DNA of 64,000 nt from Candidatus Heimdallarchaeota archaeon (GTDB lineage Archaea > Asgardarchaeota > Heimdallarchaeia > Heimdallarchaeales > Heimdallarchaeaceae). The stretch covers positions 23,479 through 87,478 of the forward strand of contig JAUWEG010000001.1 of assembly GCA_030608385.1 (NCBI GenBank). The letters run 5' to 3'. Numbering within the stretch: position 1 is the first letter of the stretch; each line of letters starts with the position of its first letter. Below are positions 1 to 64,000 of the stretch, piece after piece. Made by a program: the position numbers and the translations under genes. The notes beneath the pieces were generated by a model. That model saw only the letters and a program-made list of their open reading frames with translations. It ran no database searches and was not told where the DNA came from.

Positions 1-30
1 TTATCTTTTCTTGAGCAGAACAAGCATTAA

Positions 31-240
31 TTACTTTCCAGTAACTTCTGGAGGTTTATAATAGAATTTTGCAGCGTTTTTTAGTATCTTTATCAGTTTG
101 TAGGTATCGTCTATCTCTTTTACACTAGCTCGAGGTTTTTCTGTAAGCAAATTTTCTATTTTGAGAATAACTCTCCCTTTTTCTGGTTTTGCAGACAACT
201 TAGGAATAGATTCAATTGTTCGTTCTATTTTTTTAACCAT
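31..240 (-). CDS. small basic hypothetical protein (69 aa)
   Basis: Intact ORF from the six-frame track. No motif recognised. Confidence 0.3.
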   Translation of the reverse strand: MVKKIERTIESIPKLSAKPEKGRVILKIENLLTEKPRASVKEIDDTYKLIKILKNAAKFYYKPPEVTGK

Positions 241-374
241 TTAGAATCACAAGTACTTGTTTCTTAATCTTAAGAGCTTAACTATTTTCTTTTGACAGAA
301 TGTATTACTGGGATATTCATTATTTACTTGTGAAAGACAATTAACGTTTTATAGTAACTTTTCACTGTTTTCAT

Positions 375-794
375 ATGTCTCCATCAAAAGAATCAGATGC
401 TTCTGTCGCTGCAGGAGCTGACTTACTTCTAAAGGGTTGGAAAATGATCAATAAGGCATGCCCTGTTTGTGTAGAACCTCTTTATGAAAAAGATGGGAAA
501 GTCGTCTGTGTAAAATGTAAGAAAGAATATGTTCTGGTGGATTCAAAATCTGATATGCCCGTAACTAAAACATCAGGGGCTCAACAACAAGCAGCAAGTT
601 CTTCACCAAACAATTTCAGTTCATATGATTTCAGCTCTTTACCTCCTGCTCTAGCAGATACTGCTAAAATAATGCTGGAAAAAATAACCGACCTGAATGC
701 AAAATTAAAAGAATCATCGGATCCTAAAGAAATAGAAGAAATTTCTTCTTCAATTCGTTCTCTTATTGATTCTCTCCGTTCTCTGAGTTCCTAG
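375..794 (+). CDS. zinc-ribbon protein, UPF0148 / autoantigen-p27-like family
   Basis: CPVC-x13-CVKC zinc ribbon in the N-terminal half followed by a Ser-rich tail. The pattern resembles archaeal UPF0148 proteins. The 3' end overlaps the convergent Hef gene by about 30 nt. Confidence 0.5.
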   Translation: MSPSKESDASVAAGADLLLKGWKMINKACPVCVEPLYEKDGKVVCVKCKKEYVLVDSKSDMPVTKTSGAQQQAASSSPNNFSSYDFSSLPPALADTAKIMLEKITDLNAKLKESSDPKEIEEISSSIRSLIDSLRSLSS

Positions 795-3252
795 GTTTTT
801 TTCTTACCTTTTCTCTTTTTAAGAGCTCTAATTCATCCTTCATACCCTTTATCTCTTCTCCCGTCTCAATTTCGTTATAGTTTGTATAAATAAAATCAAC
901 TATGTCAGAAGCGATTTTCTCACCAACACCACGTACTTCAAAGAAATCCTCTAATTTCGCATTCATAATCTCTTTAACCGATCCAAAATGCTTCAGCATT
1001 CTACTAGCTATCTTGTGGTCAACATGTGGTAACGAAGCAATAGCTTCTTCTAACTGTGACTTAAGACCTATTCCCTTTCTCTTACCAATTGAAATACTTC
1101 TTTTTCTCTCTTCTTGTTCTCTTCTTGCTAAAGCAAATAGAATTTCTGCTGTCTCTTTTTGATTTTGAGTGTGAATAATTGGGATTCTAAAATCTGTAGC
1201 TAAAGAAGTTAAAGCTCCTGCAAGTGCATGTGGGTGAAGTGACGAACTGAATAAATTGAAGTCTCCTTCTAAAATCATCACTGGTTTTGAACAACTTTCT
1301 ACCAATACTTTTGTTTGCACAAATAACCGTTTATCTAAAATTGATTTGATAAAATCATCACCAGTTTTTCTCTCCACTACGATTCGATCTGAACAAATAT
1401 AGTCACCAATATCTAATCTTTCAAATCCTAGTTCTACATCTTTGTTCATCAATTCTTTAATAACGACTGAATTTCTTTCTCTACTATCACAAATTACTTT
1501 GATTTTTCCCTTTTCTTTAACGAATTTAACCTCTTTAGTTTCTTTTTCGAGGTTTTCTAGTTCTTCTAGATTTTCTTCTTGATGTTCTTGTGTCTTGGTT
1601 GAAACTTTTTCTGCTTCTTTGAGGAAATCCATAATGCCTTTTTGTTTTTCTTTCGTTGCTGTTTCTTTCTTTTTTAAGGGTTTTTCAAGCTTCTTCACGA
1701 GTTTTTTCATTTTTTGAGCTTGTCTCTTAGATGCCCACATGTATGCTTCATCTCTAGTTCCCTCAGCGATGAGCATAATTACTTTTCCTTTCTTTCTTCT
1801 CCCTGTTCGTCCCTTTCTCTGAATTAATCTGATAGCACTTGGGACAGCATCATAGAAAATTACTAACTCACACTCACCAATGTCTAACCCTTCTTCTGCA
1901 ACACTGGTTGAAATTAATGCGTTGTAAGTTCCATCTCGAAAAGATTGCATAATTTCAATTTGTTCTTTTTGGGAAAGGCCTTTGTCTCCTCTTGCGGAAG
2001 ATTGCCCTACAAACCAGTGGGAATTTATCCCATTTATTTTGTTTAATTCTTCACTAATTATTTTAGCAGCTACTCTGAAATGTGCAAAAATGAGTATTCT
2101 GTTGTTTGGATTGCTCGACAATTCCTCAGATACAATTTCTTTTAATCTTTCAATTTTCGGGTGAATAATTTTCTTCTCTTGAAGAGATTGAACAGATTCT
2201 ACAACTTGTTGCATTTCATCTGAGAACATTAGTTCTCTTAGTGCTCTACTTCCTTTTCCAAACTTAATCTCGCTAATTTGCTTTTCTAAATATTTACTTA
2301 ATGAGGGTATTCCTTGTGTTTCAATAAGTTCTATGGCATGAGATAATCGAATTGAATTACCTACTAAAGACATGGCTCTGAAGAATTCTGTTCTGTCTTC
2401 TTGGTCTGAATTGCTATAGATTTCATTTACCCTTGCTCTTAACTGTAATAATTCCCTCCTGGGATTATTTTTTGGGGAGACTGATCTAATAATCTTAAGT
2501 TCTTTTAATTCCTCTAGGATAACCTTGAAGAGATTATTTAGTGTATCAATAATTGTTTTAAAATCGTCTGATAAAGGAATAATTTCCCAGTTTTCATCAA
2601 TTTCATGTATATATTGCCTAACATCATCTGAACTTTCATCACGCATTTCGATGTTAGTGATTCCAAGGTTTGATTTAACTTCATTAATTCTTTCAATTTT
2701 TGAACCAGGACTAGCGGTTATACCAAGCAATAAAGGATTGGTAGCTCTTTTACGATATTGCTCCGCGATGAAAACATAACTATGGTCCCCGACAGCTTTA
2801 TGTGCTTCATCTAAGCACAGAAAAATAATTTCTTCCAATTTGACTCTTCTTTGAATTATGTCATTCTGTATGGTTTGAGGTGTAGTAATGAACACTTGGC
2901 CATTATCCCAAATCTCCTTACGTTTTTTAGGATCAATTTGCCCAGAAACTTGAACAATTTTGTCTTGATCAATATTAAGCGAGTTACGAGTTGTACGTTC
3001 ATGTTGATCAAGTAATGGTTTTGTTGGGGCACAGAAAACAATTTTACCTTCAGGAAATTTTTCTAACCTTTGTGCTGTAATCATAAGATAAAGAACTGTT
3101 TTACCTAAACCTGTTGGTAGAATAACAAGGGAATTTTCCTTTATACAAGACGCAAAAAGAGTTTGTTGATAGAGTCTTGCTTCAATTGTATTTGGTTTAA
3201 TCAAAGGATGATTTAGGTATTCAGTTTGGTTCATTTTAGACCACAATAGCAA
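763..3252 (-). CDS. hef: Hef: helicase-associated endonuclease for fork-structured DNA (SF2 helicase + ERCC4 nuclease + HhH2)
   Basis: Walker A LPTGLGKT and DEAH box LCLDEAHKAVG in the N-terminal half. ERCC4 nuclease signature VVERKTGDDF in the C-terminal third, followed by a tandem helix-hairpin-helix. Length of 829 aa is typical of archaeal Hef / FANCM-XPF fusions. Confidence 0.85.
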   Translation of the reverse strand: MLLWSKMNQTEYLNHPLIKPNTIEARLYQQTLFASCIKENSLVILPTGLGKTVLYLMITAQRLEKFPEGKIVFCAPTKPLLDQHERTTRNSLNIDQDKIVQVSGQIDPKKRKEIWDNGQVFITTPQTIQNDIIQRRVKLEEIIFLCLDEAHKAVGDHSYVFIAEQYRKRATNPLLLGITASPGSKIERINEVKSNLGITNIEMRDESSDDVRQYIHEIDENWEIIPLSDDFKTIIDTLNNLFKVILEELKELKIIRSVSPKNNPRRELLQLRARVNEIYSNSDQEDRTEFFRAMSLVGNSIRLSHAIELIETQGIPSLSKYLEKQISEIKFGKGSRALRELMFSDEMQQVVESVQSLQEKKIIHPKIERLKEIVSEELSSNPNNRILIFAHFRVAAKIISEELNKINGINSHWFVGQSSARGDKGLSQKEQIEIMQSFRDGTYNALISTSVAEEGLDIGECELVIFYDAVPSAIRLIQRKGRTGRRKKGKVIMLIAEGTRDEAYMWASKRQAQKMKKLVKKLEKPLKKKETATKEKQKGIMDFLKEAEKVSTKTQEHQEENLEELENLEKETKEVKFVKEKGKIKVICDSRERNSVVIKELMNKDVELGFERLDIGDYICSDRIVVERKTGDDFIKSILDKRLFVQTKVLVESCSKPVMILEGDFNLFSSSLHPHALAGALTSLATDFRIPIIHTQNQKETAEILFALARREQEERKRSISIGKRKGIGLKSQLEEAIASLPHVDHKIASRMLKHFGSVKEIMNAKLEDFFEVRGVGEKIASDIVDFIYTNYNEIETGEEIKGMKDELELLKREKVRKKPRNSENGENQ

Positions 3253-3376
3253 TTTGCATATGATGTTTTATATTTGAATATATAAATAATAATCTTTTCT
3301 TATCCATTGCTCAAGTTAATGTATCTTTGATACAAAAGTCTTATATGAAGAAGTAATTAAAAGAAGGATATCCATT

Positions 3377-4876
3377 ATGAGCTCCAACAACAATGATTCT
3401 GGAATGCCTTCAGGAACACAATTGAAAATCTTTACTCTGGTGAGCGCTGTTGGTGTAGGGGTTTTCATGTCCTCCTTGGATGCATCCATAGTGGTAGTAA
3501 TTCTAGAACAAATTCAAGCAGATTTCGGAGTTACTCCACCTATAGTACAATGGGTAATACTTTCCTATCTCCTAACCATGATGGCCTTTACTGTAATTGC
3601 AGGAAATTTAGGAGATAGATATAGCAATAAAAGAATTTTCCAATATGGGATGATTCTTTTTGCAATAGGGTCCCTTTTCTGTTATTTGTCCATGGAGTTT
3701 CTTGTCAGATCAATATGGTATTTAGTCTTTAGTAGAGTAATACAAGCAGTTGGAGCCACTGGAATGATGGCAAATGGAATGGCATTAGTAACAAGATTCA
3801 CAACAAAGAAGAATAGAGGAACAGCAGTAGGCATAAACAATGTAGTTATTTCTATAGCTGTAATCTTAGGACCTGTTTTTGGAACTGTTATAGGTCAGTT
3901 TTGGAATCTTGGTGGTGTGTTTTTAATTAATCTTCCAATTGCAGCTATCGGCTTGGCTTTAGTACATTTTAATATTCCAAAAACTCCACCACTAACAGAA
4001 AAGAGAAGAGCAGATTATCTTGGGTCTTTTCTAATTGCGGCATTTCTAACGATTTTAGTTTTAAGCTTCAGTGTCTTTCCTGAAACTGAAACCATTCCAA
4101 ATGCAAGAATGTGGGCGGGGATAGCTCTAGGTTTTAGTCTTCTTGTTCTTCCAGTTTTCATATGGTGGGAAAGAAAAACATCTGAGCCCCTGATTGATTT
4201 CAAGATGTTAAAAAACAGGAAAATCTCAATAGGTTTAGTTACGGCCATATTAAAGCATCAAGGGTACATAGTTATTATCTATCAATTTAGCTTGTTTTTA
4301 CCAAGATTTGGTATAACGCATACTCCAATAGAACTTGGTTTGGTACTTGCAGGAGTAGCTGTTGGCATGGCAATTTTTGCAGCTATTTCAGGAAAATTAT
4401 CGAACACAGTTGATGCAAGATATTTATGCACTGGAGCAATGTTGGGTGTTGCTATAATGCTTGCAGTTCTTTCGGCATTAATTGATGTTAATGCTCATCT
4501 GTCAATTTATATTGTCTCAGCAATTGTGATAGGTATTTGTATAGGCATGTTCCAATCTCCCAATGGCAATAGCATTATGAGTGCTGCACCAAAGGAAAAA
4601 CTTGGGATTGCAAGCGCTTTGCACGGATTAACAACTAGTGTAGGGATAAGTTTGGGAACAGCTCTTTCTACAGCTATTCTTGCCCTTGTAGCAGGTCTTG
4701 CTTCAACTAAAAATGGCCTACCTATTTATGGAGAAGTAAATTATGCTATTGGACTCAAATGGGTATTTGGAGTATATGCGGTTATAACCTTTTTGGGAGC
4801 AATTTTATCATATTTCAGAGGACCAGAAGATAGAAGCGATGATGAACACATAGAAAAAGTGATGAAAACACATTAA
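3377..4876 (+). CDS. MFS transporter (DHA2-like drug:H+ antiporter family, about 14 TM)
   Basis: 499 aa and hydrophobic throughout, with multiple predicted TM helices. MFS motif-like GNLGDRYSNKR sits between TM2 and TM3. Confidence 0.8.
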   Translation: MSSNNNDSGMPSGTQLKIFTLVSAVGVGVFMSSLDASIVVVILEQIQADFGVTPPIVQWVILSYLLTMMAFTVIAGNLGDRYSNKRIFQYGMILFAIGSLFCYLSMEFLVRSIWYLVFSRVIQAVGATGMMANGMALVTRFTTKKNRGTAVGINNVVISIAVILGPVFGTVIGQFWNLGGVFLINLPIAAIGLALVHFNIPKTPPLTEKRRADYLGSFLIAAFLTILVLSFSVFPETETIPNARMWAGIALGFSLLVLPVFIWWERKTSEPLIDFKMLKNRKISIGLVTAILKHQGYIVIIYQFSLFLPRFGITHTPIELGLVLAGVAVGMAIFAAISGKLSNTVDARYLCTGAMLGVAIMLAVLSALIDVNAHLSIYIVSAIVIGICIGMFQSPNGNSIMSAAPKEKLGIASALHGLTTSVGISLGTALSTAILALVAGLASTKNGLPIYGEVNYAIGLKWVFGVYAVITFLGAILSYFRGPEDRSDDEHIEKVMKTH

Positions 4877-5019
4877 TTTTTCATTCTTTCTTTCTAGTTA
4901 AAAAAAGTTGGCGAAGTTTTTAAAATAGCTTTTATCTTCATACAAACATAGAGGCTTTATATTAATTGGGTGTGTAATCACTCTATTTTTAAAGCAACAA
5001 AAAACAGCAATATTAAAGG

Positions 5020-7497
5020 TTGATGACTGTGAGTGAATTCGTTCCTAGACTAACAGAAAAAACATATGACCCCCAAATAAAGGATATAGAACTATTCAAT
5101 ATTTGGCAAAAGGAAAAACTGTTTGCATTTAACAAAAACTCAGGAAAACCAATCTACTGTATAGATACTCCCCCTCCTTATGCAAATGCTCCTTGGCACA
5201 TGGGCGGTGCCATACATTATAGCGGTATTGATATGATCGCTCGATATAAACGTATGTCTGGAAATGAAATTTTGTTTCCAATGTGTTTAGATCGCAATGG
5301 CTTACCAATTGAAGTTCAAGCTGAAAAAGTATTTCGAATATCTATGCATGATATTCCAAGAGAAGAATTTATTAAGATGTGCAAGAGGATTTTAGACCGC
5401 GTAGGAGATCAAATACTCCATGTGTGCAGAATTTTAGGATTCAGTAATAATTCCTTTGAATGGGACGAAATTTACAAAACTGACGAAGAGCAGTATAGGG
5501 CATTAACTCAAGCAACTTTTATTAAATTGTTCAATGAAAACCAAATTTACGAAGATGATCGGCCCAATAATTATTGTACTCGATGTAAAACAACCATCGC
5601 AGATAATGAAATTGATTATAAGTCAGGGTCACATCTACTTTATGATATCAAGTTCAAAATAAAGGAGACTGGTGAAGAGTTAATTATCTCAACATCTAGA
5701 CCAGAGTTGATACCTGCTATAGGTGTAGTAATCTTCAATCCAAAAGATGAGAGATATTTGCATTTAGAAGGGAAAACAGCAATATCTCCTATGTTTGGAG
5801 ATGAAATACCAATAAAACCTCATCATTATGCGAAAGCAGAATTTGGAACTGGAATAATGATGGTGTGTGCTTATGGGGATTCAGGAGATGTTCAGATATT
5901 CAGAGAACTAAAATTGAACCCTAGAACTGTAATAGATACAGATGGTAAGATTACAGAACAAGTACCCGCATATGCTGGTTTAACAGTGAAAGAAGCAAAG
6001 AATCAAATTGCTATTGATCTTGAAGACCAAGGTTTTATCATTGAAAGAGTGGATGTACCTCATAATTTTCCAACATGTTCAAGATGTAACAATGAAATAG
6101 AATTCTTAGCAATGCCTGAATATTATCTTAAACAAGTAGAATATGTCCCAAAATTGCTTGAGTATGCGCAAGAGATGGAATTTTTCCCACCTTTCATGAG
6201 ACAAGTATGGGTGGATTGGTTAAACACTGTGTCTATTGATTGGCCAATAAGTAGAAGACGTTATTATGGAACAGAAGTACCTATATGGTACTGTAAGAAG
6301 TGTAATCACCCTACTGTTCCTGAACCCGGTCCATATTATCAACCTTGGAAGGATGAACCTCCATTCGATAAATGTGAAAAATGCAATAGCTCTGAAGGTT
6401 TTGAAGGTGACTTACGTACATTTGATACCTGGATGGACTCTTCAATAAGTGAAATATACATAACTTCACACCCACATAACAAAAAGGATGAAAAACTATT
6501 TGAGGAATTGAACAGTAGGCCGTTCATTTGTGATATAAGACCTCAGGGAAAGGATATAGTGCGAACATGGCTACACTATACGATGTTAAGGGGACTCCAG
6601 CTTCATAAAAAACCCGCTTTCAATCATGCATGGATTTCAGGACATGTGGTAAATAGTAAAGGTGAAAAAATGTCAAAAAGTAGAGGTACTGCAGTAAACC
6701 CCGAAAAAATGATTGAAAAATACGGCGGTGATGCAGCAAGATTCTATGGTGCTGCTGAAGCAAGTCATGGCTCTGATATCAGATTCAATCAGCAGAGATT
6801 ACAAGGTATTTCCAAATTCATAAACAAATTTTACAATATTGCCAAATTTGTTAGTAGATTTCCTATAGTCGAGGAGGAATCAGAAATTTCTTTGCAACCA
6901 GCTGATGAATGGATACTATCTGAATTAGCAAATACTATAGATGAATCTCAAAAAGGCTATGAGATATATGATTTTCAAATACCAGCTAAAACTCTTCGAA
7001 ATTTTGCTTGGGAAATATTCGCTTCACATTATGTGGAACTTGTAAAAGGAAGAGCTTACAACAGAAATAACTCATATAACAGCAAAGAACAAAAAGCTGC
7101 TTGGTTCACACTTCATAAAATTATAAAAGAATTAACTAAAGCTTTAGCCCCAATCATTCCATTTGTGACAGATTTAATCTACAGAGGGATTTATGATTCA
7201 AGTGTTCACATACAAGTGTTTCCAAAACCTGAAGAAATTATTAAAAAATCCGTACTCACAAATATAACATCATTACTATTAGAAATAAATTCTGCAATTT
7301 GGAAGTTTAAGAAAGATAAGAAACTGCCTTTGAACACTCCTATAAAACAAGCATACTTACCCAAAGAACTATCTCCTTTGATGGGTGATCTTCAATCGAT
7401 GCACGGAATTGAAAGTATGGTAGAAAATATAGATAGTATAAAGGAAGGAGAAACAATAAGTCTCTCAGAAGAAACCACCATAAACCTGAAATTATAG
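5020..7497 (+). CDS. valS: class I aminoacyl-tRNA synthetase, most likely valyl-tRNA synthetase
   Basis: The PPPYANAPWHMGG region matches the HIGH motif of the Val/Ile/Leu subclass but is degenerate. KMSKS motif is present (GEKMSKSRG). FDTWMDSS and GKDIVRTW blocks are present. The 825 aa length fits archaeal ValRS better than LeuRS or IleRS. Confidence 0.55.
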   Translation: MMTVSEFVPRLTEKTYDPQIKDIELFNIWQKEKLFAFNKNSGKPIYCIDTPPPYANAPWHMGGAIHYSGIDMIARYKRMSGNEILFPMCLDRNGLPIEVQAEKVFRISMHDIPREEFIKMCKRILDRVGDQILHVCRILGFSNNSFEWDEIYKTDEEQYRALTQATFIKLFNENQIYEDDRPNNYCTRCKTTIADNEIDYKSGSHLLYDIKFKIKETGEELIISTSRPELIPAIGVVIFNPKDERYLHLEGKTAISPMFGDEIPIKPHHYAKAEFGTGIMMVCAYGDSGDVQIFRELKLNPRTVIDTDGKITEQVPAYAGLTVKEAKNQIAIDLEDQGFIIERVDVPHNFPTCSRCNNEIEFLAMPEYYLKQVEYVPKLLEYAQEMEFFPPFMRQVWVDWLNTVSIDWPISRRRYYGTEVPIWYCKKCNHPTVPEPGPYYQPWKDEPPFDKCEKCNSSEGFEGDLRTFDTWMDSSISEIYITSHPHNKKDEKLFEELNSRPFICDIRPQGKDIVRTWLHYTMLRGLQLHKKPAFNHAWISGHVVNSKGEKMSKSRGTAVNPEKMIEKYGGDAARFYGAAEASHGSDIRFNQQRLQGISKFINKFYNIAKFVSRFPIVEEESEISLQPADEWILSELANTIDESQKGYEIYDFQIPAKTLRNFAWEIFASHYVELVKGRAYNRNNSYNSKEQKAAWFTLHKIIKELTKALAPIIPFVTDLIYRGIYDSSVHIQVFPKPEEIIKKSVLTNITSLLLEINSAIWKFKKDKKLPLNTPIKQAYLPKELSPLMGDLQSMHGIESMVENIDSIKEGETISLSEETTINLKL

Positions 7498-7523
7498 GTT
7501 ATTATGAACTGATAAGCAGGAAT

Positions 7524-7829
7524 TTACCAGCTGGGAATTTTTTTCTTTACTCTTGTTTCTGGAGTTCCTTTAATCATGTATCCCTCAACTAAGATTATCG
7601 TTCCATCTGTAATTTTAATTTGAAAAACTTGATTTGACTTTGGAATCCATAAGATCTTTTTTTCAGTTGAAACTCTTAAAAGATTGGCAGTTTCCTCTTC
7701 AATTATACCTTTTACACCAATTAAATCTTTAGAGGAACTATGTTTTACTTCTATTTCAAAACCCACTAGTGACGAAGAAAGATCTCGCCAAACTCTAGAT
7801 TTTCGTTTATTACGATTTTCTTTTGACAT
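7524..7829 (-). CDS. rnp1: RNase P protein component 1 (Rpp29/Pop4 family)
   Basis: 101 aa with the LIGVKGIIEEETANLL ... WIPK pattern of archaeal Rpp29. It sits directly after rpl29, the conserved position in archaeal r-protein clusters. Confidence 0.7.
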   Translation of the reverse strand: MSKENRNKRKSRVWRDLSSSLVGFEIEVKHSSSKDLIGVKGIIEEETANLLRVSTEKKILWIPKSNQVFQIKITDGTIILVEGYMIKGTPETRVKKKIPSW

Positions 7830-8032
7830 TAAATCTCATCTAGTTCAGTCATAATAGTCATAATTCTTGCAATTGCTTTCTTATACTCTTGAATTTGACC
7901 TGGATTTTCGATTGAACCACCAGATGATAATTCGGATTGAATTGTAAACAGCTTCTTCTTAAATTCGTCCAGTTTCTTGAGTCTTTGATTTTTGTTCAAC
8001 TTTCTAATTTCACTTGATCTTATTAGCACCAT
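7829..8032 (-). CDS. rpl29: ribosomal protein uL29
   Basis: 67 aa helical protein with L29 consensus features, located between rps3 and rnp1 with start/stop overlaps. Confidence 0.8.
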   Translation of the reverse strand: MVLIRSSEIRKLNKNQRLKKLDEFKKKLFTIQSELSSGGSIENPGQIQEYKKAIARIMTIMTELDEI

Positions 8033-8046
8033 ATCATTTTACTCCT

Positions 8047-9000
8047 TCATTTCTTCTTGGACTTTTCTTTTGGTTTTTCTTCTTCCTTACCTTCTTTCTT
8101 TGATTTGGAAGCCTTAACCTCTTTCTTTGGTTTTTCTTCTTCTTTATCTTCTTTCTTTGATTTGGAAGCCTTAACCTCTTTCTTTGATTTTGAAACTTTA
8201 TCAACTTCTTCCAGTTCTTCAAACTCGTCTTTAGGTTTCTTCTTTTTCTTCTTACTCTCTTCTTCTGTTATTTTTTCGAGTTCTTCATCGATATCTGGAA
8301 ACTCTTCTAGTTCTTCAATAACTTCTTCACTAACTTCTTCGATGATTTCAGGTTCTTCTTCTATGCCAGTATCCACTATCATGGATGTTGAAGTTGGTTC
8401 AGCTTCAATAGAAATGTCATCGGGTAAAATTGCATCTCCCCTCATGATTCGAACTTGAATACCTATTAATCCTCGTCGTATAAGGGCTGTTGCTTTTCCT
8501 ATATCGACATATCGCTCTGCAGGATCCCCTGCCTTTGCAACAAAGCCAGCTCTGAATGTTTCAACTCTTGCTCTTTGACTAGTAATCTTTCCACTAATCT
8601 TTATTTCAACACCTTTGGCTCCAATTGACATTATACGTCTAATTATACCATGAGCACTTCTACGAAAATGACGTCCCCTCTCTAGAGAAGATGCTAAACG
8701 AAATGCCATAATACGGGCATCAAGTTCTGGATTTTCTACCTCTGTTACCTCAATTTGTGGATTATCTAAATCATATTGCTCACGTAATGCTTCAGTAATC
8801 CTGTGGATGTTTCTTCCTCTTCCCCCAATCGCTAATCCTACTCTCCCCACTCTAAGAAGAACACGATCTCCTAAAGGTGTTCTTCTAAGTTCAACCCCCC
8901 CATATTCAGCATTTTTTAATTCTTCAGCTAAAAATTCATCAATTGCATTTCTTTGGTATTTTTTTAATAGATAGTCTTTTGTTGTAGGCATAATTATCAC
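8047..9000 (-). CDS. rps3: ribosomal protein uS3 with a roughly 90 aa Lys/Glu-rich C-terminal extension
   Basis: KH domain plus the uS3 C-terminal domain (GIQVRIM..., GRGRNIHRITEAL). The tail contains two copies of a roughly 20 aa unit, SKSKKExKEEEKPKKEVKA. Confidence 0.85.
   Translation of the reverse strand: MIIMPTTKDYLLKKYQRNAIDEFLAEELKNAEYGGVELRRTPLGDRVLLRVGRVGLAIGGRGRNIHRITEALREQYDLDNPQIEVTEVENPELDARIMAFRLASSLERGRHFRRSAHGIIRRIMSIGAKGVEIKISGKITSQRARVETFRAGFVAKAGDPAERYVDIGKATALIRRGLIGIQVRIMRGDAILPDDISIEAEPTSTSMIVDTGIEEEPEIIEEVSEEVIEELEEFPDIDEELEKITEEESKKKKKKPKDEFEELEEVDKVSKSKKEVKASKSKKEDKEEEKPKKEVKASKSKKEGKEEEKPKEKSKKK
8071..8186. repeat. two tandem copies of a 58-nt unit inside the rps3 3' coding region
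   Basis: The unit tggtttttcttcttc(c/t)tta(c/t)cttctttctttgatttggaagccttaacctctttcttt occurs twice in tandem. It encodes the duplicated Lys-rich peptide of the uS3 tail. Confidence 0.8.
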
Positions 9001-9461
9001 ATCTCAGCTACTTCTGCTACTAATTCTACATGGATAAATTGTCTCATTTTAGGTGAAGAACTTCCATGAGCTCGGTAAAACATACCTTGTTGTCTAGTTC
9101 CTTGTAGAGTTACAGCATGAGTAATCCTACATTTATCTAACTGTAATTGATTATTTTCTGCATTGTTTTCTAGATTTCTTACAACTCTAAGAATCTCTGT
9201 TGCAGCTTTTACAGGATATCTGCCACTTGACCAACCAACTACGCTACTTTTGTGTCCTACATTCTTTTTGAATCGTCTGTATGGAACTGCAAGTTTTTTA
9301 TCAATTACCGCCTCAAGAAACTCAATAGATTGATGAATTGTCATACCCTTAATTGTGTTACAAACTTCGCGAGCTGCCTTTCTACTAACATCTATGCCTC
9401 TAGCAGAGGCTTTGGCTGATCTATCAGGATCTGTTTGAACTGAATATTTATATTTTGGCAA
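8997..9461 (-). CDS. rpl22: ribosomal protein uL22
   Basis: VPYRRFKKNVGHK, GRYPVKAA and NAENN motifs typical of archaeal L22. There is a 4-nt overlap with rps3. Confidence 0.85.
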   Translation of the reverse strand: MPKYKYSVQTDPDRSAKASARGIDVSRKAAREVCNTIKGMTIHQSIEFLEAVIDKKLAVPYRRFKKNVGHKSSVVGWSSGRYPVKAATEILRVVRNLENNAENNQLQLDKCRITHAVTLQGTRQQGMFYRAHGSSSPKMRQFIHVELVAEVAEM

Positions 9462-9875
9462 TCTTGTATCTCCTGTATATTCTTGTTACTATTGACTACA
9501 TTAGCGAGTAAGAGTACAATTTTTAAGGTTTATTAACGGATACAAATTGTATTAACTATTACCCAGCAAGTAAAATCGACTATTTATTATTTAAAATGGT
9601 TTTCTTTAATGAGCAAATAAAAGAAAGGACAATTTACTTATATTCTGAAAGGTTTTTCAGCATTTAATTTCGATTTTTGAAATACTTAACAATAACAACT
9701 ATTAAAAAGATAAATGATGGAGAAAATCTGTCGATATAGTTTCAAATTAGATAAAAACTAAAAACAGGTATGCGACGTCTTACTCCAAAAGAAATTTTGG
9801 AGCCGAAATTGTTTTCCTGTGTTTTTAACACAGAAAAATATGGGTATAAGACGCTTTACCGAGGTGACAAAAAAA

Positions 9876-10208
9876 ATGAGTGAAGTAAAGAATATAGGTG
9901 TTCCCGGAGTGGAACCACCTACCACAGAATGTGAAGACCCACGCTGTCCTTTTCATGGTAGACTTCCAGTTAGAGGGAGGATTTTCACAGGAAAAGTGGT
10001 TTCTGACAAAATGAAACGAACTGTCGTTATTAGGAGAGATTATCTTCAGTATGTGAAAAAGTACAGAAGGTATGAACGTGCTCATGGAAAGATTTCTGCC
10101 CATAACCCTCCTTGTTTAAATGTTAAAGAAGGCGATATGGTTTTAGCAGCAGAATGCCGACCACTCGCAAAAACTGTGAGTTTTGTAGTTATACAAAAAC
10201 TAAACTAA
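9876..10208 (+). CDS. rps17: ribosomal protein uS17
   Basis: CPFHG zinc motif and an OB-fold pattern (GKVVSDKMKRTVVIRRDY). I place the start at the ATG preceded by GAGGTGA, which is later than the track's start. Confidence 0.85.
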   Translation: MSEVKNIGVPGVEPPTTECEDPRCPFHGRLPVRGRIFTGKVVSDKMKRTVVIRRDYLQYVKKYRRYERAHGKISAHNPPCLNVKEGDMVLAAECRPLAKTVSFVVIQKLN

Positions 10209-10217
10209 GGTGATAAA

Positions 10218-10634
10218 ATGGCAAAAAGAAAAACAGTCGGAAGGACTCAAGTTCATATCACTAAAGGATTGATGGTTGGTTCTAGAATACGATGCGCAGA
10301 TAATTCTGGTGCAAGAATTGTGCAAATTATTGCAGTAAAAAATTATAGAGGAAGATTAAACAGGATTCCCAAAGCTTCTGTTGCAAATATGGTTATTGTA
10401 TCAGTGAAGCAAGGAACCCCTCAAAGAAGAAAACAAATCTTCCCTGCAGTGATTGTAAGACAACGTTCCCCTTATCGTAGAAGATCAGGAGATTGGATAC
10501 AATTTGAGGAAAATGCTGTGGTTCTTACAAATGAAGTAGGAGACCCACTTGGAAGTGAGATTAGAGGGCCAGTTGCTAAAGAAGCAGCGGAAAAATGGCC
10601 AAGAATAGCTCATCAAGCTTCCATAATCGTATAG
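10218..10634 (+). CDS. rpl14: ribosomal protein uL14
   Basis: CADNSGAR signature. A GGTGAT Shine-Dalgarno-like element lies 5 nt upstream. Confidence 0.9.
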   Translation: MAKRKTVGRTQVHITKGLMVGSRIRCADNSGARIVQIIAVKNYRGRLNRIPKASVANMVIVSVKQGTPQRRKQIFPAVIVRQRSPYRRRSGDWIQFEENAVVLTNEVGDPLGSEIRGPVAKEAAEKWPRIAHQASIIV

Positions 10635-11213
10635 GTGATTAAAATGAAACAAACAAAGTCAATACAACCTCGTAAACAGAGGAAGAGTCATTTCAAAGCT
10701 GAATACCATATCAGAAACCGTAAAATGACAGCTCTATTATCTCATGCATTAAGAGAAAAATATGGTATCCGCCGTTTGCCTATACACAGAAACGATAAGG
10801 TGACAGTTTTCAAAAACAAATCACAAGACGCGGAAATTAAAGGAAAAGTCATTAGGGTTTTACCACAAAGATATGCAGTTCATATTGAGGGGCACAGTAA
10901 AGAAAAAGCAGATGGAACTATTGTCAGCTTTCCAGTTCATCCAAGCAATATTGTGATAACCTCACTAAATTTAAGAGATAAAAAGAGACGAGCTATTATT
11001 CAACGAAGGTCTAGAAAAGAAATGACTGATGAAGAATTAGCTGAAGATATTTTTGATGAAGATGAAGAGTTAGCTGAAGAACTAGAAGATTCTGATATGC
11101 TAGAAGATGAAGATTTCCTCGAAGAAGATTTCGAAGATCTTGATATGGATGAACTAGCTGAAGGAGAAGAAGAAACTCCTGACACTGAAGAAGACAAGGA
11201 GGAATCAGAATGA
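10635..11213 (+). CDS. rpl24: ribosomal protein uL24 (KOW) with a roughly 65 aa acidic C-terminal extension
   Basis: KOW motif KGKVIRVLPQR. The tail is D/E-rich (EELAEDIFDEDEELAEELEDSD...). Confidence 0.8.
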   Translation: MIKMKQTKSIQPRKQRKSHFKAEYHIRNRKMTALLSHALREKYGIRRLPIHRNDKVTVFKNKSQDAEIKGKVIRVLPQRYAVHIEGHSKEKADGTIVSFPVHPSNIVITSLNLRDKKRRAIIQRRSRKEMTDEELAEDIFDEDEELAEELEDSDMLEDEDFLEEDFEDLDMDELAEGEEETPDTEEDKEESE

Positions 11214-11956
11214 CCAAGGGCGGTGGAAAAAGACATCTGAAGAGATATGTTGTATCAAAACATATCGCCATCAGTAAAAAAACAGATACATACGCTGTCA
11301 GACCTTCCCCTGGTCCTCATGCAGCTTATGATTGTATTCCTGTAGCTATTCTACTAAGAGATATGTTCCAGTTTGCACGAAACATGAGCGAAGTGAAACG
11401 TATTCTCTATGAAAGAAATGTTGTCGTTGATGGAAGAGTTAAAACAAACAGAAAATACCCTCTAGGGTTTATGGATGTTTTATCTTTGCCCAAAATGCAA
11501 AAGCATTATAGGATGATTTACACAATTAAGAAAGGATTAAGAGCTATCCCAATAGATGAAAATGAAACAACTGAAAAATTGTGTCAAATAAAGAACAAAA
11601 CCACAATTAAAGATGGTTTAATACAACTAAATTTACATGACGGAAGAAATATAGTTCTTAGCAAAGAAGAAGATAATAATTCAACTTATGCTACTCATGA
11701 TACCATAAAAATTTCTCTACCTGAACAAAAGATTCTAGAGAAATTCGAGCTTAAAGTAGGAACATATGGATTTATTACTAGCGGAAGATGGATGGGTAGG
11801 CATGGTGCTATTGAAGAAATTAGTGCTCATGGAACTAAGAAAACAAAAACTGTTACCCTTAGTACTCCTGATGGTGAAAAAATAGTTACACTTTACAGAT
11901 ATATTTTTGTTGTAGGGGATCAATCTCCAAGTGTGACAATTGAAGGTAAGAAGTAG
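11210..11956 (+). CDS. rps4e: ribosomal protein eS4
   Basis: 248 aa with S4e-type N-terminal RNA-binding and KOW-like regions. There is a 4-nt overlap with rpl24. Confidence 0.85.
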   Translation: MTKGGGKRHLKRYVVSKHIAISKKTDTYAVRPSPGPHAAYDCIPVAILLRDMFQFARNMSEVKRILYERNVVVDGRVKTNRKYPLGFMDVLSLPKMQKHYRMIYTIKKGLRAIPIDENETTEKLCQIKNKTTIKDGLIQLNLHDGRNIVLSKEEDNNSTYATHDTIKISLPEQKILEKFELKVGTYGFITSGRWMGRHGAIEEISAHGTKKTKTVTLSTPDGEKIVTLYRYIFVVGDQSPSVTIEGKK

Positions 11957-11963
11957 GTGATGA

Positions 11964-12533
11964 TTGATGACAGAAGAAGTAATGGAACAAACACAATTTG
12001 AGCCTAAATTTGCCGAAGAATGGAAGAAGAATCCAATGAAAAAGCCAAAGCTAAAAGCTCTCATCGTCAATACATGTGTCGGTGAATCAGGTCCAAGATA
12101 TGAACGTTCAAAGGAAATTCTAAGACAGATAACTAATAGGGAGCCTGTTGATAGGCAAGCAAAAGAATCTATAAGAGGTTTTAACATCAGAAAAGGTGAA
12201 CCAATTGCTTCACTTGTAACTCTGAGGGGAGATGAAGCTGGTAAAGCCTTGAAACGTTTTCTGTATGCATATGATTACGAAATTAAACATTCATCTTTTG
12301 ATGAACAAGGTAATTTTGCTTTTGGTATAACAGAACATGTTGATATTGAGGATGCACCATTTGATCCTATGTTAGGAACTATTGGTTTTAATGTAGTTGT
12401 TAAAATTGAAAGAGCTGGATATAGACTCAAGTATCGCCAAAGAAAAAGACAAAGTATCCCAAAAAAGCACTTGATTAGCCCTGAAGAAGCCATGGAATAT
12501 CTAGTGACAGAATTTGGGATGAAGATAATTTAG
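11964..12533 (+). CDS. rpl5: ribosomal protein uL5
   Basis: ALIVNTCVGESG ... FAFGITEHVDIEDAPFDP matches the archaeal L5 pattern. Confidence 0.85.
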   Translation: MMTEEVMEQTQFEPKFAEEWKKNPMKKPKLKALIVNTCVGESGPRYERSKEILRQITNREPVDRQAKESIRGFNIRKGEPIASLVTLRGDEAGKALKRFLYAYDYEIKHSSFDEQGNFAFGITEHVDIEDAPFDPMLGTIGFNVVVKIERAGYRLKYRQRKRQSIPKKHLISPEEAMEYLVTEFGMKII

Positions 12534-12542
12534 GTGACGGAA

Positions 12543-12710
12543 ATGCAAGAGAAAAGAGAAATTAAATATGGTAAAGGCTCAAGACGATGCAGACGTTGTG
12601 GAACTCATCAAGCTATTATAAGAAGAGGAGGACTATATGTTTGTAGACGATGCATTAGAGAAATATACGCCAAAATAGGTTTCAAGAAAACCGGCGGTAG
12701 AGGAGGATAA
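12543..12710 (+). CDS. rps14: ribosomal protein uS14, zinc-binding type Z (55 aa)
   Basis: Not in the ORF track because it is under 60 aa. ATG at 12543, with GGTGA upstream. CRRCG-x13-CRRC zinc ribbon. Located between rpl5 and rps8. Confidence 0.8.
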   Translation: MQEKREIKYGKGSRRCRRCGTHQAIIRRGGLYVCRRCIREIYAKIGFKKTGGRGG

Positions 12711-12723
12711 GGAGGTAATAAAA

Positions 12724-13113
12724 ATGCAAATGGATACACTAGCAGATGCCTTAACATCAATTCTGAATGCTGAAAAAACTGGAAAGAAAACCGTCACAGT
12801 CAAACCTGCAAGTAAAATAATTGCTAATGTTTTGCGAACAATTCAAAGAGCTGGATATCTAGGAGAACTAGAATATATCGAAAATAATAGAGGGGGAATG
12901 TTCGATATCCAACTTTTAGGTCGTATAAACAAGTGCGGTGTTATCAAACCTCGTTTCCCAATCAAGAAAGATGCATTTGAGGATGAAGAACGTGCGTATC
13001 TTCCCGCAAGAGGATTCGGTATACTTGTAGTCACTACCTCAGAAGGCGTTATGACACACGAAAATGCAAAAGAGAAAGACATCGGTGGTCGTTTATTGGC
13101 TTACATATACTAA
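12724..13113 (+). CDS. rps8: ribosomal protein uS8
   Basis: Sequence pattern and position both fit uS8. Confidence 0.9.
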   Translation: MQMDTLADALTSILNAEKTGKKTVTVKPASKIIANVLRTIQRAGYLGELEYIENNRGGMFDIQLLGRINKCGVIKPRFPIKKDAFEDEERAYLPARGFGILVVTTSEGVMTHENAKEKDIGGRLLAYIY

Positions 13114-13123
13114 AGTGATTAAA

Positions 13124-13675
13124 ATGAAACAATTATACATCGCAAGAAGTATCGAACTTCCTGAAGATTTGAAGATAACAGTTAAAGATCGACATGTAAC
13201 TATTGAAGGACCTAAAGGTACTTTGACAAGAAACTTTGATCCGACTGATGTTGAAATTACAAAGAAAGGCAAAAAAGTTGATATCAAGGCTTACTATATA
13301 AATAAAAAACGAAAAGCAGCAACCCTTGCAGTAGTTGGGTACATAAACAACATGATCAAAGGCGTAATGCAAGGTTATACATACAAATCTAAGATTGTTT
13401 TTAGTCACTTTCCTTTGACAGTTGAACCAGACAATAAGAAAAAAATTATAACCATCAAGAATTTGTATGGTGGTCGTAAGCACATAACTGTTCCTATAGT
13501 CGGTCCTGAAACCACAGTTAAAATTGACAAAGATGATGTCATCATCGAAGGTATTGATAAAGAAGCAGTAGGTCAAACAACAGCTAATATGCAAGAAGCA
13601 TGTAGGTTAAGAGGTAAAAGAAAGAAAGATCCAGAAACCTTCATGGATGGCATTTGGCTGTGGGATAAAGAATAA
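13124..13675 (+). CDS. rpl6: ribosomal protein uL6
   Basis: The track ORF extends upstream, but the ATG at 13124 (GTGAT 5 nt upstream) gives the canonical L6 N-terminus. Two L6 repeat domains are present. Confidence 0.85.
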   Translation: MKQLYIARSIELPEDLKITVKDRHVTIEGPKGTLTRNFDPTDVEITKKGKKVDIKAYYINKKRKAATLAVVGYINNMIKGVMQGYTYKSKIVFSHFPLTVEPDNKKKIITIKNLYGGRKHITVPIVGPETTVKIDKDDVIIEGIDKEAVGQTTANMQEACRLRGKRKKDPETFMDGIWLWDKE

Positions 13676-13677
13676 TC

Positions 13678-13706
13678 CCTTCTTTTTTATTTTTTATTTT
13701 TATTAC
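13678..13706 (+). terminator. oligo-T tract after rpl6 (putative archaeal intrinsic terminator)
   Basis: tcttttttattttttatttttatt immediately 3' of rpl6, followed by a roughly 190 nt AT-rich gap before rpl32e. Confidence 0.3.
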
Positions 13707-13865
13707 TTCATTTAGTTTCTAATACTTCTAAATTTGAATGTGAATTTTATTATTATGATTTTTTAGGAGACTTTATGATTCTGTTCTAGAATATCTTAAC
13801 GATAAAAAGTATTAAAAACACCAGAAAGTAGGTAGCATAATTAAGAAGGTAACATTCTACCGTGA

Positions 13866-14399
13866 GTGCCTATGACAGTCAGTAAAAAACGATTGTTGGA
13901 AAAACGAAAAAAAATCAATGCTCGTAGACCTAACTTTGTACGTCAAGAAAGTTGGCGCTACAATAGAGTCAAGAAAAGTTGGCGAAAGCCCAAGGGTATT
14001 GATAATAAAATGAAAGAAAAACGCAAAGGTGTTCCTGCAATGGTCAGCGTTGGTTATAGAGGACCAAAAGCTGTCAGAGGTCTGCATCCTTCGGGTTATC
14101 AGGTAGTTCATGTTGCTAATATCTACGAACTTGATAAAGTAGATAAAGAGATTGAAGCAGTGATGATTAAACATACTGTGGGGTCTCGAAAAAGGCAAAC
14201 AATTCTCGACACAGCAGCAGATTTGGGTTTGAAAGTACTGAATCCACCAGCTCGAATTGAAGAGTTTGGTGAAGTACTCGAAGATACTATGCTCGAGGAA
14301 GAGTATGAACTATTAGATGAAGATTTCGAGTTGGATGAAGATTTCGAGTTGGACGAAGACCTTGAAAAAGATGAAAAATCAAAAGATGATTCTTCATAG
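13866..14399 (+). CDS. rpl32e: ribosomal protein eL32 with an acidic C-terminal extension
   Basis: NFVRQESWRYNRV ... SVGYRGPK core. The tail is EEYELLDEDFELDEDFELDEDLEKDE. Confidence 0.8.
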   Translation: MPMTVSKKRLLEKRKKINARRPNFVRQESWRYNRVKKSWRKPKGIDNKMKEKRKGVPAMVSVGYRGPKAVRGLHPSGYQVVHVANIYELDKVDKEIEAVMIKHTVGSRKRQTILDTAADLGLKVLNPPARIEEFGEVLEDTMLEEEYELLDEDFELDEDFELDEDLEKDEKSKDDSS

Positions 14400-14425
14400 A
14401 ACAAAACTAACATGAGGTTAAGTTT

Positions 14426-14890
14426 ATGGACGTAAAAACTCAAAGAAAAATAGCTGCTAAAGTATTAAAGGTCGGTGTTAACAGAGTTATAATCGAACCT
14501 GATAGTCTAATTGATGTTGCTTTAGCGATTACTAGAGAGGATATTAGGCGTCATATAGATGACGGCGATATCAGAAAAAGAAAGGTTAAAGGAATTAGTA
14601 GAGGGAGAGCAAGAGCTGTTGCGGCTAAGAAGAGAAAGGGTCAAAGAATTGGTCCCGGTAGTCGTAAAGGTCCTAAATACTCTCGTCTTCCTAGTAAAGA
14701 CAGATGGATCGCAAAAGTACGAGCTCAACGAAAATACCTTAAAAACCTTAGAGATGAAGGATATATTGATACTTTAAATTACAGAAAGTTATATCTCCAA
14801 GCTAAAGGTGGCCTTTTCCGCTCTGTACGCTATCTTCGAAATTATATTGCTGAACATGGTTTAGCAAAGAAACGTCTTCCTGAATTATAA
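14426..14890 (+). CDS. rpl19e: ribosomal protein eL19
   Basis: QRKIAAKVLKVG N-terminus and a basic C-terminal half. Confidence 0.85.
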   Translation: MDVKTQRKIAAKVLKVGVNRVIIEPDSLIDVALAITREDIRRHIDDGDIRKRKVKGISRGRARAVAAKKRKGQRIGPGSRKGPKYSRLPSKDRWIAKVRAQRKYLKNLRDEGYIDTLNYRKLYLQAKGGLFRSVRYLRNYIAEHGLAKKRLPEL

Positions 14891-14904
14891 TAAGGTGATA
14901 AAAG

Positions 14905-15546
14905 ATGTCAAGAAGAAGCAGAAAGGGTTATAAAAAGAAAAGGAAGCTGCAGCCAAAGCGTCAAAGATATGGACCACTCTATAGAGTTCCATTTAGAAGA
15001 CGCCGAGAAATGAAAACAGATTATAGACAAAGAAAAAGACTCTTAAAATCTGGTAAAATTCGATTTGTAGCAAGACCTTCAAATAAGCAAGTTTTGGTTC
15101 AGTTCGTTGAATCAAAAATTGGTGGCGATCAAACTTTTGTTCAAGTAAGATCAAATGAATTGAAGAATCATGGATGGGATATAGCTACTTCAAATCTACC
15201 TGCGGCTTATCTTACTGGCTATCTAGCTGGTAAAAAGGCTATAAAATCTAAAATTAAAGCAGCAATTTTAGATGTTGGTACATTTGCTGTAAATCCAGGA
15301 ACAAGAATGTTTGCTACTCTCAAGGGAGTAGTGGATGCAGGGATAGAAATTCCATACAATGATAAAATGATGCCTTCTGAAGATAGAATCAGAGGAAAAC
15401 ACATCCAATCTTATGCCAAATTATTAGCTAAAGAAGATAAGGAGAAGTACAGTAAACTCTTCTCTAAATATCTCGAAGTTAATAAGAAGCCTGAGAATTT
15501 ACCCTCGCTTTTCGATGAGGTAAAAGCTAAGATTGATAGATTATAA
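14905..15546 (+). CDS. rpl18: ribosomal protein uL18
   Basis: Basic N-terminus and the L18/5S-binding fold pattern. Position fits uL18. Confidence 0.8.
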   Translation: MSRRSRKGYKKKRKLQPKRQRYGPLYRVPFRRRREMKTDYRQRKRLLKSGKIRFVARPSNKQVLVQFVESKIGGDQTFVQVRSNELKNHGWDIATSNLPAAYLTGYLAGKKAIKSKIKAAILDVGTFAVNPGTRMFATLKGVVDAGIEIPYNDKMMPSEDRIRGKHIQSYAKLLAKEDKEKYSKLFSKYLEVNKKPENLPSLFDEVKAKIDRL

Positions 15547-15560
15547 TGAGGTAGATAAAA

Positions 15561-16199
15561 ATGAGTAGAAATATGTATTTAGATTTAGACGCATGGGAAC
15601 CTCGAACAAGAGTAGGGAGATTAGTTAAAGAGGGTAGAATTTCAAGCATCGACGAAATATTCCAACAGGGATTACCTCTGGTGGAACCTGAAATCATTGA
15701 TATGTTGTTCGGTGATACTCTTGAGGATGATGTAGTTGATATTAGTCTTGTTCAGAGACAAACAGACGCTGGTAGAAAACGCAAATTCCGCGCAACTGTT
15801 GTTGTAGGAAATCGTAATGGTTACGTTGGCGTTGGAGAAGCTAAGCTAAAAGAAATTGGTCCAGCTATCAAAAAGGCCATAGTCAATGCTAAATTAAATA
15901 TTAGGCCTGTAAGACGAGGATGTGGATCATGGGAATGCTCATGCGGAACTCAACATACAGTACCTTTCAAGGTTTCTGGAAAAGTAGGGTCAACTAAGGT
16001 TATACTTTATCCTGCACCACGAGGTTTAGGCCTAGTAGTTGGAAATACTGCTAAAACAGTTCTAGAACTAGCTGGAATAGCTGATGTGTGGAGTAAAACA
16101 TTTGGAGAAACTCGTACTACCTCAAACTTTGCTAAATCAACTTTTGAGGCATTAAAAAATAGTTATTCCATTATAGCTCCATATGATTGGACAAGATAG
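15561..16199 (+). CDS. rps5: ribosomal protein uS5
   Basis: dsRBD plus the S5 C-terminal domain ([22 protein letters not shown]). Confidence 0.9.
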
Positions 16200-16212
16200 G
16201 AAAGTGAGAGAA

Positions 16213-16701
16213 ATGAGTCAAACTAAAGATAAACCAGAATTATTGGCGGTTATTCGATTAAGAGGAACAATCAACGTTCATTATAATGTTCGTGAAACTC
16301 TGAAGATGTTAAATGTTAGACGAAGTAACTATATGACTCTTGTTCCTAATACTTCTTCATATATGGGTATGCTCAAAAAAGCTAAAGATTACCTAACATG
16401 GGGTGAAGTTAGTCAAGAGGCATTGGAATACGTTCTTACCAAGAGAGGAGAATTACCAGGTAGAACTAAAATTTCTAACAAATATCTGAAAGAAAATTCC
16501 TCCTACACAACAATCAAAGCACTTTCCAAAGCATTAGTTAATGGAGAAACAAGCTTAGGTGATATAACTGGATTGAAAAAATTCTTCAGACTCCATCCTG
16601 CATCAAAAGGATATAAATCCATGAAACGCGGTTTCGCAGAAGGCGGAGATTTGGGGTATAGAGGAAATACAATCAATGAGCTAATAATAAGAATGTCGTG
16701 A
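16213..16701 (+). CDS. rpl30: ribosomal protein uL30
   Basis: LLAVIRLRGTINV ... motif. I place the start at the internal Met, which is later than the track's start. Confidence 0.8.
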   Translation: MSQTKDKPELLAVIRLRGTINVHYNVRETLKMLNVRRSNYMTLVPNTSSYMGMLKKAKDYLTWGEVSQEALEYVLTKRGELPGRTKISNKYLKENSSYTTIKALSKALVNGETSLGDITGLKKFFRLHPASKGYKSMKRGFAEGGDLGYRGNTINELIIRMS

Positions 16702-17150
16702 TATTAATGACAGTAAGAAAAAGAAAAAAGGTTAGACGAGAACGTGGATACCGTACCCATGGCTGGGGAATTGTTCGAACTCACAGAGGAAGTGGTATGC
16801 GTGGTGGAGTTGGTAAAGCTGCCCCTATGTCACATCATTGGATTCAAACAGTTAAGGGACTTCGTCCTCCTGTTGGAAAAAAAGGTTTTGTTCGTCCTCC
16901 TGCTGTAACTGAGAAAACCTATCAAATTAACATTTCTCATCTTGAAGCTATGATCCCCTCATTGTTAAATGAAGGATTAGCAGTTAAGAAAGGAGAAAAA
17001 TTTGAGATAAAACTGGAAGAACTTGGTTATACTAAATTACTTGCTCAAGGTAATATAACTACCCCAATGAGTATAACAGTTAATAAAGCATCTGAGAAAG
17101 CAATTGCCAAAATCAAAAAAGCTGGCGGTAAAGTAAACCTAATAGAATAG
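16698..17150 (+). CDS. rpl15: ribosomal protein uL15
   Basis: THRGSGMRGGVGKAAP glycine-rich L15 motif. Confidence 0.85.
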   Translation: MILMTVRKRKKVRRERGYRTHGWGIVRTHRGSGMRGGVGKAAPMSHHWIQTVKGLRPPVGKKGFVRPPAVTEKTYQINISHLEAMIPSLLNEGLAVKKGEKFEIKLEELGYTKLLAQGNITTPMSITVNKASEKAIAKIKKAGGKVNLIE

Positions 17151-17264
17151 ATTCTTTACCTCTATTCCTTATTTTTTATTCATTTTTAAGATTTTAACCT
17201 ATTCTAATAATATTCTATTCCTTTCACTATACGAAAACCTTTTGTTTAAGTGTTCTAATCTGGG

Positions 17265-17888
17265 TTGAATAGCATGAAAGTTTTTATTCTAGTTGGTTTG
17301 CAACTGAGCGGAAAATCATCTCATGGTCACAAATTGAGAGAAGAAGAAAATATTCCCATGATAGAAACAGGTCATGCAGTTTACCATGAACTGAAAAGGC
17401 AGAACCTCGAGGTAAATCATAAGAATACATCAAAAGTTATTATAGGACTTCTTTCTAAAGATCCAACAGCTTTTACACAAGCCATTTTGGAATTCGAGAA
17501 AGAGAAATATGAAGACTCTTCTGTTTTGATTCTTAATGGTGTTAAATCTTCTGCAGAAATAAATTATACAAAAGACAAGTTTGGGAAGAACAATGTCTAT
17601 GTTTTATGTTTTCATGCAGGACAACTAACTAGGTTCAATAGAGTAACAAACCCAGATCGTTTTGCGGTGTCTGGAAGATATCTTGAAAAAACTCAAGAAG
17701 ATCAAGATTTAGCAAAATGGGAGAATTTCAAAAGTAGGGATATTCGCGAAATCGGTCTAGGTATAGGTAACGCAATAGCAACAGCTAACCACATTATTGT
17801 CACCGAAGATAAAGATTGGCCGTATTATACCTTTGAAATCTCTTATAAGAATTTTAAAAAATACGTTTTAGCAAAATTAAGTGTTTAG
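17265..17888 (+). CDS. P-loop NTPase, small nucleotide-kinase-like protein
   Basis: Gly-rich GLQLSGKSS element near the N-terminus. The 207 aa size is kinase-like. It occupies the position after rpl15 where secY/adk normally follow. Confidence 0.35.
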   Translation: MNSMKVFILVGLQLSGKSSHGHKLREEENIPMIETGHAVYHELKRQNLEVNHKNTSKVIIGLLSKDPTAFTQAILEFEKEKYEDSSVLILNGVKSSAEINYTKDKFGKNNVYVLCFHAGQLTRFNRVTNPDRFAVSGRYLEKTQEDQDLAKWENFKSRDIREIGLGIGNAIATANHIIVTEDKDWPYYTFEISYKNFKKYVLAKLSV

Positions 17889-17907
17889 ATACTTAGATAG
17901 TAAACAA

Positions 17908-18918
17908 TTATTTTGCTTTTGAACTTGGGTAGGTTCCTATTGGCATAAGAACTCTCTTTACACTTGCTAAAATACCATGATCCGAACTCTTTATACTATC
18001 AGATGTAAGCTGCATCTCTCCTAATGCAATTAGTTCATGTTTAAGTGTAAAAATACCAACTAAATCACCTTTACCAAACTTGTTAGTATATTTAGACAAT
18101 CCAGGCATAGCAAGTGGTGCTCCATGACAAAGGGAATCTACTGTACTGTCTTTCACAAAGAGTTTTGGTATATGCTTGACTCCATATTCCATAGGAAGTA
18201 TGATATTTCGAAGTGGCACTTCATCCTTCTCTTCAAGATACCAACTATATGCATCATAGAGGTCTTGAAGTGTTGATAAGTGGTCATCTTCAGTAAAAGG
18301 TCCTGATCTAATTCTACGTAATTCCTTCATGTGCGCGCCACAAGATAGACTTTGACCGATATCATGACAATACTTTCTAATGTAAGTTCCCGCTTGACAA
18401 CTTACTCTAAATAATACTTCCCTTTCTTTTATCTGAATAATCTCATTTTCGTAAATTTTTCTAATTCTCAAAACTCTTTTTACACTAGATCTTAATGGAG
18501 GGCGTTGATAAAGTTCTCCTAAATATTCCTTCATTATGTCCTTAATTTTCCCTTCTTCAACATCTTTGTGCAATTTCATATTGCACATATATTCTTTACC
18601 TGCAAGTAATAAAGTATCTAGAATTCTTGTGGCTTTGCTAAGTGCAACTGGCAAAACACCTGTAACGTGGGGATCCAAAGTACCTGAATGACCTGCACGG
18701 GGTATATCGAGTATTTTCTTAACATAACTAACAACTTCGTGGCTTGTTGGTTTAGGTGGTTTATCCAAATTTATTATACCGTATTGTAATAGTTCTTCAA
18801 TAGATCGATCTGTTGGGATTTTACCCCATCTGAAGTTAGTTGTATCACTTGACAATTCTACTATCTTGTCATTTTCATTGCCCAAGACGATTTTTGAAGG
18901 AGTAAAAATAATTGTCAT
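17908..18918 (-). CDS. cbf5: H/ACA RNP pseudouridine synthase Cbf5 (TruB family + PUA)
   Basis: GHSGTLDP catalytic motif and a C-terminal PUA-like domain. It is adjacent to rpl14e-cmk, as in other archaea. Confidence 0.9.
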   Translation of the reverse strand: MTIIFTPSKIVLGNENDKIVELSSDTTNFRWGKIPTDRSIEELLQYGIINLDKPPKPTSHEVVSYVKKILDIPRAGHSGTLDPHVTGVLPVALSKATRILDTLLLAGKEYMCNMKLHKDVEEGKIKDIMKEYLGELYQRPPLRSSVKRVLRIRKIYENEIIQIKEREVLFRVSCQAGTYIRKYCHDIGQSLSCGAHMKELRRIRSGPFTEDDHLSTLQDLYDAYSWYLEEKDEVPLRNIILPMEYGVKHIPKLFVKDSTVDSLCHGAPLAMPGLSKYTNKFGKGDLVGIFTLKHELIALGEMQLTSDSIKSSDHGILASVKRVLMPIGTYPSSKAK

Positions 18919-18970
18919 ATTTCACCAACTATTGAAAAAAGGGAGATATTAAGTTTGAGGAAAAAGAAAC

Positions 18971-19246
18971 TTAAGGAATTATAATTTCTTCCATAAATTT
19001 CTTCAATTTTGCAGTTTCAATTGCTGCTTTGACTTCTTCATCTGTTGCATCTCTTTTGATTGCAACAACTTTATCTGTTGGTTCTAAATGTCTTATATTG
19101 CATTTGCGACGACGAACTGAAGTTACTATTTTTGGTCCAGTAAGGAGAACATAGTTTTCGTTTATAATGTCGACTATTATTCCTTTCTTTCCTGCTTCTC
19201 TTCCATTTGTCTTAACAATAACTCTTCCTACTTGAATTGCTGTCAT
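18971..19246 (-). CDS. rpl14e: ribosomal protein eL14
   Basis: VGRVIVKTNGREAGKKGIIVDII KOW motif. Confidence 0.85.
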   Translation of the reverse strand: MTAIQVGRVIVKTNGREAGKKGIIVDIINENYVLLTGPKIVTSVRRRKCNIRHLEPTDKVVAIKRDATDEEVKAAIETAKLKKFMEEIIIP

Positions 19247-19788
19247 TCTTTTTCACCTTTTAATTTTCTATTAAACGCAGTCAATATTATTTCAACACAT
19301 TCAAAGGCGTTGAATTTCTGTGAATTAATTATCAGATCATAGATAGTTAAATCAGTGATATCGATTTTATACAGTTTTTGATATCTGTTTTTTTCAGATT
19401 CTTCTCTAGCCTTTGTTTCTTGAATAATAATTTCAACTGTTTTGTTTTCTCTTTCAGATATTCTTTGAATTCTTAAATCAAACGGAGCTGTAATATAAAT
19501 GAGTATGTCTGCTTCGTTTTTAAGCATCCATCCTCCTAATTGTGCGTCAATAACTATATTGTCTCTTGTTTGACCCAATTCTAATGTTTTATCATCAATA
19601 TATTTGTCAATCTCTTCTTTTAGTTCAGCATGTTTACTGAATTCTTCAAGACTCATATTTTCTTCTTTTGCCATATCTCTAAACAGTTCACCAGCTGATA
19701 CATACTCATATCCTAAACTCTCCGCAACTTTCCTAGCAGCAGTGCTTTTTCCGGAACCGTGCGGACCTGAAACTGCGATAATTGGCAA
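19243..19788 (-). CDS. cmk: cytidylate kinase, archaeal type
   Basis: P-loop GPHGSGKST. The 181 aa size and position between rpl34e and rpl14e both fit. Confidence 0.8.
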   Translation of the reverse strand: MPIIAVSGPHGSGKSTAARKVAESLGYEYVSAGELFRDMAKEENMSLEEFSKHAELKEEIDKYIDDKTLELGQTRDNIVIDAQLGGWMLKNEADILIYITAPFDLRIQRISERENKTVEIIIQETKAREESEKNRYQKLYKIDITDLTIYDLIINSQKFNAFECVEIILTAFNRKLKGEKE

Positions 19789-19806
19789 TTTGCCACATCC
19801 TCAGAA

Positions 19807-20064
19807 TTAACTGCGAACTTCTGCCTTAATTGCACTCTTTAAGCAATTTGAGCATAAATGTCCTGCATGTTGTCTTGTTGGCAAACGCTCAGAACGAGAC
19901 ATTTTTCTTACTCTATTCTGATTACCAAAAGCTACTCCATGAACGATAGCTCCACAATTAGCACAATGTGGCTTTTTTGTTCTTTTGTCTACTCTTCTTA
20001 ACTTAGTTCCAGAGGGTGTTCTTCGCTTTCTTGTTTTTGCGACACGTAATGAAGGTTTAACCAT
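19807..20064 (-). CDS. rpl34e: ribosomal protein eL34
   Basis: Basic 85 aa protein with a Cys ribbon (CANCG ... CSNC). Confidence 0.85.
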   Translation of the reverse strand: MVKPSLRVAKTRKRRTPSGTKLRRVDKRTKKPHCANCGAIVHGVAFGNQNRVRKMSRSERLPTRQHAGHLCSNCLKSAIKAEVRS

Positions 20065-20085
20065 TTTGATTCCTCATAGTAATTT

Positions 20086-20796
20086 TCATTCTTTTTTGGT
20101 GGTGGTTTTCTTTCTAGCTAATTGTTCTTTGGCAGATGAAACTGGTGTTTTAACTTGTTTTTCCTTAACTGTTGTTGATCTGGATTTAGCTGCTCCTGAT
20201 GGAGTGACTCCAAATATCCTGGAAATTATTGAACCAAAAGCAAAGGCAGTTATGAAATACCAAGTTGAAAAGGGAACTTTTGAGAAGAAACGTCCATTGT
20301 ACTCTTCAAGTCCAAACCAAGGGTTGCTTCCTATCCAGGGAAAATTTCCAATATTGAAAGGCAACCAAGCATAATAATGTGTTACTGGATTTGCTTCTGT
20401 GGGAACACCACTTGGAAAGGCACCTCGTAAAATTGCAAATATTAGCAAGAAAGGAATAGTTGTAAAAAGCATTGGCTTCATTCGTTTAAACATCATAGAG
20501 GATTGCATTTTCTTGATTCTTTCCTCATCCCTTTTTACACTTAACCATAATTTCTTATCTGCAGTTTGCATGGCTTTCTTTCTCCTTTGGTTCCATTCAT
20601 TGACTTTTTGCATACTTTCCTTTAATGCATCAACGTCTGAAACTACTCTGGTGATTGTTGTTGATATAATAGCAAGTAGAACAGAAGTTAATGCAATGAT
20701 CCAAGCCGAAGTAGGTCTTTGATTAAGTCCATGTTCTATCATCCAGTTTGTTAGTCCTTTAAACCAATTGTCCCAGAAAGCCATAACTAAAACCAC
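20086..20796 (-). CDS. DUF106-family membrane protein (Oxa1/EMC3/TMCO1-like insertase homologue)
   Basis: Three TM segments with a coiled-coil between TM1 and TM2 and a basic C-terminal tail. It sits at the conserved archaeal position between secY/adk and cmk. Confidence 0.65.
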   Translation of the reverse strand: MVLVMAFWDNWFKGLTNWMIEHGLNQRPTSAWIIALTSVLLAIISTTITRVVSDVDALKESMQKVNEWNQRRKKAMQTADKKLWLSVKRDEERIKKMQSSMMFKRMKPMLFTTIPFLLIFAILRGAFPSGVPTEANPVTHYYAWLPFNIGNFPWIGSNPWFGLEEYNGRFFSKVPFSTWYFITAFAFGSIISRIFGVTPSGAAKSRSTTVKEKQVKTPVSSAKEQLARKKTTTKKE

Positions 20797-20884
20797 ATTC
20801 TATACTATACTTACACGAAAAATGATTTTCTTTTTAAAAGCTTTTGTAATTGGAGTATACTACTAATATACAATTTTATCAAAA

Positions 20885-21604
20885 TTAATCATTTTTCAAT
20901 AGAAGAAAGAAATTATCTTTTCCACCTCTTCCTCCTAGTTTGGCAAAATCAATAACTGTGTAGTTTGTTGCTGAAACTATTCTCAGTAATTCTTTCTTCC
21001 CAAATAGATGATAATACCTTTCGGCTATTAGCTCTTTTTTCTCATTATACCATGGAAGATAAATGTCCCCATGACGCCACAGTCGATTTTTCCTTTTCTT
21101 AAAGAAATGCAAAAGGAAATCAGAGACTATCTTCTTTCGTGTTCCTTTCTTCCATTTTTTCCAGCAGGATAATATTAGAAACCCTTCTTGTTTCAGAATT
21201 TTAGAGATATTTCTAAGCACAAGTAGCACTTCATCTTCATTCCTAAAATGATGTATTGTAGCGATACACAATGATAGATTAACCGACCTTTCCTTCAAAG
21301 GAATTGAGTTTGCATTGTTATTAAGAGGGTAGACTGTATTGTTTTCTAGAATAACTCTTGAGTCTAATAGCTCAAATGATATATCAGATGCTATGTGTTG
21401 CCAGTTTTGAGATTCAAAAAGCAAGAGATTTCTTGCATTTCCACTTCCAATATCAAGTAATATTCCCTCTGTAGGTAGTGAAAATCGCTTTTTTATGGAT
21501 TCTAAATATCTCTGAAAATCTTTCCAGGGTTTTTTCTTTAGACTACTGTACCTTGGAGAGATTTTTTTGTATGCTTCTATTAATTCAAAATCCAAATCTG
21601 ACAA
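20885..21604 (-). CDS. class I SAM-dependent methyltransferase
   Basis: Motif I LLDIGSGNARN. Rossmann-fold layout. Confidence 0.65.
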   Translation of the reverse strand: MSDLDFELIEAYKKISPRYSSLKKKPWKDFQRYLESIKKRFSLPTEGILLDIGSGNARNLLLFESQNWQHIASDISFELLDSRVILENNTVYPLNNNANSIPLKERSVNLSLCIATIHHFRNEDEVLLVLRNISKILKQEGFLILSCWKKWKKGTRKKIVSDFLLHFFKKRKNRLWRHGDIYLPWYNEKKELIAERYYHLFGKKELLRIVSATNYTVIDFAKLGGRGGKDNFFLLLKND

Positions 21605-21738
21605 TGTATGAATAATAAGGTGCGGTGCTTTATCAATTTTCTTTTTTCTTCACTCCATTCAGCCAAATGAGAAATTTTATATATTTACTTATCTTTACTC
21701 AAAATGAGGGAATAATTGGTTCGTCTCTGGTGAAAAAA

Positions 21739-22689
21739 ATGAAAAAATTAAATGTAGCAGTAATAGGCACTGGTAGTTGGGGTAAGAATCATGCTCGTGT
21801 CTTTACTGAAATGGACAATACAACTCTTGCTGGACTTTTTGACTTAGATCAAAAAAGAGCAAATGAAATGGCTAAATTGTACAACACTAAACTCTATTCG
21901 AGCATTGATGAGATACTTAAGGATGAAAATGTTCATGCAATAACAATCGCATCACCAACTTCAACACATGCTAAGATTGCTATGCAAGCAATAGAAAACG
22001 GAAAGCATGTCTTAATAGAAAAGCCAATGACTAGTACCGTTGAAGAAGCAGAAAAGATAGTTGATTTGGAAAAAAGTTCAAATGTTGTAGTTTCAGTAGG
22101 TTTCATTGAACGATTTAATCCCATAGTATTTAGATCAAGAAAAATAGTTGAAGAAGAAGAATTAGGAGAACTTGTTCTAATCAGTGCAAGACGATTAGGT
22201 CCATACTGGCCAGATAGATTGAAAGATGTAGATGTTATTCGAGATGTAAGTATTCATGATATAGATGCCTTTAGATATATTACTGACAAAGAACCTAAAT
22301 CAGTCTATGCAAGAGGAGGAAAGTTAAGACATACTTATCTTGATTATGCTGAAATTTTGTTAGATTTTGGTAACGGGGTAACTGGCTTTATAGAATCAAA
22401 CTATCTTACTCCTCATAAACTAAGAAAATTAAACTTAACTTGCGAAAAGGGAGTAGTTGAAGCAGATTATATATCACAGGATTATTTAATTGAGGACGAG
22501 GAATGGTTGCGTAATAAGAAGCTTCAATGGAAAGAACCTCTAAGTGCAGAGATGCACGCATTTGCAGAATCTTGTTTAGGAAATGCTCCACCAGTTATAA
22601 CATCAATAGATGGATTAAAGGCTTTGAAAATTGCCATAGCTTCAATTAAAAGTATTGAAGCACATCAAATAGTTGACTTAAATTTTTAA
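21739..22689 (+). CDS. Gfo/Idh/MocA-family NAD(P)-dependent oxidoreductase
   Basis: N-terminal VAVIGTGSWGKNHARV Rossmann motif. The ATG at 21739 is the likely start, so the track's start is upstream of the true one. Confidence 0.75.
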   Translation: MKKLNVAVIGTGSWGKNHARVFTEMDNTTLAGLFDLDQKRANEMAKLYNTKLYSSIDEILKDENVHAITIASPTSTHAKIAMQAIENGKHVLIEKPMTSTVEEAEKIVDLEKSSNVVVSVGFIERFNPIVFRSRKIVEEEELGELVLISARRLGPYWPDRLKDVDVIRDVSIHDIDAFRYITDKEPKSVYARGGKLRHTYLDYAEILLDFGNGVTGFIESNYLTPHKLRKLNLTCEKGVVEADYISQDYLIEDEEWLRNKKLQWKEPLSAEMHAFAESCLGNAPPVITSIDGLKALKIAIASIKSIEAHQIVDLNF

Positions 22690-22729
22690 TGTAATTTAAA
22701 AATAATAAAAAGGGAAGGAGATTTAGGTT

Positions 22730-24193
22730 TTATTTTAAGCCTAAGAATCCCGCTAATGCTGGAACAGTTTCACTTACTTGTTCGCTAGCAAATATCTCAT
22801 AGTATTGACGGAGAATACCCGTTGTTAGCAGAATACCTGTCCCCGTACCTAATGCACCTAGGAAATCCGCAAAGGCAGCTAATACGCCTATGAAGAACCC
22901 TCCTAACCATGCTGCGGTTGGGATATATCTTTCTAGGTATTTTTCTACTATCCTTGGATTTCTTCTAAATCCAGGTATTTGCATATTCGCATCAAGTAAT
23001 TGCTTCGCAACATTTTTTGAACTCATACCTGCCGTATCTATCCAGATCCGTGAGAATATACCACAAAGCGCAATCATCAATATTAGGTAAATTATAGCAT
23101 TTACTGGATACTGCGCTATCTGCTCAGGACCATATGGGGCCGTTGTATACGACGCTAAACCCGTCACAGGTGCTAATTGTTGACTACCCGTACCACCTGA
23201 TATGTCTTCCCACGTACCAAAGAATCTTACTAGAAAATATTTTAATCCAGATGCCGCACTTTTCCAATTATTCCACATCAGATTAGAAATGAAATAAATG
23301 TTTGCAAATAATGCGCTAACTAGAATTACCGGAATGTTTGAAGTATAAAGGAATTTTATTGGGTAACGAGCTGGCATTTTATATTGACTGTGTTGTACTG
23401 GGATTTCAATCTTTATGGAATCAACATAAATTACCACCGCAAATACAACGATCGTAGCTAATAGACCAATCAAATCTGGCGTTCTACCTACTCTACTGAA
23501 CGGTGTTGACAAAGTAGCATTTGGATCATCACTGAATATTGCTTGGAAGAATGCTAGAATACATCCTCTAAACCAGTTAAATCCTCCAGAGGGTTCAGGA
23601 CTAAGACTAAACATTCCATCAAAGATGTTGAACGAAACGCTTGCTGCAATAAAAAGACTGATACCGCTTCCAAGTCCATAGCCTTTTTGGATTATTTCAT
23701 CCATTAATAAAATAATAAACCCAGCTACCAGTAATTGAACCAATATAAGCATTGAAGCTTCAAATCCGATATCTTCTCCATAAGCTCCACCTAAGATATA
23801 AGCAAGAGCTTCAAAGATTGTCATCAATACAGCTAGAATCTTTTGTGTTCCAGTGTATAATGCTCTTTCCTCAGGATTCGAGAAATCAACTTTGATGATT
23901 TGTGAACCCACAAGTAGTTGCATAATCAAACCAGCTGTAACTATGGGACCTATTCCAAGTTCAGCTAGACTTCCTCTTTGGGAAGCTAGAATTGCCCTCA
24001 TCGCAAAAAATGGGTCGGTTCCTTCGTCAGAAGGTACCCCAACTAGAGGAATGTTTAACATCACTAAGTAAAGGGCCAGTATTCCGAAAGTCCAGGCTAT
24101 CTTCCTCTTAAAGGAAGGTTTCCTTGCAGGTTTTTTTACCTCAAGGGTAAAACGTTGAAACGGTTTGAATAGTAGTAGAAACTTTGATGCCAT
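22730..24193 (-). CDS. secY: preprotein translocase subunit SecY
   Basis: 487 aa with 10 TM segments. The N-terminus matches the SecY/Sec61alpha pattern. Confidence 0.9.
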   Translation of the reverse strand: MASKFLLLFKPFQRFTLEVKKPARKPSFKRKIAWTFGILALYLVMLNIPLVGVPSDEGTDPFFAMRAILASQRGSLAELGIGPIVTAGLIMQLLVGSQIIKVDFSNPEERALYTGTQKILAVLMTIFEALAYILGGAYGEDIGFEASMLILVQLLVAGFIILLMDEIIQKGYGLGSGISLFIAASVSFNIFDGMFSLSPEPSGGFNWFRGCILAFFQAIFSDDPNATLSTPFSRVGRTPDLIGLLATIVVFAVVIYVDSIKIEIPVQHSQYKMPARYPIKFLYTSNIPVILVSALFANIYFISNLMWNNWKSAASGLKYFLVRFFGTWEDISGGTGSQQLAPVTGLASYTTAPYGPEQIAQYPVNAIIYLILMIALCGIFSRIWIDTAGMSSKNVAKQLLDANMQIPGFRRNPRIVEKYLERYIPTAAWLGGFFIGVLAAFADFLGALGTGTGILLTTGILRQYYEIFASEQVSETVPALAGFLGLK

Positions 24194-24462
24194 GAAACCA
24201 CCGGTTTGATTTCTAACTCAAAGAAGATGTTTCATTTATGAGTTTTTTTATGTATGTGTATCGATGAGAAGAGATAAAAAATGTCGATGGGGGGTCTCAC
24301 ACTTTATATTTGTTAGTTTCAGCACAAATTAGGACCTATATTGACTGAAGTGATAATTTATTGGTTTCGGAATCTCATGAAATCGTAATAAGATGAAAAA
24401 GAAACATTTTAAAACAAAATAAATGAAGAATGAACGTAAGATATTTATTGTCTATTTGAAAT

Positions 24463-24545
24463 GCCAGGATACTCAAGCGGTATGAGGCTAGATTGGAAAT
24501 CTAGTGCCAGTAGGTTCCGGGGTTCAAATCCCCGTCCTGGCTCCA
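24463..24545 (+). tRNA. tRNA-Ser (anticodon GGA), type II with a long variable arm. Genomically encoded CCA
   Basis: Hand-folded cloverleaf. Acceptor stem GCCAGGA/TCCTGGC. D stem CTCA/TGAG with loop AGCGGTA. Anticodon stem CTAGA/TCTAG with loop TTGGAAA (anticodon GGA). 13-nt variable arm. T stem CGGGG/CCCCG with loop TTCAAAT. Ends TCCA. Confidence 0.8.
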
Positions 24546-24688
24546 CATCTACCTTTGATGTCTCTTCATCATTTTTGTCTTTGAAGCAAATACTTAAAAA
24601 AATCATTTACGCTCACAAGCTAAGGTCATTTGTGCAATTTAGAAAAAGTTGAAAAGCACAAGGCGAAGCTCGAAGGATAAAATCCTGA

Positions 24689-24732
24689 TTCTGAACATTC
24701 AGAAATGAAGAGCATCACAACTTCGGGTTGTG
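24689..24732 (+). promoter_or_regulatory. two perfect hairpins in the rps13 5' leader (TTCTGAA-CA-TTCAGAA and CACAAC-TTCG-GTTGTG)
   Basis: Inverted repeats seen directly in the sequence. The second has a UUCG tetraloop. Both lie 30 to 70 nt upstream of the rps13 start. Confidence 0.3.
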
Positions 24733-24760
24733 GAATAAAAAAAACACAAAGAGTGAAAAT

Positions 24761-25204
24761 ATGTCATTTCGCCATTTAGTTAGGATAAAGTCTACAGATC
24801 TTGAAGGACATCTTCCTGTTTCTATGGGTCTTTCAAGAATAACTGGAATTAGTAATCGATTAGCTCAAGCAATTACAAAAAAATTGAATATTCCTGCATC
24901 AGAACGTATTGGTTTTCTTACCGATGTTAAAATAAAGGAAATAGAAACTGTCATCGGTGATCCCGTTACTGCTGGCATACCAGAATGGTTGGTTAATCGT
25001 AGGAAAGATCGTCAAACCGGTGGTAATATTCACATCACTGAAGCTCAACTTATTTTGCAAACCAAGCAAGATATTGAACGATACATTCGTATACGAAGTC
25101 GTAGAGGAATCAGACACCAATTTAAGCTTAAAGTCAGAGGGCAAAAGACCCGAACCCACGGTAGCAAAGGTACCACGGTGGGTGTTTCAAAGAGGAGAAG
25201 GTAA
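24761..25204 (+). CDS. rps13: ribosomal protein uS13
   Basis: The S13 N-terminus (RIKSTDLEGHLPV ... GISNRLAQ) begins at the internal Met. Confidence 0.85.
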   Translation: MSFRHLVRIKSTDLEGHLPVSMGLSRITGISNRLAQAITKKLNIPASERIGFLTDVKIKEIETVIGDPVTAGIPEWLVNRRKDRQTGGNIHITEAQLILQTKQDIERYIRIRSRRGIRHQFKLKVRGQKTRTHGSKGTTVGVSKRRR

Positions 25205-25214
25205 GGTGAAATGA

Positions 25215-26267
25215 ATGGGTGGAATACGAAGATATAAAAAGAAAATTCTAACACCAGGTCATCCTTATGATAAAGATCGAATTGAACGAGAGTTGCCATT
25301 AGTTGGTGAGTATGGATTACGAAACAAGAAAGAATTATGGAAAGCTAGAACTTTATTATCAAAAGCTCGACAACAAGCTCGTGCTCTTCTAGCTCTAACA
25401 CCTGAAATTAGAGAACAAAGAGCAACTGAATTATTATCCCGTTTAACTCGTTTCGGTATGCTTCCCCAAGGTGGGGATCTCGATTCTGTTCTAGCATTGA
25501 ATGTTAAAACAGTACTAAACCGCAGATTACAAACAGTTGTCTTTAGGAAAGGTTTAGCATCTTCTCCCTATCAAGCTAGACAATTTATTACACATAGACA
25601 CATCGCTCTAAATAGTGCGGTAGTTACAGCTCCTGGAATGCTAGTGAAGATAGATGAAGAAGAACATATTGCTTATGCACCAAGTTCTCCTTTAGTTAAA
25701 CAAGATCATCCTTCAAGACCACAAGCACCACCAACTCAAGTTGAAGAACCTCCTAAAAAGAAAGAAATCCCTAAGGGTAGAGGAAAGCCTAAACCTGAAG
25801 TCAAGCCTAAAGTTGAAGTCAAGCCTAAAGTTGAAGTTAAACCTAAACCTGAAGTCAAACCTAAAGTTGAAGTCAAACCTAAAGTTGAAGTCAAACCTAA
25901 ACCTGAAGTCAAACCTAAAGTTGAAGTTAAACCTAAACCTGAAGTCAAGCCTAAACCTGAAGTCAAGCCTAAACCTGAAGTTAAGCCTAAAACAGCACCT
26001 GAAGCTGCACCAAAGGAAAAACCTCTTGTTAAGAAACCTGCAGAGAAAATACCTATTGCACCAAAAGATGATATTTCATCGATTAAAGGTATTGGTGCTA
26101 AAACAGCAATGCTTCTCAAAGAAAATGGTTTCAACACAGTCGATAAAATTGCTAAAGCTACAGTTGAAGATCTTTCCAAAGTCCCAGGTATTGGTCCTGC
26201 TACTGCTGAAGCTATGAACAAAGAGGCTAAGAATTTGTTAGCCAAAAGTAAGGAGGAAGCTAAGTAG
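25215..26267 (+). CDS. rps4: ribosomal protein uS4 fused through an 11-copy PK(P/V)EVK repeat linker to a C-terminal tandem helix-hairpin-helix domain
   Basis: The first roughly 170 aa are canonical S4 (S4 RNA-binding domain, [10 protein letters not shown]). Then come the [12 protein letters not shown] repeats. The C-terminus has IKGIGAKTA ... [12 protein letters not shown] HhH motifs. Confidence 0.8.
25786..25989. repeat. tandem 18-nt repeat (cctaaa[c/g][c/t]tgaagt[c/t]aag), about 11 copies, coding
   Basis: Seen directly in the sequence. It encodes ([12 protein letters not shown])n inside rps4. No spacers are present, so this is not CRISPR. Confidence 0.85.
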
Positions 26268-26275
26268 GTGATTTT

Positions 26276-27031
26276 ATGAGTGAAGATAAAAAAGAGAAGA
26301 AAGAATCGGCTAAGAAAACTAAGGAAGACGTTGAAACTCCCAAAGTAGAAGAGAAAGTTGAAGCTCCTAAGAAAGAGAAGAAAACTTCCACTACTAAGAA
26401 GCAAGAAAAAACCGAACCTCCTAAAGAAGAAAAGAAAGCCGAACCAAAGAAACCCAAAGAGACCAAAGATAAAAAAGCCAAGGATGAAGCTAAACCTAAG
26501 AAAGAAGAAACTGAAGCTCCTAAAAAGGAAAAATCTAAAACCAAAGAAGAAGCTAAACCCGAAGAAAAGGCTAAATCTGAAGAGAAAGCTGAACCCGAAG
26601 CTAAACCTAAACCTGAATCTGAAGCTAGATCTAGAACAAGAAGAAGAGATTCTAAATACGGTGTAGCTCATATCTTTTCCAGTTACAATGATACTATCGT
26701 TCATATCACCGACATTTCAGGTGCTGAAACATTCAGCCGTAAAAGTGGAGGAATGTTTGTTAAAGCAGACAGAAATGAATCAAGTCCATATGCAGCGATG
26801 AAAGCAGCAAACTCAGCAGCACAAGAAGCGCAAAGTAAAGGAATATATCAGCTGTATGTACGTTATAGGGCACCAGGAGGACATAAGAATAGAACACCTG
26901 GACCAGGAACACAAGCAGCATTAAGGGCGCTAAAAAGATCAGGGATGAGAATATTAAGACTAGAAGATGTAACTCCTTTGCCTCATGATGGCTGTAGACG
27001 CAAAGGTGGCCGTAGAGGCCGCAGAATGTAA
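26276..27031 (+). CDS. rps11: ribosomal protein uS11 with a roughly 120 aa Lys/Glu/Pro-rich N-terminal extension
   Basis: The C-terminal 130 aa are canonical S11 ([20 protein letters not shown] ... [10 protein letters not shown]). The N-terminus is a histone-H1-like KKEK/PKKE low-complexity region. Confidence 0.85.
27002..27031 (+). repeat. direct repeat copy 1 (the last 30 nt of rps11 including its stop codon)
   Basis: aaaggtggccgtagaggccgcagaatgtaa. It matches 29354..29383 at 27 of 30 positions. Both copies are followed by T-rich tracts. Confidence 0.7.
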
Positions 27032-27075
27032 GTTTTTCTACATTTTTACTCTTTTTTTATTCTGTTTTTAGTTTG
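27032..27075 (+). terminator. T-rich tract downstream of rps11
   Basis: gtttttctacatttttactctttttttattctgtttttag. Confidence 0.3.
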
Positions 27076-27125
27076 ACATTATTGGTCTTTTTATTCCATT
27101 TTCTAGATAATTATATAGGATTTAA

Positions 27126-28307
27126 ATGGCAATAGATGAAAAGAAGAATTTCTCTTGTGAAATTTGTGGTCGTAGCTTTTCAAGAAAAGATGGTTTGTAT
27201 AGACATGTTCGATCAGTTCATTCTGAAACTAAGAAATACAAATGCAAGGATTGCGAGCTCTCTTTTTCTCGTAAAGATACCTTAGATCGTCATGTTAGTG
27301 ATGTTCATAAACAAATACGAAAGCATGTTTGTAATGAATGTGGAGAGAAATTCAAACAACCTGGTGCTCTAAAAAGACATATTCAAACAATGCATGAAAA
27401 AGACGTATTTTATGAGTGTCCACATTGTGATGCAGAGTTTTCTCGAACTGATTCTTTAAACCGTCATATCAATGCAGTTCATCTAAACCTTCGTCCCTAC
27501 ATTTGTAAAGAATGCGGCGCTTCTTTTAAGTTGTCAGGTCATCTTAAGGAGCACATAATATCTGTACATACAAACAAACGAATTCATGTGTGTGAGGAAT
27601 GTGGTTTTGCATTCAAGCTTCGTAGTCAGCTCAAAGATCATATTAGAGTTGTTCATCAAGACTTGCGTCCTCATGTATGTGAAGAATGTGATAAAGAGTT
27701 TCATCATGCAAGAAGTTTGAGGAAACATATAGTATCTGTACATACTGATAATCTTCCATATGTTTGCGAAACCTGTAAGAGGGGTTTTGCCGACCCAAGC
27801 AATCTATATAACCACAAAAAAGCTAATGCTTGCTGGTATACTTCTACTACAGCCTACAAATGGGAGGAATTGTGTAAAGAAATAGCAGAGGTTTTGTTAG
27901 CTGGTTTAGATTGGAAGTGGAAACCTAAGATTGATACTCCTGATATTGAAGAGCAGAGTTGGATTCAACCTGAAATAGTTGTATACTACGAAAATAATAC
28001 AAAAAGAATCATTGATGCTAAGAGATCTACTCTAGCGATATTCAAGGAGAAGGATTTGAAAGTGTATCCAAAAGTGGCTGAGAAGGTGGAGTTTTGGTGT
28101 CTATATGGAAAAGCTGAGGGGATGTTTGAAGAGGAAGAGGAATTTAAAGCAAGAAATAGTGAAGAGATTATTGCTGAGTTAAAGAAGAAGAAATTTGAAG
28201 AGAATCAGAGTTTTGTGGATAACTTGGTAATGAAAATTCAAATGCTGAGAAAAGGATTTGAATTTAAAGAACAAAAAATTCTTGCCAACTTCTCTGAAGA
28301 ACACTAA
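27126..28307 (+). CDS. C2H2 zinc-finger protein with eight tandem fingers plus a roughly 150 aa C-terminal domain
   Basis: Eight C-x2-C-x12-H-x3-5-H units with conserved F/L positions (for example CEICGRSFSRKDGLYRHVRSVH). The last finger is atypical (H ... C). Confidence 0.8.
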   Translation: MAIDEKKNFSCEICGRSFSRKDGLYRHVRSVHSETKKYKCKDCELSFSRKDTLDRHVSDVHKQIRKHVCNECGEKFKQPGALKRHIQTMHEKDVFYECPHCDAEFSRTDSLNRHINAVHLNLRPYICKECGASFKLSGHLKEHIISVHTNKRIHVCEECGFAFKLRSQLKDHIRVVHQDLRPHVCEECDKEFHHARSLRKHIVSVHTDNLPYVCETCKRGFADPSNLYNHKKANACWYTSTTAYKWEELCKEIAEVLLAGLDWKWKPKIDTPDIEEQSWIQPEIVVYYENNTKRIIDAKRSTLAIFKEKDLKVYPKVAEKVEFWCLYGKAEGMFEEEEEFKARNSEEIIAELKKKKFEENQSFVDNLVMKIQMLRKGFEFKEQKILANFSEEH

Positions 28308-28397
28308 GTGAAGATTGACTATTAAATCCTGAGTTTCTTAATTGCTATAAAAGCTGAAAACCTTTAATTTAAAAGTAATAATAGCATATATTTCTAC

Positions 28398-29318
28398 ATG
28401 TTAAACCAATCGAGATTGAGGGTTTTAAAAAAACTTCAAAGCTTTAGATATCCTTCTATTGTTGAAAGCATGATCAGAGAACGTATGGAAAAAATGAAAT
28501 ATTCCGAAATTCATGAAGGTGAATCTCATGCTCATCTCTGTTATAAAAGATTACAGGAATATGAAGTAAACATATTGCGATTGAAAGAAATACGTGAGAA
28601 GTTAGAACAAGAAAGAAAACTTGTTCTATCATTTTCCCTAAATGATTCAGAAGAAGAGATAATTGAACGAATACGGGAACTTAAGGAAAATGTTCAAACA
28701 AAGGAATCTAAAATAAAAGCAAAAGTTTCTTTACCTAAAACAGATGAAGAGATAAAAGAACTTACTGATGAAATTTCTTTATATTTCTCACAAGGATATG
28801 AGATGTACAAAACATCAATTGATGCAGATGTTAGTACTAGTCCCATTGTAGAATATTATGCAATGTTACAAATTATTAAAGCATTCATCTTACTTGAACT
28901 TGAAGTAGATACTCAAGAATTTCTTGGTGCTCATGGTTTAGAGAGAAAGAAAAATATAAACGATAACACAATATTTCAAGTGAAAACAAAAACTCATGGG
29001 GTTTTTGCTGCCTTATTACTACGTACAACTTCTTTTACAATAGAAGAGGATGGAACTCATACAAGTGAGTTACACAAATATTATACCGATTATTATCCAA
29101 AATTTGAGGACTTTGTTAATAAAAAGTTACCATATTTTAGAATTCCTGACACCTTCATTTTTCTATGGATTTTATCTGAAATAGCTCGATATCAACCACA
29201 GAAATGGAGAGAAATTTGCTCAGGAGTAAAAAACAATTGGATTGATAAAATAGATCTATTCAGAGAAGAAGCGGTACCAAAACTTTTCTTTGATTTACTT
29301 GAATATCATTGCAAATAA
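28398..29318 (+). CDS. hypothetical coiled-coil/helical protein (306 aa)
   Basis: Intact ORF that is the second gene of the repeat-flanked island. No recognisable motif. Confidence 0.4.
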   Translation: MLNQSRLRVLKKLQSFRYPSIVESMIRERMEKMKYSEIHEGESHAHLCYKRLQEYEVNILRLKEIREKLEQERKLVLSFSLNDSEEEIIERIRELKENVQTKESKIKAKVSLPKTDEEIKELTDEISLYFSQGYEMYKTSIDADVSTSPIVEYYAMLQIIKAFILLELEVDTQEFLGAHGLERKKNINDNTIFQVKTKTHGVFAALLLRTTSFTIEEDGTHTSELHKYYTDYYPKFEDFVNKKLPYFRIPDTFIFLWILSEIARYQPQKWREICSGVKNNWIDKIDLFREEAVPKLFFDLLEYHCK

Positions 29319-29353
29319 TCCATCAATCAATTTAGTTTCTACTTTGTAATTTC

Positions 29354-29383
29354 AAAAGTGGTCGTAGAGGCCGTAGAATGTAA
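29354..29383 (+). repeat. direct repeat copy 2 (degenerate copy of the rps11 3' end)
   Basis: aaaagtggtcgtagaggccgtagaatgtaa, with 3 mismatches to 27002..27031. Confidence 0.7.
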
Positions 29384-29443
29384 TTTTGTTCTTTTCTCAT
29401 TTTTTATTTTTCTTTTATTTTTACTTAGGTATAATTTTGTTGT

Positions 29444-30007
29444 TTATTCTTCTTCCTCATCTTCATTTTTGCTATCTTCATCAAACATTTCTATTGTCAG
29501 GTCAATATTTAATTTCTTCATGGTCTCTTCGGAAATTTTTCCCTTGCTATTTGATGCAAGAACAATCAACCCCCCATAATCCTCTATTCTCTGAAGTAGA
29601 GAATTAGTTTCGATATTAGCATATCTATCATGAGCATCTGTTATTTCAGTTCTCTTGCCAAAAAGTGCATCTGCTTCGTCAAAGAACAAGATCCAATCTT
29701 TGTTCTCAGCTTTGGAAAACAGTTTGTTTAAGTTCTTTTCAGTTTCACCAATATACTTGTTAAGAATAGAAGCAAGGTCCACGCGGAAAAGAGGATAATC
29801 TAATCTCACATCTAAATATTGAGTCATCGTCTTCCCTTCTGAAGATTTTCCAATAAGCAAAATCCTATAATTTTTGTCAAGATATTCTGATATGTTTTCC
29901 ACAATTTCATTTAATTGGAATTGGACTTCTGATGGCAAAACAATTTTTCTTGCAGCCTTTCTCTTCCAAAATGGGGTTATTCTCTGTATCATTCGTTTCT
30001 GTAGCAT
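29444..30007 (-). CDS. small stand-alone AAA-type ATPase
   Basis: Walker A GKSSEGKT and Walker B ILFFDEAD. The C-terminal tail is acidic. Confidence 0.6.
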   Translation of the reverse strand: MLQKRMIQRITPFWKRKAARKIVLPSEVQFQLNEIVENISEYLDKNYRILLIGKSSEGKTMTQYLDVRLDYPLFRVDLASILNKYIGETEKNLNKLFSKAENKDWILFFDEADALFGKRTEITDAHDRYANIETNSLLQRIEDYGGLIVLASNSKGKISEETMKKLNIDLTIEMFDEDSKNEDEEEE

Positions 30008-30135
30008 AGATAAAAGTCATGCTAAAACCATTTAAATCTAATCAAGATACAAGAAAAAAATAGAATATCCCAATCAGATAGAATTGAATAATTTTAAATA
30101 ATTCCAAACTAGGTTGGTTTTGTTTGTGATAACTT

Positions 30136-30885
30136 ATGTATGAATTATCTTTTGTTCCCAGAATAAGTGAAATTGATGTTAATGGTAAAGTGAAGATTAC
30201 CGCTTTGATGGATTATCTACAACATGTAGCTTACAAACATGCTAATCAATTAGGTATTGGTCATCGACAGATTTTCCATAAAGGTTTAACATGGTTGCTT
30301 TTACGACATACTGTTGAAATTACTCGTTATCCTGAATTAGATGAGGTTCTTAAAGTATCAAGTTGGGTTGCTGAATCAGGTAGCCCCAAATATACCATAA
30401 GAGATTTTGAAATTACAGACGAAAACAACATTATTGTCTGTAAAGCTACAACAAGTTGGTTATTATTCGATTATCGAAAAAGAAAACCAGTAGATTACAT
30501 AGATTATTGGTCAAATTATGATGTAGAGGAGAGGAGAGCTCTAAACTATGGTTTTCCTGGTTTACAATTGCCTAAGAAAATAGATACAAGACAATCACTT
30601 AGAGTAAGAAAGCAAGACCTAGATATTAATCAACATGTAAATCACATAGCACATATCCACTGGATAATTGAAGGAATGCCAGAAAAAACAGTTAAGAGAT
30701 ATGAACTGGAAAAGCTGGAGATTAGTTATAAAGAACAAGTATTTCATGAAGACAACATTACTGTAGAATCAGAAATTCAGAAAGAAAAGGATAATGAAAC
30801 TATCAAGGCATTTCATCAGTTAATTAAAGGTAAGAAGGAAAAACTTGTTTCCAAAGCAATAACACACTGGAAATTACAAGAGTAA
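30136..30885 (+). CDS. acyl-ACP thioesterase family protein (tandem hotdog)
   Basis: Two hotdog halves. The second half carries the acyl-ACP thioesterase signature D-x-NQHVNH-x3-I-x-W. Confidence 0.7.
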   Translation: MYELSFVPRISEIDVNGKVKITALMDYLQHVAYKHANQLGIGHRQIFHKGLTWLLLRHTVEITRYPELDEVLKVSSWVAESGSPKYTIRDFEITDENNIIVCKATTSWLLFDYRKRKPVDYIDYWSNYDVEERRALNYGFPGLQLPKKIDTRQSLRVRKQDLDINQHVNHIAHIHWIIEGMPEKTVKRYELEKLEISYKEQVFHEDNITVESEIQKEKDNETIKAFHQLIKGKKEKLVSKAITHWKLQE

Positions 30886-30950
30886 ATGATATTCATTCTA
30901 TGCCCAAAGTTTTTTCTACAGCTAACATTTCTTGTTTTTAGGTACTTTCA

Positions 30951-31781
30951 ATGTCCATAAAAAAAATAAAAGATAATGTTTATGCTATAACTGATGGTAG
31001 CACTCGCGGGAATGTTGCTGCATATGTTCTACCTAGTCAGATAGTTTTTGTTGATTCTGGTATGCATATCCCCCTAATAAAGAAATTTAGAGAGCATATT
31101 GAACGAGAAACGGGAAAGAAAGCTTCTGTTCTCTTTATAACTCACGCTCACGGAGACCATGTTTTTGGTAATCAGATTTTTGAAGATTGTGAAATCATCA
31201 CTTCGGAGTTAACCCATGAAGCAATGGTTGACTCACAGAAGAATAATTGGACTCCAGAAGCCTTAGAAGAATGGAAAAAGAATTCAGAAGACCCTTTAGC
31301 TTTGGATGGATTAAAGATAGTTCTTGCTAACAAAACATTTGCAGATGAGTATGAATTAGTAGATCGTGATGTAAAGGTTATTGTAAAGAGAACAGGTGGA
31401 CATACAGCGGGATCCAGTTATGTTTATTGCCCCAATTACAAAGTAATGTTTGCGGGAGATAACCTCTTTAATCATAGCTTTCCATGGGGCGGAACTCCTA
31501 CTTCAGATCCTTTGAAATGGGTAGAATCTATACAAGAATATCTATCACTAGATGTAGAGAACTATATCCCAGGTCATGGTTCAATATCTGGAAAGGAAAC
31601 TTTAGAAGAGTTTTTAGCTTATCTTAACAAAGTTATTTCGCTTATGAAGGAAATGATTGCCGAAGGAAAAACCGAAGAAGAAATTCTTGAACAAGCTGAT
31701 AAAATTGATTATTATCCCTCAAAAAGAGAACAATGGAAGGCATTATCACTAAAAAAATGGTATGAAGTTATAACAAGTTAG
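30951..31781 (+). CDS. MBL-fold metallo-hydrolase
   Basis: ITHAHGDHVFG (HxHxDH) plus downstream His and Asp ligands. Confidence 0.8.
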   Translation: MSIKKIKDNVYAITDGSTRGNVAAYVLPSQIVFVDSGMHIPLIKKFREHIERETGKKASVLFITHAHGDHVFGNQIFEDCEIITSELTHEAMVDSQKNNWTPEALEEWKKNSEDPLALDGLKIVLANKTFADEYELVDRDVKVIVKRTGGHTAGSSYVYCPNYKVMFAGDNLFNHSFPWGGTPTSDPLKWVESIQEYLSLDVENYIPGHGSISGKETLEEFLAYLNKVISLMKEMIAEGKTEEEILEQADKIDYYPSKREQWKALSLKKWYEVITS

Positions 31782-31813
31782 ATCTTTTTTGTGTCTTCCA
31801 ACAATTATTCACT

Positions 31814-32698
31814 TCAATGTTCAAAGTCTTTAAACATGACAACAATCACGGAACCAGGACCCGTAAAACTATATGTTATGCCACTCATTGGAATGATTCC
31901 ATAGAAATTTACTTCAGGAAATTGTTCAGTTAGAATCTGTTTTGCAAGAGTTGATCCTTTTTCTGCATTCCCCGAAACGATATAACATCCCAAATTCTTG
32001 AAGTGTTTTATCAAGTTATATGCTTGAGTTACAATAGCTTCTATTGCTTCTTCATATGATTTTGCTTGATTAAAAGAGTTAATCCCACCATCTTGTGTTC
32101 CTTCCAAACAAGGATAAATATTCAGAAGAGACCCCATAACGAATTTTATAAGCCCTATTCTACCGCTTCTTTGTAAGTATTTTAAGCTTTCAAAAGTAAA
32201 AGTAGTTTTTAGTTCAGTACTCTTAAACTCATTCAAGCGAGAAATTATTTTTGTGAAATCCTTTCCTTCGCTAAAAAGTTTAGCTGCTTTTATAACTGAA
32301 ATACCCACTCCAAAGGATCCCTCTTTAGAGTCATATTGATGGAATTTGATTATTCCTCCCTGTTTCTGATATTGAATGATACTCGCTTTAACGGTGTTAA
32401 CTATTCCAGTACCTCTTGATGTCATATTAATTATGAAGATATCTTCATATCCTTCCTCTTCCAAGTGTTTGAAAGTGTTTACAAAATAATTTATGCTTGG
32501 TTGAATGGGTTTAGGCATTTTTTTACTGGTATGAATTCTCTTCAAAAATTCTTCATAAGTGATTTCACTTGGATATAATAGTTCTTCATTAGTGTCTGGA
32601 AACTCCACAGGTACTTGTATTGTAAAAATATTGTATTTTTCTATTAAATTTGAAGGAATATCAGCTGCTATATTTGCTAAGATGACTGCACTTGTCAT
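31814..32698 (-). CDS. DegV-family fatty-acid-binding protein
   Basis: N-terminus VILANIAADIPSNLIEKYNIFTIQVPV matches the DegV consensus IAIVTDSTADLP ... KYNI .. VPL. GR-containing SGRIG motif is present. Size is 294 aa. Confidence 0.7.
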   Translation of the reverse strand: MTSAVILANIAADIPSNLIEKYNIFTIQVPVEFPDTNEELLYPSEITYEEFLKRIHTSKKMPKPIQPSINYFVNTFKHLEEEGYEDIFIINMTSRGTGIVNTVKASIIQYQKQGGIIKFHQYDSKEGSFGVGISVIKAAKLFSEGKDFTKIISRLNEFKSTELKTTFTFESLKYLQRSGRIGLIKFVMGSLLNIYPCLEGTQDGGINSFNQAKSYEEAIEAIVTQAYNLIKHFKNLGCYIVSGNAEKGSTLAKQILTEQFPEVNFYGIIPMSGITYSFTGPGSVIVVMFKDFEH

Positions 32699-32844
32699 TA
32701 AGAAATGTAGTTCAACGTTTGATAAAAACCTATTGTCAAGAAAATTTCTTCTTTTGTTTTTATATTTAGATTTTTTTTGTATTAATTAAGAAGAACATTG
32801 CTTTTTTGAAGTAGATTTATATTCTAAATCCCACAACACAAGTT

Positions 32845-34641
32845 ATGGGTTATGCTAGTATTACTTTTTTATTATTTGTTGCTTATATTCCCCTTATTTG
32901 GATAATTTTCCGTATAAGACAAAGAAGCAAAGGATTAGGATATTTCGCAGCAGTTGTTTTCTTAGTGCTGCTACTAGGAGTTTGGATAGTTGGATTTCTC
33001 AATCGTATAATAATGGTAGGAGCTATTGAACATTTAATTATAGTAGGATCAGTAACAACTCTTACTACGGTAATATTTGAACTAACGATTAGTAGGATTA
33101 ATCTCTTAGTTAGATTTAAAAGAAGAAGGGAAGCTCTCTTATCCATAGTTATCCTGATACTTCTAGTCATTGTAGGTGGTCAAACCCTGTTGGGTGTACG
33201 GAAAACAATGCTAAGCGCAAAATATTTTGAAAATACTGTCACATATGACGAAACAAATCTGCCTTTTCTTGTTTTCGATGAAGAAAATGAGATTGATAAT
33301 AACATAAGACTTGTTACTAAAGAATTTGCAATAAGCAAAGCTGAACAGAACAAAGCTGTGTTTGGTTCTAATGCAGTGCTGACAGAAGCTAATGTGATAT
33401 ATGTTAACGATTCTATATACTGGTGCATGATTTATGCACCGAAGAAATCTGCGCAAATATGGAGATCAGGACAATTTAACCTTGCTTGGGGATTGGTTTT
33501 AGTAGAGGTCAATAACCCAAATGCTGAACCTGTAATTATCAACTTTGTAAAAGGTGATTTCAATTATGCAGAAGGTCTATGGTATAATCATGATATTAAC
33601 TTGAAGAATTATCGACGTGATCAAAAGGCCAAATATTGGCGTTCTTATCCTGCATGGACCGGGACAGAGTGGGTATATATTGTTACACGATCAACTAGAA
33701 ACGTCTATGGTGCGTGGTTATCAGACGGTATCGATGTATTAGATATCAAGACCGGTGAAATAATCACTCATTATGCAGCTGATGAACTAGATACGACTCC
33801 CAAATATATTCTGCAGGTTTTTTCAGAAGATTTGATAGAATTAGAATGGATTATAAAATGGGGAAATAAGCGAGATACAACAGCAGATGGAAATATACGC
33901 TTATTGCCTGGATTTCCTCACTATAGTTCAGATAGACTTGGATTCTACGGAGAAGGTGTTGAAGACATCAGATATGTCAAATGTCAAAATTCAACTCTTG
34001 CTTTCTTCGCTACACATCCAAGAGATTCTTCAGAAACCTTAGCTGGAATTGGGATTATAAGGAAAAATGGAACAACATTCTATAACTTGAGAGAAAGAGG
34101 TTACATTTCTGCTGTCACAGCTTCAAAGTTAGCGGAAGGTCAACTTACAATCCCTAATGAGGGGAGTTACATTGTTCAGATGCCTGTACCTTATACTCTA
34201 AATACTTCAATAGGATTTAGGCTTGCTTGGTTTATCCCAATTTATTGGCAAAGTGGTACTGTGCAAAGATTATCTTATGTATGTGTGATTGATGCTTTAG
34301 ATTCTAGCTACATCTCTATAGCGGAGGCTGAAGGTTTATCAGGTTCTCAAGTAGTAAGAGAAGCGCGATTACAGTTCAAATCTTTCTTCGCTTCAGAAAT
34401 CCCTCAACAAGAGTACATAACAGCTGAAATTGATAATTTGGGTTCATATGTAGATGACGGAAATAGTATTTTTGTGTTCCAATTAAATAATTCAAAGATA
34501 ATTCGATGCTCACAGGGTTATCTCAATGAAACACATTGGAACCAAGTTGTTCTAGCTGAAATAGGAAATGTAATTCACTATACTTATACTGAAGATGATG
34601 ATGGAATTCTTTGGGCAACAGAATTTTTTGTTATTTCTTAA
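32845..34641 (+). CDS. membrane-anchored hypothetical protein (N-terminal 4 TM plus a roughly 450 aa extracytoplasmic domain)
   Basis: The N-terminal 120 aa are hydrophobic. The remainder is rich in W/Y/N/T with several NxS/T sequons. Confidence 0.4.
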   Translation: MGYASITFLLFVAYIPLIWIIFRIRQRSKGLGYFAAVVFLVLLLGVWIVGFLNRIIMVGAIEHLIIVGSVTTLTTVIFELTISRINLLVRFKRRREALLSIVILILLVIVGGQTLLGVRKTMLSAKYFENTVTYDETNLPFLVFDEENEIDNNIRLVTKEFAISKAEQNKAVFGSNAVLTEANVIYVNDSIYWCMIYAPKKSAQIWRSGQFNLAWGLVLVEVNNPNAEPVIINFVKGDFNYAEGLWYNHDINLKNYRRDQKAKYWRSYPAWTGTEWVYIVTRSTRNVYGAWLSDGIDVLDIKTGEIITHYAADELDTTPKYILQVFSEDLIELEWIIKWGNKRDTTADGNIRLLPGFPHYSSDRLGFYGEGVEDIRYVKCQNSTLAFFATHPRDSSETLAGIGIIRKNGTTFYNLRERGYISAVTASKLAEGQLTIPNEGSYIVQMPVPYTLNTSIGFRLAWFIPIYWQSGTVQRLSYVCVIDALDSSYISIAEAEGLSGSQVVREARLQFKSFFASEIPQQEYITAEIDNLGSYVDDGNSIFVFQLNNSKIIRCSQGYLNETHWNQVVLAEIGNVIHYTYTEDDDGILWATEFFVIS

Positions 34642-34769
34642 TTATCTTCTCTTTTTCTCTTCTTTTTTCTGAATTTTTTCGAATAAATATTTAAGAACTT
34701 AATAATTCTTTCAGTTTCAACTAAGCCCCCAAAGTGTTTTTTAAGCTGTTATTATTTCTTTGATTCAGA

Positions 34770-35579
34770 ATGACAAAATCATTAGATGAAATTCTCGGAT
34801 CAGTTGCCAATATCTGCGATAGGGAAACAAAACGTTCAAAAGACTTTGGTATTGAATTTGGTACATTTTCCCCTCATAAATTAAAAGCTACTAATGTGAA
34901 ATGCATCGTTGTTTCACCTTTGATGAATCTGAAACTCGCTCATTTCATGAATGATAACAAAGCAAATGTTGCTGTAACCTTATTGCCTTTATCCATTATA
35001 GAGAATAAATTTCCTCTTTCAGAAATAGACTTTGAATTATTAAGGTCTTTAATTACAAATAACATCAAAACAATTAGATTACCCCACAAATGGCTTCATT
35101 CAGTAAAAGGAAGTTTTCCCTACTTCCTTCAAACTCTAGGATTAAGTAAAATGGACGATTCAAGCCTTGTTACAGAAACTGACAAGAAACTAACAATGTG
35201 GAATTTGCCTGAAATGAGTTTTCAAGATTTTCTTGTAACTTTGAGTCATCTAAACAAAAAATGGATCGCTCATTCATTCGGAATACAAGAGGATAAATTA
35301 TCATTTGTGTTAGAAAATGAAAAATTCTCAAGTTCAGATTTTCAAGAGTTGAAAGAAGAAGGAATTAATACCATTGTAAGTTTCCATTTGGATTCAAGTT
35401 CCATTCCAATATATCAAAAAAACAGAATGAATTTTTTGTTTATTCCATTTGTTGATTATTGTAATATAGCTTTACGTAAGTTTGCTCAAGTACTCCAGCT
35501 TGAAACAAATGAAAAAGTTCTTTTCCATCCTTTTAAAGCAAAAGAGTGGATAGGGTATCAAGATTTACAAAAACGATGA
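34770..35579 (+). CDS. hypothetical protein (269 aa)
   Basis: Intact ORF with no motif recognised. Confidence 0.35.
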   Translation: MTKSLDEILGSVANICDRETKRSKDFGIEFGTFSPHKLKATNVKCIVVSPLMNLKLAHFMNDNKANVAVTLLPLSIIENKFPLSEIDFELLRSLITNNIKTIRLPHKWLHSVKGSFPYFLQTLGLSKMDDSSLVTETDKKLTMWNLPEMSFQDFLVTLSHLNKKWIAHSFGIQEDKLSFVLENEKFSSSDFQELKEEGINTIVSFHLDSSSIPIYQKNRMNFLFIPFVDYCNIALRKFAQVLQLETNEKVLFHPFKAKEWIGYQDLQKR

Positions 35580-35625
35580 TAAACTTAAGTAGTATAAGAG
35601 ACCATCATAAAATTAGGGGGAGAAT

Positions 35626-36951
35626 ATGAATACATTAATTCCGTTAATTCTAACTTCACTTGAACAAGTAGATGAAGGTCGTTCAATTAGAACTATTCTC
35701 AGATATCATATTCAAGATAATGATTTAACGAATTATGATGAATCTCGGATATATTATCATGTTTTTGAAATATATAGAAAGCTAAACCTGATTGATTTGT
35801 ATATTAAAACAAGCTCCTCCTCCTTTTCTTTGAGAAAAATTAGTTTTAGAATGAGAGCTCTCCTCAGATTGGCTACTCAACTTCTCAAAGTAGAAAAAGA
35901 AAACATAAATCATGTAATTGAATTACTTAAACCCCATTATAAGAAGATTAACGATTTAGAACTAGAGAATATTCTTCATTCTATAAACAATTTACAAGAG
36001 GAGGTTCTTTATGAAAATAAGCATGATTTTGCATCCAAAGCAGCTCTGAGATATTTTACTCCCACATGGATAATAAGGAAATTTATCAGACAATGGGGAG
36101 AGGCTTTTGCAGAAAAAATCCTTTCAACTTTTCTAACAACTATTCCTATGTATGTTCGGGTTAATGATTTAAAATCAAACATGGAGGAAATAACTCTTGG
36201 ATTTGAAGAACAAGAAATTGCTTTTACAATAGATAATGGAATTCCAAATCTGCTAAGAATTGAAAAAACCCCCATTCCAATCCCTCGCACAATTGAGTTC
36301 CAAAATGGTAAGATTGTGATTCAACAAAAAGCTTCAGCTTTGGCTTCACTTGTTCTGGATCCTAAATCAAATGAACTCATTCTTGATATGTGTGCTTCTC
36401 CAGGAAGTAAAACTTCGCACATTGCAGCTTTGTTAGATAATAAATCAAGGATTACTGCTGTAGATATAAATGATGAACGCATCAATATTTTGAGAAACAG
36501 AATGAAAAAGCTTGGTGTTAAACCAATAGATATTGTTCAAGGTGATGCTAAGCAATTCAGTAAAATAACTTCTGATACTTTTGATAAAATATTACTTGAT
36601 CCCCCATGTTCTAGTTCGGGGACATATTCCTCACGACCAGAAAACAAATGGAAAATGAAGCAAAGAGACTTACGTTGGTATGTTGACTTGCAAACTGATT
36701 TACTAAAAGAAGCCGCACACTTAGTTAAACCTAATGGCGTTATAGTATATTCCACTTGTTCATTATTTCATGATGAGAATCACAACATAATTTCATCCTT
36801 TCTACAGGAGAATGAAGATTTTTATCTAGAAACACCTCTGCCTATCATTGGAACTCTAAGTACTACACCACATGGAGAAGTACAAGAACTATTTCCCCAT
36901 TTGCATGAAACTGAAGGCTTCTTTATTGCGAAAATTAGAAAAAGGAAGTAA
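35626..36951 (+). CDS. NOL1/NOP2/Sun-family RNA (cytosine-C5)-methyltransferase
   Basis: Motifs DMCASPGSKTSH, DKILLDPPCSSSG (catalytic Cys) and VYSTCSL. An N-terminal NusB-like region is present. Confidence 0.85.
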   Translation: MNTLIPLILTSLEQVDEGRSIRTILRYHIQDNDLTNYDESRIYYHVFEIYRKLNLIDLYIKTSSSSFSLRKISFRMRALLRLATQLLKVEKENINHVIELLKPHYKKINDLELENILHSINNLQEEVLYENKHDFASKAALRYFTPTWIIRKFIRQWGEAFAEKILSTFLTTIPMYVRVNDLKSNMEEITLGFEEQEIAFTIDNGIPNLLRIEKTPIPIPRTIEFQNGKIVIQQKASALASLVLDPKSNELILDMCASPGSKTSHIAALLDNKSRITAVDINDERINILRNRMKKLGVKPIDIVQGDAKQFSKITSDTFDKILLDPPCSSSGTYSSRPENKWKMKQRDLRWYVDLQTDLLKEAAHLVKPNGVIVYSTCSLFHDENHNIISSFLQENEDFYLETPLPIIGTLSTTPHGEVQELFPHLHETEGFFIAKIRKRK

Positions 36952-36972
36952 TTTTAAAGAGATCTCAGATTT

Positions 36973-37599
36973 CTAGTACATCTTATCTAATAAACCATCG
37001 ATTTTTTTAATTAGCTCATTTCTAAGCTTATTTCGTGGTGGTTTTTCAACTTTTTTCATGTGTTCGATATTTGAATCAAACAGAATTTTGGATGCTAGGG
37101 TTTTAGCCACTTCCTCAAAGTCATATGTTTCTGAACCTTGCATCATTTGAATAGATTCTTGTTTTGGTTTTGGTTCTGGTAATCCCTTTTCGTACTTGAT
37201 TTCACTCGTTGTTTTACTAATAGTTTGAGTAGCTGGAACTATTTTTTCACCATAAACATAAGCACTCCCTCCTAAACCTGTCTTTGTAGTTGTAGAGGGT
37301 TCTGAATAAGCGGTTTCTTCTAGCTTTTGTATTAATTCAGGTAATATTCTATCTCTTTCTTCTTGTTCTATGTTAATAACTCTGTATTTTGATCCTTTTT
37401 TTGTTTTAAGATTCGTTGCTGCTCTTCCTGCCCAATAAGCTAGAGAGGAAGGAATCCCATCTTTTCTATAGACATAGATTCTTTTTTCTACTCTGTCTAT
37501 AATCAAGTATGCTCCATTATCTTCAAAAAAACTCTCTCTTCTTGCAGGTACTTCACTATAACTTCCATCTCTCCTAACTGAAAAAATCCGAAGACCCAT
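36973..37599 (-). CDS. hypothetical protein with a possible N-terminal gelsolin/cofilin-like domain
   Basis: Residues roughly 1 to 95 follow the gelsolin-repeat pattern. They are followed by a Lys/Thr-rich region and a helical C-terminus. Low confidence, from pattern only. Confidence 0.3.
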   Translation of the reverse strand: MGLRIFSVRRDGSYSEVPARRESFFEDNGAYLIIDRVEKRIYVYRKDGIPSSLAYWAGRAATNLKTKKGSKYRVINIEQEERDRILPELIQKLEETAYSEPSTTTKTGLGGSAYVYGEKIVPATQTISKTTSEIKYEKGLPEPKPKQESIQMMQGSETYDFEEVAKTLASKILFDSNIEHMKKVEKPPRNKLRNELIKKIDGLLDKMY

Positions 37600-37657
37600 G
37601 ATAACACCCCAGTGTCAACACTATGTATGTTCACACATAAAAACATTTTTTCCAAAG

Positions 37658-38383
37658 TTATCTGTATTCTGTGGGATCGTCTATACTTGCTTGAAGAAAA
37701 GCTCTTTTTCTCCTTTGGCAAGACTCACAGGTGCCACAATGTATTGGTTTTCCTTCATTTGTCCATTCCTCTATTTGGTAGCAGGATGATGAAAAAGCCA
37801 TTTTGGCATTGTTTTCAGTAAGAAATACAACTATGTCCTTCTTATCTGAATCATGAAATGGGGCTTGAATTGTAACTTGGTTTAAACACCCTAATTCAAT
37901 TGATTTATTCATCCTATTAACAAAATCTAAGGTATTATCTGGAAATGTGGTTCCTTCTTCCTTATTAGCTCCAAAAATTATATCTGTTGGTACTGTTGAA
38001 CTATCAGCTAAAGAAGCTGCTATTGAAAGAAAGAGAATATTTCTTCCTGGAATCCAAACTTCTTTAGCAGTTTGCAAAGCTAAATCTTTCCTATCTAATT
38101 GTTCAAAGGAGCTAACTTCTGGAGGTTTCTTTTCAGATTTTGTAAGACTAGAACCAGCTTCTTGGGAAAATTCTTCTAGAAAAGGCAAATTGATAATCTT
38201 AGTTTTAACAGAAAGCAAGGAGGAAAACTTTTTGTTGACCTTGATAATGGTTTGATCTTCTTTACTACCATAAAGAAAACTTAGTAGAGTTATTTCATCA
38301 TATTTTTGCATTGTCCAATATAAACATGCGGTGGAATCCATTCCCCCTGAAAACAAGACAATCGCTTTTCGCATATTTTTCAC
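37658..38383 (-). CDS. queC: 7-cyano-7-deazaguanine (preQ0) synthase QueC
   Basis: PP-loop LFSGGMDS. C-terminal zinc cluster CGTCESCQRRKRAF. Confidence 0.85.
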   Translation of the reverse strand: MKNMRKAIVLFSGGMDSTACLYWTMQKYDEITLLSFLYGSKEDQTIIKVNKKFSSLLSVKTKIINLPFLEEFSQEAGSSLTKSEKKPPEVSSFEQLDRKDLALQTAKEVWIPGRNILFLSIAASLADSSTVPTDIIFGANKEEGTTFPDNTLDFVNRMNKSIELGCLNQVTIQAPFHDSDKKDIVVFLTENNAKMAFSSSCYQIEEWTNEGKPIHCGTCESCQRRKRAFLQASIDDPTEYR

Positions 38384-38437
38384 CTGTTATCTACTGATAT
38401 TTCCGTATTATTCACGTATTATTTTCTCTTTAAAATC

Positions 38438-38890
38438 TCATTCTGTATATGTCACAACACTTGTAGGTGTCTCTGCCATTGTAATAGTTATTTTGAATTG
38501 AGGATACTGTTTTTTTATTAGGCTGTGAAAATATTTAGCCAATAGCTCTACAGTGGTTGCTTCTAAAGGGAGCAAAATTACATCCTCTCTTGGAAAACGA
38601 TAATATCTTCCTTCACATGTGTCAACTATGACTTGTTTGTCTGTGGTTGTTATTTTTAAGTCCTTGTTAAAATCGGGAATAAGAACTCTGTGATCAAATT
38701 TTTTTACTATCTTCCCAACAGCTGTTTTGAAGATCCCAAAATCAATCAACATATTATTTTCATCCATTTTTCCTTCAACTTCAACCTCAATATCATAATT
38801 ATGACCATGGAGGCGTGCACATTTATCATGTCTTGTTAACATATGTGCTGAAGCAAAGGTTAATTTGTCACCAGAGATTTTTAATTTCAA
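38438..38890 (-). CDS. queD: 6-carboxy-5,6,7,8-tetrahydropterin synthase QueD (PTPS family)
   Basis: C-x3-HGHNY motif (CARLHGHNYDIE). Size is 150 aa. Confidence 0.85.
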   Translation of the reverse strand: MKLKISGDKLTFASAHMLTRHDKCARLHGHNYDIEVEVEGKMDENNMLIDFGIFKTAVGKIVKKFDHRVLIPDFNKDLKITTTDKQVIVDTCEGRYYRFPREDVILLPLEATTVELLAKYFHSLIKKQYPQFKITITMAETPTSVVTYTE

Positions 38891-38898
38891 ATTATCAC

Positions 38899-39531
38899 CT
38901 ATATTGTTCTAGTTTTTGCAATATCCTCTTTAATTTTGGATATTTCACTTACATATTTCTCAGCTATTTGAATTGCCAAGTTTTGTATTTCTTCTGTTTG
39001 TACTCCAAGATCCGTTAAACCAATAGCTTGAACATGTTCTGGAACTCCTGTGCTAAGGATATTTATTCCAAAGTGGATTTTACTACTTGAAATTCCTACT
39101 GTCGCGATTCCCACGTTTAGTTTTTTTCCATCAACGAAAATATCTGTTCCTTTTCTTTCAATTTGAATATTTTTTTCCTTCAAAATATCGATGACTGTTT
39201 GAGCAAATATCCGGAGTCTGTAATATTCTAATTCCATATTTGGTGGTTGTATATCAAATTCCTCAATTATGAAATGTAGGGAATCATCAGAACTAATTAA
39301 AATATTACTCAAGTGCGATTCTCTGAGAATATCTTTAATATCAACCATTTCCTTTGGAGAAAGCTTCATTCCCCCTCTAAAAACAAGAATACTATCTCCT
39401 ATTATACCATATTTTTCAGCTGTAAAATGACTTGAAAGCTGAGATCCATCATAAATCATTTGATTAGCAAAATCTTCTACAATGATATGATATGGCGGTT
39501 TATTTATTGTCTTCATTTGCTTCCAATCCAT
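38899..39531 (-). CDS. hypothetical protein embedded in the preQ0 cluster (210 aa)
   Basis: Intact ORF whose start overlaps the folE2 stop by 32 nt. No recognisable motif. Confidence 0.4.
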   Translation of the reverse strand: MDWKQMKTINKPPYHIIVEDFANQMIYDGSQLSSHFTAEKYGIIGDSILVFRGGMKLSPKEMVDIKDILRESHLSNILISSDDSLHFIIEEFDIQPPNMELEYYRLRIFAQTVIDILKEKNIQIERKGTDIFVDGKKLNVGIATVGISSSKIHFGINILSTGVPEHVQAIGLTDLGVQTEEIQNLAIQIAEKYVSEISKIKEDIAKTRTI

Positions 39532-40471
39532 TAAGTTGTTCCATCAATTTCTTTAAAGATATTTTAACTTCTGCAACTGCATTATGTTGATGAATGCTTT
39601 CATAGTTAATTTGTTTGACACAAATTAATGTTTCTGGGGGCTGATTTAAGTATTTTTTAGAAACTTTCTGCAAAATCGATCTTACAACATCCTCAACAAA
39701 GGCTGGATGTTGATGTGCATAGAGAACAACAGCTTGCTCATCTTTTCGTTTTAGTACTTCATGTGTAGGTGAGCTCATCGATGTTTCTAGTATTCCAATT
39801 ATATCTTCAAGTTCTATTCTTTCTGCATCTCTTGGTTGCTCAATTACTAAAATTGATTTTGATCTCTGATTATGCGATGCTAAAGGTATGGTTTCAATTA
39901 CGTAATCTATTTGTTCCTCTGTGAACCCCTCTTCTGCAAGTTTTTCCTTAGCAAAATCCCTTGATAGTTCTTGAGAACAGGGACAGACTGTTGTTCCTTC
40001 AACCTCTGCACCAATTATTTTAGTAATCGTAATATTTTCTCCAGTTTTATGCGCAAGAGCTCCAGCTCTTAATTTGTGAACACTGGATTTCTTCCTTCCA
40101 ATGGCTTCTGAATGAGTTTCCATTTCATAATCTGCAACAAGTGTTACTTCAGCATTAGTTGCTCCTGGTTGAATAGAAAGAACCTTTTCTGCAATTTGAG
40201 CACATAATTCTTCACAATCAGAAATAACTTCTCCTGTAAGTGTTGATATAACTTCATTAATAGCTTCTAGATTTCGGGACATGTGAATTCCTCTTTTTGA
40301 AGGCAATAAATCGACATAAACATCTATTTTTGCTGATAATTCATTATATTCACCAAAACGTTTCCTACGAATAATTTTTGGAATATCACTAACTCCTACT
40401 CTCCTAATACCTATCTGTATTTTTGATTCATCTGATTGAACATCTGATAGTTTTTTGCTATTTAGATTCAT
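39500..40471 (-). CDS. folE2: GTP cyclohydrolase FolE2/MptA family (type IB)
   Basis: IQIGIRRVGVSDI ... LLPSKRGIHMSRN pattern of GCH-IB. Size is 323 aa. Confidence 0.75.
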   Translation of the reverse strand: MNLNSKKLSDVQSDESKIQIGIRRVGVSDIPKIIRRKRFGEYNELSAKIDVYVDLLPSKRGIHMSRNLEAINEVISTLTGEVISDCEELCAQIAEKVLSIQPGATNAEVTLVADYEMETHSEAIGRKKSSVHKLRAGALAHKTGENITITKIIGAEVEGTTVCPCSQELSRDFAKEKLAEEGFTEEQIDYVIETIPLASHNQRSKSILVIEQPRDAERIELEDIIGILETSMSSPTHEVLKRKDEQAVVLYAHQHPAFVEDVVRSILQKVSKKYLNQPPETLICVKQINYESIHQHNAVAEVKISLKKLMEQLNGLEANEDNK

Positions 40472-40480
40472 CTTTATTCC

Positions 40481-41290
40481 CTACAAGATTTCTACGGCTT
40501 TGTGCATTTGTATTGAAATCCCTATTTTTTCAGGTGAAAGAAATTTCCCAGCAATTTGAGAGAAATCATTCACTTGCTCCCATGTTGGTTGTTCAACCTT
40601 AGAATTAACTATTGGTGTAACAAATTGGATAACAATGGGAAGATCTATGGATCCACACTTCTTTGCAATAATCTCAAAATTTTCTTTTTTTGAGGCTTTG
40701 GTTATTACAGTTTTTGCAAATACTTTAGTTCCTGCGTTTTTTAGTATCCTACTCATTTCTACTTCCTGATTTACAAGATTCTCCCATTCTAGAGCAGCAT
40801 TCGCTGTTTTATCCTTTATATCTACACATGCAAAATCAATTTTTTCTGATAATTTTTCTAGAAACACAAAATTATCCGTGTATGCTGTTTCTAAATATGT
40901 TTTATATCCTGCTTCTTTGAGAAGGCTAGTAATATCTTCAAAAAATGATTCCTGATACAAGGGCTCTCCCCCTGTCAAACTTACAGAGTGCAAATCCTTA
41001 GTAGAAAGCTTTTTCACAAAATCTAAAATTTCTTCAGGTGTCAAAGGGTTAGATATTTCTTCAAAGGATTGAGTTCCTGCTTGTGTTTCCACAAGACATT
41101 TTGATGGAGTTGTACTCCAAGATTTCGGAGAATCACACCAGATACAACCTTTTGTTCCATGAACACCTAAAGCAAGAGGACATCCTGAGAATCTGATGAA
41201 AATCTGTCTTAATCCATAACAGCTTCCTTCAACTGCTGCTCCTTCACCTTGGAAACTTGAGAATATTTCCTGTACGTAACCCTGTGACAT
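40481..41290 (-). CDS. queE: 7-carboxy-7-deazaguanine synthase QueE (radical SAM)
   Basis: EIFSSFQGEG and FIRFSGC signatures of QueE. Confidence 0.8.
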   Translation of the reverse strand: MSQGYVQEIFSSFQGEGAAVEGSCYGLRQIFIRFSGCPLALGVHGTKGCIWCDSPKSWSTTPSKCLVETQAGTQSFEEISNPLTPEEILDFVKKLSTKDLHSVSLTGGEPLYQESFFEDITSLLKEAGYKTYLETAYTDNFVFLEKLSEKIDFACVDIKDKTANAALEWENLVNQEVEMSRILKNAGTKVFAKTVITKASKKENFEIIAKKCGSIDLPIVIQFVTPIVNSKVEQPTWEQVNDFSQIAGKFLSPEKIGISIQMHKAVEIL

Positions 41291-41369
41291 TGATATATTA
41301 TTTTCTTAACTCTAAATAAAAATTCCTTATGATGATAGATTCAGTCATGCTGTAATAAAAGAAGATTTG

Positions 41370-41837
41370 CTATAAATTGTACTTACCTATCTGATCAAAT
41401 GTAGCATATTTTTCTACATATTCTCGAACTTTTCTAGCATATTCTTTAGGGTCTCTTTTCATCAGATTAGCAGCTGTTGAATTTAAAGGGTCATCAGGAT
41501 TTGGATTACTTAAAATGAAGCGAATTGATTCTATAACATCAACTAGATTGTTCGCTGGGGTCCAATCTGCGCCTAGAACCCCTACACATATTCTTGTATC
41601 AAATACATTAGCATGAAAAACCTTTGTTAGCATTTTTACCTTTGGAGGTTTGAATGGATATTCTCTCGGAATATCGATATCAAGTACAAAAACACCATTT
41701 TCATATAAACCTGCTCCAAAAATAAATCCCCTCCATTGAAGTGTATTTCCGTCTATTGGTTTGAATGTTGGCAATTCTTTTTTTAACTCATTGGCTTCGA
41801 TTGCTATTCTAGGCCAAAATTCTTCTTCTGCTAACAT
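41370..41837 (-). CDS. ubiquitin-conjugating enzyme E2 (UBC fold, catalytic Cys retained)
   Basis: FHANVFDTRICVGVLGADWTPA aligns to the E2 HPN-x-G-x-IC-LDIL-x-W-SPA active-site block. Size is 155 aa. Confidence 0.75.
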   Translation of the reverse strand: MLAEEEFWPRIAIEANELKKELPTFKPIDGNTLQWRGFIFGAGLYENGVFVLDIDIPREYPFKPPKVKMLTKVFHANVFDTRICVGVLGADWTPANNLVDVIESIRFILSNPNPDDPLNSTAANLMKRDPKEYARKVREYVEKYATFDQIGKYNL

Positions 41838-41877
41838 TGCTTCATATCCAGTATGTTTTTTTAAGGATGGTTGTAAC

Positions 41878-42041
41878 TAGTATCCTCCTGAACCTTTGTT
41901 CTGCATCTCTAGAAGTATCATGAGTATGGCTGCAATTAATCCTTTTTGATCTCCTGCAATTTTCTCAAATTCTTTTCTTTCTAACATCATTGCAACAGAA
42001 CGCCATCTAACTAGTAATTCCACGATGTCTCTTTCGCTCAT
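41878..42041 (-). CDS. unannotated mini-ORF (54 aa) ending in GSGG-Y, immediately upstream of the E2 gene
   Basis: My own translation of the minus strand gives MSERDIVELLVRWRSVAMMLERKEFEKIAGDQKGLIAAILMILLEMQNKGSGGY. The gap to the E2 start is 40 nt. Coding status is unproven. Confidence 0.25.
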
Positions 42042-42192
42042 TAGCCTTCATCTATGAAAAGTTTGCTAGATATATTAAGATTATGTCTCTCCTAAATGAA
42101 ATTTGATTCAGCTAATAAATGAAACTAGTTTTTGATTACGCCTAATCCACAAATTTTTTTAATTTGATAACAATTACTATATGTGAATATGT

Positions 42193-42879
42193 ATGAGTAA
42201 CCCAGAGGAAATGTTAGTTCAACTAATTAACTCAATCAATAAGCTTTCAACTCTTGTTCAAAATGTAAATGATGCGATTTCTAAACTATCTACTCAAATT
42301 ACGCAATTAGAAACAAAGATGACGGGTTTTTCTAATGTTGAAAATCAAGTTTCTGAGGTAGGTCTTAAACTCAGTGAGATTCCTGGAATTAAAGATATGA
42401 TCGCAAACCTAAACACTAAGATTGATGGGTTGGGATCTATTGCTGTTGCAGCTCCTGCAAAATCCAAAGGCAAAGCCAAGAAAGGATCTGCCCCTGCAGT
42501 TGCAGTACCCGCTGAACCAGCTCCAGTAGAATATACTTCTCCAGGTATAGCTGAAGAAGATGATGGAGCAGGAGTTTCAGCTGAAGCTGATGCAGCTTTT
42601 AATGCTGTTTCCAAGAAATTTAAACATATAACACAAATGGTTAGCCCTACTAGTAGTTGTGGGAACATATCAAAGATGATCGAAGATTTAAGGGATGAAG
42701 TCGAAACTCATGTCGGAATGTCACCAATGTTATATGAACTAAACTCTTGGGTTCAAAGAGTTTCAAAAATGCCTGAAGCAGATGTACTTCTTCCTGAAGT
42801 CCATTCTGAATTAATTGGTAAACTAGATGATTGGTTAACAAGAGTGACCAAAGCAATTCACTTAAAATATCAAGATTAA
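42193..42879 (+). CDS. coiled-coil protein with an Ala/Pro-rich linker and a helical C-terminal domain
   Basis: N-terminal heptad-rich 80 aa, then an AAPAKSKGKAKKGSAPAVAVPAEPAP linker, then a roughly 100 aa helical domain. Confidence 0.4.
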   Translation: MSNPEEMLVQLINSINKLSTLVQNVNDAISKLSTQITQLETKMTGFSNVENQVSEVGLKLSEIPGIKDMIANLNTKIDGLGSIAVAAPAKSKGKAKKGSAPAVAVPAEPAPVEYTSPGIAEEDDGAGVSAEADAAFNAVSKKFKHITQMVSPTSSCGNISKMIEDLRDEVETHVGMSPMLYELNSWVQRVSKMPEADVLLPEVHSELIGKLDDWLTRVTKAIHLKYQD

Positions 42880-42966
42880 TGGGTGTTTTATTAATATAGT
42901 AATACCCCCGTCCATATTGATATAATACTTATTTTTTAACTTGTTAAACTAAATTATGTACATGTT

Positions 42967-43605
42967 ATGATGAATCTAGGTGATATTAAGGGCATCATAG
43001 AGATAAACGGTGAGTCTTATGATCCAAAAGAGGTTCTTAGAGCTCTTCTTGAACAAGGTTTGAAAATCCATCCTTTAAATGGTTCCTTACTAATTGGACG
43101 AACTTTTATTGATCCTGCCCCAAATCTTGAATTTAGGAGCAAATCCTGTCCAATATCTACCCACTGTAAGATTTTTGAAAAACTGAACTTGTCAAAAGAA
43201 GAAACAACAGATTCTTCATTAACTTCATATGACCCTGACTTTGATTCACAATCACCTTCTAGTCCATCGCAATCTCCCCCTAACAGATCTTATACTGATC
43301 CAGTTCAGATGGATATTGATAATATGGATACCCAAAGTTTTTTTTCAGAATCATCCATTGAAGAGACAGTTTTACCATATGATGAACCTCAGAATAGTTC
43401 AGTTCTAAGGACCAACATAATCGATAATTTAGAACCTGAACCTGCTGAAATGATGGGAGTGTCTCCTGTAACAAAATATGGTGAATCGATGAACATAGAT
43501 GTTTCTCACATACCGTTAGAATACAAGGGAAGATGTCCTTATTGCAAATCTGTTGTTAATATGAAATGGAAGTTTTGTGGAACTTGTGGCACTCATATGC
43601 AATAA
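42967..43605 (+). CDS. protein with a ubiquitin-like-looking N-terminal domain, a Ser/Pro-rich linker and a C-terminal Cys4 zinc ribbon
   Basis: N-terminus roughly 60 aa (GESYDPKEVLRALLEQGLKIHPLNGSLLIGRTF) parallels the ubiquitin [41 protein letters not shown] segment. C-terminus CPYC-x11-CGTC. Confidence 0.35.
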   Translation: MMNLGDIKGIIEINGESYDPKEVLRALLEQGLKIHPLNGSLLIGRTFIDPAPNLEFRSKSCPISTHCKIFEKLNLSKEETTDSSLTSYDPDFDSQSPSSPSQSPPNRSYTDPVQMDIDNMDTQSFFSESSIEETVLPYDEPQNSSVLRTNIIDNLEPEPAEMMGVSPVTKYGESMNIDVSHIPLEYKGRCPYCKSVVNMKWKFCGTCGTHMQ

Positions 43606-43613
43606 ATTAAAGG

Positions 43614-44981
43614 TTAGTCTGAACCCTCTACGTCAACACAACCTTCTGGTGTTATTGCAAATACAGCTTCTGATTCTGGTAAATATGGTGAGTCATAAAT
43701 TCTAATAATTCTCTTCTCGCCTTTGGATTTTCTTAAATAGAATCTAGTTATAGCCCAGTGACCAAGGATATTTCCACCAATCGCTTGAGTTGGATCACCA
43801 AAAAAGGCTGCGGGATTTGACTGAACCTGGTTTGTGATTGCAATAGCTACATTATAGGTGTCTGCTAATCTTCCAAGAATCCCTAAATGATGGTTGATTG
43901 TTTGTTGTCTCTCAGCAAGAGTTCCTCTTCCCGCATATTCTGCTCTAAAATGAGCTGTAGCAGAATCAAGAGCAACAAGCCCATATTCATCCTTGTGGTT
44001 GTAAAACAATTCAAGTAGTCTTTCTACTAGAGTCATTTGATGATCTGAGTTATACGCTCTTGCGTAAGTTATGTCTCTAAGAACATCCTCAAAACTTTTC
44101 TCCCAACCTAAATCATTTTGTAATTTACCATGAATTGCTTTAATTCTACTAGGAGAAAATGTTCCCTCAGTATCTATAAATACAGCTTTCTTTCCAACTC
44201 CTCCTAATTCTGGTGGAAGTTGAACAGTTACACAAAGCTGGTGGCATAATTGTGACTTTCCAGAGCGGAAAGGTCCAAAAAGTTCTATAGTCTCTCCAAG
44301 CCTCACTCCAGCAACATCTAATTCCTCAATAGTTGTTAACGCATCTAATGCTTTAATCCCATAAGAAAAAGCTGGAGACCCCTTCTGTTTTTCCATTATC
44401 TCAAAACCGTTAATGAACTCAATTCCTCCACGTGCCTCAGTAAGAGCTTGCTTGTATTTTTTTGCAGCACTTGCTGTAATCCCATACTTTTCTTCTAATT
44501 CTCTTATAGGAGTTGTTTCAAGAAGATAAACGTTTAATCCCTTCTCTCTTAGCATATCTGCGGTAGTTTTTCCTACTCCAGGTAAATCTTCTAAACCGAT
44601 TTCTTCTTTGAAAAACCTATACTTTTGTACTGTAGAAATTATTTCTCCCCTAATTTTCTTTGCAATAGCTCTTTGGACACCCATTGTCTGTAATTCAATA
44701 AGCCTTGTCGTCATTAATTTTTCAATAGTTGTGATTTCATTCTCAATTAAAATTTCCAGGGTTTTCTTTCCTAAACCTGGAACATCTTTAAGTTTCAGCT
44801 CAACATCTGCTTTTTTCTTCTTAGAATTCTCTTGTTCTTCTATCTCAATTAGATGTTCTTCGTATTGTTCTCCAATTTCCTTTGAATCAGGCTTAGTGGT
44901 TTCTTCCTGTGTTTCTTTGCTCATATTATGCACCACTGCTATTACTCCGAAGAGGTTAGAGTATTTAAAGATAATACTCAT
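43614..44981 (-). CDS. radA: DNA repair/recombination protein RadA with a duplicated N-terminal HhH module
   Basis: Walker A GPFRSGKSQ and Walker B AVFIDTEG. Two consecutive (V/L)PG(L/V)GKxT HhH units. The true start is possibly the internal Met (MSKETQ). Confidence 0.9.
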   Translation of the reverse strand: MSIIFKYSNLFGVIAVVHNMSKETQEETTKPDSKEIGEQYEEHLIEIEEQENSKKKKADVELKLKDVPGLGKKTLEILIENEITTIEKLMTTRLIELQTMGVQRAIAKKIRGEIISTVQKYRFFKEEIGLEDLPGVGKTTADMLREKGLNVYLLETTPIRELEEKYGITASAAKKYKQALTEARGGIEFINGFEIMEKQKGSPAFSYGIKALDALTTIEELDVAGVRLGETIELFGPFRSGKSQLCHQLCVTVQLPPELGGVGKKAVFIDTEGTFSPSRIKAIHGKLQNDLGWEKSFEDVLRDITYARAYNSDHQMTLVERLLELFYNHKDEYGLVALDSATAHFRAEYAGRGTLAERQQTINHHLGILGRLADTYNVAIAITNQVQSNPAAFFGDPTQAIGGNILGHWAITRFYLRKSKGEKRIIRIYDSPYLPESEAVFAITPEGCVDVEGSD

Positions 44982-45087
44982 ATTACACTTACTATTCCTT
45001 AGATTTAACTTCTTCGAAGGGAGACTGTATTTTGAAAGTAATGAACTGATTAAATGAACTGGTTTTTTATCGAGAAAATTACTTTTT

Positions 45088-45597
45088 TTAGAAATCTATC
45101 CCTTTTCTTGCTTCAATACCCTTGGTGTAGGGATGTTTAATTTCTTTAACATCAATGATTGTATCAGCTTTTAATTTTAGTCCTTCTGGAAATTTTCTTC
45201 CAGTCAAGATAATTTCATCACTAACATAGGGAAAGATTCCCTTCAATTGATCCCAAGAAATTAATCCAAATGAGAGAGCAATTCCTGCTTCATCCAAAAG
45301 AAGTATCTCAACTTGAGCTTTCTTTAGTTCTTTTTCTAGAACACTGATACCATTGTTTATCAAAGCTATATATTCCTCTTTTTGATCCTTCGATTGATAA
45401 AACCTATCTTTCCCAAACGTAAACCACCTTACATTATCCTTATCCTTAAAAAAATTACATTCTCCACAGTTTTTACCAGTTTTTAGGAATTGAGCTACTA
45501 GTATTGATTTTCCTTCTCTTTGCTTTTGAAAAATATAACCTATACTTGTTGTTGTTTTTCCTTTTCCTTCTCCCACTATGAAGGTAATCTTAACCAT
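45088..45597 (-). CDS. cobA: cob(I)yrinic acid a,c-diamide / corrinoid adenosyltransferase (CobA/CobO/BtuR family)
   Basis: P-loop GEGKGKTT at the N-terminus. LLLDEAG and ILTGR blocks. KHPYTKGIEARKGIDF C-terminus. Confidence 0.75.
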   Translation of the reverse strand: MVKITFIVGEGKGKTTTSIGYIFQKQREGKSILVAQFLKTGKNCGECNFFKDKDNVRWFTFGKDRFYQSKDQKEEYIALINNGISVLEKELKKAQVEILLLDEAGIALSFGLISWDQLKGIFPYVSDEIILTGRKFPEGLKLKADTIIDVKEIKHPYTKGIEARKGIDF

Positions 45598-45711
45598 TAT
45601 CTGAAAAATAGGTTTATCTCTTTTAAACATTGACTAAAAGAGTCAGTGTAATCTAAATTAAAACATATTTAGATACACTAGCTTGGAAAGTTCAAAGACT
45701 CAGATTTGTAT

Positions 45712-46161
45712 TTATTCTTGTTCAAGATTAGTTTCGTTGTTTTTACGTTTCTTTTCTTCTTTTTCCCTTATTTGCCTATTCTTTTCTTCTTCTAAATGCT
45801 TTAACCCTTTATCTTTCAATTTTCCAGTTCCGCTACAAACTGGACAAACATCTTTTCTAGCTTCTCTTTTTGGTCCAGCATCTACATATCCCGTTCCGTA
45901 ACAATAAGGGCAATTTGTCCCTATAACCTTAGCACCTGTTCTTGCATAAATATACGATAATAGTAGAAACAAAACACCTAATCCAGCAGTGATGAAACCT
46001 GCTATTTCTAGTCCTCTCGCATCAATTCCGCTCTCTTCAAAAACAGCAATAGCTTTATCATACATATATAATCCAACAATAAGCAGAATACCACCAAATA
46101 GAAAGATGGAATACTGGATAACATAGATTCTTATATTCGAAACTCTTCTTTTCCCTTTCAT
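45712..46161 (-). CDS. two-TM membrane protein with a DnaJ-type CxxCxGxG zinc finger
   Basis: CPYCYGTGYV ... CPVCSGTGKL. The C-terminal tail is K/E-rich. Confidence 0.45.
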   Translation of the reverse strand: MKGKRRVSNIRIYVIQYSIFLFGGILLIVGLYMYDKAIAVFEESGIDARGLEIAGFITAGLGVLFLLLSYIYARTGAKVIGTNCPYCYGTGYVDAGPKREARKDVCPVCSGTGKLKDKGLKHLEEEKNRQIREKEEKKRKNNETNLEQE

Positions 46162-46255
46162 TATTGTTTGATTGTTTGTTTGAACGCTGAAAAATTTTGT
46201 GCTTCTGAAGAGAATGAATGAAGAAGAAAATTACAAGAATTTTTTCCAGTTCCTC

Positions 46256-46807
46256 TTATCTTCCTGCTCGTTTCATAGTTTCATTTTTTATTGCATTTCC
46301 TAGAAGAGCTTTAACTAATTCTCCTATTCCGGCTCCAGTTAATGCTGATGTTTCAAGATATCTACAGCCTAGTTTTCTAGATATTCTTTCTGCATCCCCT
46401 CTTAAAACTTCACGTTTTGCATCAGTTTTATTGCCAACAATTGTAATATCCAAATCAAGATTTTGATTTCTAAGTTCTCTAATCCAATCTGCACACTCTT
46501 TGAATGATTCTCTCCTAGATACATCAAAGATGATTGCTGCAGCATTGGTTCCTGAATATAGGAGATTCCTAACTACTCCAAATCTTTTTTGTCCTGCCAT
46601 GTCGTAAAACAGTGCTACCGCTTTTCCTTTGCCAGTTTTAAATGAATAAGTATGGAATTCAGCCCCTACAGTTGGCTTATAATGTTTTAGAAAAATATTT
46701 TCTGTTATCCTTTTGCAAATTGTTGTTTTTCCCGATCTACCGGGTCCACATATGGCTAACTTGTATATATCGTAATCTCGAAATTTAACTTCCACTTTGG
46801 AATTCAT
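46256..46807 (-). CDS. Ras-superfamily small GTPase (Rab/Ras-like)
   Basis: G1 GPGRSGKT, G3 DMAGQ (Ras-type catalytic Gln), G4 GNKTD, G5 TSAL. Size is 183 aa. Confidence 0.8.
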   Translation of the reverse strand: MNSKVEVKFRDYDIYKLAICGPGRSGKTTICKRITENIFLKHYKPTVGAEFHTYSFKTGKGKAVALFYDMAGQKRFGVVRNLLYSGTNAAAIIFDVSRRESFKECADWIRELRNQNLDLDITIVGNKTDAKREVLRGDAERISRKLGCRYLETSALTGAGIGELVKALLGNAIKNETMKRAGR

Positions 46808-46970
46808 GCAGTTAGCACCAAGGTAAACCTCTGAAAAATTAATAAAAGACGATGTAATACTAAGAGGTTACTTGAAACCATATGTAATTATGAGTACTAT
46901 AACATAATTATGCTTTACCAACCATATTTCTTGCTGAATTCTTAAATAATAAAGCTGAGTAAGTTGATGT

Positions 46971-47831
46971 ATGAGTTTTGAGTTCAAGAAAATTGCAGTA
47001 GTTGGTTCTGGAACAATGGGAAGTGGTATTGCAATGGTTTTAGCACAAGCTGGAATCAACGTTAGTCTCCATGATGTAAATGAAGAGTATCTAGAAAAAG
47101 GAAAGGAACAAATAGATAAATTCCTCAAGGGAAGTATGAAGAGGGGGAAAATAACAGAGGAAGAAGCCAATCAGATAAAAAGTAAAATTTCCTTTAATGT
47201 TGACTTAGCTGCATGTACAAAAGATGTTCAATTAGTAATCGAAGCAATTGTTGAAGAATCTAAAGCAAAGAAAATATTGTTTACAGAGCTTGATAAAATA
47301 TGTGAAAACGATGTCATTTTTGCAAGTAACACCTCTGCAATCAGCATAACTGATCTTGCAATGGTAACGAATAGACAAGAACTATTTTTAGGACTTCATT
47401 TCTTCAATCCACCATCGTTGATGAAATTAGTTGAAGTAATTAGAGGAAATAAAACAAATGATGAAACTGTTAGTAAAATAATGTCTCTCTGTCAAAAGCT
47501 GGGTAAAACACCAGTACCTTCAAACGAAGCTCCTGGTTTCATTGTTAATAGATTGCTTTGGGTTTTCTTGAATGAATCCTATAAACTAATAGAAACAAAC
47601 GTTGCGGAAAAAGAAGATATAGACACTGCAGTAAAACTTGGACTTAATCATCCAATGGGACCGTTTGAACTTTCAGATTACATAGGTTTGGATATTATGC
47701 TAGATATTGGAAGTTACATAGCAACTAAGTATGGTGAAATGTATAAACCAGCTCCACTTCTAAAGAAAATGGTTGAAAAGGGTAAATTGGGTAGAAAATC
47801 TGGCGAGGGTTTCTACAAATATTCTTCATAG
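46971..47831 (+). CDS. hbd: 3-hydroxyacyl-CoA (3-hydroxybutyryl-CoA) dehydrogenase
   Basis: KIAVVGSGTMGSGIA Rossmann motif plus the C-terminal 3HCDH dimerisation domain. Confidence 0.9.
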   Translation: MSFEFKKIAVVGSGTMGSGIAMVLAQAGINVSLHDVNEEYLEKGKEQIDKFLKGSMKRGKITEEEANQIKSKISFNVDLAACTKDVQLVIEAIVEESKAKKILFTELDKICENDVIFASNTSAISITDLAMVTNRQELFLGLHFFNPPSLMKLVEVIRGNKTNDETVSKIMSLCQKLGKTPVPSNEAPGFIVNRLLWVFLNESYKLIETNVAEKEDIDTAVKLGLNHPMGPFELSDYIGLDIMLDIGSYIATKYGEMYKPAPLLKKMVEKGKLGRKSGEGFYKYSS

Positions 47832-47863
47832 AATTGATAAGAATAAAGTAAGGAGTTAATCAG

Positions 47864-48547
47864 TTATCTCCTTCTAAAATACAATAGAAATGCAGATAAT
47901 CCTGCAATTACAGCTGGCACTAAAGCAAAAATAACCCATGCCCATGCCGCGGAAATTGATTTACCCAAATTCCATTGTGGTAAGATAGTGTTTATTGGTG
48001 AATCAGCTGAAACGAAATCAACTAGAATCCGACTTAGACGAGATATTTCCTGTAAATCCCCCCAATTATCAAGATATGACATATCTACGGGAGGTATAGC
48101 TTTAGAAATAATACTATCTGAAGTTAAGTTATAATAGAATATAATATTTGTACCAGGTTCTAATTGTGTAATATTAAATTCCAAGTATTCTGTTGTCATG
48201 AATCCATAAGTGATATTTACTGGAGTAAAGTCATACTCTTCTGGTGTTTGCATTGTTGAATTGAGAGTTATATTACCGTTTGTTAATCTCCCAAACATAC
48301 TTGAATTGAGGGTTAATGGAGTTGAATCTGTGAAACTTAAAGAAACAGTAATATTGGTGATTGTATAGTTTAAATAATTCTTGATTATGATACCAACTTC
48401 TATATTTTCGTTTTGAACAGCTGTTTCATCAAAAGCTACTTGTTTAACTATTAATTGTTGTTCTGGTACGTAACTAGCTGCAAAATGAGCATAGAACATT
48501 ACTGATGTGAGAACTACTAACAAGAGAATCTTACTCTTTGATTTCAT
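47864..48547 (-). CDS. secreted, probably N-glycosylated, surface protein with a C-terminal TM anchor
   Basis: N-terminal signal peptide. At least 9 N-x-S/T sequons. C-terminal hydrophobic segment followed by RRR. Confidence 0.4.
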   Translation of the reverse strand: MKSKSKILLLVVLTSVMFYAHFAASYVPEQQLIVKQVAFDETAVQNENIEVGIIIKNYLNYTITNITVSLSFTDSTPLTLNSSMFGRLTNGNITLNSTMQTPEEYDFTPVNITYGFMTTEYLEFNITQLEPGTNIIFYYNLTSDSIISKAIPPVDMSYLDNWGDLQEISRLSRILVDFVSADSPINTILPQWNLGKSISAAWAWVIFALVPAVIAGLSAFLLYFRRR

Positions 48548-48621
48548 TGATTTGTCTCCTTCAGAGCATAAAAAGTAGGAATGTTTTTAACTTTAACTCT
48601 TGCTGTTAGTAAACTACAAGC

Positions 48622-49344
48622 TTACATCAAATTAAGGGTACTTTGAAAAGCTCTAACTATATCGATATTTTCAATTACTGATGATTTTGCTACTATTTCA
48701 GGAAGTTGAAGATTAATCCAGTTCATAGCATCTTCCATTTTTTTCCGCATACTTGGGTCTGTTATTCGAAATATATCAACAAGTGTATCAAAATTAACAT
48801 TAGAGTTAGTTTCGAGTACTTCTAACCAATTTCGTAGTGTAACAATTCTTTGAGAGGGTAGAATGAACTCAACACTGTTATTGATTCGATTTGTTACCAC
48901 AACTCCTTTGATTTTTACGGGCATAAGTGAAATAAATTGACCCCCTAATTGTGATCGAAAAAGCAAAGAAAGTATCTTTGTTTTGTCATTTATTCGCAAT
49001 TTAGAGTATAAATGTTCATAATCTACCAGAGTTGTACCAAAGAAGATTTTGGTATCTCCATGTTCAATATTCAAAACTGATTTCGATTCTAGAACTGTAT
49101 TAAGATTATTTTTTTTGAATCTAATTGAAATGATTCGTGGTAAATCTTGAGTTAATTTCTCTAGAACTTTGTCAATATCACCTTCGATAACTAAATCATC
49201 ACCTGATCTTGAGAAACGAGGATCAAACAAGCGTTTTATTGTTACGGGTTCTTCCTCAAGAGCTGAATATAAATCATTCAAGCTCTCAATGTTGAGGGAT
49301 TTTTGTGATATTCTAATCATTGTAGCTTCAGGCAGCGAAAACAC
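48622..49344 (-). CDS. hypothetical protein co-oriented with and abutting polB
   Basis: Intact 240 aa ORF starting 6 nt after the polB stop. No motif recognised. Confidence 0.4.
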   Translation of the reverse strand: MFSLPEATMIRISQKSLNIESLNDLYSALEEEPVTIKRLFDPRFSRSGDDLVIEGDIDKVLEKLTQDLPRIISIRFKKNNLNTVLESKSVLNIEHGDTKIFFGTTLVDYEHLYSKLRINDKTKILSLLFRSQLGGQFISLMPVKIKGVVVTNRINNSVEFILPSQRIVTLRNWLEVLETNSNVNFDTLVDIFRITDPSMRKKMEDAMNWINLQLPEIVAKSSVIENIDIVRAFQSTLNLM

Positions 49345-49349
49345 CCCAT

Positions 49350-52184
49350 TTAACTAAACCAAGAATCAAGTGATTTTTGTCCTTCAATTGATTCTACCCA
49401 GGAAATACCTATGGTATCCAGAAGTTGTATTAAAGTAGATTTAAGTAGTTCTTTAACTTTAGGTATATCTACATCTGATTTTTCAGCCAATTGAATAGGT
49501 TTTACAGAGCATTCTTTGCTTTGGCTAATTTGATCTGAAAGCTTAATGGATTGAGCTTGAATCTTAAATGGTTTAGTTTTGATAAAACTAATCAAAGATC
49601 CTACAGTTGGTTTTTCACCATCAGGAAATGCTAACATAAGTTGAACTGCAGCTTGTAAAGGTTGAGTCCAACTATCATATTGCTCGATTTTCTTAGATAG
49701 AGTTACACTAATTGCTAGATCTTCAAGTTCAAAATTCCTTTTAGATATTTTTTGGTTAACAGCTTGTGTTATTCTTATTATCTTCTTCTTAGTTTCTTCT
49801 AATTCTTCCGGGGTTTGAACATCTGTTAAAATTTCTAATGATTTTTCAAATGGTCTTTTTGCTAAAATTGGCGTATTCTTCTTCCTACCCATCAAACCCT
49901 TTACTATTGGATATCCTTCAGTTGTGATTCCAAAGTAGTTTTTCTTTCTATCCGAAAGTCCACAATAACGGAATACATAATCGGTCCCTAATTCTATCTG
50001 AAAGGTTTCCATGCTCCATTTTTCCAATTCCTCGATGTTTTCGGGGGTTGGTTTGTGTATGAAAATACTATCTGTATCCCCATACAAAACCTGCAATCCT
50101 AATTTCTCTTCGCTATATTTCTTTGTTTTAGAAATTGCTTCTCGAGCAAGAGCCGCAGTTGACTCTGCCACAGGAGGGCAATACAAAGCAAAATTATCTG
50201 AACCAAAAACACCATAGGAGGCGTTAAGTAGTACTTTTAGAGAAGATTGTATGACATCACTAAGTTTTCTTTCTTCTTCGCTTAACGATGGATCTTTTGC
50301 TCTGTCTTTAAACCAGTAAACTCTGATATCCCTTATGAATCCAATTAGCATGGAACTTATACCCACATGCTTTTCACATATCCAGTGACTGGTTTCTGGT
50401 ATTTTGTTCTTCTTGCACTCAATATGATTACAATTCAAAGTTTCATACGATAGATTTCTAGTTTTTATGATGGAAGGATAGAGACTAGCAAAATCCATTA
50501 CATGAACATCCCACCATACACCAACTTGTGGATCTATTACAATTGCCCCTTGATACTTCTTTCCTTTAATGATGGCTTCAGTTGAAGTACCTCCCTTTAA
50601 TTGAAGAATATCCTCTCTCCTTGGGATTAAATAATTTCGGAATCTGTGTTCAAAATACATCCAATTCTGGATCCATATACTAATACTTGCTCGAGTAAAA
50701 TCATCTATTGGCATTTTTGTAATTCGAGAAAGCATTACTATTAAGTTAATTACTTGATCATTATTGAAACTGGTTAATTCAAAGGTTATTTCAGAATCTC
50801 TTCCATTGTATTCGATAAGTTCCTCCAAATCCAAGTCCCAAATATCTTTTTCATGTTTAAGTTTCTCCTTGCCTAGAATTGTTTTTCCAAGTTCATCAAG
50901 GGTTATTCTATCATAAACACCTCCAAATGCATAAATTCGAATGGCGGGTTGTCTAAAAAATCTATATAAATCGAGATGTATAGAGTGGGAAAGGAAAACG
51001 TTTTGAAATCTTGTTCGTACAAATGGATTCATCTTTTCATCAATTTCAAGTTTTTTCGCTCTATTATCTAGATACAAGAAATCAAAACCATCCCCATTAA
51101 ATGTAATAACGATAGGATATTTGCTCATTTCATCAAAAACTGCTAGAAGCAACTCTTTCTCATCATCAAACTCTTTAACCTTTACTGAAATTTTGCTTTG
51201 ATCTATTTGCTTTTTTTCTTCATTAAGCACAAAAACAGTGGTTTCTCTCTCTTCATTTGTTAAGCCTATTGAGATTACTTTCTGTAGGGCAGCATGAGGA
51301 TCAGGAATCTTGTTTTTTTCACTCTCAACTTCTATATCCACTGAACACCTGCTTATTTTAGGAATAGGGGCAAAGAATATGGGAAGATACTGCTCCACTA
51401 ATTGCAAAACTTCATGAGATTGTCCTTTAAAAATATCAAGTAAGTTGTCTTTAACTTCATTGGGTATTTTAGGTTCCACTCTTTGTAGTTTGTTGTTTTT
51501 AACTTCATAGAACAACCCAGGGACTAGTCCATTGTCATAGATATAATTCAAATGATATCTAATGTTAGCCTCAAAAGAGGGGCTGATTTTTTCCCTATAA
51601 CTATTATCTCTCCCCCCAATTGCTAGCGGATTTGTTGCAATTACCTTTGTTAGAGTTAATTCTTTTTCATTAAGTAGACTATATTTCTTAATAACCTCAC
51701 AACCGATAAACTCTTTTTCATTTGCAAGTTTTTTTTCTACTTCAGCTTTACTTACTGTAGTGAGCAAATATGGCAGGTGGTTTGTTGTATCATACCATCT
51801 GAAAACTTTACCTTGTTCTGGGTTGAACAGTTTTACATATGCCTTCTCTTTTTTACCATCATATTTTACATCAATAAGATAGGAAGAGGATAGATTTTCG
51901 GGAGCAAGATGAACATAACTGCTTCCCTTTTCTTCAAAGGATACCCCTTTCGATTTGTTAGCTGGTTTTTTATTTGTGTTTAGAAAAGCTCCTTTAGTTG
52001 AAGTTGATTCTTTATTGTCTCTTATGTTGATCTTTGAACTCAAATTTCCTTCTTTCTTTTTATCAGAATCTGCTTTGTTTGAATCTTGAATAAAACTCAT
52101 TAGACTTTTATGAGAATTTTTATTATCATTTTTCACGATAGATCTACCCATTCTTCTATTTTGATGCTCATCTCTAAATTGCAC
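49350..52184 (-). CDS. polB: family B DNA polymerase (PolB) with an N-terminal low-complexity extension and a C-terminal PIP box
   Basis: Pol motif A DFASLYPSII and motif C YGDTDSIF. Exonuclease blocks are present. The last residues QKSLDSWFS match the PIP-box Q-x2-L-x2-W-F. The first roughly 100 aa are K/S/N-rich. Confidence 0.9.
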   Translation of the reverse strand: MQFRDEHQNRRMGRSIVKNDNKNSHKSLMSFIQDSNKADSDKKKEGNLSSKINIRDNKESTSTKGAFLNTNKKPANKSKGVSFEEKGSSYVHLAPENLSSSYLIDVKYDGKKEKAYVKLFNPEQGKVFRWYDTTNHLPYLLTTVSKAEVEKKLANEKEFIGCEVIKKYSLLNEKELTLTKVIATNPLAIGGRDNSYREKISPSFEANIRYHLNYIYDNGLVPGLFYEVKNNKLQRVEPKIPNEVKDNLLDIFKGQSHEVLQLVEQYLPIFFAPIPKISRCSVDIEVESEKNKIPDPHAALQKVISIGLTNEERETTVFVLNEEKKQIDQSKISVKVKEFDDEKELLLAVFDEMSKYPIVITFNGDGFDFLYLDNRAKKLEIDEKMNPFVRTRFQNVFLSHSIHLDLYRFFRQPAIRIYAFGGVYDRITLDELGKTILGKEKLKHEKDIWDLDLEELIEYNGRDSEITFELTSFNNDQVINLIVMLSRITKMPIDDFTRASISIWIQNWMYFEHRFRNYLIPRREDILQLKGGTSTEAIIKGKKYQGAIVIDPQVGVWWDVHVMDFASLYPSIIKTRNLSYETLNCNHIECKKNKIPETSHWICEKHVGISSMLIGFIRDIRVYWFKDRAKDPSLSEEERKLSDVIQSSLKVLLNASYGVFGSDNFALYCPPVAESTAALAREAISKTKKYSEEKLGLQVLYGDTDSIFIHKPTPENIEELEKWSMETFQIELGTDYVFRYCGLSDRKKNYFGITTEGYPIVKGLMGRKKNTPILAKRPFEKSLEILTDVQTPEELEETKKKIIRITQAVNQKISKRNFELEDLAISVTLSKKIEQYDSWTQPLQAAVQLMLAFPDGEKPTVGSLISFIKTKPFKIQAQSIKLSDQISQSKECSVKPIQLAEKSDVDIPKVKELLKSTLIQLLDTIGISWVESIEGQKSLDSWFS

Positions 52185-52365
52185 ACGCTAGTTTTATTGT
52201 TAGTTAAAGATATCAAATATATATTTTGACTATTATTGGTATTAAAACCAATTTACATAATCCAATTTATAAATATGATTTTGTCCTCTAATATTTTATT
52301 GGGTTTAAATATAAAAATCAAGTGTAATTTATAGGGAGAAAGTTGATAGCTCATGTAGACTTCGG

Positions 52366-52392
52366 GACCACCTCCCATCATGGACGGTGGTC
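52366..52392 (+). ncRNA. GC-rich perfect hairpin inside a locally GC-elevated intergenic island. Possible small structured RNA
   Basis: GACCACC-T-CCAT-C-ATGG-AC-GGTGGTC, seen directly in the sequence. The surrounding roughly 250 nt are visibly less AT-rich than the flanks. No known RNA-family signature was recognised. Confidence 0.15.
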
Positions 52393-52668
52393 AAGATACA
52401 AGAGCATGGGCCTCCTTATATTCAATCTATAAAAGGAAAAGAACAAGCGATTCGAAAGCACTCTCTGAGTTTGAACGGGGTAGGAGGATACGTGATTTAT
52501 CCATTAGAACAAGTAAGAGCTGGAATCAGGCCATCTTTCAGTTCTTATAGTGGTTTCTATAAAAGCACCTTAAACTGACTTCTAGATACTAAAAAATAAT
52601 AACGTTTATTTCCCTTAAAGGCACTTTCTTCCCACTAATTTTATTTAATACTAATTTTTGATTATCTC

Positions 52669-53103
52669 ATGAAATCAACAATTGATAAATTAAAAAGGTT
52701 ACACTATCTTAAGCTTGAGAAAGGTGATGATATACTAGAGAGCATAGTTTCCTACTGTAAAGATAACGCAGTGTCATCTGGCGCAGTCTTTGGAATAGGA
52801 GCGGTATGTAACCCCTCTTTAGGTTATTTTGATTTAGAAAAAAAAATCTATCTTCAAAATGATTATGATTTTAATGCAGAGATACTTAATTGCAGCGGTA
52901 ACATTGCTAAAAACGCTGAAACAGGGGATTACATAGCACATTTACACATGTTAGTTGGTGATCAAAAAGGAAACACCTTTGGTGGACATCTATTGCCTGG
53001 TAACAAGATTACTGTTACAGGTGAATTTGTAATTTTTGAGACAGAAGCAACACTTACTAGAGCGCTAGATGATGAGTTTAAATTATTGCTACTTAATATT
53101 TGA
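52669..53103 (+). CDS. PPC/DUF296-domain protein
   Basis: 144 aa with Gly-rich GAVFGIGAV and HLHMLVGD ... GGHL blocks typical of the PPC (DUF296) fold. Confidence 0.5.
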   Translation: MKSTIDKLKRLHYLKLEKGDDILESIVSYCKDNAVSSGAVFGIGAVCNPSLGYFDLEKKIYLQNDYDFNAEILNCSGNIAKNAETGDYIAHLHMLVGDQKGNTFGGHLLPGNKITVTGEFVIFETEATLTRALDDEFKLLLLNI

Positions 53104-53253
53104 TAATGACTCATCATTCTCTTCGTAATTTTTGAGTTCCATGAAATTGCTCATTTTTTTTCTTCTCTACCAATTCTTCCATGAGTCAAAAAGATAATCC
53201 TCTAACAAACTTTTAATAAGGCGAAATGAGTTTATCTTATTAAAAATAACATC

Positions 53254-54267
53254 GTGATTATAGTGTCAGATATACTTCAGGAAATACTAAAGAGCGGGGC
53301 GATATTGGTTATTGATCCAACAGTCATTCAGACAAATCCTGATGATTTTTTGGATCATTATGGACATATGGTGGATGCCATATCATTGGTTGCAAAGGGA
53401 AGATCTGGTTTTACTTTCTACCAAAGCAATAGTGCTCCAAAAGATAAAACAAACGGTGTCTTCTTTCATTCATTTTGTACAATTGCAGATAATATGGGGA
53501 TAAAAGTGGATGCAGTTACTTATGTTCATGGGGATAGTTTTCTTTCTCAAAACACTGATTTTCAACTAAGTAGTAGCGATGGGGCTACTATTGCCTCATA
53601 TTCTTGTCCAAGCCAAGAAAGTATGGTAAAATATTCAGCAGCTATAGCATTAGAAATAGCTCATTACCCAATAGAAAGTTTGGTATTAGACGATTTGATG
53701 TTGGCAAGTAAAAGAACTTGTTTCTGTGATAGATGCAGGAGATTATTTGCGAGCAAGTGGAATATTGAAAGAGATTTCAGTTTTGAATATCTTGAATCCA
53801 GAGACCTATTGGAAAATTGGAATGATGAAAGGTCTACTTACATTAATCAAACATTAAGAGAAATTACAGATACTGTGAAAAACCTAAAGAACATCGATAT
53901 TTCTTTTGTATTAAAAGCTGATAAAGAAACTGGTTTTATTACTGGAGCTAATGAGTTCTTTGGTCAAAATATCACAGAATTGGCAAAGATTACAAACAAT
54001 ATAATCATCCATGTGAATCCATGGAGTGAATCTTTTCCTGCTAAAAAAAGTCCTGAGTATCAACATCTGGTAAGTTCATTTTCTATATTAAGTGATTATT
54101 CTCGATCAGGGATAAAGCCATCTCTATATTTCTGGAACATTGATTCGAAGGAAAAACTTGATGTTGCTATTCAGCTGAAAAATGATTTAAAAGTCGATAA
54201 AGTTTATTTAGAGCCTTCATTACCTCATGATTTCACTAAACGAAGAACAATTAATTTAGGGTTTTAA
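53254..54267 (+). CDS. hypothetical protein with a CxCxxC motif (337 aa)
   Basis: Intact ORF containing TCFCDRCRR. First gene of a tight three-gene unit. Confidence 0.4.
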   Translation: MIIVSDILQEILKSGAILVIDPTVIQTNPDDFLDHYGHMVDAISLVAKGRSGFTFYQSNSAPKDKTNGVFFHSFCTIADNMGIKVDAVTYVHGDSFLSQNTDFQLSSSDGATIASYSCPSQESMVKYSAAIALEIAHYPIESLVLDDLMLASKRTCFCDRCRRLFASKWNIERDFSFEYLESRDLLENWNDERSTYINQTLREITDTVKNLKNIDISFVLKADKETGFITGANEFFGQNITELAKITNNIIIHVNPWSESFPAKKSPEYQHLVSSFSILSDYSRSGIKPSLYFWNIDSKEKLDVAIQLKNDLKVDKVYLEPSLPHDFTKRRTINLGF

Positions 54268-54269
54268 AA

Positions 54270-55679
54270 ATGAGTCTTGAGAAAGCAATTGAAGAAATTA
54301 AAACAATGTTTTGGGGCGTTCTAAAGGGTAAGTTCAACCCAGAAGAAGAGGAGGATGTTAAAACACATCTTATAACAAACTTGGCTACTCTTTCCTCATA
54401 TGTTAAAACCTGTTTACCTCCAGAGCAACAAAAAGAGTACGAAAAACATTTTTCAACTGCTAAGGATATTCTTCTGAAATTCGACAGTGCAGGACCTTGG
54501 TTTAGAGAATTACCTGAAATGATTGATACAGTTTACAATGTAATAACATATGCAAATATGCTACAAATAGAATATCATAGATTCAGTGGTACTGAAAATG
54601 ATACATTACAGTTCATTAATGCAAAACTTGAAACGTTAGAGCTTAACATTAATTCTATTCGTGAAGAAACAAAAAAGCTGAAACAACAAACAACAGCCTT
54701 GTTACAGCTCCAAAGAAGCAACATTCAAATTACAGAAATTGAACCATCAAAACAGATTCCTATAAAGCAAAACGAGGAAAAAAACCAAGACGATTCTGAT
54801 GTTCAAGTTTTTGAAGAACTTATTGAAGCTGAAATAGAAAAGCCTGAAGTTGAGGAAACTAAAGAACAAGAAATTATTGAAGAAGTTGAATTGGATTCTG
54901 TACCGGTGGATTCTGCTCCTTTGGATGATATTTCAGAAGCAACTGAGCAATCTGAAAAGGATTTGATGGATGATGCTAAAGACTTGATTGAAGGTATTGA
55001 GATTGCTTCCCAATATGAATTTGAGCACGAACCCTTTATGCAAAATATTGAAACAGAGCAAGAAGCTTTGAAGGAGTTAGCAGGTTTGTTAACTGCCTTG
55101 GATCCGGGAGATGATTCAGTTATTTCTCCATTAACAGAAAAACTAATATCAATTAGTGATAAAGAAGGAAAAATTACACTTCCAAGCACCCCTTCAATTG
55201 AAGAAAGTGTGATAAGTGAAGAAGGATTAAGTGAGAAAGAAATTGCTGAAGTCCATGAATTTCGTTCTTCTATATCTAGATTAAATCAAGTTTTATCGTC
55301 ACCCAAGCAGAGAGAAACAGCTGCTGATTTTGTATCCTCAATAAAGGAAACGATAGCACATGTATCCAAGGAAAAAGATTTCGAAACAGAAGAAAAGAAA
55401 TCTGCATTAACTAAAATTATTGAAGCAGAAGCTGGGGAAGCAGATAAAACCCCTATACAATTCGAAGATATTGAGAATGTTATCAAACACCTCGGAACCC
55501 GAAGACAAAAGGCCATAGAGAGAATCCAACAATTAGAACATGCTCTAAATTCGGAGAAAATCGATGAAGAGGAATGGCAAGAACTCAGAATTAAAGCAGA
55601 AAGGCATATGTTGAGAGTTGAAGACACTCTAGATGGATACAAGCGATACTTGGCAAAATTACAAAGTCAATCTAATTAG
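54270..55679 (+). CDS. acidic coiled-coil protein (469 aa)
   Basis: Helical N-terminal domain, a long E/D-rich low-complexity centre and a C-terminal coiled coil. Confidence 0.4.
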   Translation: MSLEKAIEEIKTMFWGVLKGKFNPEEEEDVKTHLITNLATLSSYVKTCLPPEQQKEYEKHFSTAKDILLKFDSAGPWFRELPEMIDTVYNVITYANMLQIEYHRFSGTENDTLQFINAKLETLELNINSIREETKKLKQQTTALLQLQRSNIQITEIEPSKQIPIKQNEEKNQDDSDVQVFEELIEAEIEKPEVEETKEQEIIEEVELDSVPVDSAPLDDISEATEQSEKDLMDDAKDLIEGIEIASQYEFEHEPFMQNIETEQEALKELAGLLTALDPGDDSVISPLTEKLISISDKEGKITLPSTPSIEESVISEEGLSEKEIAEVHEFRSSISRLNQVLSSPKQRETAADFVSSIKETIAHVSKEKDFETEEKKSALTKIIEAEAGEADKTPIQFEDIENVIKHLGTRRQKAIERIQQLEHALNSEKIDEEEWQELRIKAERHMLRVEDTLDGYKRYLAKLQSQSN

Positions 55680-55686
55680 TAAGTAG

Positions 55687-56121
55687 ATGTTTATGACTGA
55701 TCTTTACTTAACCCATTACTATTTTGGTGTGAGAGAAGGAGCTTTTCATACTGGATTAGGATCAATCTTAAGAGCAAAAGGGCACTCAAAACCTGTATCG
55801 GTAATCATTATTGATAATTCTTTTACTTGGATTCCGGATTTAGAGCTAGAAGACTCTATTCCATATGTAATAATTAGATCTAATGAGACAGTGAATAATG
55901 TTCGGAACACTTTATTTGATACATTAAGTGTTTTGAAAAATGCTGTATGTTTAATTGTAAATTTCGATTTATTAATTACTAATGAAATTTTATCTCTTCA
56001 GGATCTCTTACAGATTATTCGAGATATTAATAACTCAAATGAATATATCTTTACATCAGAAGATTATTTCAAAGAACTTGAGGAATACGCAGATTATGTT
56101 AGTTCTATTAAGGAGCTTTGA
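55687..56121 (+). CDS. hypothetical protein, possibly a P-loop-less CobA-like paralogue
   Basis: Weak similarity in residue spacing to the N-terminal and central blocks of the CobA at 45088..45597, but without the GKGKT lysine. Confidence 0.3.
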   Translation: MFMTDLYLTHYYFGVREGAFHTGLGSILRAKGHSKPVSVIIIDNSFTWIPDLELEDSIPYVIIRSNETVNNVRNTLFDTLSVLKNAVCLIVNFDLLITNEILSLQDLLQIIRDINNSNEYIFTSEDYFKELEEYADYVSSIKEL

Positions 56122-56920
56122 AACATAAATCTGCTGCAATATGTGCAATTTTTGGACCTAGCCATCTAATCAATCTTATATCTGCAATAGTATAGTTCTT
56201 AAAGAAATTGTATGAATGAGCGATGCTATTAATTCTGCCAATAATTATTTCTTCACCTATCTCTTTTGAGCTTATTCTTTCTGTAATTTGCCAATGAATA
56301 ACTCCTCTTCCGTCTTTCAAAGCTTGATAAGCTATTGGAAGAGCTTTGTCTGAATCTAGAGGTAAAGGAAGCAAAACCCTATTTACACTGTTGATAAACA
56401 TTTTTGGAACAATCTCAAAAGCGTCTCCGAAATAAGGAATAACTTTTTCCTGACATTTGTTTAGTTCAATATTTTTGAGAAGATAATTATATGCTGTTTT
56501 GTTTATTTCAATACTATGAACAACACATGAATTGCATTTAGATGCTAAAGCTATACTAAACGGACCAACTCCTGAAAAGAAATTCAGAATTATCTCATTT
56601 TCTTCAATCAAATTAGTAATTCGTTGTCTTTCGTAACTCAAGCGAGGAGAGAAAAATACTTCAGATAGATCTACTAAGAATGAATTTCCGTGCTCTTTGT
56701 GAATTGTTTCTGATTTGTTTTTTCCCATAACATACTTGAGCTTTCTTTTTCTCTCTTGTCCATGGATTTTGGAGGTTTGAAGCAATACTGTTTTAATAAA
56801 AGAGTGCTTTTGGATTTTTTCTTCTGCAAAGCTTTTCAAAGAAATTTCATCAGAATCATCTCTGATGATCAATATATCTCCAATTATCTCAAATGCTAGA
56901 TCCTTCATTCTTCTCTCCAA
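56108..56920 (-). CDS. Trm5/TYW2-family tRNA methyltransferase (short, Taw2-like)
   Basis: FSPRLSYERQRI, NFFSGVGPFSIALA (motif I) and LPLP (NPPY-equivalent) blocks. 270 aa. Confidence 0.7.
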   Translation of the reverse strand: MERRMKDLAFEIIGDILIIRDDSDEISLKSFAEEKIQKHSFIKTVLLQTSKIHGQERKRKLKYVMGKNKSETIHKEHGNSFLVDLSEVFFSPRLSYERQRITNLIEENEIILNFFSGVGPFSIALASKCNSCVVHSIEINKTAYNYLLKNIELNKCQEKVIPYFGDAFEIVPKMFINSVNRVLLPLPLDSDKALPIAYQALKDGRGVIHWQITERISSKEIGEEIIIGRINSIAHSYNFFKNYTIADIRLIRWLGPKIAHIAADLCFKAP

Positions 56921-56928
56921 TCAACATC

Positions 56929-59070
56929 CTACTTAATTTCTCTAATTGATGGTCCTTTGTAAGTAGCTTTATCAAACGCAATCCTTCTCATCTGAGTTTG
57001 AGTATTAATCTCCTCAAAATAATGTGCAGCCAGTCCCGCTGTTCTTCCAAATACAAAAATGACTTTTGCAAGTTTTGGGTCTAATCCCATGTCAGCTGTA
57101 ATCGCTGCAATAACCCCATCTACATTAATTGGGAGGTTCATTCCTCGCACGCGATGGAAAGTGCTACTAATCATTTTTGAAACATCAACACAGCTCTTTG
57201 CATATCCTGCGTCTTCTGCAAGTTTCCATAAAACATCTCTTCTAGGATCTTGTGTATGAATACGGTGACCTAAACCTTCAATTCTTTTGCCGGTTTTGAT
57301 TGTTTCACTTATCAATTTGAAGGTGGATTCATCGAGTTCCAATTTTTCTTTTTCAGCTTTTTCAACAACTGATAAGAAGAACTTAGCAGCCATTTGTCCT
57401 GCACCACCATGAACATCAGTAATTGCTTGTAAACCTCCAGCTACAGCTACTTCATAATTTGCTCTAGTAGAAGCTAGGATTATTGTTGCTTGAGCAGATG
57501 GTGGTGTGATTCCGTGATCTACACAAGCAATAATCATTGCTTCTAACAGCTTAACTTTAAGCGTGTCTGAGTTTTTTTCTTTTACCAATCCTAGATATAT
57601 CATTTCTGAGAATGATGTTTCAGAAACTGAAGAAGATTCTAGTTGATCTAAATTGCCTAGAATATATGCAAAATACTTCAAAACTCTTCCCAATGTGTAA
57701 GCTACGATTTTTGTTTCTTCAGAATTCAATCTTACAAAATCTGCAAGTTTATTATCGACCAACATCAATGTTCCAAGGGTTTTAGATATGTCTGAACTTA
57801 TGGTAATCGATTTAAGGTCTGTGAATTCTTGTTTTATTGCTTTTTTTGCAGTATCCTCAAGCTCTTTAAGTTGAGCTTCTTCAGGGAACTCTCCTTTAAG
57901 GAGTAAATATGACGTTTCCAGAAATCCTTTCTTTGCTATAATTTCTTGTAAAGGATATCCTCGAATTATCAAGTTGTTTGGCATTACATTAGTTACTAAA
58001 GTCCCCCAAGTTTTTACTGGTGGTCTAGCATCCCATTTTTTACTCATTTTTGAGTAATATTTTTCAATATCAAAATATGTTCGATTTAGTTTTGACCTTA
58101 CAGCATCAATTAAATCTCTTTGGTGGTTTACCACAGTTACTCCAGCTTTTTCCAAAGATTCCTTCTTTGATTGATAAGTACCATAACTTTGCCCAGGAGA
58201 AATTACAGCTCCTGCATGACCCATGGTTTTTCCTTCAGGAGCATTGGCCCCTGATATTAATGCAACTAGAGGCTTTTGATATTTTTCTGGATTTGCTTTC
58301 ATATCTTGAGCTAGCAATTCTTCCTGCATTCCACCAATTTCACCAGCGATAACAACTAAATCTGTGTGCTCGTATCGCATTATTCTTGATACAAGATCTA
58401 TAAAACGAGAACCAATAGCTCCATCTCCCCCTACACCCAATACTCCATTTTGAGCAATTCCTGCACTAGCTAGTGCATCAGATAAATGATATAGAATAGC
58501 TCCACTTCGAGATAAAATCGTCACTCCTTTGGGACCGATTTTGTTATCGGTTTTCTGAGCCTGAAAAATATCTGGTAGCATACCTACTTTTATTCCTTCT
58601 GGAGGAAATATTATTCCTGGTGTGTTACCGCCAAATAAGATTGTTTTATGTTTTCTAGCTTCAACTAGAATGTCTCTTACATCCTTAAGAGGAATGAATT
58701 CTGAAATTAGAACAACAATAGGAATTCCTGATCTAATAACTTCAATTGTAGCATCTTTAGCAGAAGAATAATGTTTCCATATACTTGCTACAGCTATGTC
58801 CGGGTGTTTCTTTTTTGCTACCTCAGCAGATTCATAAACAGGAACAGTTTCATGAACATATGTACCACCTTTGCCTGGTGCTACTCCACATGTAACATTG
58901 GTTCCATATTCCATCATAAGTTGCGCGTGTCGAGTTCCTTGTCTTCCTAATCCTACAATCATTGTTTCGATTGTTTTCTTTTCCGATATTTTCTGAGCGA
59001 GTTCAGGACGAATGTGTTTGATAAGATAATTAAGAAGTCCTTGATCCACGGCTAATTTATCAGTTGTCAT
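56929..59070 (-). CDS. aclA: ATP-citrate lyase large subunit (SucD-like CoA-binding/phosphohistidine domain fused to a citrate-synthase-like domain)
   Basis: N-terminal CoA-binding Rossmann fold. Phosphohistidine motif TMGHAGA. C-terminal roughly 280 aa with citrate-synthase-fold blocks. 4-nt overlap with the upstream ATP-grasp subunit. Confidence 0.8.
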   Translation of the reverse strand: MTTDKLAVDQGLLNYLIKHIRPELAQKISEKKTIETMIVGLGRQGTRHAQLMMEYGTNVTCGVAPGKGGTYVHETVPVYESAEVAKKKHPDIAVASIWKHYSSAKDATIEVIRSGIPIVVLISEFIPLKDVRDILVEARKHKTILFGGNTPGIIFPPEGIKVGMLPDIFQAQKTDNKIGPKGVTILSRSGAILYHLSDALASAGIAQNGVLGVGGDGAIGSRFIDLVSRIMRYEHTDLVVIAGEIGGMQEELLAQDMKANPEKYQKPLVALISGANAPEGKTMGHAGAVISPGQSYGTYQSKKESLEKAGVTVVNHQRDLIDAVRSKLNRTYFDIEKYYSKMSKKWDARPPVKTWGTLVTNVMPNNLIIRGYPLQEIIAKKGFLETSYLLLKGEFPEEAQLKELEDTAKKAIKQEFTDLKSITISSDISKTLGTLMLVDNKLADFVRLNSEETKIVAYTLGRVLKYFAYILGNLDQLESSSVSETSFSEMIYLGLVKEKNSDTLKVKLLEAMIIACVDHGITPPSAQATIILASTRANYEVAVAGGLQAITDVHGGAGQMAAKFFLSVVEKAEKEKLELDESTFKLISETIKTGKRIEGLGHRIHTQDPRRDVLWKLAEDAGYAKSCVDVSKMISSTFHRVRGMNLPINVDGVIAAITADMGLDPKLAKVIFVFGRTAGLAAHYFEEINTQTQMRRIAFDKATYKGPSIREIK

Positions 59071-60383
59071 TTAATACCCTCCATGTTCTCACTTTGCTTT
59101 TTCACTTTAAACCCATATTCAATTCCATCTTTAATGACATCCGCCATTATCTTTTGATTTCCAACAACAATGTGTAAGTCTATTAATGGTTCTGGAGTTT
59201 CTAGCTTAGCTTTCTCAAGGAAAGCTTTTGCAGCTGCTAAATCAGTTCCAACCATTCGACCATAAACCGGTATCATTCTTTTCTTAGCAATGAATCTATC
59301 TCTTAATGACATAATCAATCCTTGAATGAAGACATCACAACTGGATATCCCCCCAAAACGACTAGTTATGATCAGATCTGTTGCAGGATGATCCATTAGA
59401 AGGTGGAACATATCTGCAACCTTACTTATTGAAGGACCACCACCACTATCCATGAAATTTATGGGAATAACCTTGCCATTGAAATATCGATTTCCAACAT
59501 TAACAATTTCATCTACAGAAAAAATTCCATATCCTGCTCCTCCTGGAACAAGACCTACATACAGTTTTTCTTCATCTTTCATAAAATTCTCTGGATTCTC
59601 AAGTAAATCAATGAACGGAAAGCCTATTTGATATGCTTTTGCTTCAAAAGCTGTTTGCTCTGAAACATCGTGCCTTTTACTTCTGGGATCTATCCCAATT
59701 GATTTCAGCAAAGGTGTTTGCCTGTACAAACTGTTATCATCAAGTACAAATTTCGCATCAGCAGCAATTATATCTCCTTTCTTTGTTACAATTAGGGGGT
59801 TTATTTCACAGATTTTTGCTTCTGCACCCTGAAAAGCCAAATAGAGAGATTCAATAGTTTGTTGAAGTTTTTCACTTACTAGTTGGAGATTTTGATTTTT
59901 ATCTACTAGAAAATCAGTAGCTTTTTTTCCTATTTCAGCATTCAAAGATTTATCATTATTTCTTAGTACTTTCTTCCATATTTCATCTGGTTTAGTTCGA
60001 GCAACTTCTTCAATATCAACACCACCACTTGCAGATGTCACCAATACTATATCAAAAGTTGCAGGATCAGTGGTTATGCACAAGTAGATTTCACTAGCAA
60101 TATCGACTGCTTCCTCAAGTAAAATTTTCTTTATAGGATAACCATGAATTGTTAAGTTCAACATTTCTTTTATGATGCTCTCTGTTTCCTCAATAGTTTC
60201 AGCTTTCTTTATTCCTCCTGCTTTTCCCCTTCCTCCAATCAAAATCATAGCTTTAATCATAATAGGAAATTCTAAAGATATATCTACTAAATCTTCAATA
60301 CGTTCTATTATTGCTATTTGTTTAGGAATTTTAAGGTTAAACTGTTCAAAAATCTGCTTTGCCTCATATTCGTATAATTTCAT
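59067..60383 (-). CDS. aclB: ATP-citrate lyase small subunit (SucC-like ATP-grasp)
   Basis: MKLYEYEAKQIF N-terminus typical of the succinyl-CoA synthetase beta / ACL ATP-grasp subunit. Confidence 0.8.
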   Translation of the reverse strand: MKLYEYEAKQIFEQFNLKIPKQIAIIERIEDLVDISLEFPIMIKAMILIGGRGKAGGIKKAETIEETESIIKEMLNLTIHGYPIKKILLEEAVDIASEIYLCITTDPATFDIVLVTSASGGVDIEEVARTKPDEIWKKVLRNNDKSLNAEIGKKATDFLVDKNQNLQLVSEKLQQTIESLYLAFQGAEAKICEINPLIVTKKGDIIAADAKFVLDDNSLYRQTPLLKSIGIDPRSKRHDVSEQTAFEAKAYQIGFPFIDLLENPENFMKDEEKLYVGLVPGGAGYGIFSVDEIVNVGNRYFNGKVIPINFMDSGGGPSISKVADMFHLLMDHPATDLIITSRFGGISSCDVFIQGLIMSLRDRFIAKKRMIPVYGRMVGTDLAAAKAFLEKAKLETPEPLIDLHIVVGNQKIMADVIKDGIEYGFKVKKQSENMEGIK

Positions 60384-60393
60384 TTTTATCCCT

Positions 60394-62253
60394 CTAGTTT
60401 GAATATTGTTTTTGATAATATTTGATAAGCCCTCCAGCTGTAAATATTTCTAGTAATTCACTTGGTAGTTTTGGGAAAGAATAAACTTGACTTCCATTTG
60501 TAATTTGGCCTTTTTCTAAGTCAACTGTTGTTTGCTGATTTCTATCAAATTTATCAATGAACTCTTGATGTACAATGATTGGTAATCCCTGATTAATTGC
60601 AGATCTATAAAAGATTCGAGATACTGATTTTACAATAACAGCTTTAACACCTGCAGCTGCAAGCCCTACGGCTGGATGTTCTCTTGATGATCCACATCCA
60701 AAATTTTCTCCACCTATTACAATATCCCCTTCCTTAACTCTAGCTGCAAAAGTTTCATCTAAGCCTTTGAATAGATGTGGAACTATTTTATCCCCCTCTG
60801 AAGACTTAATGTCGTATGTAAGATCTCCAGCAAACATCTGATCTGTGTTGAAATCATCAACATCACTATAATCCCAAACATACATGCTGTATCTATCGTC
60901 TTTAGAGTCTATTTCAAGGGTTTTAGTTTCTACATCTCTATATTGTAGCACTATTTCAGTTTCCTCTCTTATGGCTCCAGATGACAGATATTTTCTGGGG
61001 TCTGTAATTTTTCCTTCAATTGCAGAAGCTGTTATTGTAGCTGGAGATGCTAAAAATATACGTGTATTTTTATTCCCCATTCTTCCCAGAAAATTCCTGT
61101 TTGCAGTAGATAAAACATTCCAATCGTCAGCTGGTATTCCTTGTCCCTTGCCTAAGCAAGGACCACAACTGCATGAAAGTATTGTTGCCCCTGCTTCAAC
61201 AAGTGTTTGAATAACTCCCCTCTCTAAAGCTTCAAGATAGATTTTGTTTGAAGCTGGAGCTACAAGAAATATTACCCCATTTTTCACTTTTTTATCTTTG
61301 ATTATTTTCGCAGCAATTTCTAAATCATCTAATCTGGCATTTGTACAAGTTCCAAGAAAAGCTTGATGAATGGGGGTTTCTTCTAGTTTTTTGGCAAATT
61401 GTGTATTATCTACTTGATGTGGAACCGCAACTAAAGGTTCCAATTTGCTTAAATCTAGAATGATTTCTCTGTTAAAAATTGCATCTTTGTCTGACCAGAA
61501 TGGTTTTTCTTGCGGACTTCCAAATGAATGATGCTTTTCCTTTAACCAATTAATTAAGACTTTATCATGTGGAAAAATAGCTGTTTTAGCACCCATCTCT
61601 GAAGCTAGGTTTGCTAGTGTCATTCTTTCAGATATAGATAAATTTTCTACGCCTTTTCCATGAAACTCAATCGCATAATATGTTGCCCCTGCAGCACCTA
61701 TTTTATTCATTAGCCATAAAGCAATATCCTTTGCATAAACACCCAAAGGCAATTTTCCATTTAGAACAATTTTAATTGTTTCAGGAACTCTAAACCAAGT
61801 CTTTCCTGTTAACCACAATCCTGCTGTTTCTGTTCTATCAATTCCTGCTGCAAATGTTGCAAATGCACCACTTGTGCATGTATGAGAATCTGACCCAACA
61901 ATGAGCATATTGGGTGAAGCATGGTTGGACATCAATTGGTGGCAGATTCCCTTCCCTTCATCATAGAAATTAGTGATATTCTGCTTTTTAACTAACTCTC
62001 TTATACTTTTATGATCATTTGCTATCTTAGCACTCGTTGGAGGGGAATCATGATCCAAGACAATTACAAGACGTTCAGGAAATTTGATTTTTGTTCCACC
62101 CATTTTTTGAAAAGTTTTTTCTATTGATGCTGAATTGTCGTGTGACAAAATTAAATCAGGTTCTGCATAAACTATATCGCCAGCTTTCACATCTGTATTT
62201 GACTTAAACGAAAAGAGTTTTTCTGAAAATGTTTTACCATTCATATATCCCAC
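60394..62253 (-). CDS. aconitase-family dehydratase, fused large (LeuC-like) and small (LeuD-like) subunits
   Basis: GSDSHTCTSGAFATFA, GTCTNARLDD and SCSCGPC Fe-S ligand blocks in the first roughly 420 aa. A LeuD-like swivel domain (GENFGCGSSREH) in the last roughly 190 aa. Confidence 0.75.
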   Translation of the reverse strand: MGYMNGKTFSEKLFSFKSNTDVKAGDIVYAEPDLILSHDNSASIEKTFQKMGGTKIKFPERLVIVLDHDSPPTSAKIANDHKSIRELVKKQNITNFYDEGKGICHQLMSNHASPNMLIVGSDSHTCTSGAFATFAAGIDRTETAGLWLTGKTWFRVPETIKIVLNGKLPLGVYAKDIALWLMNKIGAAGATYYAIEFHGKGVENLSISERMTLANLASEMGAKTAIFPHDKVLINWLKEKHHSFGSPQEKPFWSDKDAIFNREIILDLSKLEPLVAVPHQVDNTQFAKKLEETPIHQAFLGTCTNARLDDLEIAAKIIKDKKVKNGVIFLVAPASNKIYLEALERGVIQTLVEAGATILSCSCGPCLGKGQGIPADDWNVLSTANRNFLGRMGNKNTRIFLASPATITASAIEGKITDPRKYLSSGAIREETEIVLQYRDVETKTLEIDSKDDRYSMYVWDYSDVDDFNTDQMFAGDLTYDIKSSEGDKIVPHLFKGLDETFAARVKEGDIVIGGENFGCGSSREHPAVGLAAAGVKAVIVKSVSRIFYRSAINQGLPIIVHQEFIDKFDRNQQTTVDLEKGQITNGSQVYSFPKLPSELLEIFTAGGLIKYYQKQYSN

Positions 62254-62256
62254 TTT

Positions 62257-62763
62257 TTACATTATTTCTCCAAGTTTTAAAAGACCACCAGCTTTTATTA
62301 TATCTAATACTGGTTGAGGTATTTTAACGCATTTAATGGTCTCCCCATTATTTTGGTTGATAATTAATGATTGAGTTATGTCTATTTCTAGATCATCATC
62401 TTCTTTAACCTTGAATTCAGATATTCCTGGTACTTCAACAAGGAGTAAACCTGAATTTACAGAATTACTATAATAAATTGGTCCAAAAGATTCACCAACT
62501 ATTGCTGTGATTCCATGAGCTATAAATCCTGTTACAGCTTGTTGTCTTGTGGATCCTTTACCGAAATTTTTACCAACCAATAATATTTTCCCAACATTGT
62601 CTTCCTTTCCAAAACTCTTATACCCTTCAAGATTTCCGAAAATATGCGGTTTTATTTCATTGGGGTCATGAATTGTTAGTAAGGATTGATGAAATATTTG
62701 GTCGGTATCAACGTCATCTACTATGACTAGCTTTGCTTTTGCTTTGATTGTTTCTTTGCTCAT
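62257..62763 (-). CDS. 3-isopropylmalate/homoaconitate dehydratase small subunit (LeuD-like)
   Basis: GKNFGKGSTRQQA block. 168 aa. 4-nt overlap with the upstream large subunit. Confidence 0.8.
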   Translation of the reverse strand: MSKETIKAKAKLVIVDDVDTDQIFHQSLLTIHDPNEIKPHIFGNLEGYKSFGKEDNVGKILLVGKNFGKGSTRQQAVTGFIAHGITAIVGESFGPIYYSNSVNSGLLLVEVPGISEFKVKEDDDLEIDITQSLIINQNNGETIKCVKIPQPVLDIIKAGGLLKLGEIM

Positions 62764-64000
62764 CTCTTAACCACCTCTTTAGGAGCAGCAATTTTTCCTT
62801 CAATTGCTGTAGCTGCGGCTACTACAGGACTAGCTAAATAAACATCCGCGGGACCAATTTTGCCTTGGGTGTTTCTGTTTCCTGTTGTTAAAGTTACAGC
62901 TGTTTCACCCCCGGTTAAGCCATATTGTCCATTTGCGCAGGTTGAACAACCTGCACCAAAGAAGTTTCCACCAGATTCTAGAATTATTGTCATATCGCCA
63001 TTTAGATTGATTGAAACGAAATCCTCTCTAGTAGCAGGAACTATTCCAAATCTCACATCTGGGTTGATTTTGTGTCCCTTTAGTATCTTTGCAACATCAT
63101 GAATATCAGCTGAACTTCCATTTGTACAAGAACCAATAATAATAGAATTTATGGGAGTACCAATTACTTCCTCAATTTTTTTGACATTATGTGGATGTGG
63201 AGGACATGCGATGTATTGGCCTAAATCTTGAATATCTAAGACTAGTTCTGAGACGTATCTTGCATCTTCATCAGCGGATAACATTTCTATCTCGATTCCA
63301 ATCTCGGAGTAATAATCAGCTGTAATTTTATCATCAGGTACAAATCCAATAACGCCTGAAGCTTCTGTAATCAGAGAACATAAAGTGACTCTTTCTTCAA
63401 TTGATAGCTTGTCAATAATCTCACCATAGAATTCAACAGCTTTTCCTGTAATTCCATATTCATGAAGTTCTTTAAGAACATAAAGAGCTAAATCTTTTGC
63501 TGTTGTTGGCCACTCATAATCTCCCTTTAAGATAACTTTTACAGTTTCAGGAATTTTTATCCATGATTTTCCTGTTTTTAAAGCAAAAGCAAGCATGACA
63601 TCTCCTGCTCCTTGCCCTAAGATTCCTAAAGCTCCAAGAATATTATAATGGCTATCAGCTCCAATAGCTATATCTCCTGGTTTTGAAAAACCTCTTCGAA
63701 ACAATAGATGAGAACCTATACCTGATCCGAGATCAGTTACCTTGATTCCATGTTCTTTGGCAAATACACGAATTTTTTCTTGATCTTTAGCATGTTTTGG
63801 ATCATTGCCATAAGGATAACAGTCTGGAGTAAAGATAATTTTTTCATTGTTGAATGTTTTAGAACCAGTATAATTTTTTTGAAATAGATCTATGACTTGA
63901 GGTCCTGCATAATCTCTTGCCGTAACCAAATCAAGATTAACCCATACTATGTTGTTTGGATAAATCTCATCATCTGAAACATCTGTACGATTTCTAATGA
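62760..64000 (-). CDS. aconitase-family dehydratase large subunit (LeuC-like), 5' end truncated by the window edge
   Basis: GADSHYNILGA, GSCTNGSSAD and GAGCSTCANG ligand blocks. The reading frame stays open upstream of the track's TTG start all the way to position 64000, and the upstream residues (IVWVNLDLVTARDYAGP) match the LeuC N-terminal region. The gene therefore starts beyond the window. Confidence 0.8.
   Translation of the reverse strand, partial: IRNRTDVSDDEIYPNNIVWVNLDLVTARDYAGPQVIDLFQKNYTGSKTFNNEKIIFTPDCYPYGNDPKHAKDQEKIRVFAKEHGIKVTDLGSGIGSHLLFRRGFSKPGDIAIGADSHYNILGALGILGQGAGDVMLAFALKTGKSWIKIPETVKVILKGDYEWPTTAKDLALYVLKELHEYGITGKAVEFYGEIIDKLSIEERVTLCSLITEASGVIGFVPDDKITADYYSEIGIEIEMLSADEDARYVSELVLDIQDLGQYIACPPHPHNVKKIEEVIGTPINSIIIGSCTNGSSADIHDVAKILKGHKINPDVRFGIVPATREDFVSINLNGDMTIILESGGNFFGAGCSTCANGQYGLTGGETAVTLTTGNRNTQGKIGPADVYLASPVVAAATAIEGKIAAPKEVVKR

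What the first reader, a model, noticed from the sequence alone, without database searches (positions are those of the whole stretch)
29444..32698. Fatty-acid-related island: acyl-ACP thioesterase, DegV fatty-acid-binding protein, MBL hydrolase and a small AAA ATPase
Acyl-ACP thioesterase and DegV are bacterial-type fatty-acid metabolism proteins, whereas archaea build isoprenoid lipids. Their clustering, plus an hbd gene at 46971, hints at bacterial-like fatty-acid handling and is relevant to the archaeal-bacterial lipid divide. The island starts right after the repeat-flanked insertion.
Basis: partly seen in the sequence, partly recalled or inferred. Interest (0 to 1): 0.55.

Follow-up and report, generated by a model that had tools for sequence, protein, structure and literature searches.

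The report
Thioesterase, metallo-hydrolase and DegV genes
A Heimdall-group (Asgard) archaeon keeps an old, bacteria-derived trio of genes side by side (a fatty-acyl thioesterase, a zinc hydrolase and a fatty-acid-binding-type protein), but both lipid proteins have changed key residues, so this is probably a remodelled way of handling free fatty acids and not the standard bacterial pathway.

Summary
All four ORFs exist at the stated coordinates and the family calls hold: AAA 29444-30007(-), two-hotdog acyl-ACP-type thioesterase (TE) 30136-30885(+), MBL-fold hydrolase 30951-31781(+), DegV 31814-32698(-). The window comes from a Heimdallarchaeaceae archaeon.

The four genes are not one unit.
- **Core.** TE, MBL and DegV are conserved neighbours. 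TE and MBL are the most persistent pair. DegV is confined to a subclade.
- **AAA.** This small IetA-like gene belongs to a hypervariable hot spot between rps11 and TE.
- **hbd.** It is a real 3-hydroxyacyl-CoA dehydrogenase, but it lies 14 kb away and is unlinked.

The TE keeps the D-x-N-x-H motif but has Gln where the family's catalytic Glu sits. Its nearest relatives outside the archaeal clades are bacterial, at 36% identity or less. The DegV has a confident FakB-like fold but has lost two of the three carboxylate-binding residues (Thr to Pro, His to Phe) and the FakA-docking Arg (to Lys). These changes are fixed in nearly all relatives.

No ACP, FakA or Pls gene was seen nearby, and genome-wide presence could not be tested.

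The best reading is an ACP- and FakA-independent module for releasing and binding free fatty acids. It is a variant of known parts and is moderately interesting.

The parts
30136..30885 (+). Two-hotdog thioesterase of the acyl-ACP thioesterase (Fat/TE14) family. D163, N165 and H167 are present. Gln201 stands at the position of the family's catalytic Glu.
   Evidence: Pfam PF01643 and PF20791. Best PDB matches are 4gak (8e-25) and plant FatA/FatB. D, N and H are invariant or nearly so in 154 relatives, while Gln replaces Glu only in the archaeal clades and a few others. The catalytic residue set is taken from PMC9659231.
30951..31781 (+). Cytosolic MBL-fold binuclear-zinc hydrolase of unknown substrate. 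It lies 65 nt downstream of TE on the same strand and is the most persistent neighbour of TE.
   Evidence: PF00753. H65-x-H67-x-D69-H70, H151, D170 and H209 are invariant in the six orthologues of alignment A2. Below all NCBIfam cut-offs. The best solved relatives are B1 lactamases at only 1e-12. It is adjacent to TE in the window type, in reversed order in L026, and nearby in L009.
31814..32698 (-). DegV-family lipid-binding protein, convergent with the MBL gene. Its head-group site is remodelled: P64, T93 and F278 replace Thr, Ser and His; R180 is kept; K213 replaces the FakA-docking Arg.
   Evidence: PF02645 and TIGR00762 above cut-off; the FakB1 equivalog scores 130 bits against a cut-off of 350. 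AF2 model has pLDDT 93 and matches FakB1 at TM 0.86. Residue states come from alignments A1 and A3.
29444..30007 (-). Small stand-alone AAA ATPase (Walker A G53-T60, Walker B DEAD-like), divergent from TE. It is variable cargo and not part of the conserved core.
   Evidence: PF00004. Partial IetA-like match covering profile positions 85-231 of 374. Present in only one (L005, 48% identity, degenerate P-loop) of the eight related genomes, plus one short contig carrying an identical MBL gene.
30008..30135 (.). Divergent AAA/TE intergenic region. It holds an A/T-rich TATA-like element (ttttaaata) about 36-44 nt upstream of the TE start codon.
   Evidence: Read directly from the sequence. Promoter function is inferred, not tested.
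29353..29424 (+). Right-hand copy of the duplicated rps11 3' end. The left copy is at 27001-27077. It marks the boundary of the zinc-finger/YaaC insertion, immediately left of the AAA gene.
   Evidence: the repeat finder families D3 and D1. A local alignment confirms it, and the same duplication is found in L001 and L002 but only a single copy in L007.

Best explanation
TE, MBL and DegV form a long-resident neighbourhood of bacterial origin in Heimdallarchaeaceae. It is wedged between the rps13-rps4-rps11 operon (plus an insertion hot spot) and a conserved housekeeping block.

**Proposed mechanism**
1. The TE14-type thioesterase hydrolyses medium- or long-chain acyl thioesters to free fatty acid. 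In an archaeon expected to lack ACP, the substrate is most likely acyl-CoA from CoA-dependent fatty-acid synthesis or beta-oxidation-type enzymes.
2. The DegV protein binds that fatty acid, or a related lipid, in its hydrophobic tunnel as a soluble carrier or buffer. It does not present the acid to a FakA kinase.
3. The zinc MBL-fold hydrolase, TE's most persistent partner, performs a neighbouring hydrolytic step on an unknown lipid or thioester substrate.

**Status of each step**
- Shown: family membership, fold, residue states, synteny, and the bacterial affinity of the nearest relatives.
- Inferred: substrates, functional coupling, and independence from ACP and FakA.

The AAA gene and hbd are not part of the module.
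For: **Family and fold:**

**TE**
- D163, N165 and H167 are intact, and the gene is under purifying selection.
- The nearest relatives outside the archaeal clades are at most 36% identical. They sit in bacterial contexts (MreB, DnaX/RecR, MCP/CheW) or carry the names KSB1, Calditrichia and Aminicenantales.
- GC content is ameliorated to the genome mean, so the acquisition is old.

**Synteny**
- TE-MBL-DegV is found in 6 of 8 close genomes.
- The orthologous MBL (75% identity) is adjacent to TE in reversed order in L026, and is nearby in L009.
- A different MBL-fold gene lies beside the clade-B TE in L012.
- Clade-B TE lies 3-6 kb from a second, canonical DegV clade in L012 and in L022/L023.

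**DegV**
- The changes are fixed: P64 in 14 of 15, F278 in 15 of 15, K213 in 15 of 15.
- Bacterial-like DegVs have T in 74 of 79, H in 72 of 79 and R in 79 of 79.
- These residues bind the carboxylate and dock FakA (PMC10848957).

**Background**
- ACP is absent from nearly all archaea, and a CoA-dependent archaeal fatty-acid synthase exists whose marker gene pairs are common in Asgard genomes (bioRxiv 10.1101/2024.07.05.601840).
- Route from thioesterase to free fatty acid to DegV-family protein is established in Firmicutes (PMC12288450).
Against: - No biochemical data exist for any of the three proteins.
- The three genes are not an operon. DegV is convergent, L006 separates TE from MBL-DegV, L003 keeps DegV alone, L025 keeps TE alone, and L009 and L026 lack DegV. 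Among close relatives, gene order could be inherited without functional coupling.
- Gln at the catalytic Glu position may weaken or alter TE activity.
- With Pro and Phe at the head-group site, the DegV may not bind a fatty-acid carboxylate at all.
- Absence of ACP and FakA in this genome was not tested. It rests on the literature and on about 20 kb neighbourhoods.
- The MBL substrate is entirely unknown.
Confidence: 0.45

Rival explanations
1. The genes are neighbours without a shared function. TE, MBL and DegV would be three unrelated accessory genes that happen to lie on a conserved backbone next to an insertion hot spot, and their co-occurrence reflects shared ancestry of closely related genomes.
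For: There are three transcription units with mixed orientation. Every pairwise combination is broken somewhere: L003, L006, L009, L025 and L026. The flanking backbone (rps13-rps4-rps11 ... NIF3-like-NSUN-QueC) is conserved just as well.
Against: The TE-MBL pair survives an order reversal inside a rearranged context in L026. A second TE clade again sits beside an MBL-fold gene and near a DegV of a different clade. Both families are described as rare or absent in archaea.
Confidence: 0.3
2. This is the canonical bacterial-type route. TE would cleave acyl-ACP made by a FAS II system. DegV would act as FakB and present the fatty acid to FakA. The resulting acyl-phosphate would feed PlsY and PlsC to make ester lipids.
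For: This exact route exists in Firmicutes as TesE/TesS plus FakAB (PMC12288450). PlsY and PlsC homologues occur in some Asgard genomes, including Heimdall LC_2 (PMC6431249, PMC6737245). R180, the carboxylate-stabilising Arg, is kept.
Against: The DegV lacks Thr61-equivalent, His264-equivalent and the FakA-docking Arg202-equivalent. The R202A change abolishes FakA binding (PMC10848957). The FakB1 equivalog scores 130 bits against a cut-off of 350. No Dak2/FakA, ACP, Fab or Pls gene is found in any neighbourhood. The circular Ca. Heimdallarchaeum genomes lack PlsC (PMC8813620). ACP is absent from nearly all archaea (bioRxiv 10.1101/2024.07.05.601840).
Confidence: 0.08
3. The proteins have been repurposed or weakened. 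With Glu changed to Gln in TE, and Thr to Pro and His to Phe in DegV, they would no longer handle fatty acids. They might instead bind or process a different hydrophobic ligand, such as an isoprenoid-derived acid or alcohol or a CoA ester from another pathway.
For: The substitutions fall exactly on catalytic or ligand-head-group positions and are fixed across the clade. The host makes isoprenoid lipids (general knowledge of archaea).
Against: D, N and H in TE and the Arg in DegV are retained. The overall folds and tunnels are family-typical. Gln can still hydrogen-bond the catalytic His. There is no positive evidence for any alternative ligand.
Confidence: 0.12
4. The whole span is a mobile or defence island.
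For: The AAA protein resembles the anti-phage ATPase IetA. The region directly abuts a repeat-flanked insertion and a hot spot whose cargo differs in each genome.
Against: PADLOC gives no significant hit for TE or DegV and only marginal ones for MBL. The three genes are stably inherited with native GC content. The AAA match is partial and no IetS partner is present. No integrase is present.
Confidence: 0.03

Closest known systems
TesE/TesS acyl-ACP thioesterase plus the FakA/FakB fatty-acid kinase system of Firmicutes (Enterococcus, Streptococcus, Staphylococcus)
   Same: The same two protein families are paired: a PF01643 thioesterase that releases free fatty acid and a DegV-family protein that binds it. 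The fold matches S. aureus FakB1 at TM 0.86.
   Different: The host is an archaeon. No FakA, ACP or PlsX/PlsY was seen nearby. The DegV lacks Thr61, His264 and Arg202 equivalents. The TE has Gln in place of the catalytic Glu. Here the genes are chromosomal neighbours together with an MBL-fold hydrolase, which is not part of the Firmicute system.
Plant FatA/FatB and bacterial TE14 acyl-ACP thioesterases (for example UcFatB 5x04, Spirosoma 4gak)
   Same: Two tandem hotdog domains, a D-x-N-x-H catalytic motif, and a length of about 250 aa.
   Different: Identity is only 31-36% (to the nearest bacterial relatives; no identity was computed for the plant/PDB entries, which match at E 8e-25 to 3e-14). 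Glu319-equivalent is Gln. ACP, the defining substrate carrier, is not expected in the host.
ACP-independent archaeal fatty-acid synthase of Sulfolobus acidocaldarius (ketothiolase/DUF35, reductases; bioRxiv 10.1101/2024.07.05.601840)
   Same: It offers a CoA-based source of acyl thioesters in archaea, and its marker gene pairs are common in Asgard genomes. The text search of that paper found no mention of a thioesterase, so a terminating thioesterase is a logical missing step.
   Different: None of those genes is in this window. Any link to this TE is inference only.
Canonical DegV clade of Heimdall/Asgard MAGs (P0250-P0289; loci L012, L021-L024)
   Same: It belongs to the same family, occurs in the same phylum, and also lies near a TE in L012 and L022/L023.
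   Different: That clade keeps the TSQP motif and the His. It is only 22-29% identical to the window's DegV, which scores higher against bacterial-like DegVs (117 bits) than against this clade (84-92 bits). Both archaeal clades have lost the FakA-docking Arg.
MBL-fold thioester or lipid hydrolases (glyoxalase II, PqsE, MBLAC2, NAPE-PLD). This comparison is recalled from general knowledge and was not tested here.
   Same: A complete binuclear-metal motif set (HxHxDH, H, D, H) with Asp, not Cys, at the bridging position. The protein is cytosolic with no signal peptide.
   Different: There is no specific sequence match to any of them. The best solved hits are B1 beta-lactamases at 1e-12, and all NCBIfam scores fall far below their cut-offs.

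Membership tests
Acyl-ACP thioesterase (Pfam PF01643/PF20791; TE14, Fat family) | Two tandem hotdog domains (N and C) matched over the full length and above the curated cut-offs | tested here: met
   PF01643 scores 81.4 bits (cut-off 23.7) and PF20791 scores 60.5 bits (cut-off 21). All seven PDB hits are acyl-ACP thioesterases.
Acyl-ACP thioesterase (Pfam PF01643/PF20791; TE14, Fat family) | Catalytic Asp-x-Asn-x-His motif (UcFatB D281, N283, H285) | tested here: met
   D163, N165 and H167 are present. D and H are invariant in 154 of 154 sequences and N is found in 144 of 154.
Acyl-ACP thioesterase (Pfam PF01643/PF20791; TE14, Fat family) | Glu of the Asp-His-Glu catalytic network (UcFatB E319) | tested here: not met
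   Gln201 stands at this position in both archaeal TE clades, against Glu in 126 of 154 relatives. The residue role is taken from PMC9659231.
Acyl-ACP thioesterase (Pfam PF01643/PF20791; TE14, Fat family) | The substrate is acyl-ACP, so ACP and FAS II must be present in the genome | not testable with these tools
   Only the 64 kb window and about 20 kb neighbourhoods could be read, and none contains a PP-binding or Fab gene. The literature reports that ACP is absent from nearly all archaea.
DegV / FakB fatty-acid-binding family (PF02645, TIGR00762) | DegV domain above the curated cut-offs, with a DegV rather than other EDD fold | tested here: met
   TIGR00762 scores 176.9 bits against a cut-off of 99.7. 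The AF2 model (pLDDT 93.1) matches 45 DegV/FakB chains at TM 0.76-0.87, while FakA_C and DhaK match at about 0.5.
DegV / FakB fatty-acid-binding family (PF02645, TIGR00762) | Carboxylate-binding triad Thr61/Ser93/His264, plus Arg170 | tested here: not met
   The window has P64, T93 and F278. Only R180 and a hydroxyl at position 93 are retained. The changes are fixed in 14-15 of 15 relatives. Residue roles are taken from PMC10848957.
FakB (kinase-partner subunit; NF038249 FakB1 equivalog) | Equivalog score cut-off, and the FakA-docking Arg202 with Leu181 | tested here: not met
   The score is 129.9 bits against a cut-off of 350. The Arg202-equivalent is K213 in 15 of 15, against R in 79 of 79 bacterial-like DegVs. 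The Leu181-equivalent is kept.
FakB (kinase-partner subunit; NF038249 FakB1 equivalog) | A FakA (Dak2-domain) partner encoded in the genome | not testable with these tools
   No Dak2 gene was seen in the window or in any fetched neighbourhood. No whole-genome search was possible.
Metallo-beta-lactamase superfamily (PF00753) | HxHxDH motif plus the downstream His, Asp and His metal ligands | tested here: met
   H65, H67, D69, H70, H151, D170 and H209 are invariant in the six orthologues of alignment A2. PF00753 scores 66.6 bits against a cut-off of 22.7.
True class B beta-lactamase, or the SoxH-related PQQ relay hydrolase | NCBIfam equivalog cut-offs | tested here: not met
   bla_subclass_B1 scores 58.6 bits against 200, and SoxH_rel_PQQ_1 scores 94 bits against 300. 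No signal peptide is present, and Asp rather than Cys stands at the bridging ligand position.
IetA anti-phage AAA ATPase (IetAS system) | Full-length IetA match with an adjacent IetS protease | tested here: not met
   NF042959 scores 52.5 bits against a cut-off of 510. The PADLOC match covers only profile positions 85-231 of 374. The neighbouring genes are TE and a YaaC-like gene, with no protease.
Single operon or coherent four-gene island | Co-orientation and joint conservation of all four genes | tested here: not met
   The strand pattern is -,+,+,-. The AAA gene is absent from L001, L002, L004 and L007. TE and MBL are absent from L003, and TE is displaced in L006.

The most novel reading that the evidence does not exclude
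Heimdall-group archaea, among the closest known relatives of eukaryotes, may carry a dedicated module for free fatty acids that needs neither ACP nor a kinase. A TE14 thioesterase retuned (Glu to Gln) for acyl-CoA would terminate archaeal CoA-based fatty-acid synthesis. A DegV carrier would have lost the FakA interface and rebuilt its head-group pocket. A conserved zinc hydrolase would complete the set. The host lineage would then have had its own way to make and traffic fatty acids before it acquired bacterial-type lipid synthesis.
Probability: 0.15. Interest if true: 0.7.

Novelty: new variant of a known kind. Interest (0 to 1): 0.4.

Why it matters
How the archaeal ancestor of eukaryotes moved from isoprenoid ether lipids to fatty-acid ester lipids is still an open question. 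Published surveys of Asgard lipid genes concentrate on G1PDH, GpsA, PlsY and PlsC. I found no discussion of a thioesterase or DegV in the searchable literature.

This locus shows that one Heimdall family has stably inherited a thioesterase and a DegV of bacterial origin. Both carry clade-fixed changes at catalytic or ligand-binding positions. A second thioesterase/DegV pairing exists in other Heimdall/Asgard lineages.

These findings yield concrete proteins that can be expressed, and specific point mutants (TE Q201E; DegV P64T, F278H, K213R). With them one can test whether Asgard archaea release and carry free fatty acids without ACP or FakA. If the answer is no, these are ordinary accessory genes acquired by horizontal transfer.

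Tried and rejected
- **C-terminal DegV fragment against PDB.** I searched the last 90 residues alone to view the His motif. It returned only noise. I replaced it with alignments to bacterial DegV/FakB genes taken from the plasmid collection and with a 117-sequence alignment.
- **MBL structure.** A single-sequence AlphaFold model was unusable (pLDDT 48.5), so no fold search was run on it. A PDB profile search gave only generic B1 lactamase hits.
- **Identity of L012.** Exact cluster look-ups for the L012 contig returned no names. Its Heimdall/Asgard affinity rests on the names of its DegV relatives and on synteny with GCA_013166835.
- **Supplementary tables.** Those of the circular Heimdallarchaeum paper were searched for DegV, thioesterase, ACP, PlsY, Dak2 and lipid terms. 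Nothing was found.
- **TE tree.** A Biopython neighbour-joining tree timed out. I used a distance matrix and nearest-neighbour lists instead, so no bootstrapped phylogeny exists.
- **Promoter scan.** The sigma-70 promoter and terminator scan was not used because the host is an archaeon. Only a visual TATA-like element is reported.
- **Rejected readings.** The MBL is not a secreted beta-lactamase, because it has no signal peptide and falls below the cut-offs. The AAA gene is not part of a fatty-acid module, because it is patchy and IetA-like. The hbd gene is not part of the cluster, because it is 14 kb away among unrelated genes. This is not a recent horizontal-transfer island, because its GC content is native.
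- **Not possible.** Genome-wide searches for ACP, FabH/FabF, FakA and PlsX/PlsY/PlsC in Heimdallarchaeaceae.


Full report
**1. Observation**

The stated span, 29444-32698, runs exactly from the end of one ORF to the end of another and holds four long ORFs.

| Gene | Coordinates | Length | Family evidence |
|---|---|---|---|
| AAA | 29444-30007 (-) | 187 aa | PF00004, 3.8e-16 |
| TE | 30136-30885 (+) | 249 aa | PF01643 6.1e-23 and PF20791 1.9e-16, both halves of an acyl-ACP thioesterase |
| MBL | 30951-31781 (+) | 276 aa | PF00753, 3.8e-18 |
| DegV | 31814-32698 (-) | 294 aa | PF02645 1.4e-46; TIGR00762 176.9 bits, cut-off 99.7 |

The hbd gene at 46971-47831 is a genuine 3-hydroxyacyl-CoA dehydrogenase.

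**2. Organism and setting**

Relatives of the DegV gene in the genome collection all come from 'Candidatus Heimdallarchaeota archaeon' MAGs, including AB_125. The window therefore belongs to Heimdallarchaeaceae.

The genes lie between the rps13-rps4-rps11 operon and a block made up of a 598-aa membrane protein, a NIF3-like gene, an NSUN methyltransferase and a QueC/QueD/FolE2 cluster. GC content of the three core genes is 32-35.5%, against a window mean of 34.3%. This is not a compositional island.

**3. What is core and what is not**

I ran tblastn of the window's proteins against eight related loci.

- TE-MBL-DegV appear in the same arrangement in L001, L002, L004, L005 and L007. L008 also fits but is cut short.
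- L003 has DegV without TE or MBL.
- L006 has TE moved about 7 kb away from an intact MBL-DegV pair.

Deeper relatives, with TE at 59-62% identity, give further arrangements.

- L009 has TE, DUF3604, a small ORF and MBL, with no DegV.
- L026 has the orthologous MBL (75% identity) immediately upstream of TE in a rearranged context.
- L025 has TE alone.

TE-MBL is therefore the most persistent pair, and the window-type DegV is limited to a subclade.

Among the eight genomes, the AAA gene occurs only in L005, at 48% identity and with a degenerate P-loop. One short contig carrying an identical MBL gene also has it.

The stretch between rps11 and TE holds different cargo in every genome. Examples are YaaC-like, HIT, APH and Imm5-like genes, small unknowns and the AAA gene; in L007 it is empty.

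The duplicated 3' end of rps11 (27001-27077 and 29353-29424) brackets the zinc-finger and YaaC genes. The same duplication is present in L001 and L002 but not in L007.

The strand pattern is -,+,+,-. At most, TE and MBL (65-nt gap) could be co-transcribed.

**4. Thioesterase**

- *Solved relatives.* All solved relatives are acyl-ACP thioesterases: Spirosoma 4gak at 8e-25, then plant FatA/FatB.
- *Closest sequences.* An exhaustive search of 1.84 billion representative proteins found 6127 relatives. Outside the window's own clade the best match is 44% identical (P0069). Everything else is at most 36%.
- *Bacterial affinity.* The named relatives or those with readable context are bacterial: KSB1, Calditrichia and Aminicenantales, and contigs with MreB, DnaX/RecR or MCP/CheW neighbours.
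- *A second archaeal clade.* P0069 and a 74%-identical protein in Asgard MAG GCA_013166835 form clade B. The nearest neighbours of clade B are the window-type sequences.
- *Residues.* D163, N165 and H167 are conserved. D and H are found in 154 of 154 sequences. The position of UcFatB Glu319 is Gln201 in both archaeal clades, against Glu in 126 of 154 (residue roles from PMC9659231).

The protein is a member of the family. It was probably acquired from bacteria long ago, and it carries one clade-specific change in the catalytic network.

**5. DegV**

An AlphaFold model built on 117 sequences is confident (pLDDT 93.1). It matches 45 DegV/FakB fatty-acid-binding structures at TM 0.76-0.87. FakA_C and DhaK match at only about 0.5. 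It therefore groups with true DegV proteins.

I aligned it with S. aureus FakB2, other bacterial DegVs and 102 further homologues.

| Residue (S. suis FakB2 numbering) | Window type | Bacterial-like DegVs |
|---|---|---|
| Thr61 | P64, 14 of 15 | T, 74 of 79 |
| Ser93 | T93, 15 of 15 | S, 78 of 79 |
| His264 | F278, 15 of 15 | H, 72 of 79 |
| Arg170 | R180, kept | R, all |
| Arg202 | K213, 15 of 15 | R, 79 of 79 |

In S. suis FakB2, H264, T61 and S93 hold the carboxylate, and the R202A change abolishes FakA binding (PMC10848957). The FakB1 equivalog model scores 130 bits against a cut-off of 350.

The protein is thus a DegV by family and fold. It fails the features that define a FakB working with FakA.

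**6. A second DegV clade**

The DegV next to clade-B TE in L012 keeps the TSQP motif and the His. It has 50-74% identical relatives in many Heimdall/Asgard MAGs, after which identity drops to about 43% for bacterial proteins.

- In L012 it lies 2.8 kb from TE.
- In L022/L023 it lies 5.7 kb from TE.
- Both sit in a shared block ordered FmdA, TE, Pyr_redox, isochorismatase, DegV, cupin.
- L024 has the same block without TE.

This clade has also largely lost Arg202: K in 13, T in 7 and R in 2 of 23. The window's DegV is not a recent copy of it, since it scores 84-92 bits against this clade and up to 117 bits against bacterial-like sequences.

Two different TE clades lying near two different DegV clades is the best evidence for a functional link, but it rests on few loci.

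**7. MBL**

All metal ligands are invariant: H65, H67, D69, H70, H151, D170 and H209. The protein is more conserved than TE, at 74% against 59% between the window and L009. It has no signal peptide.

It falls far below every NCBIfam cut-off. Its best solved relatives are B1 lactamases, at only 1e-12. The substrate is unknown. In L012 a different MBL-fold family (Lactamase_B_3/B_2) sits beside clade-B TE.

**8. AAA and hbd**

The AAA protein has a Walker A motif (G53-T60) and a Walker B motif. It matches only the core of the IetA anti-phage ATPase and has no IetS partner. It belongs to the hot spot.

The hbd gene lies among a Ras-like GTPase, RadA and PolB genes, with no other beta-oxidation gene nearby.

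**9. Mechanism**

The family-level chemistry is established: a thioesterase frees fatty acid, and DegV proteins bind it. In Firmicutes the route TesE/TesS to FakAB to PlsY uses exactly these families (PMC12288450).

The setting here is different.

- ACP is reported absent from nearly all archaea, and a CoA-based archaeal fatty-acid synthase exists (bioRxiv 10.1101/2024.07.05.601840).
- The circular Heimdallarchaeum genomes lack PlsC (PMC8813620).
- The DegV has lost its FakA interface.

I therefore favour the following, at confidence 0.45. TE hydrolyses acyl-CoA to free fatty acid. The DegV acts as a kinase-independent lipid carrier or buffer with a remodelled head-group pocket. The MBL is an associated hydrolase.

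Substrates and coupling are inferred.

| Rival | Confidence |
|---|---|
| Co-location without coupling | 0.30 |
| Repurposing to another hydrophobic ligand | 0.12 |
| Canonical ACP/FakAB route | 0.08 |
| Mobile or defence island | 0.03 |

**10. Novelty**

Public annotations already call these proteins 'acyl-[ACP] thioesterase' and 'DegV family' in Heimdall MAGs. The genes themselves are therefore not new.

I found no paper discussing them. The searches that paired these families with archaeal, Asgard or Heimdall terms returned nothing relevant.

Three points appear new:
- the fixed active-site and ligand-site substitutions;
- the loss of the FakA-docking Arg in both archaeal DegV clades;
- the recurrent thioesterase, MBL-fold and DegV neighbourhood.

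This is a variant of known parts and is moderately interesting (0.4).

**11. Limits**

- No genome-wide search for ACP, Fab, FakA or Pls genes was possible.
- There is no bootstrapped tree.
- The taxonomy of L012 is indirect.
- Nothing here is biochemical.

Noticed in passing
window 27001-27077 and 29353-29424: The 3' end of rps11 and about 60 nt downstream are duplicated (89% identity over the 35-nt core) as direct repeats around a 2.35 kb insert that carries the zinc-finger and YaaC-like genes. The same duplication is present in L001 and L002, while L007 has one copy and no insert. It looks like an att-type scar of an integration into the rps11 end, yet the insert has no integrase.
   Followed up: partly
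window 27126-28307 (+): A 393-aa protein with about eight C2H2 zinc fingers (PF00096, 5.8e-44) and a highly conserved C-terminal domain of about 150 aa with no family match. It is conserved beside rps11 across Heimdallarchaeaceae (47-89% identity, sometimes two copies). Long C2H2 arrays are unusual in archaea.
   Followed up: partly
window 25215-27031: Ribosomal protein S4 carries a long Lys/Pro/Glu/Val tandem-repeat extension and a C-terminal helix-hairpin-helix domain. S11 carries a Lys/Glu-rich N-terminal extension of about 120 aa. S4 with an HhH domain is also seen in L009, L025 and L026.
   Followed up: no
between rps11 and TE: window 27036-30135; L002, L003, L004, L005, L009, L025, L026: A hypervariable hot spot whose cargo differs in every genome. 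Cargo includes YaaC-like, small IetA-like AAA, HIT-family, APH kinase, ATC_hydrolase and Imm5-like genes, a 300-aa unknown and small nucleotidyltransferase-like ORFs. It resembles a defence or accessory island anchored at a ribosomal operon.
   Followed up: partly
L012:13532-14419; L022/L023:8001-8891; L024:8001-8888; L021:7114-9158: A second, canonical DegV clade (TSQP motif and His kept) is widespread in Heimdall/Asgard MAGs. It lies 3-6 kb from a second TE clade within a conserved block ordered FmdA, TE, Pyr_redox, isochorismatase, DegV, cupin. L021 has two tandem DegV genes right after an ABC transporter.
   Followed up: partly
alignment A3, column of window K213: Both archaeal DegV clades lack the FakA-docking arginine. 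The window type has K in 15 of 15. The canonical Asgard clade has K in 13, T in 7 and R in 2 of 23. All 79 bacterial-like DegVs have R. This hints that archaeal DegVs in general work without FakA.
   Followed up: partly
window 56929-60383 (-), 60394-63929 (-): An ATP-citrate-lyase-like gene pair. One gene fuses CoA-ligase alpha and citryl-CoA lyase/citrate-synthase domains, and the other is an ATP-grasp beta subunit. Aconitase-family genes lie next to it. This could supply acetyl-CoA or form part of a reverse TCA cycle.
   Followed up: no
window 41370-41837 (-), 46256-46807 (-), 20086-20796 (-): Genes of eukaryotic-signature type: a ubiquitin-conjugating E2 (UQ_con, 3.5e-34), a Ras-family small GTPase (1.1e-33) and an EMC3/TMCO1-like membrane protein (1.3e-17).
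   Followed up: no
window 32845-34641 (+): A 598-aa protein with an N-terminal multi-pass membrane region and a large domain that matches no family. It is divergent from DegV. It is 77-98% conserved where present (L001, L004, L005, L006, L008) but absent from L002, L003 and L009.
   Followed up: no
window 37658-41290 (-): A 7-deazaguanine (archaeosine/queuosine precursor) cluster made up of QueC, PTPS/QueD, DUF366, FolE2-type GTP cyclohydrolase and a radical-SAM gene. Its gene order is conserved in L009 and L025.
   Followed up: no
L009:10793-12979: In Asgard MAG GCA_013166775 a 728-aa DUF3604/CehA-McbA-like metallohydrolase and a 69-aa ORF are inserted between TE and MBL, all on one strand.
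   Followed up: no

What the first reader, a model, noticed from the sequence alone, without database searches (positions are those of the whole stretch)
41370..43605. E2 ubiquitin-conjugating enzyme with three unusual neighbours: candidate ubiquitin-like modification module
Three observations make a compact, previously unannotated-looking module. First, a bona fide UBC-fold E2 retains the catalytic Cys (RICVGVL) in a prokaryote. Second, a 40-nt-upstream mini-ORF ends in GG plus one residue. Third, a divergently oriented protein pairs an N-terminal region resembling the ubiquitin beta-grasp core with a C-terminal Cys4 zinc ribbon. No E1, RING or JAMM gene is visible in the window, so the partners are either elsewhere or non-canonical.
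Basis: partly seen in the sequence, partly recalled or inferred. Interest (0 to 1): 0.8.

Follow-up and report, generated by a model that had tools for sequence, protein, structure and literature searches.

The report
Asgard E2 enzyme with helical partner
The region holds an ordinary, already described ubiquitin-conjugating (E2) enzyme of a Heimdall-type Asgard archaeon; its neighbours are not ubiquitin-like proteins, but the tiny gene beside it is a real, undescribed two-helix protein that stays next to this E2 across distant relatives.

Summary
The E2 is real. 41370..41837(-) matches Pfam UQ_con at 3.5e-34 and human UbcH5b at 7e-28. Its His, Asn and catalytic Cys are invariant in 54 orthologs, with the HPN proline replaced by Ala only in this clade. 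The window comes from a Heimdallarchaeaceae (Asgard) genome. E2s of this lineage, and its true ubiquitin encoded elsewhere, are already published.

- **Mini-ORF (54 aa):** the model is two helices (pLDDT 85). The GG+1 ending occurs in only 14 of 29 related genomes and is absent in six.
- **228-aa protein:** a coiled-coil orphan.

The window contains no E1, ubiquitin, RING or JAMM gene.

One new result emerged. The mini-ORF is a gene under purifying selection and founds a narrow Heimdallarchaeia-only family of 7 genuine clusters among 1.84 billion representatives. It lies within about 1 kb of this E2, directly adjacent in all but one locus, in every informative locus examined, across four clades and through inversions and neighbour turnover. 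I infer that it is an E2 accessory partner; this is untested.

The parts
41370..41837 (-). Class-I UBE2D-like ubiquitin-conjugating enzyme (E2), 155 aa, with H75-A76-N77 and catalytic Cys84
   Evidence: Pfam UQ_con E=3.5e-34. Matches UbcH5b at 7e-28 with Cys and HxN aligned. H75, N77, C84 and L88 are invariant in 54 orthologs. Homologs are annotated as Heimdallarchaeaceae E2.
41838..41876 (-). 39-nt spacer between the mini-ORF stop and the E2 start. It contains an A/T-rich TATA-like element (TTAAAAAAA, 41864..41856) about 23 nt upstream of the E2 ATG.
   Evidence: Sequence read directly. That it acts as a promoter is inference only.
41877..42041 (-). Small two-helix protein (54 aa), founding member of a Heimdallarchaeia-only family linked to the E2. 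The core is W13...F25..AG..KG[LIV]IAA; the GSGGY tail is variable.
   Evidence: 53 homologs, all labelled hypothetical. AF2 model has H3-20 and H23-50, pLDDT 85. Codon-position differences are 3434:734:7676. Only 7 genuine clusters in 1.84e9 representatives. Within about 1 kb of the E2 in all informative loci, directly adjacent in all but L010.
42193..42879 (+). 228-aa orphan: N-terminal coiled coil, A/P/E-rich disordered linker with an EEYxSPG motif, and a conserved C-terminal helical domain (FKHITQM...VGMSPMLYELNSW...DDWL). Always flanks the mini gene on the side away from the E2 in Heimdallarchaeaceae.
   Evidence: Orthologs collected and aligned. Only coiled-coil matches in Pfam, PDB and NCBIfam. 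Synteny limited to Heimdallarchaeaceae.
42967..43605 (+). 212-aa orphan: a small N-terminal domain, then two invariant Cys (C61, C67) just after it, then about 110 disordered residues, then a C-terminal Cys4 zinc ribbon
   Evidence: Alignment of 42 homologs. AF2 mean pLDDT 47, with residues 46-176 disordered. Family found only in Heimdallarchaeaceae-type contigs.
42997..43101 (+). Predicted b-b-a-b-b element (residues 11-45) of the 212-aa protein, the supposed 'beta-grasp core'
43525..43590 (+). C-x2-C-x10-C-x2-C zinc ribbon (residues 187-208)
   Evidence: Invariant C190/C193/C204/C207, W201 and G208. Pfam DZR E=1.3e-5, matched by 42/42 members. Local, non-significant superposition on NZF/RanBP2 fingers.
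43614..44981 (-). RadA/Rad51 recombinase with N-terminal HhH repeats. It is a flanking gene, convergent with the 212-aa gene, and not part of the module.
   Evidence: Pfam Rad51 E=1.5e-75. Syntenic in Heimdallarchaeaceae only.
37658..41290 (-). Downstream same-strand cluster QueE-like radical SAM, GCHY-1 (FolE2/MptA type), DUF366, PTPS/QueD and QueC (preQ0/archaeosine precursor genes). It is a flanking cluster with no shown link to the E2.
   Evidence: Pfam hits. Absent next to the E2 in the other clades examined, except PTPS and GCHY-1 on the opposite strand in L056.

Best explanation
The region encodes a canonical UBE2D-like ubiquitin-conjugating enzyme of a Heimdallarchaeaceae (Asgard) archaeon. 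It most likely accepts the lineage's genuine ubiquitin from an E1 encoded elsewhere in the genome, as a thioester on Cys84. None of the three neighbours is a ubiquitin-like modifier.

The 54-aa upstream gene encodes a small helix-loop-helix protein. It probably pairs into a four-helix bundle, because the same unit occurs as a tandem duplication (about 88 aa) in other clades. It is the only neighbour that stays next to this E2 across Heimdallarchaeia. I infer that it is a non-catalytic accessory subunit that binds the E2 and modulates its activity, partner choice or localisation. Functionally this would resemble the free-standing or embedded E2-binding helices of eukaryotes (Cue1 U7BR, gp78 G2BR).

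The 228-aa coiled-coil protein and the 212-aa zinc-ribbon protein are family-specific orphans. Their link to the E2 rests only on synteny within one family.

Shown: E2 identity and catalytic residues; helical fold of the mini protein; non-conservation of the GG ending; purifying selection; conserved proximity to the E2. Inferred: physical binding, any effect on E2 activity, and any role for the other two proteins.
For: **E2**
- Pfam UQ_con 3.5e-34; UbcH5b 7e-28 with catalytic Cys and HxN aligned.
- H, N and C are invariant in 54 orthologs.
- The same lineage (AB_125; its E2 is 95% identical) has published E2s with catalytic Cys and a biochemically studied ubiquitin, HeimAB125_14240, elsewhere in the genome (PMC9192718).
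- The orthologous E2 of Heimdall LC_3 sits beside a ThiF-family E1-like gene.

**Mini protein**
- Two helices, pLDDT 85.
- 53 homologs, all from contigs labelled Heimdall/Asgard or unlabelled, apart from one 'Zixibacteria' and two 'Thorarchaeota' source labels. Only 7 genuine clusters in 1.84e9 representatives.
- Third-position-biased substitutions, 3434:734:7676.
- Directly adjacent to the E2 in 29/29 GTDB species genomes of Heimdallarchaeaceae, in 9/9 informative metagenome loci carrying the tandem form, and in L007, L008/L009 and L056. In L010 it is one gene away.
- The pairing survives inversion of the mini gene alone (L007), inversion of a three-gene block (L038/L039), and complete turnover of all other neighbours.
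Against:
- No E2-mini fusion was found among 68 E2 homologs.
- Two clades of orthologous E2 lack the mini gene. They carry other divergent neighbours instead: a 138-aa gene plus ThiF in LC_3, and a ~125-aa plus ~1050-aa pair in L055/L057/L058. The partner is therefore dispensable or replaceable.
- The mini protein has no detectable similarity to any known E2-binding element.
- A TATA-like element inside the 39-nt spacer suggests the E2 may be transcribed on its own.
- Many of the Heimdallarchaeaceae loci are close relatives, so the number of independent observations is nearer 4-6 lineages than about 50 loci.
Confidence: 0.55

Rival explanations
1. One reading: the mini-ORF (processed at GG|Y) and/or the N-terminal domain of the 212-aa protein are non-canonical ubiquitin-like modifiers charged onto the adjacent E2. 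Together they would form a compact modification module.
For: The mini-ORF ends in GSGGY, and a GG+aromatic ending occurs in 14 of 29 related genomes. The 212-aa N-terminus is predicted as b-b-a-b-b, the order of the first elements of a beta-grasp.
Against: - The mini protein is all-helical with a disordered tail.
- The tail reads GVY or RGY in 9 genomes and is absent in 6 of 29. It is also absent from all tandem-form homologs, which end in K-rich tails.
- The lineage has a true ubiquitin elsewhere.
- The 212-aa gene is not linked to the E2 outside one family.
Confidence: 0.03
2. Hitch-hiking: the mini gene is an independent small protein with an unrelated role, and its position next to the E2 is inherited gene order without functional coupling. 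The E2 works alone with distant partners.
For: No binding data exist. The E2 may have its own promoter. Two E2 clades lack the mini gene. MetRS also lies nearby in two clades, showing that some local synteny persists without an obvious functional reason.
Against: The pairing persists where every other neighbour has changed. It also persists through at least two kinds of inversion whose breakpoints fall immediately around the pair. No mini-family member was found away from this E2 in any informative locus.
Confidence: 0.25
3. Regulator model: the mini protein controls expression or stability of the E2, for example as a small dimeric DNA/RNA-binding or anti-E2 inhibitor protein sharing a bidirectional promoter. 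It would not act as a cofactor in catalysis.
For: The divergent arrangement, with a 250-590 bp shared intergenic region, is the commonest and probably ancestral layout. The inferred dimeric or tandem architecture is typical of small regulators.
Against: There is no helix-turn-helix, ribbon-helix-helix or other nucleic-acid-binding signature in Pfam, NCBIfam or PDB searches. Helix 2 is strongly hydrophobic, which suits a buried protein interface. No conserved operator was looked for.
Confidence: 0.15

Closest known systems
Eukaryotic UBE2D/UbcH5 family and the published Asgard E2s (Heimdallarchaeota AB_125 HeimAB125_07740 / _09840; Hatano et al. 2022, PMC9192718)
   Same: UBC fold, catalytic Cys, His and Asn of the HPN motif, F in the PFKPP loop and the PNPDDPL motif. 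About 40% identity to eukaryotic E2 D. The AB_125 contig carries a 95% identical ortholog.
   Different: The HPN proline is Ala in this clade only (4 of 54). I did not confirm which AB_125 locus tag is the ortholog. Activity has not been tested.
Operon-type archaeal ubiquitin system (Caldiarchaeum subterraneum Ub-E1-E2-RING-Rpn11; Hennell James et al. 2017, PMC5654768) and the Odinarchaeum Ub-ESCRT cluster
   Same: A eukaryote-like E2 in an archaeon, presumably fed by a ThiF-type E1. The LC_3 ortholog is adjacent to ThiF.
   Different: No Ub, E1, RING or JAMM gene within 64 kb here. The E2 is a stand-alone gene between unrelated housekeeping clusters.
E2-binding helical cofactors of eukaryotes (Cue1 U7BR for Ubc7, gp78 G2BR for Ube2g2, AO7 U5BR for UbcH5); from general knowledge
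   Same: Proposed working analogy only: a short helical, non-catalytic polypeptide of about 30-50 residues dedicated to one E2.
   Different: No sequence or fold similarity was detected. The protein here is free-standing, probably dimeric or tandem, and binding is untested. It is not a member of any of these families.
Prokaryotic small modifiers with GG-type ends (Pup GGQ/GGE; SAMP, ThiS and MoaD GG)
   Same: Small size and a Gly-Gly near the C-terminus in the window's copy.
   Different: The tail is not conserved. The fold is helical and not a beta-grasp. Nothing in the Pfam scans of the window resembled a PafA/Dop ligase, and no ThiF gene is nearby. Pup uses no E2.
Generic archaeal/bacterial zinc ribbons (Pfam DZR, Zn_Ribbon_1, Zn_ribbon_3) and eukaryotic NZF/RanBP2 fingers
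   Same: C-x2-C-x10-C-x2-C spacing. Local superposition on TRABID NZF1 and Nup153 fingers at 0.8-1.1 A over 25-26 residues.
   Different: The Foldseek E-values are non-significant (>0.9). The W-x-C and T-F ubiquitin-binding signature of NZF is absent from 'GRCPYCKSVVNMKWKFCGTCG' (read; the motif is recalled from memory). It is not a RING, having four Cys ligands and no cross-brace.

Membership tests
UBC / E2 ubiquitin-conjugating enzymes | UBC core domain recognised above the curated threshold | tested here: met
   Pfam PF00179 scores 117.8 bits against a cut-off of 27, covering profile positions 11-139 of 140.
UBC / E2 ubiquitin-conjugating enzymes | Catalytic Cys at the position of UbcH5b Cys85 | tested here: met
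   C84 aligns with the catalytic Cys of UbcH5b and is invariant in 54 orthologs.
UBC / E2 ubiquitin-conjugating enzymes | HPN motif upstream of the Cys | tested here: met
   H75 and N77 are invariant. The Pro is Ala in the window and 3 close relatives, and Pro in the other 50. The catalytically important Asn is retained.
UBC / E2 ubiquitin-conjugating enzymes | E1-dependent thioester with ubiquitin | not testable with these tools
   Needs biochemistry with the lineage's E1 and ubiquitin.
Ubiquitin-like modifier (mini-ORF 41877..42041) | Beta-grasp fold | tested here: not met
   The AF2 model built from a 20-sequence alignment has two helices (3-20, 23-50), pLDDT 85 and no strand.
Ubiquitin-like modifier (mini-ORF 41877..42041) | Conserved C-terminal Gly-Gly at the processing or conjugation site | tested here: not met
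   GG+1 occurs in 14/29 genomes, GVY or RGY in 9, and no tail in 6. Tandem-form homologs end in K-rich tails.
Ubiquitin-like domain (212-aa protein N-terminus) | Beta-grasp fold recognisable by structure comparison | tested here: not met
Ubiquitin-like domain (212-aa protein N-terminus) | Sequence-profile match to ubiquitin, ThiS, MoaD or Urm1 families | tested here: not met
   No such Pfam family is hit by any of 42 members at E<=1. hhalign probability is 0.1%, but that test had no power because the Ub-versus-ThiS control also failed.
Zinc ribbon (212-aa protein C-terminus) | Four Cys in a C-x2-C-x(n)-C-x2-C arrangement, conserved | tested here: met
   C190, C193, C204 and C207 are invariant in 42 sequences. 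Pfam DZR is matched by 42/42 members, although the window copy scores 25.7 bits, just under the 27.3 cut-off.
RING / U-box E3 | Eight-ligand cross-brace (C3HC4 or similar) or U-box fold in a neighbour | tested here: not met
   No RING or U-box Pfam hit in the three neighbours or the other window ORFs scanned. One unrelated p27-like protein at 375..794 gave a sub-threshold Prok-RING_1 hit (16.3 bits against a cut-off of 29.1).
Operon-type archaeal ubiquitin system (Caldiarchaeum type) | Ub, E1, E2, RING and JAMM genes co-located | tested here: not met
   Only the E2 is present in the 64-kb window.
Known E2-binding cofactor families (CUE/U7BR, UEV, UBA) | Sequence or fold match of the mini protein to one of these domains | tested here: not met
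   No Pfam hit in 24 tandem members. No PDB sequence hit of relevance. Foldseek against PDB returned 0 hits.

The most novel reading that the evidence does not exclude
The 49-57-aa protein, and its ~88-aa tandem form, is a previously unrecognised dedicated subunit of one Heimdallarchaeial E2. It would be a minimal four-helix-bundle cofactor that binds the E2, for example on its backside or N-terminal helix, and either tunes ubiquitin transfer or substitutes for an E3-like adaptor. That would make it an archaeal forerunner or analogue of the E2-activating helices seen in eukaryotic ERAD E3 complexes. In Heimdallarchaeaceae, the 228-aa coiled-coil and 212-aa zinc-ribbon proteins would then be lineage-specific clients or scaffolds of that E2 complex.
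Probability: 0.3. Interest if true: 0.6.

Novelty: new member of a known kind. Interest (0 to 1): 0.35.

Why it matters
The E2 adds nothing new. Asgard ubiquitin machinery has been known since 2015-2017, and this lineage's E2s were modelled in 2022.

What could matter is the small helical protein. It is one of the few genes tied by conserved gene order to a specific E2 in the archaeal group currently placed closest to eukaryotes. It has no annotation and no detectable relatives elsewhere. If it binds and regulates the E2, it would give a simple, two-protein, experimentally tractable handle on how E2 specificity or activation was organised before RING/HECT E3 diversity arose.

If it does not bind, the locus is an ordinary stand-alone E2 among housekeeping genes.

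Tried and rejected
- **Mini-ORF as a UBL or Pup-like modifier.** Rejected on fold and on the non-conserved tail.
- **212-aa zinc ribbon as a ubiquitin-binding NZF or a RING.** Only non-significant local superpositions were found. The NZF signature is absent and there are too few ligands for a RING.
- **Mini protein as a membrane anchor for the E2 (Cue1/Pex22-like).** The hydrophobic stretch is only about 13 residues, and the maximum Kyte-Doolittle value over 19 residues is 1.43. Rejected as a transmembrane helix.
- **E2-mini fusion proteins as Rosetta-stone evidence.** None among the longer E2 homologs; the extensions look like miscalled starts or unrelated tails.
- **Distant homologs of the 228-aa and 212-aa proteins beside E2 in other clades.** Only coiled-coil noise.
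- **Known families for the 228-aa protein.** Only coiled-coil matches in Pfam, PDB and NCBIfam.
- **Eukaryotic or wider relatives of the mini family.** Of 8 clusters found, one is a spurious repeat protein.
- **Literature search for a described E2-linked small protein in Asgard.** Nothing found.
Full report
**Where the window comes from**

The window has about 34% G+C. It carries a ribosomal-protein operon, SecY, family-B DNA polymerase, RadA, a Ras-family GTPase and an EMC3-like protein. The exact E2 protein is found on many metagenomic contigs. Where its homologs are named, they are 'ubiquitin-conjugating enzyme [Candidatus Heimdallarchaeaceae archaeon]'. The contig of Heimdallarchaeota AB_125 carries a 95% identical E2 in the same gene order. 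The host is therefore a Heimdall-type Asgard archaeon, a group in which eukaryote-like ubiquitin genes are expected.

**The observation**

- E2 at 41370..41837(-);
- a 54-aa ORF at 41877..42041(-), 39 nt upstream and ending GSGGY;
- a 228-aa ORF at 42193..42879(+);
- a 212-aa ORF at 42967..43605(+).

The E2 matches Pfam UQ_con at 3.5e-34 and human UbcH5b at 7e-28. 'HAN' aligns with HPN, Cys84 aligns with the catalytic Cys85, and PNPDDPL is conserved. Among 54 orthologs, H75, N77, C84 and L88 are invariant. The middle residue of HPN is Pro in 50 and Ala only in the window's closest relatives. Pfam scans of the remaining unidentified ORFs of the window found no ThiF/E1, ubiquitin, RING or JAB/JAMM domain. 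These parts of the observation hold.

**The mini-ORF is real but is not a ubiquitin-like protein**

A profile search returned 53 homologs, all 'hypothetical' and essentially all from Heimdall-type contigs. Two forms exist: a single unit of 49-57 aa in Heimdallarchaeaceae, and a tandem duplication of the same unit (about 88-98 aa) elsewhere.

Among 29 orthologous genes, differences fall 3434:734:7676 on codon positions 1:2:3. This is the signature of a translated gene under purifying selection.

AlphaFold2 with a 20-sequence alignment gives two helices (3-20 and 23-50) at mean pLDDT 85, with the last residues disordered. The prolines in the loop of the tandem form suggest a helix, a roughly 12-residue loop with a conserved Phe, then a hydrophobic helix.

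The GG+1 ending is a clade-specific tail. In 29 species-level genomes, 14 end GG[YF], 6 end GVY, 3 end RGY and 6 have no tail. All tandem forms end in K-rich tails.

There is no Pfam, NCBIfam or PDB relative. An exhaustive HMMER scan of 1.84 billion representatives found only 8 clusters, one of them a spurious repeat protein. The hydrophobic helix is too short for a membrane span.

**The mini gene is tied to the E2**

Scanning species-representative genomes with the mini family returned 29 Heimdallarchaeaceae loci. All carry RadA, the 212-aa gene, the 228-aa gene, mini, E2 and QueE together where the locus is complete. Within that family the pair survives two kinds of rearrangement:
- in L007 the mini gene alone is inverted;
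- in Ca. Heimdallarchaeum aukensis and H. endolithica the block of 228-aa gene, mini and E2 is inverted.

Outside the family, every other neighbour is replaced, yet a mini-family gene remains beside the E2:
- divergently adjacent in L008/L009, where the E2 is 63% identical;
- divergently adjacent in 9 of 9 informative metagenome loci found with the tandem family (two further loci are cut at the contig edge and two are spurious);
- one gene away on the same strand in a Hodarchaeales contig, E2 54% identical;
- 585 bp upstream and divergent in L056, E2 53% identical.

I found no mini-family member away from this E2.

Conversely, two clades of the E2 orthogroup lack it:
- Heimdall LC_3, where the E2 is divergent from a 138-aa unknown plus a ThiF-family E1-like gene;
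- the L055/L057/L058 group, where the E2 is divergent from a ~125-aa coiled-coil gene and a ~1050-aa unknown.

No E2-mini fusion was seen.

**The 212-aa protein**

Forty-six homologs were found, all about 200-217 aa where full-length and all Heimdallarchaeaceae-type. The alignment shows three regions:
- a conserved N-terminal ~70 residues, with two invariant Cys (C61, C67) just after the predicted fold;
- a fast-evolving linker;
- an invariant C-x2-C-x10-C-x2-C ribbon.

AF2 gives mean pLDDT 47. Residues 11-45 form b-b-a-b-b at pLDDT 60-77, residues 46-176 are disordered, and the ribbon sits at about pLDDT 70.

The domain is also internal, so it could not serve as a conjugatable modifier without processing. 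The beta-grasp reading is unsupported. The zinc ribbon is confirmed but generic.

**The 228-aa protein**

Orthologs from the fetched loci show an N-terminal coiled coil of variable length (one ortholog is 340 aa), an acidic/Pro-rich linker with a conserved EEYxSPG, and a well conserved ~95-residue C-terminal helical domain. Only coiled-coil matches appear in Pfam, PDB and NCBIfam. It always flanks the mini gene within Heimdallarchaeaceae. It has no detectable counterpart next to the E2 in other clades.

**What is known**

Hatano et al. 2022 (PMC9192718) list four E2-like proteins in Heimdall AB_125. Two have catalytic Cys (HeimAB125_07740, _09840). The paper models them with AlphaFold2 and works biochemically with that lineage's ubiquitin, HeimAB125_14240. 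The E2 here is therefore a member of an already described set, and its likely modifier is a canonical ubiquitin encoded elsewhere. I did not verify which locus tag is the ortholog. Two literature searches found no description of an E2-linked small helical protein in Asgard archaea.

**Interpretation**

- Firm: this is a canonical, probably active UBE2D-like E2 standing alone between RadA and a preQ0/archaeosine-precursor gene cluster.
- Firm: neither candidate neighbour is a ubiquitin-like protein.
- New, and resting only on comparative genomics: a narrow, unannotated family of helix-loop-helix proteins is kept beside this E2 across at least four Heimdallarchaeial clades.

The most economical reading is a dedicated non-catalytic partner of the E2. 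It would act as a homodimer or tandem pseudo-dimer forming a small helical bundle. By analogy it would work like the E2-binding helices of eukaryotic cofactors, without being a member of those families.

The alternatives are inherited gene order without coupling, or a small regulator sharing a bidirectional promoter. The A/T-rich element 23 nt upstream of the E2 start suggests the E2 can be transcribed on its own in the window's lineage. That fits any of these readings.

**Verdict**

The finding as proposed, a ubiquitin-like modification module, is not supported, and the E2 is already known. The residual interest lies in the conserved E2-mini pair, which is cheap to test. I score overall interest at 0.35.

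Noticed in passing
window 27126..28307 (+): A 393-aa protein with eight eukaryote-style C2H2 zinc fingers in tandem (Pfam zf-C2H2 E=5.8e-44, 8 stretches). Arrays of classical C2H2 fingers are unusual outside eukaryotes.
   Followed up: no
L053 1..2144 (Heimdall LC_3, MDVS01000004.1): The orthologous E2 (54% identical) lies divergently next to a 138-aa unknown gene and a ThiF-family E1-like gene (Pfam ThiF E=3e-59). A 175-aa protein with an N-terminal zinc ribbon is convergent to it. No mini-family gene is present.
   Followed up: partly
L055 1254..5408; L057 1023..5474; L058 763..5465: In another clade, the E2 ortholog is divergently paired with a conserved two-gene unit: a ~125-aa coiled-coil protein and a ~1040-1075-aa protein with no Pfam domain. 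L058 also has a second E2 paralog in tandem. This could be an alternative E2 partner set.
   Followed up: partly
window 41613..41615 (codon 76 of the E2): The Pro of the canonical HPN motif is replaced by Ala only in the window and its three closest relatives among 54 orthologs. The functional consequence is unknown.
   Followed up: partly
window 41877..41891 (tail of the mini-ORF) and L011..L033: In the 23 genomes whose mini protein has the short C-terminal tail, the last residue is always aromatic (Y or F), whereas the supposed GG varies. The conserved terminal aromatic is unexplained.
   Followed up: partly
window 25215..26267 (+), 26276..27031 (+), 8047..9000 (-): Ribosomal proteins that look, by eye from the translations, like S4, S11 and S3 carry long lysine-rich low-complexity additions. 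These include a [10 protein letters not shown]-type repeat plus a C-terminal HhH-like segment in the S4-like protein. Judged by reading only; no domain search was run.
   Followed up: no
L001 782..2725 and 4676..6544; L002/L003 1..2469 versus window 49350..52184: Strain-level differences in otherwise colinear contigs. L001 has an extra 647-aa gene with a faint TnpB/Cas12f-like hit and an extra 622-aa gene. The family-B DNA polymerase is 1268-1296 aa with a faint LAGLIDADG hit in L002/L003, but 944 aa in the window, L004 and L005. This suggests an intein present in some strains only.
   Followed up: no
window 45712..46161 (-): A 149-aa predicted membrane protein with a DnaJ-type CxxCxGxG double zinc-finger segment (weak Pfam DnaJ_CXXCXGXG, E=1e-3), conserved next to CobO and the Ras-like GTPase in related contigs.
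   Followed up: no
window 46256..46807 (-) and 20086..20796 (-): A Ras-family small GTPase (Pfam Ras E=1e-33) and an EMC3/TMCO1-like membrane protein (E=1e-17). Both are eukaryote-signature-type genes typical of Asgard genomes.
   Followed up: no
L008 3223..5713; L010 2142..5182: Methionyl-tRNA synthetase lies next to the tandem mini gene in two different clades, in different orientations. This may be residual synteny or a further link; it was not examined.
   Followed up: no

What the first reader, a model, noticed from the sequence alone, without database searches (positions are those of the whole stretch)
41878..42041. Mini-ORF ending in -GSGG-Y directly 5' of the E2 gene
The 54-codon ORF is below the track threshold, is same-strand and lies 40 nt upstream of the E2 start. 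A GG motif one residue from the C-terminus is the hallmark of ubiquitin-like precursors trimmed to expose Gly-Gly. The body is short and looks rather helical, so it may instead be a non-canonical small partner or non-coding.
Basis: seen in the sequence. Interest (0 to 1): 0.55.

Follow-up and report, generated by a model that had tools for sequence, protein, structure and literature searches.

The report
Small helical protein gene beside E2
The 54-codon ORF is a real, strongly conserved gene of Heimdall-group Asgard archaea that always sits next to a ubiquitin-conjugating (E2) enzyme gene. It encodes a small all-helical protein of an undescribed family, not a ubiquitin-like modifier, and its Gly-Gly tail is a dispensable, lineage-specific appendage.

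Summary
The ORF exists as described: minus strand, 42041 to 41880, stop at 41877-41879, 39 nt before the UBC E2 gene. It is a real gene. Homologues lie beside the E2 in every Heimdallarchaeaceae genome examined. dN/dS is 0.01-0.10, and 66% of nucleotide differences fall at third codon positions.

The ubiquitin-like reading fails:
- The GG is not conserved. Tails read GSGGY, SGVY, SRGY or TGGF, or are absent. In one lineage a nonsense mutation removed the tail.
- AlphaFold models are all-helical.
- No Ub/ThiS/MoaD similarity was found. The same search finds genuine ubiquitin genes directly 5' of the E2 in Aigarchaeota loci.

The protein is one ~40-residue helix-loop-helix unit with the signature W-[RK]...F...[KR]-G-h-h-A-A. 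A second Heimdall lineage carries a tandem duplication of this unit (86-90 aa; confident four-helix model), transcribed divergently from its E2.

Only the pairing with the E2 survives across four different gene arrangements. Pfam, NCBIfam and PDB give no convincing match.

Best reading: an E2-dedicated accessory protein forming a four-helix bundle as a dimer (~0.45). Main rival: a small dedicated regulator of the E2 locus (~0.25). Neither could be tested here.

The parts
41877..42041 (-). Mini-ORF coding sequence (54 codons plus TAG stop). It encodes one helix-loop-helix unit of an undescribed Heimdallarchaeia-specific family. The conserved core is residues 1-48.
   Evidence: homologues. (codon-position bias, dN/dS 0.01-0.10). 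(AF2 pLDDT 81, helices 3-20 and 23-50).
41880..41894 (-). C-terminal tail G50-S-G-G-Y54. It is predicted disordered, specific to one sub-lineage and dispensable. It is not a conserved di-glycine.
   Evidence: residues 52-54 pLDDT <50. (tail variants GSGGY/GSGGF/KSGVY/SSRGY/KTGGF/KGVY, or absent). (nonsense loss in L035).
41838..41876 (-). 39-nt spacer between the mini-ORF stop and the E2 start. It has no terminator, and purine-rich GGA/GAGG/AGGG runs lie within about 15 nt before the E2 ATG across relatives. Co-transcription is inferred.
   Evidence: no terminator-like site. (spacer 10-109 nt in relatives; frame relation not conserved; stops present in most, so no read-through fusion).
42042..42086 (-). 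Conserved upstream block ACATAATCTTAATATATCTAGCAAACTTTTCATAGATGAAGGCTA. It contains a TATA-like TTAATATAT (42070-42078; -37..-29) and a Shine-Dalgarno-like GAAGG (42045-42049; -8..-4).
   Evidence: alignment of 36 distinct upstream regions; the TTAATA core and the GA..CTA block are >=80% conserved. Promoter function is inferred.
41370..41837 (-). UBC-fold ubiquitin-conjugating enzyme E2 (155 aa; H75-A76-N77, catalytic Cys84). It is the only gene that stays adjacent to the mini-protein family in all arrangements.
   Evidence: UQ_con E 3.5e-34. (adjacency)..
42193..42879 (+). Divergently transcribed 228-aa protein (cc228): coiled coil, Ala/Pro-rich linker and a C-terminal helical domain. It stays in the mini/E2 cluster within Heimdallarchaeaceae.
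   Evidence: (weak similarity to a protein directly upstream of E2 in Hod/Wukong loci).
42967..43605 (+). 212-aa protein (zr212) with a C-terminal zinc ribbon. It follows cc228 here and follows the E2 in Ca. Heimdallarchaeum.
   Evidence: DZR, below Pfam's cut-off. (L038/L039 arrangement).
37658..41290 (-). Downstream same-strand genes of the probable operon, for preQ0/7-deazaguanine synthesis: QueE-like radical SAM (40481-41290), FolE2 GTP cyclohydrolase (39500-40471), DUF366 (38899-39531), QueD/PTPS (38438-38890), QueC (37658-38383).
   Evidence: Pfam labels of the syntenic genes..

Best explanation
The mini-ORF is a genuine protein-coding gene and the first cistron of a transcription unit that continues into the UBC E2 gene. 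Its product is a ~50-residue helix-loop-helix protein. An amphipathic helix carries an invariant Trp flanked by basic residues. A loop with a conserved Phe and a [KR]-Gly follows, and then a very hydrophobic helix (G-L-I-A-A-I-L-M-I-L-L).

A sister lineage encodes two such units in tandem, and these fold into a compact four-helix domain. The single-unit protein therefore most likely works as a homodimeric four-helix bundle (inferred).

Adjacency to the E2 is the one feature kept through four different gene arrangements. The most likely role is therefore a dedicated accessory of that E2: a small partner that binds the E2, or E2 plus ubiquitin, and modulates or targets its activity. This resembles in principle the short helical E2-binding regions of eukaryotic cofactors.

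The GSGGY tail is a disordered, sub-lineage-specific appendage that is not needed for the family's function. The protein is not a ubiquitin-like modifier.

Shown: coding status, conservation, helical prediction, tandem-repeat relative, E2 linkage, and absence of Ubl features. Inferred: dimerisation, co-transcription, and physical interaction with the E2.
For: Coding and under purifying selection:
- differences 28.5/5.5/65.9% by codon position; 9243 synonymous versus 3771 non-synonymous codon differences.
- dN/dS 0.014-0.10.

Family:
- 25 homologues, all Heimdall MAGs, all labelled 'hypothetical protein'.
- an exhaustive phmmer search found only 5 representative clusters.
- HMM hits beside E2 in all Heimdallarchaeaceae loci.

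Tandem-unit relatives:
-.
- hhalign single-unit versus double-unit family: 94.4% probability, E 8.7e-8.
- First half versus second half of the double-unit protein: 95.8% probability, E 7.7e-9.

Structure:
- single unit, helices 3-20 and 23-50, pLDDT 81.
- double unit, four helices, pLDDT 89.3, pTM 0.76.

E2 linkage survives rearrangement:
- Co-directional, with a 10-109 nt spacer.
- A different upstream neighbour (RsmB) in L012/13.
- Divergent from E2 in the complete Ca. Heimdallarchaeum genomes, where E2 and cc228 have swapped places.
- Divergent pair between MetRS and pyrophosphatase/aminotransferase genes in the double-unit lineage.

Other points:
- The 10-nt spacing in L021/22/28 suggests tight co-expression.
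- No terminator lies between the genes.
- A conserved TATA-like and SD-like block lies upstream.
- The single-unit proteins are neutral to acidic (pI 5.2-6.2), which is atypical for a DNA binder.
Against: No physical interaction was tested.

No sequence or fold similarity to any known E2-binding, ubiquitin-binding or other domain was found.

The two arrangements seen, first gene of the operon or divergently transcribed, are also the classic arrangements of a dedicated transcriptional regulator. The double-unit lineage has a conserved pseudo-palindromic element twice in the shared intergenic region.

A comparison of E2s with and without the partner found no partner-specific E2 surface signature.

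Several Heimdall E2 clades lack the family altogether, so it is not a general requirement of these E2s.
Confidence: 0.45

Rival explanations
1. A small dedicated transcriptional regulator. A helix-loop-helix dimer (pseudo-dimer in the tandem form) would bind a symmetric operator and control its own expression and that of the E2 locus.
For: The gene is either first in the operon or divergent from the E2, which are the typical positions of an autoregulator.

The predicted (pseudo-)two-fold architecture suits palindromic DNA.

Basic residues are invariant in every unit: [RK]-W-[RK] and [KR]-G.

In the tandem-unit lineage an ~18-nt pseudo-palindrome (ATTCMRAAARNCTTTCRRA) occurs twice, ~100 nt apart, in the shared intergenic region. 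19 of 24 pattern hits in 141 kb are at these two sites. The tandem form is basic (pI 9.6).
Against: The protein has no helix-turn-helix, ribbon-helix-helix, basic region or any Pfam/NCBIfam DNA-binding signature.

Single-unit proteins are neutral to acidic (pI 5.2-6.2) and L065 is pI 6.3.

The palindromic element is absent from the window and all single-unit loci. It could instead be bound by another factor or be part of the promoters.
Confidence: 0.25
2. A functionally unrelated small protein, for example a structural, chaperone-like or membrane-peripheral helical hairpin. Its adjacency to the E2 would reflect inherited synteny or a shared promoter rather than a joint function.
For: Within each lineage the whole neighbourhood is syntenic, so many of the observations are not independent. 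No functional signature of any kind was found. The second helix is strongly hydrophobic.
Against: The adjacency persists through at least four independent rearrangements in which all other neighbours change, including an inversion that separates the E2 from the que genes. The hydrophobic stretch is only ~10 residues, too short for a transmembrane helix (sequence).
Confidence: 0.2
3. One reading: a ubiquitin-like modifier precursor whose C-terminal residue is trimmed to expose Gly-Gly for conjugation by the adjacent E2.
For: GG lies one residue from the C-terminus in the window and its closest relatives.

Genuine archaeal ubiquitin precursors do sit directly 5' of the E2 on the same strand in Aigarchaeota/Caldarchaeales loci L074-L093. 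The Caldiarchaeum ubiquitin is made as a precursor processed by Rpn11 (PMC6043591, PMC5654768).
Against: GG is replaced by GV or RG, or the tail is absent, in many orthologues, including the complete Heimdallarchaeum genomes. The tail was lost by a nonsense mutation in L035.

The models are all-helical.

No Ub, ThiS or MoaD similarity was found.

No E1 or JAMM gene lies in the neighbourhood.

The close relative AB_125 encodes a canonical ubiquitin elsewhere (HeimAB125_14240; PMC9192718).
Confidence: 0.02
4. Not an independent gene: a chance ORF or non-coding leader, a regulatory upstream ORF or leader peptide, or an N-terminal extension of the E2 made by read-through of the in-frame TAG.
For: In the window the TAG stop and the E2 ATG are in the same frame, with no other stop in the 39-nt spacer. 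About 35 ORFs of this size are expected by chance in such a window.
Against: The coding signature is strong and dN/dS is 0.01-0.10.

The stop codon varies (TAA/TAG/TGA). The frame relation to the E2 is 0, 1 or 2, and additional stops are present in most relatives.

The gene stands alone on the opposite strand in three lineages.

No Rfam family reaches threshold; the best hit is a chance-level snoZ152 match at 22.6 bits against a gathering score of 50.
Confidence: 0.02

Closest known systems
Archaeal ubiquitin precursor genes of Caldiarchaeum-type Ub/E1/E2/RING/Rpn11 operons (PMC3082918, PMC5654768, PMC6043591)
   Same: A small ORF directly 5' of, and co-directional with, a UBC E2. It has a Gly-Gly followed by a short extension at the C-terminus. 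This arrangement was observed here in loci L074-L093.
   Different: Those proteins are ~75-90 aa beta-grasp ubiquitins with an invariant ...TR[TV][EG]GG motif, detectable with human ubiquitin (E 1e-5 to 1e-10). The mini-ORF is 49-57 aa and all-helical, has no ubiquitin similarity, and its GG is not conserved.
Short helical E2-binding regions of eukaryotic cofactors: Cue1 U7BR, gp78/AUP1 G2BR, Bre1/Rad18 Rad6-binding regions (PMC8699718, PMC10018343; own knowledge)
   Same: They are small, purely helical and dedicated to one E2. This is the functional analogy proposed for the mini-protein.
   Different: Those are segments of larger eukaryotic proteins and show no detectable homology. Binding of the mini-protein to its E2 is inferred from gene linkage only and was not tested. 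The mini-protein is a free-standing, probably dimeric four-helix-bundle protein.
Helix-loop-helix dimerisation domains (bHLH/Id-type four-helix-bundle dimers; own knowledge)
   Same: The architecture matches: helix, loop, hydrophobic helix of ~45-50 residues. A tandem version folds into a four-helix bundle, which implies that single units pair the same way.
   Different: No Pfam HLH match at E <= 10 in any of 51 members. There is no basic region, since only 2-5 residues precede helix 1. bHLH is a eukaryotic DNA-binding family. The resemblance is architectural only.
Small autoregulatory repressors encoded first in, or divergently from, the operon they control (e.g. ribbon-helix-helix CopG/Arc-type proteins; own knowledge)
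   Same: Similar size (~45-55 aa), a likely dimer, and a gene position at the head of, or divergent from, the linked operon.
   Different: The models show no N-terminal beta-strand, since the helix starts at residue 3. There are no RHH or HTH Pfam hits, and the single-unit proteins are not basic.

Membership tests
Ubiquitin-like modifiers (ubiquitin, SAMP, Urm1, ThiS/MoaD beta-grasp proteins) | Beta-grasp fold | tested here: not met
   The AF2 model with a 26-sequence alignment has helices 3-20 and 23-50 and no strands, pLDDT 81. The tandem-unit relative has four helices, pLDDT 89.3.
Ubiquitin-like modifiers (ubiquitin, SAMP, Urm1, ThiS/MoaD beta-grasp proteins) | Conserved C-terminal Gly-Gly (or terminal Gly), exposed directly or after trimming | tested here: not met
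   Tails are GSGGY, GSGGF, KSGVY, SSRGY, KTGGF or KGVY, or are absent (the protein then ends ...MQQD...QKQGK...QQRR...SKEK...QKD...QKR or ...NRP). A nonsense mutation removed the tail in L035.
Ubiquitin-like modifiers (ubiquitin, SAMP, Urm1, ThiS/MoaD beta-grasp proteins) | Sequence similarity to a ubiquitin, ThiS, MoaD or Urm1 family | tested here: not met
   No Pfam hit at E <= 10 for any of 26 members. Human-ubiquitin phmmer and an archaeal-ubiquitin HMM found nothing in the window or in any mini-containing locus. The same searches found 23 ubiquitin genes at E < 1e-3 in other loci, which served as positive controls.
Ubiquitin-like modifiers (ubiquitin, SAMP, Urm1, ThiS/MoaD beta-grasp proteins) | Encoded with an E1-like activating enzyme and/or a JAMM or other processing protease | tested here: not met
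   No ThiF/E1 or JAMM family appears among the called genes within +/-6 kb in L001-L003, L009 and L012. Genome-wide presence was not testable here.
Ubiquitin-like modifiers (ubiquitin, SAMP, Urm1, ThiS/MoaD beta-grasp proteins) | Covalent conjugation to targets through the C-terminus | not testable with these tools
   This needs proteomics or in-vitro reconstitution.
Eukaryotic-type helical E2-binding regions (U7BR, G2BR, Rad6-binding regions) | Direct binding to the cognate E2 (typically its backside), with an effect on activity | not testable with these tools
Only gene linkage is available.
Eukaryotic-type helical E2-binding regions (U7BR, G2BR, Rad6-binding regions) | Sequence or structural homology to a described E2-binding region | tested here: not met
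   No Pfam, NCBIfam or PDB-sequence match. No Foldseek PDB match with E < 3.
UBA/CUE ubiquitin-binding three-helix bundles | Match to UBA/CUE profiles and a three-helix bundle of ~40 residues | tested here: not met
   No UBA or CUE hit at E <= 10 in 51 family members. The models show two helices per unit.
Ribbon-helix-helix or helix-turn-helix small regulators | N-terminal beta-strand followed by two helices (RHH), or a helix-turn-helix motif, with matching family profiles | tested here: not met
   The models show a helix from residue 3 and no strand. No Pfam or NCBIfam DNA-binding family matched. DNA binding itself was not testable.
bHLH/HLH domain | Basic region N-terminal to helix 1 and a match to the HLH profile | tested here: not met
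   Only MSER precedes helix 1. No HLH hit was found.
SufU/IscU Fe-S scaffold (C-terminal helices) | Family-level profile match and conserved Cys ligands | tested here: not met
   Only B. subtilis SufU is hit by the tandem-unit profile (E 7e-4; domain E 0.015). No NifU_N Pfam hit in 25 members. No IscU/SufU among the Foldseek hits. The ligand Cys is not aligned to a Cys.

The most novel reading that the evidence does not exclude
The mini-protein and its tandem-duplicated relative form an Asgard-specific helix-loop-helix family that is an obligate partner of a eukaryote-type UBC E2. It would be a primitive, free-standing E2 cofactor or adaptor, analogous to but independent of eukaryotic E2-binding helices. 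It might couple ubiquitylation to the co-transcribed 7-deazaguanine (archaeosine precursor) pathway, or to the co-clustered coiled-coil and zinc-ribbon proteins.
Probability: 0.3. Interest if true: 0.7.

Novelty: new variant of a known kind. Interest (0 to 1): 0.42.

Why it matters
Heimdallarchaeia are the closest known archaeal relatives of eukaryotes, and their ubiquitin machinery is studied as a model for the origin of the eukaryotic system. Published surveys catalogue ubiquitin, E1, E2, E3 and deubiquitinase by known domains. A 50-residue protein with no domain hit is invisible to them.

If this family is an E2 cofactor, it adds an unrecognised component to the Asgard ubiquitin toolkit. 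It also gives a simple, testable two-protein system: the E2 plus a 6-kDa partner, with a natural single-chain pseudo-dimer as a control.

If it is instead a regulator, it identifies how one E2 locus is controlled.

The finding also corrects an attractive but wrong call. Not every small ORF with a near-terminal GG next to an E2 is a ubiquitin-like protein.

Tried and rejected
- **Ubl precursor:** rejected, as set out in the membership tests.
- **Read-through fusion with the E2:** the in-frame TAG in the window prompted this. It is rejected because frame, stop codon and spacer stops vary among relatives.
- **RNA element or riboswitch ahead of the que genes:** no Rfam family reaches threshold. 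The substitution pattern is that of a protein-coding sequence.
- **Profile against PDB sequences:** only a borderline Bacillus SufU hit. It is judged chance because Pfam NifU_N, other IscU/SufU entries and Foldseek do not support it.
- **More distant family members:** an HMM of single units found none in the mini-less E2 loci.
- **E2 residues specific to partner-containing clades:** only K66 and an alignment-end artefact emerged, which is uninformative.
- **Shared operator in the window's own intergenic region:** only a local direct repeat that is not conserved.
- **Gene fusions involving the family:** P0025, P0130 and P0131 look like frameshifted or chimeric short contigs.

Full report
**1. 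The observation**

The ORF lies on the minus strand. Its ATG is at 42041, Tyr54 at 41882-41880 and the TAG stop at 41879-41877. The product is MSERDIVELLVRWRSVAMMLERKEFEKIAGDQKGLIAAILMILLEMQNKGSGGY.

Thirty-nine nucleotides downstream on the same strand starts a 155-aa UBC-fold E2 (41837-41370). It matches Pfam UQ_con at E 3.5e-34 and keeps His75, Asn77 and Cys84. So the description is accurate apart from a one-base difference in the spacing.

Length alone means little. Shuffled versions of this 34%-GC window contain about 35 ATG-ORFs of at least 54 codons.

**2. It is a real gene**

A search of 5.8 billion proteins returned 25 homologues of 73-98% identity. All come from Heimdallarchaeota/Heimdallarchaeaceae assemblies, and those that carry a name are called 'hypothetical protein'. 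An exhaustive phmmer scan of 1.84 billion cluster representatives added only three more distant clusters.

Over 34 distinct coding sequences, nucleotide differences fall 28.5%, 5.5% and 65.9% on codon positions 1, 2 and 3. Codon differences are synonymous 9243 times and non-synonymous 3771 times. Pairwise dN/dS is 0.014-0.10.

A block immediately upstream is conserved across the family. It holds a TATA-like TTAATAWAT at -37..-29 and a GAAGG/GAGG at -8..-4. No terminator-like site separates the ORF from the E2. No Rfam family reaches threshold there. The gene is therefore protein-coding and probably the first cistron of the E2 transcription unit.

**3. It is not a ubiquitin-like precursor**

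Residues 1-48 are nearly invariant, but the tail is not. It reads GSGGY, GSGGF, KSGVY, SSRGY, KTGGF or KGVY, or is missing altogether. It is missing in Ca. Heimdallarchaeum (…LELQKR) and in L012 (…EMQKD), L009 (…LQNRP), L008/L036/L063 and L004.

In L035 a TCG->TAG change truncates the protein before the tail, and the former tail codons have since decayed.

AlphaFold2 with the family alignment predicts helices 3-20 and 23-50, with a disordered end (pLDDT 81).

No ubiquitin, ThiS or MoaD family matches. As a positive control, human ubiquitin and an archaeal-ubiquitin HMM were run against the six-frame translations of the window and of 93 related loci. They found ~80-aa ubiquitins (…LITRTVGG plus an extension) immediately 5' of the E2 in all 20 Aigarchaeota/Caldarchaeales loci. 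They also found ubiquitins within 5 kb in three Heimdall loci of another E2 clade. They found nothing in the window or in any locus that carries the mini-ORF.

Here, however, the slot is occupied by something else. The close relative AB_125 has its canonical ubiquitin elsewhere (HeimAB125_14240; PMC9192718).

**4. What the protein is**

An HMM of the family was searched against loci collected around E2 homologues from one genome per species.

In all Heimdallarchaeaceae loci with intact sequence upstream of the E2, the hit lies just upstream of the E2.

In a second Heimdall lineage the hit is an 86-90-aa protein made of two copies of the same ~40-residue unit. Profile-profile comparison supports the homology:
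- single-unit family versus tandem-unit family: 94.4% probability, E 8.7e-8;
- first half versus second half of the tandem protein: 95.8% probability, E 7.7e-9.

The unit reads h-x-x-h-[IV]-[RK]-W-[KR]-x-h-x-x-h-L-x-[KR]-[DE]-x-F-x(3-6)-[KR]-G-h-h-A-A-h-h-x-L.

The tandem protein is predicted with confidence as a compact four-helix domain (pLDDT 89.3, pTM 0.76). This suggests that the single-unit protein forms the same bundle as a homodimer; that step is an inference.

Neither form matches Pfam, NCBIfam or PDB sequences convincingly, and neither matches PDB folds by Foldseek. One borderline hit to Bacillus SufU has no family-level or structural support and is treated as chance.

**5. The link to the E2**

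Four arrangements were found:
- (i) Window type: cc228 and zr212 on one strand, and mini -> E2 -> QueE -> FolE2 -> DUF366 -> QueD -> QueC on the other.
- (ii) L012/L013: an RsmB-like gene replaces the divergent pair, and mini -> E2 -> que is kept.
- (iii) The complete genomes of Ca. Heimdallarchaeum aukensis and endolithica: QueE <- cc228 <- mini | E2 -> zr212. Here the mini gene is divergent from the E2, and the E2 is separated from the que genes.
- (iv) The tandem-unit lineage: a divergent mini2 | E2 pair lies between MetRS and aminotransferase/pyrophosphatase/Thy1 genes. It has no que, cc228 or zr212 homologue nearby.

Look-ups that started from the small protein rather than from the E2 found a UQ_con gene next to it wherever the contig extended that far.

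The spacer in the co-directional form is 10-109 nt. Its frame and stop content vary, which excludes a read-through fusion.

On a rough neighbour-joining tree, the E2s with the partner form the Heimdallarchaeaceae clade, the tandem-unit clade and L065. Other Heimdall E2 clades lack the partner and instead have ubiquitin or other conserved neighbours.

**6. Mechanism**

The best-supported reading is an E2-dedicated accessory protein. It would be a four-helix-bundle (pseudo)dimer that binds the E2, or the E2 and ubiquitin, and modulates or directs it.

This rests on the exclusive and rearrangement-proof gene pairing, the tight spacing in some genomes, and the non-basic character of the single-unit form (pI 5.2-6.2). 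I give it about 0.45.

The main rival is a small dedicated regulator, at about 0.25. Three observations favour it:
- The gene positions are those of an autoregulator.
- The architecture is two-fold symmetric.
- The tandem-unit lineage carries an ~18-nt pseudo-palindrome twice, ~100 nt apart, in the shared intergenic region. 19 of 24 pattern matches in 141 kb are at these two sites.

Against it, no DNA-binding signature was found. The element is also absent from the window and from all single-unit loci.

A third possibility is an unrelated small protein kept nearby by history, at about 0.2.

I could not run a complex prediction. A search for partner-specific E2 residues was uninformative.

**7. 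Comparison with known systems and novelty**

By position the ORF mimics the ubiquitin gene of Caldiarchaeum-type operons, but it fails every testable defining feature of ubiquitin-like modifiers.

By proposed function it resembles the short helical E2-binding regions of eukaryotic cofactors (U7BR, G2BR, Rad6-binding regions; PMC8699718, PMC10018343). There is no homology to these, and binding is untested.

By architecture it resembles helix-loop-helix dimerisation modules. It has no basic region and no profile match.

It is thus an undescribed small-protein family of Heimdallarchaeia. I rate it a new variant of a known kind (small dedicated partners of ubiquitin-system enzymes) rather than something categorically new. 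Interest is moderate at 0.42. It is a clean, testable addition to the Asgard ubiquitin toolkit, but its function remains inferred.

Noticed in passing
window 37658-41837 (minus strand); L012, L065, L067: A eukaryote-type UBC E2 heads an operon for preQ0/7-deazaguanine synthesis (QueE, FolE2, DUF366, QueD, QueC). E2-que proximity recurs in other Heimdall lineages: L012/13; L065, with QueD and FolE2 convergent; and L067 (Hodarchaeota), with E2 -> QueC and QueD/FolE2/QueE nearby. It is broken in Ca. Heimdallarchaeum and in the tandem-unit lineage. A functional link between the E2 and tRNA-modification precursor synthesis is possible but untested.
   Followed up: partly
window 42193-42879 (+) and 42967-43605 (+); L038/L039; L067 3790-4677, L068 3827-4585: Two uncharacterised proteins stay clustered with mini and E2 in Heimdallarchaeaceae. 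One (cc228) has a coiled coil, an Ala/Pro-rich linker and a C-terminal helical domain. The other (zr212) has a C-terminal zinc ribbon. In Heimdallarchaeum, cc228 follows the mini gene and zr212 follows the E2. A protein of similar architecture lies directly upstream of the E2 in Hodarchaeota and Wukongarchaeum loci (BLASTP E 1e-4 over 81 C-terminal residues). They are candidate further partners or substrates of this E2.
   Followed up: partly
L055 5787-5802 and 5892-5906 (equivalents in L047-L056, L064, L094): A conserved ~18-nt pseudo-palindromic element (ATTCMRAAARNCTTTCRRA, core GAAA-N3-TTTC) is present twice, ~100 nt apart, in the divergent intergenic region between the tandem-unit gene and its E2. 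It is rare elsewhere in these loci. It could be a regulator binding site or an unusual shared promoter core.
   Followed up: partly
L074-L093 (e.g. L084 5703-5972, L087 3734-4006); L057 1020-1301, L061 1820-2107, L071 10307-10609: Genuine archaeal ubiquitin genes (…LITRT[VE]GG plus a 2-8-residue extension) lie directly 5' of the E2 in all 20 Aigarchaeota/Caldarchaeales loci fetched. They also lie within ~5 kb of the E2 in three Heimdall loci of a different E2 clade.
   Followed up: yes
window 41607-41615 (E2 codons 75-77): The window's E2 has His-Ala-Asn in place of the canonical His-Pro-Asn motif. Pro is present in at least 90% of the aligned Heimdall E2s. The catalytic Cys84 is retained.
   Followed up: no
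L041-L046, L060 (e.g. L042 5440-5796 and 2188-5439; L060 5424-5801 and 2305-5427): An E2 clade without the mini-protein keeps two other conserved neighbours. One is a ~118-125-aa protein (N-terminus …F(L/R)xKxK…PKKKL(D/E)…). The other is a ~1040-1083-aa protein. Neither has an assigned function here.
   Followed up: no
tandem-unit family (A5) positions 14-59 versus B. subtilis SufU residues 92-138: There is a borderline profile hit (E 7e-4) to the C-terminal helices of SufU (…GVSKFPARIKCATLSWKAL… versus …CLSKYPATLDTVVRWKAL…). It is unsupported by Pfam NifU_N, other IscU/SufU structures or Foldseek. It is probably chance, but remains unexplained.
   Followed up: partly
window 41838-41879; L014-L017: In the window and its nearest relatives the mini-ORF stop (TAG or TAA) and the E2 ATG are in the same frame, with no other stop in the 39-nt spacer. 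This is not conserved in other relatives: the frame is 1 or 2, or extra stops are present.
   Followed up: yes
window 42093-42131: A direct repeat (TAAATGAAATTTGATT / TAAATGAAACTAGTTT, 23 nt start-to-start) lies in the middle of the mini/cc228 intergenic region. This part of the region is not conserved beyond the closest relatives.
   Followed up: partly
window 46256-46807 (-), 43614-44981 (-): A small Arf/Ras/Roc-type GTPase and a RadA with an extended N-terminal helix-hairpin-helix region lie a few kb from the E2. Both are syntenic in relatives. A small GTPase also lies near the E2 in the Hodarchaeota and Wukong loci L067/L068.
   Followed up: no
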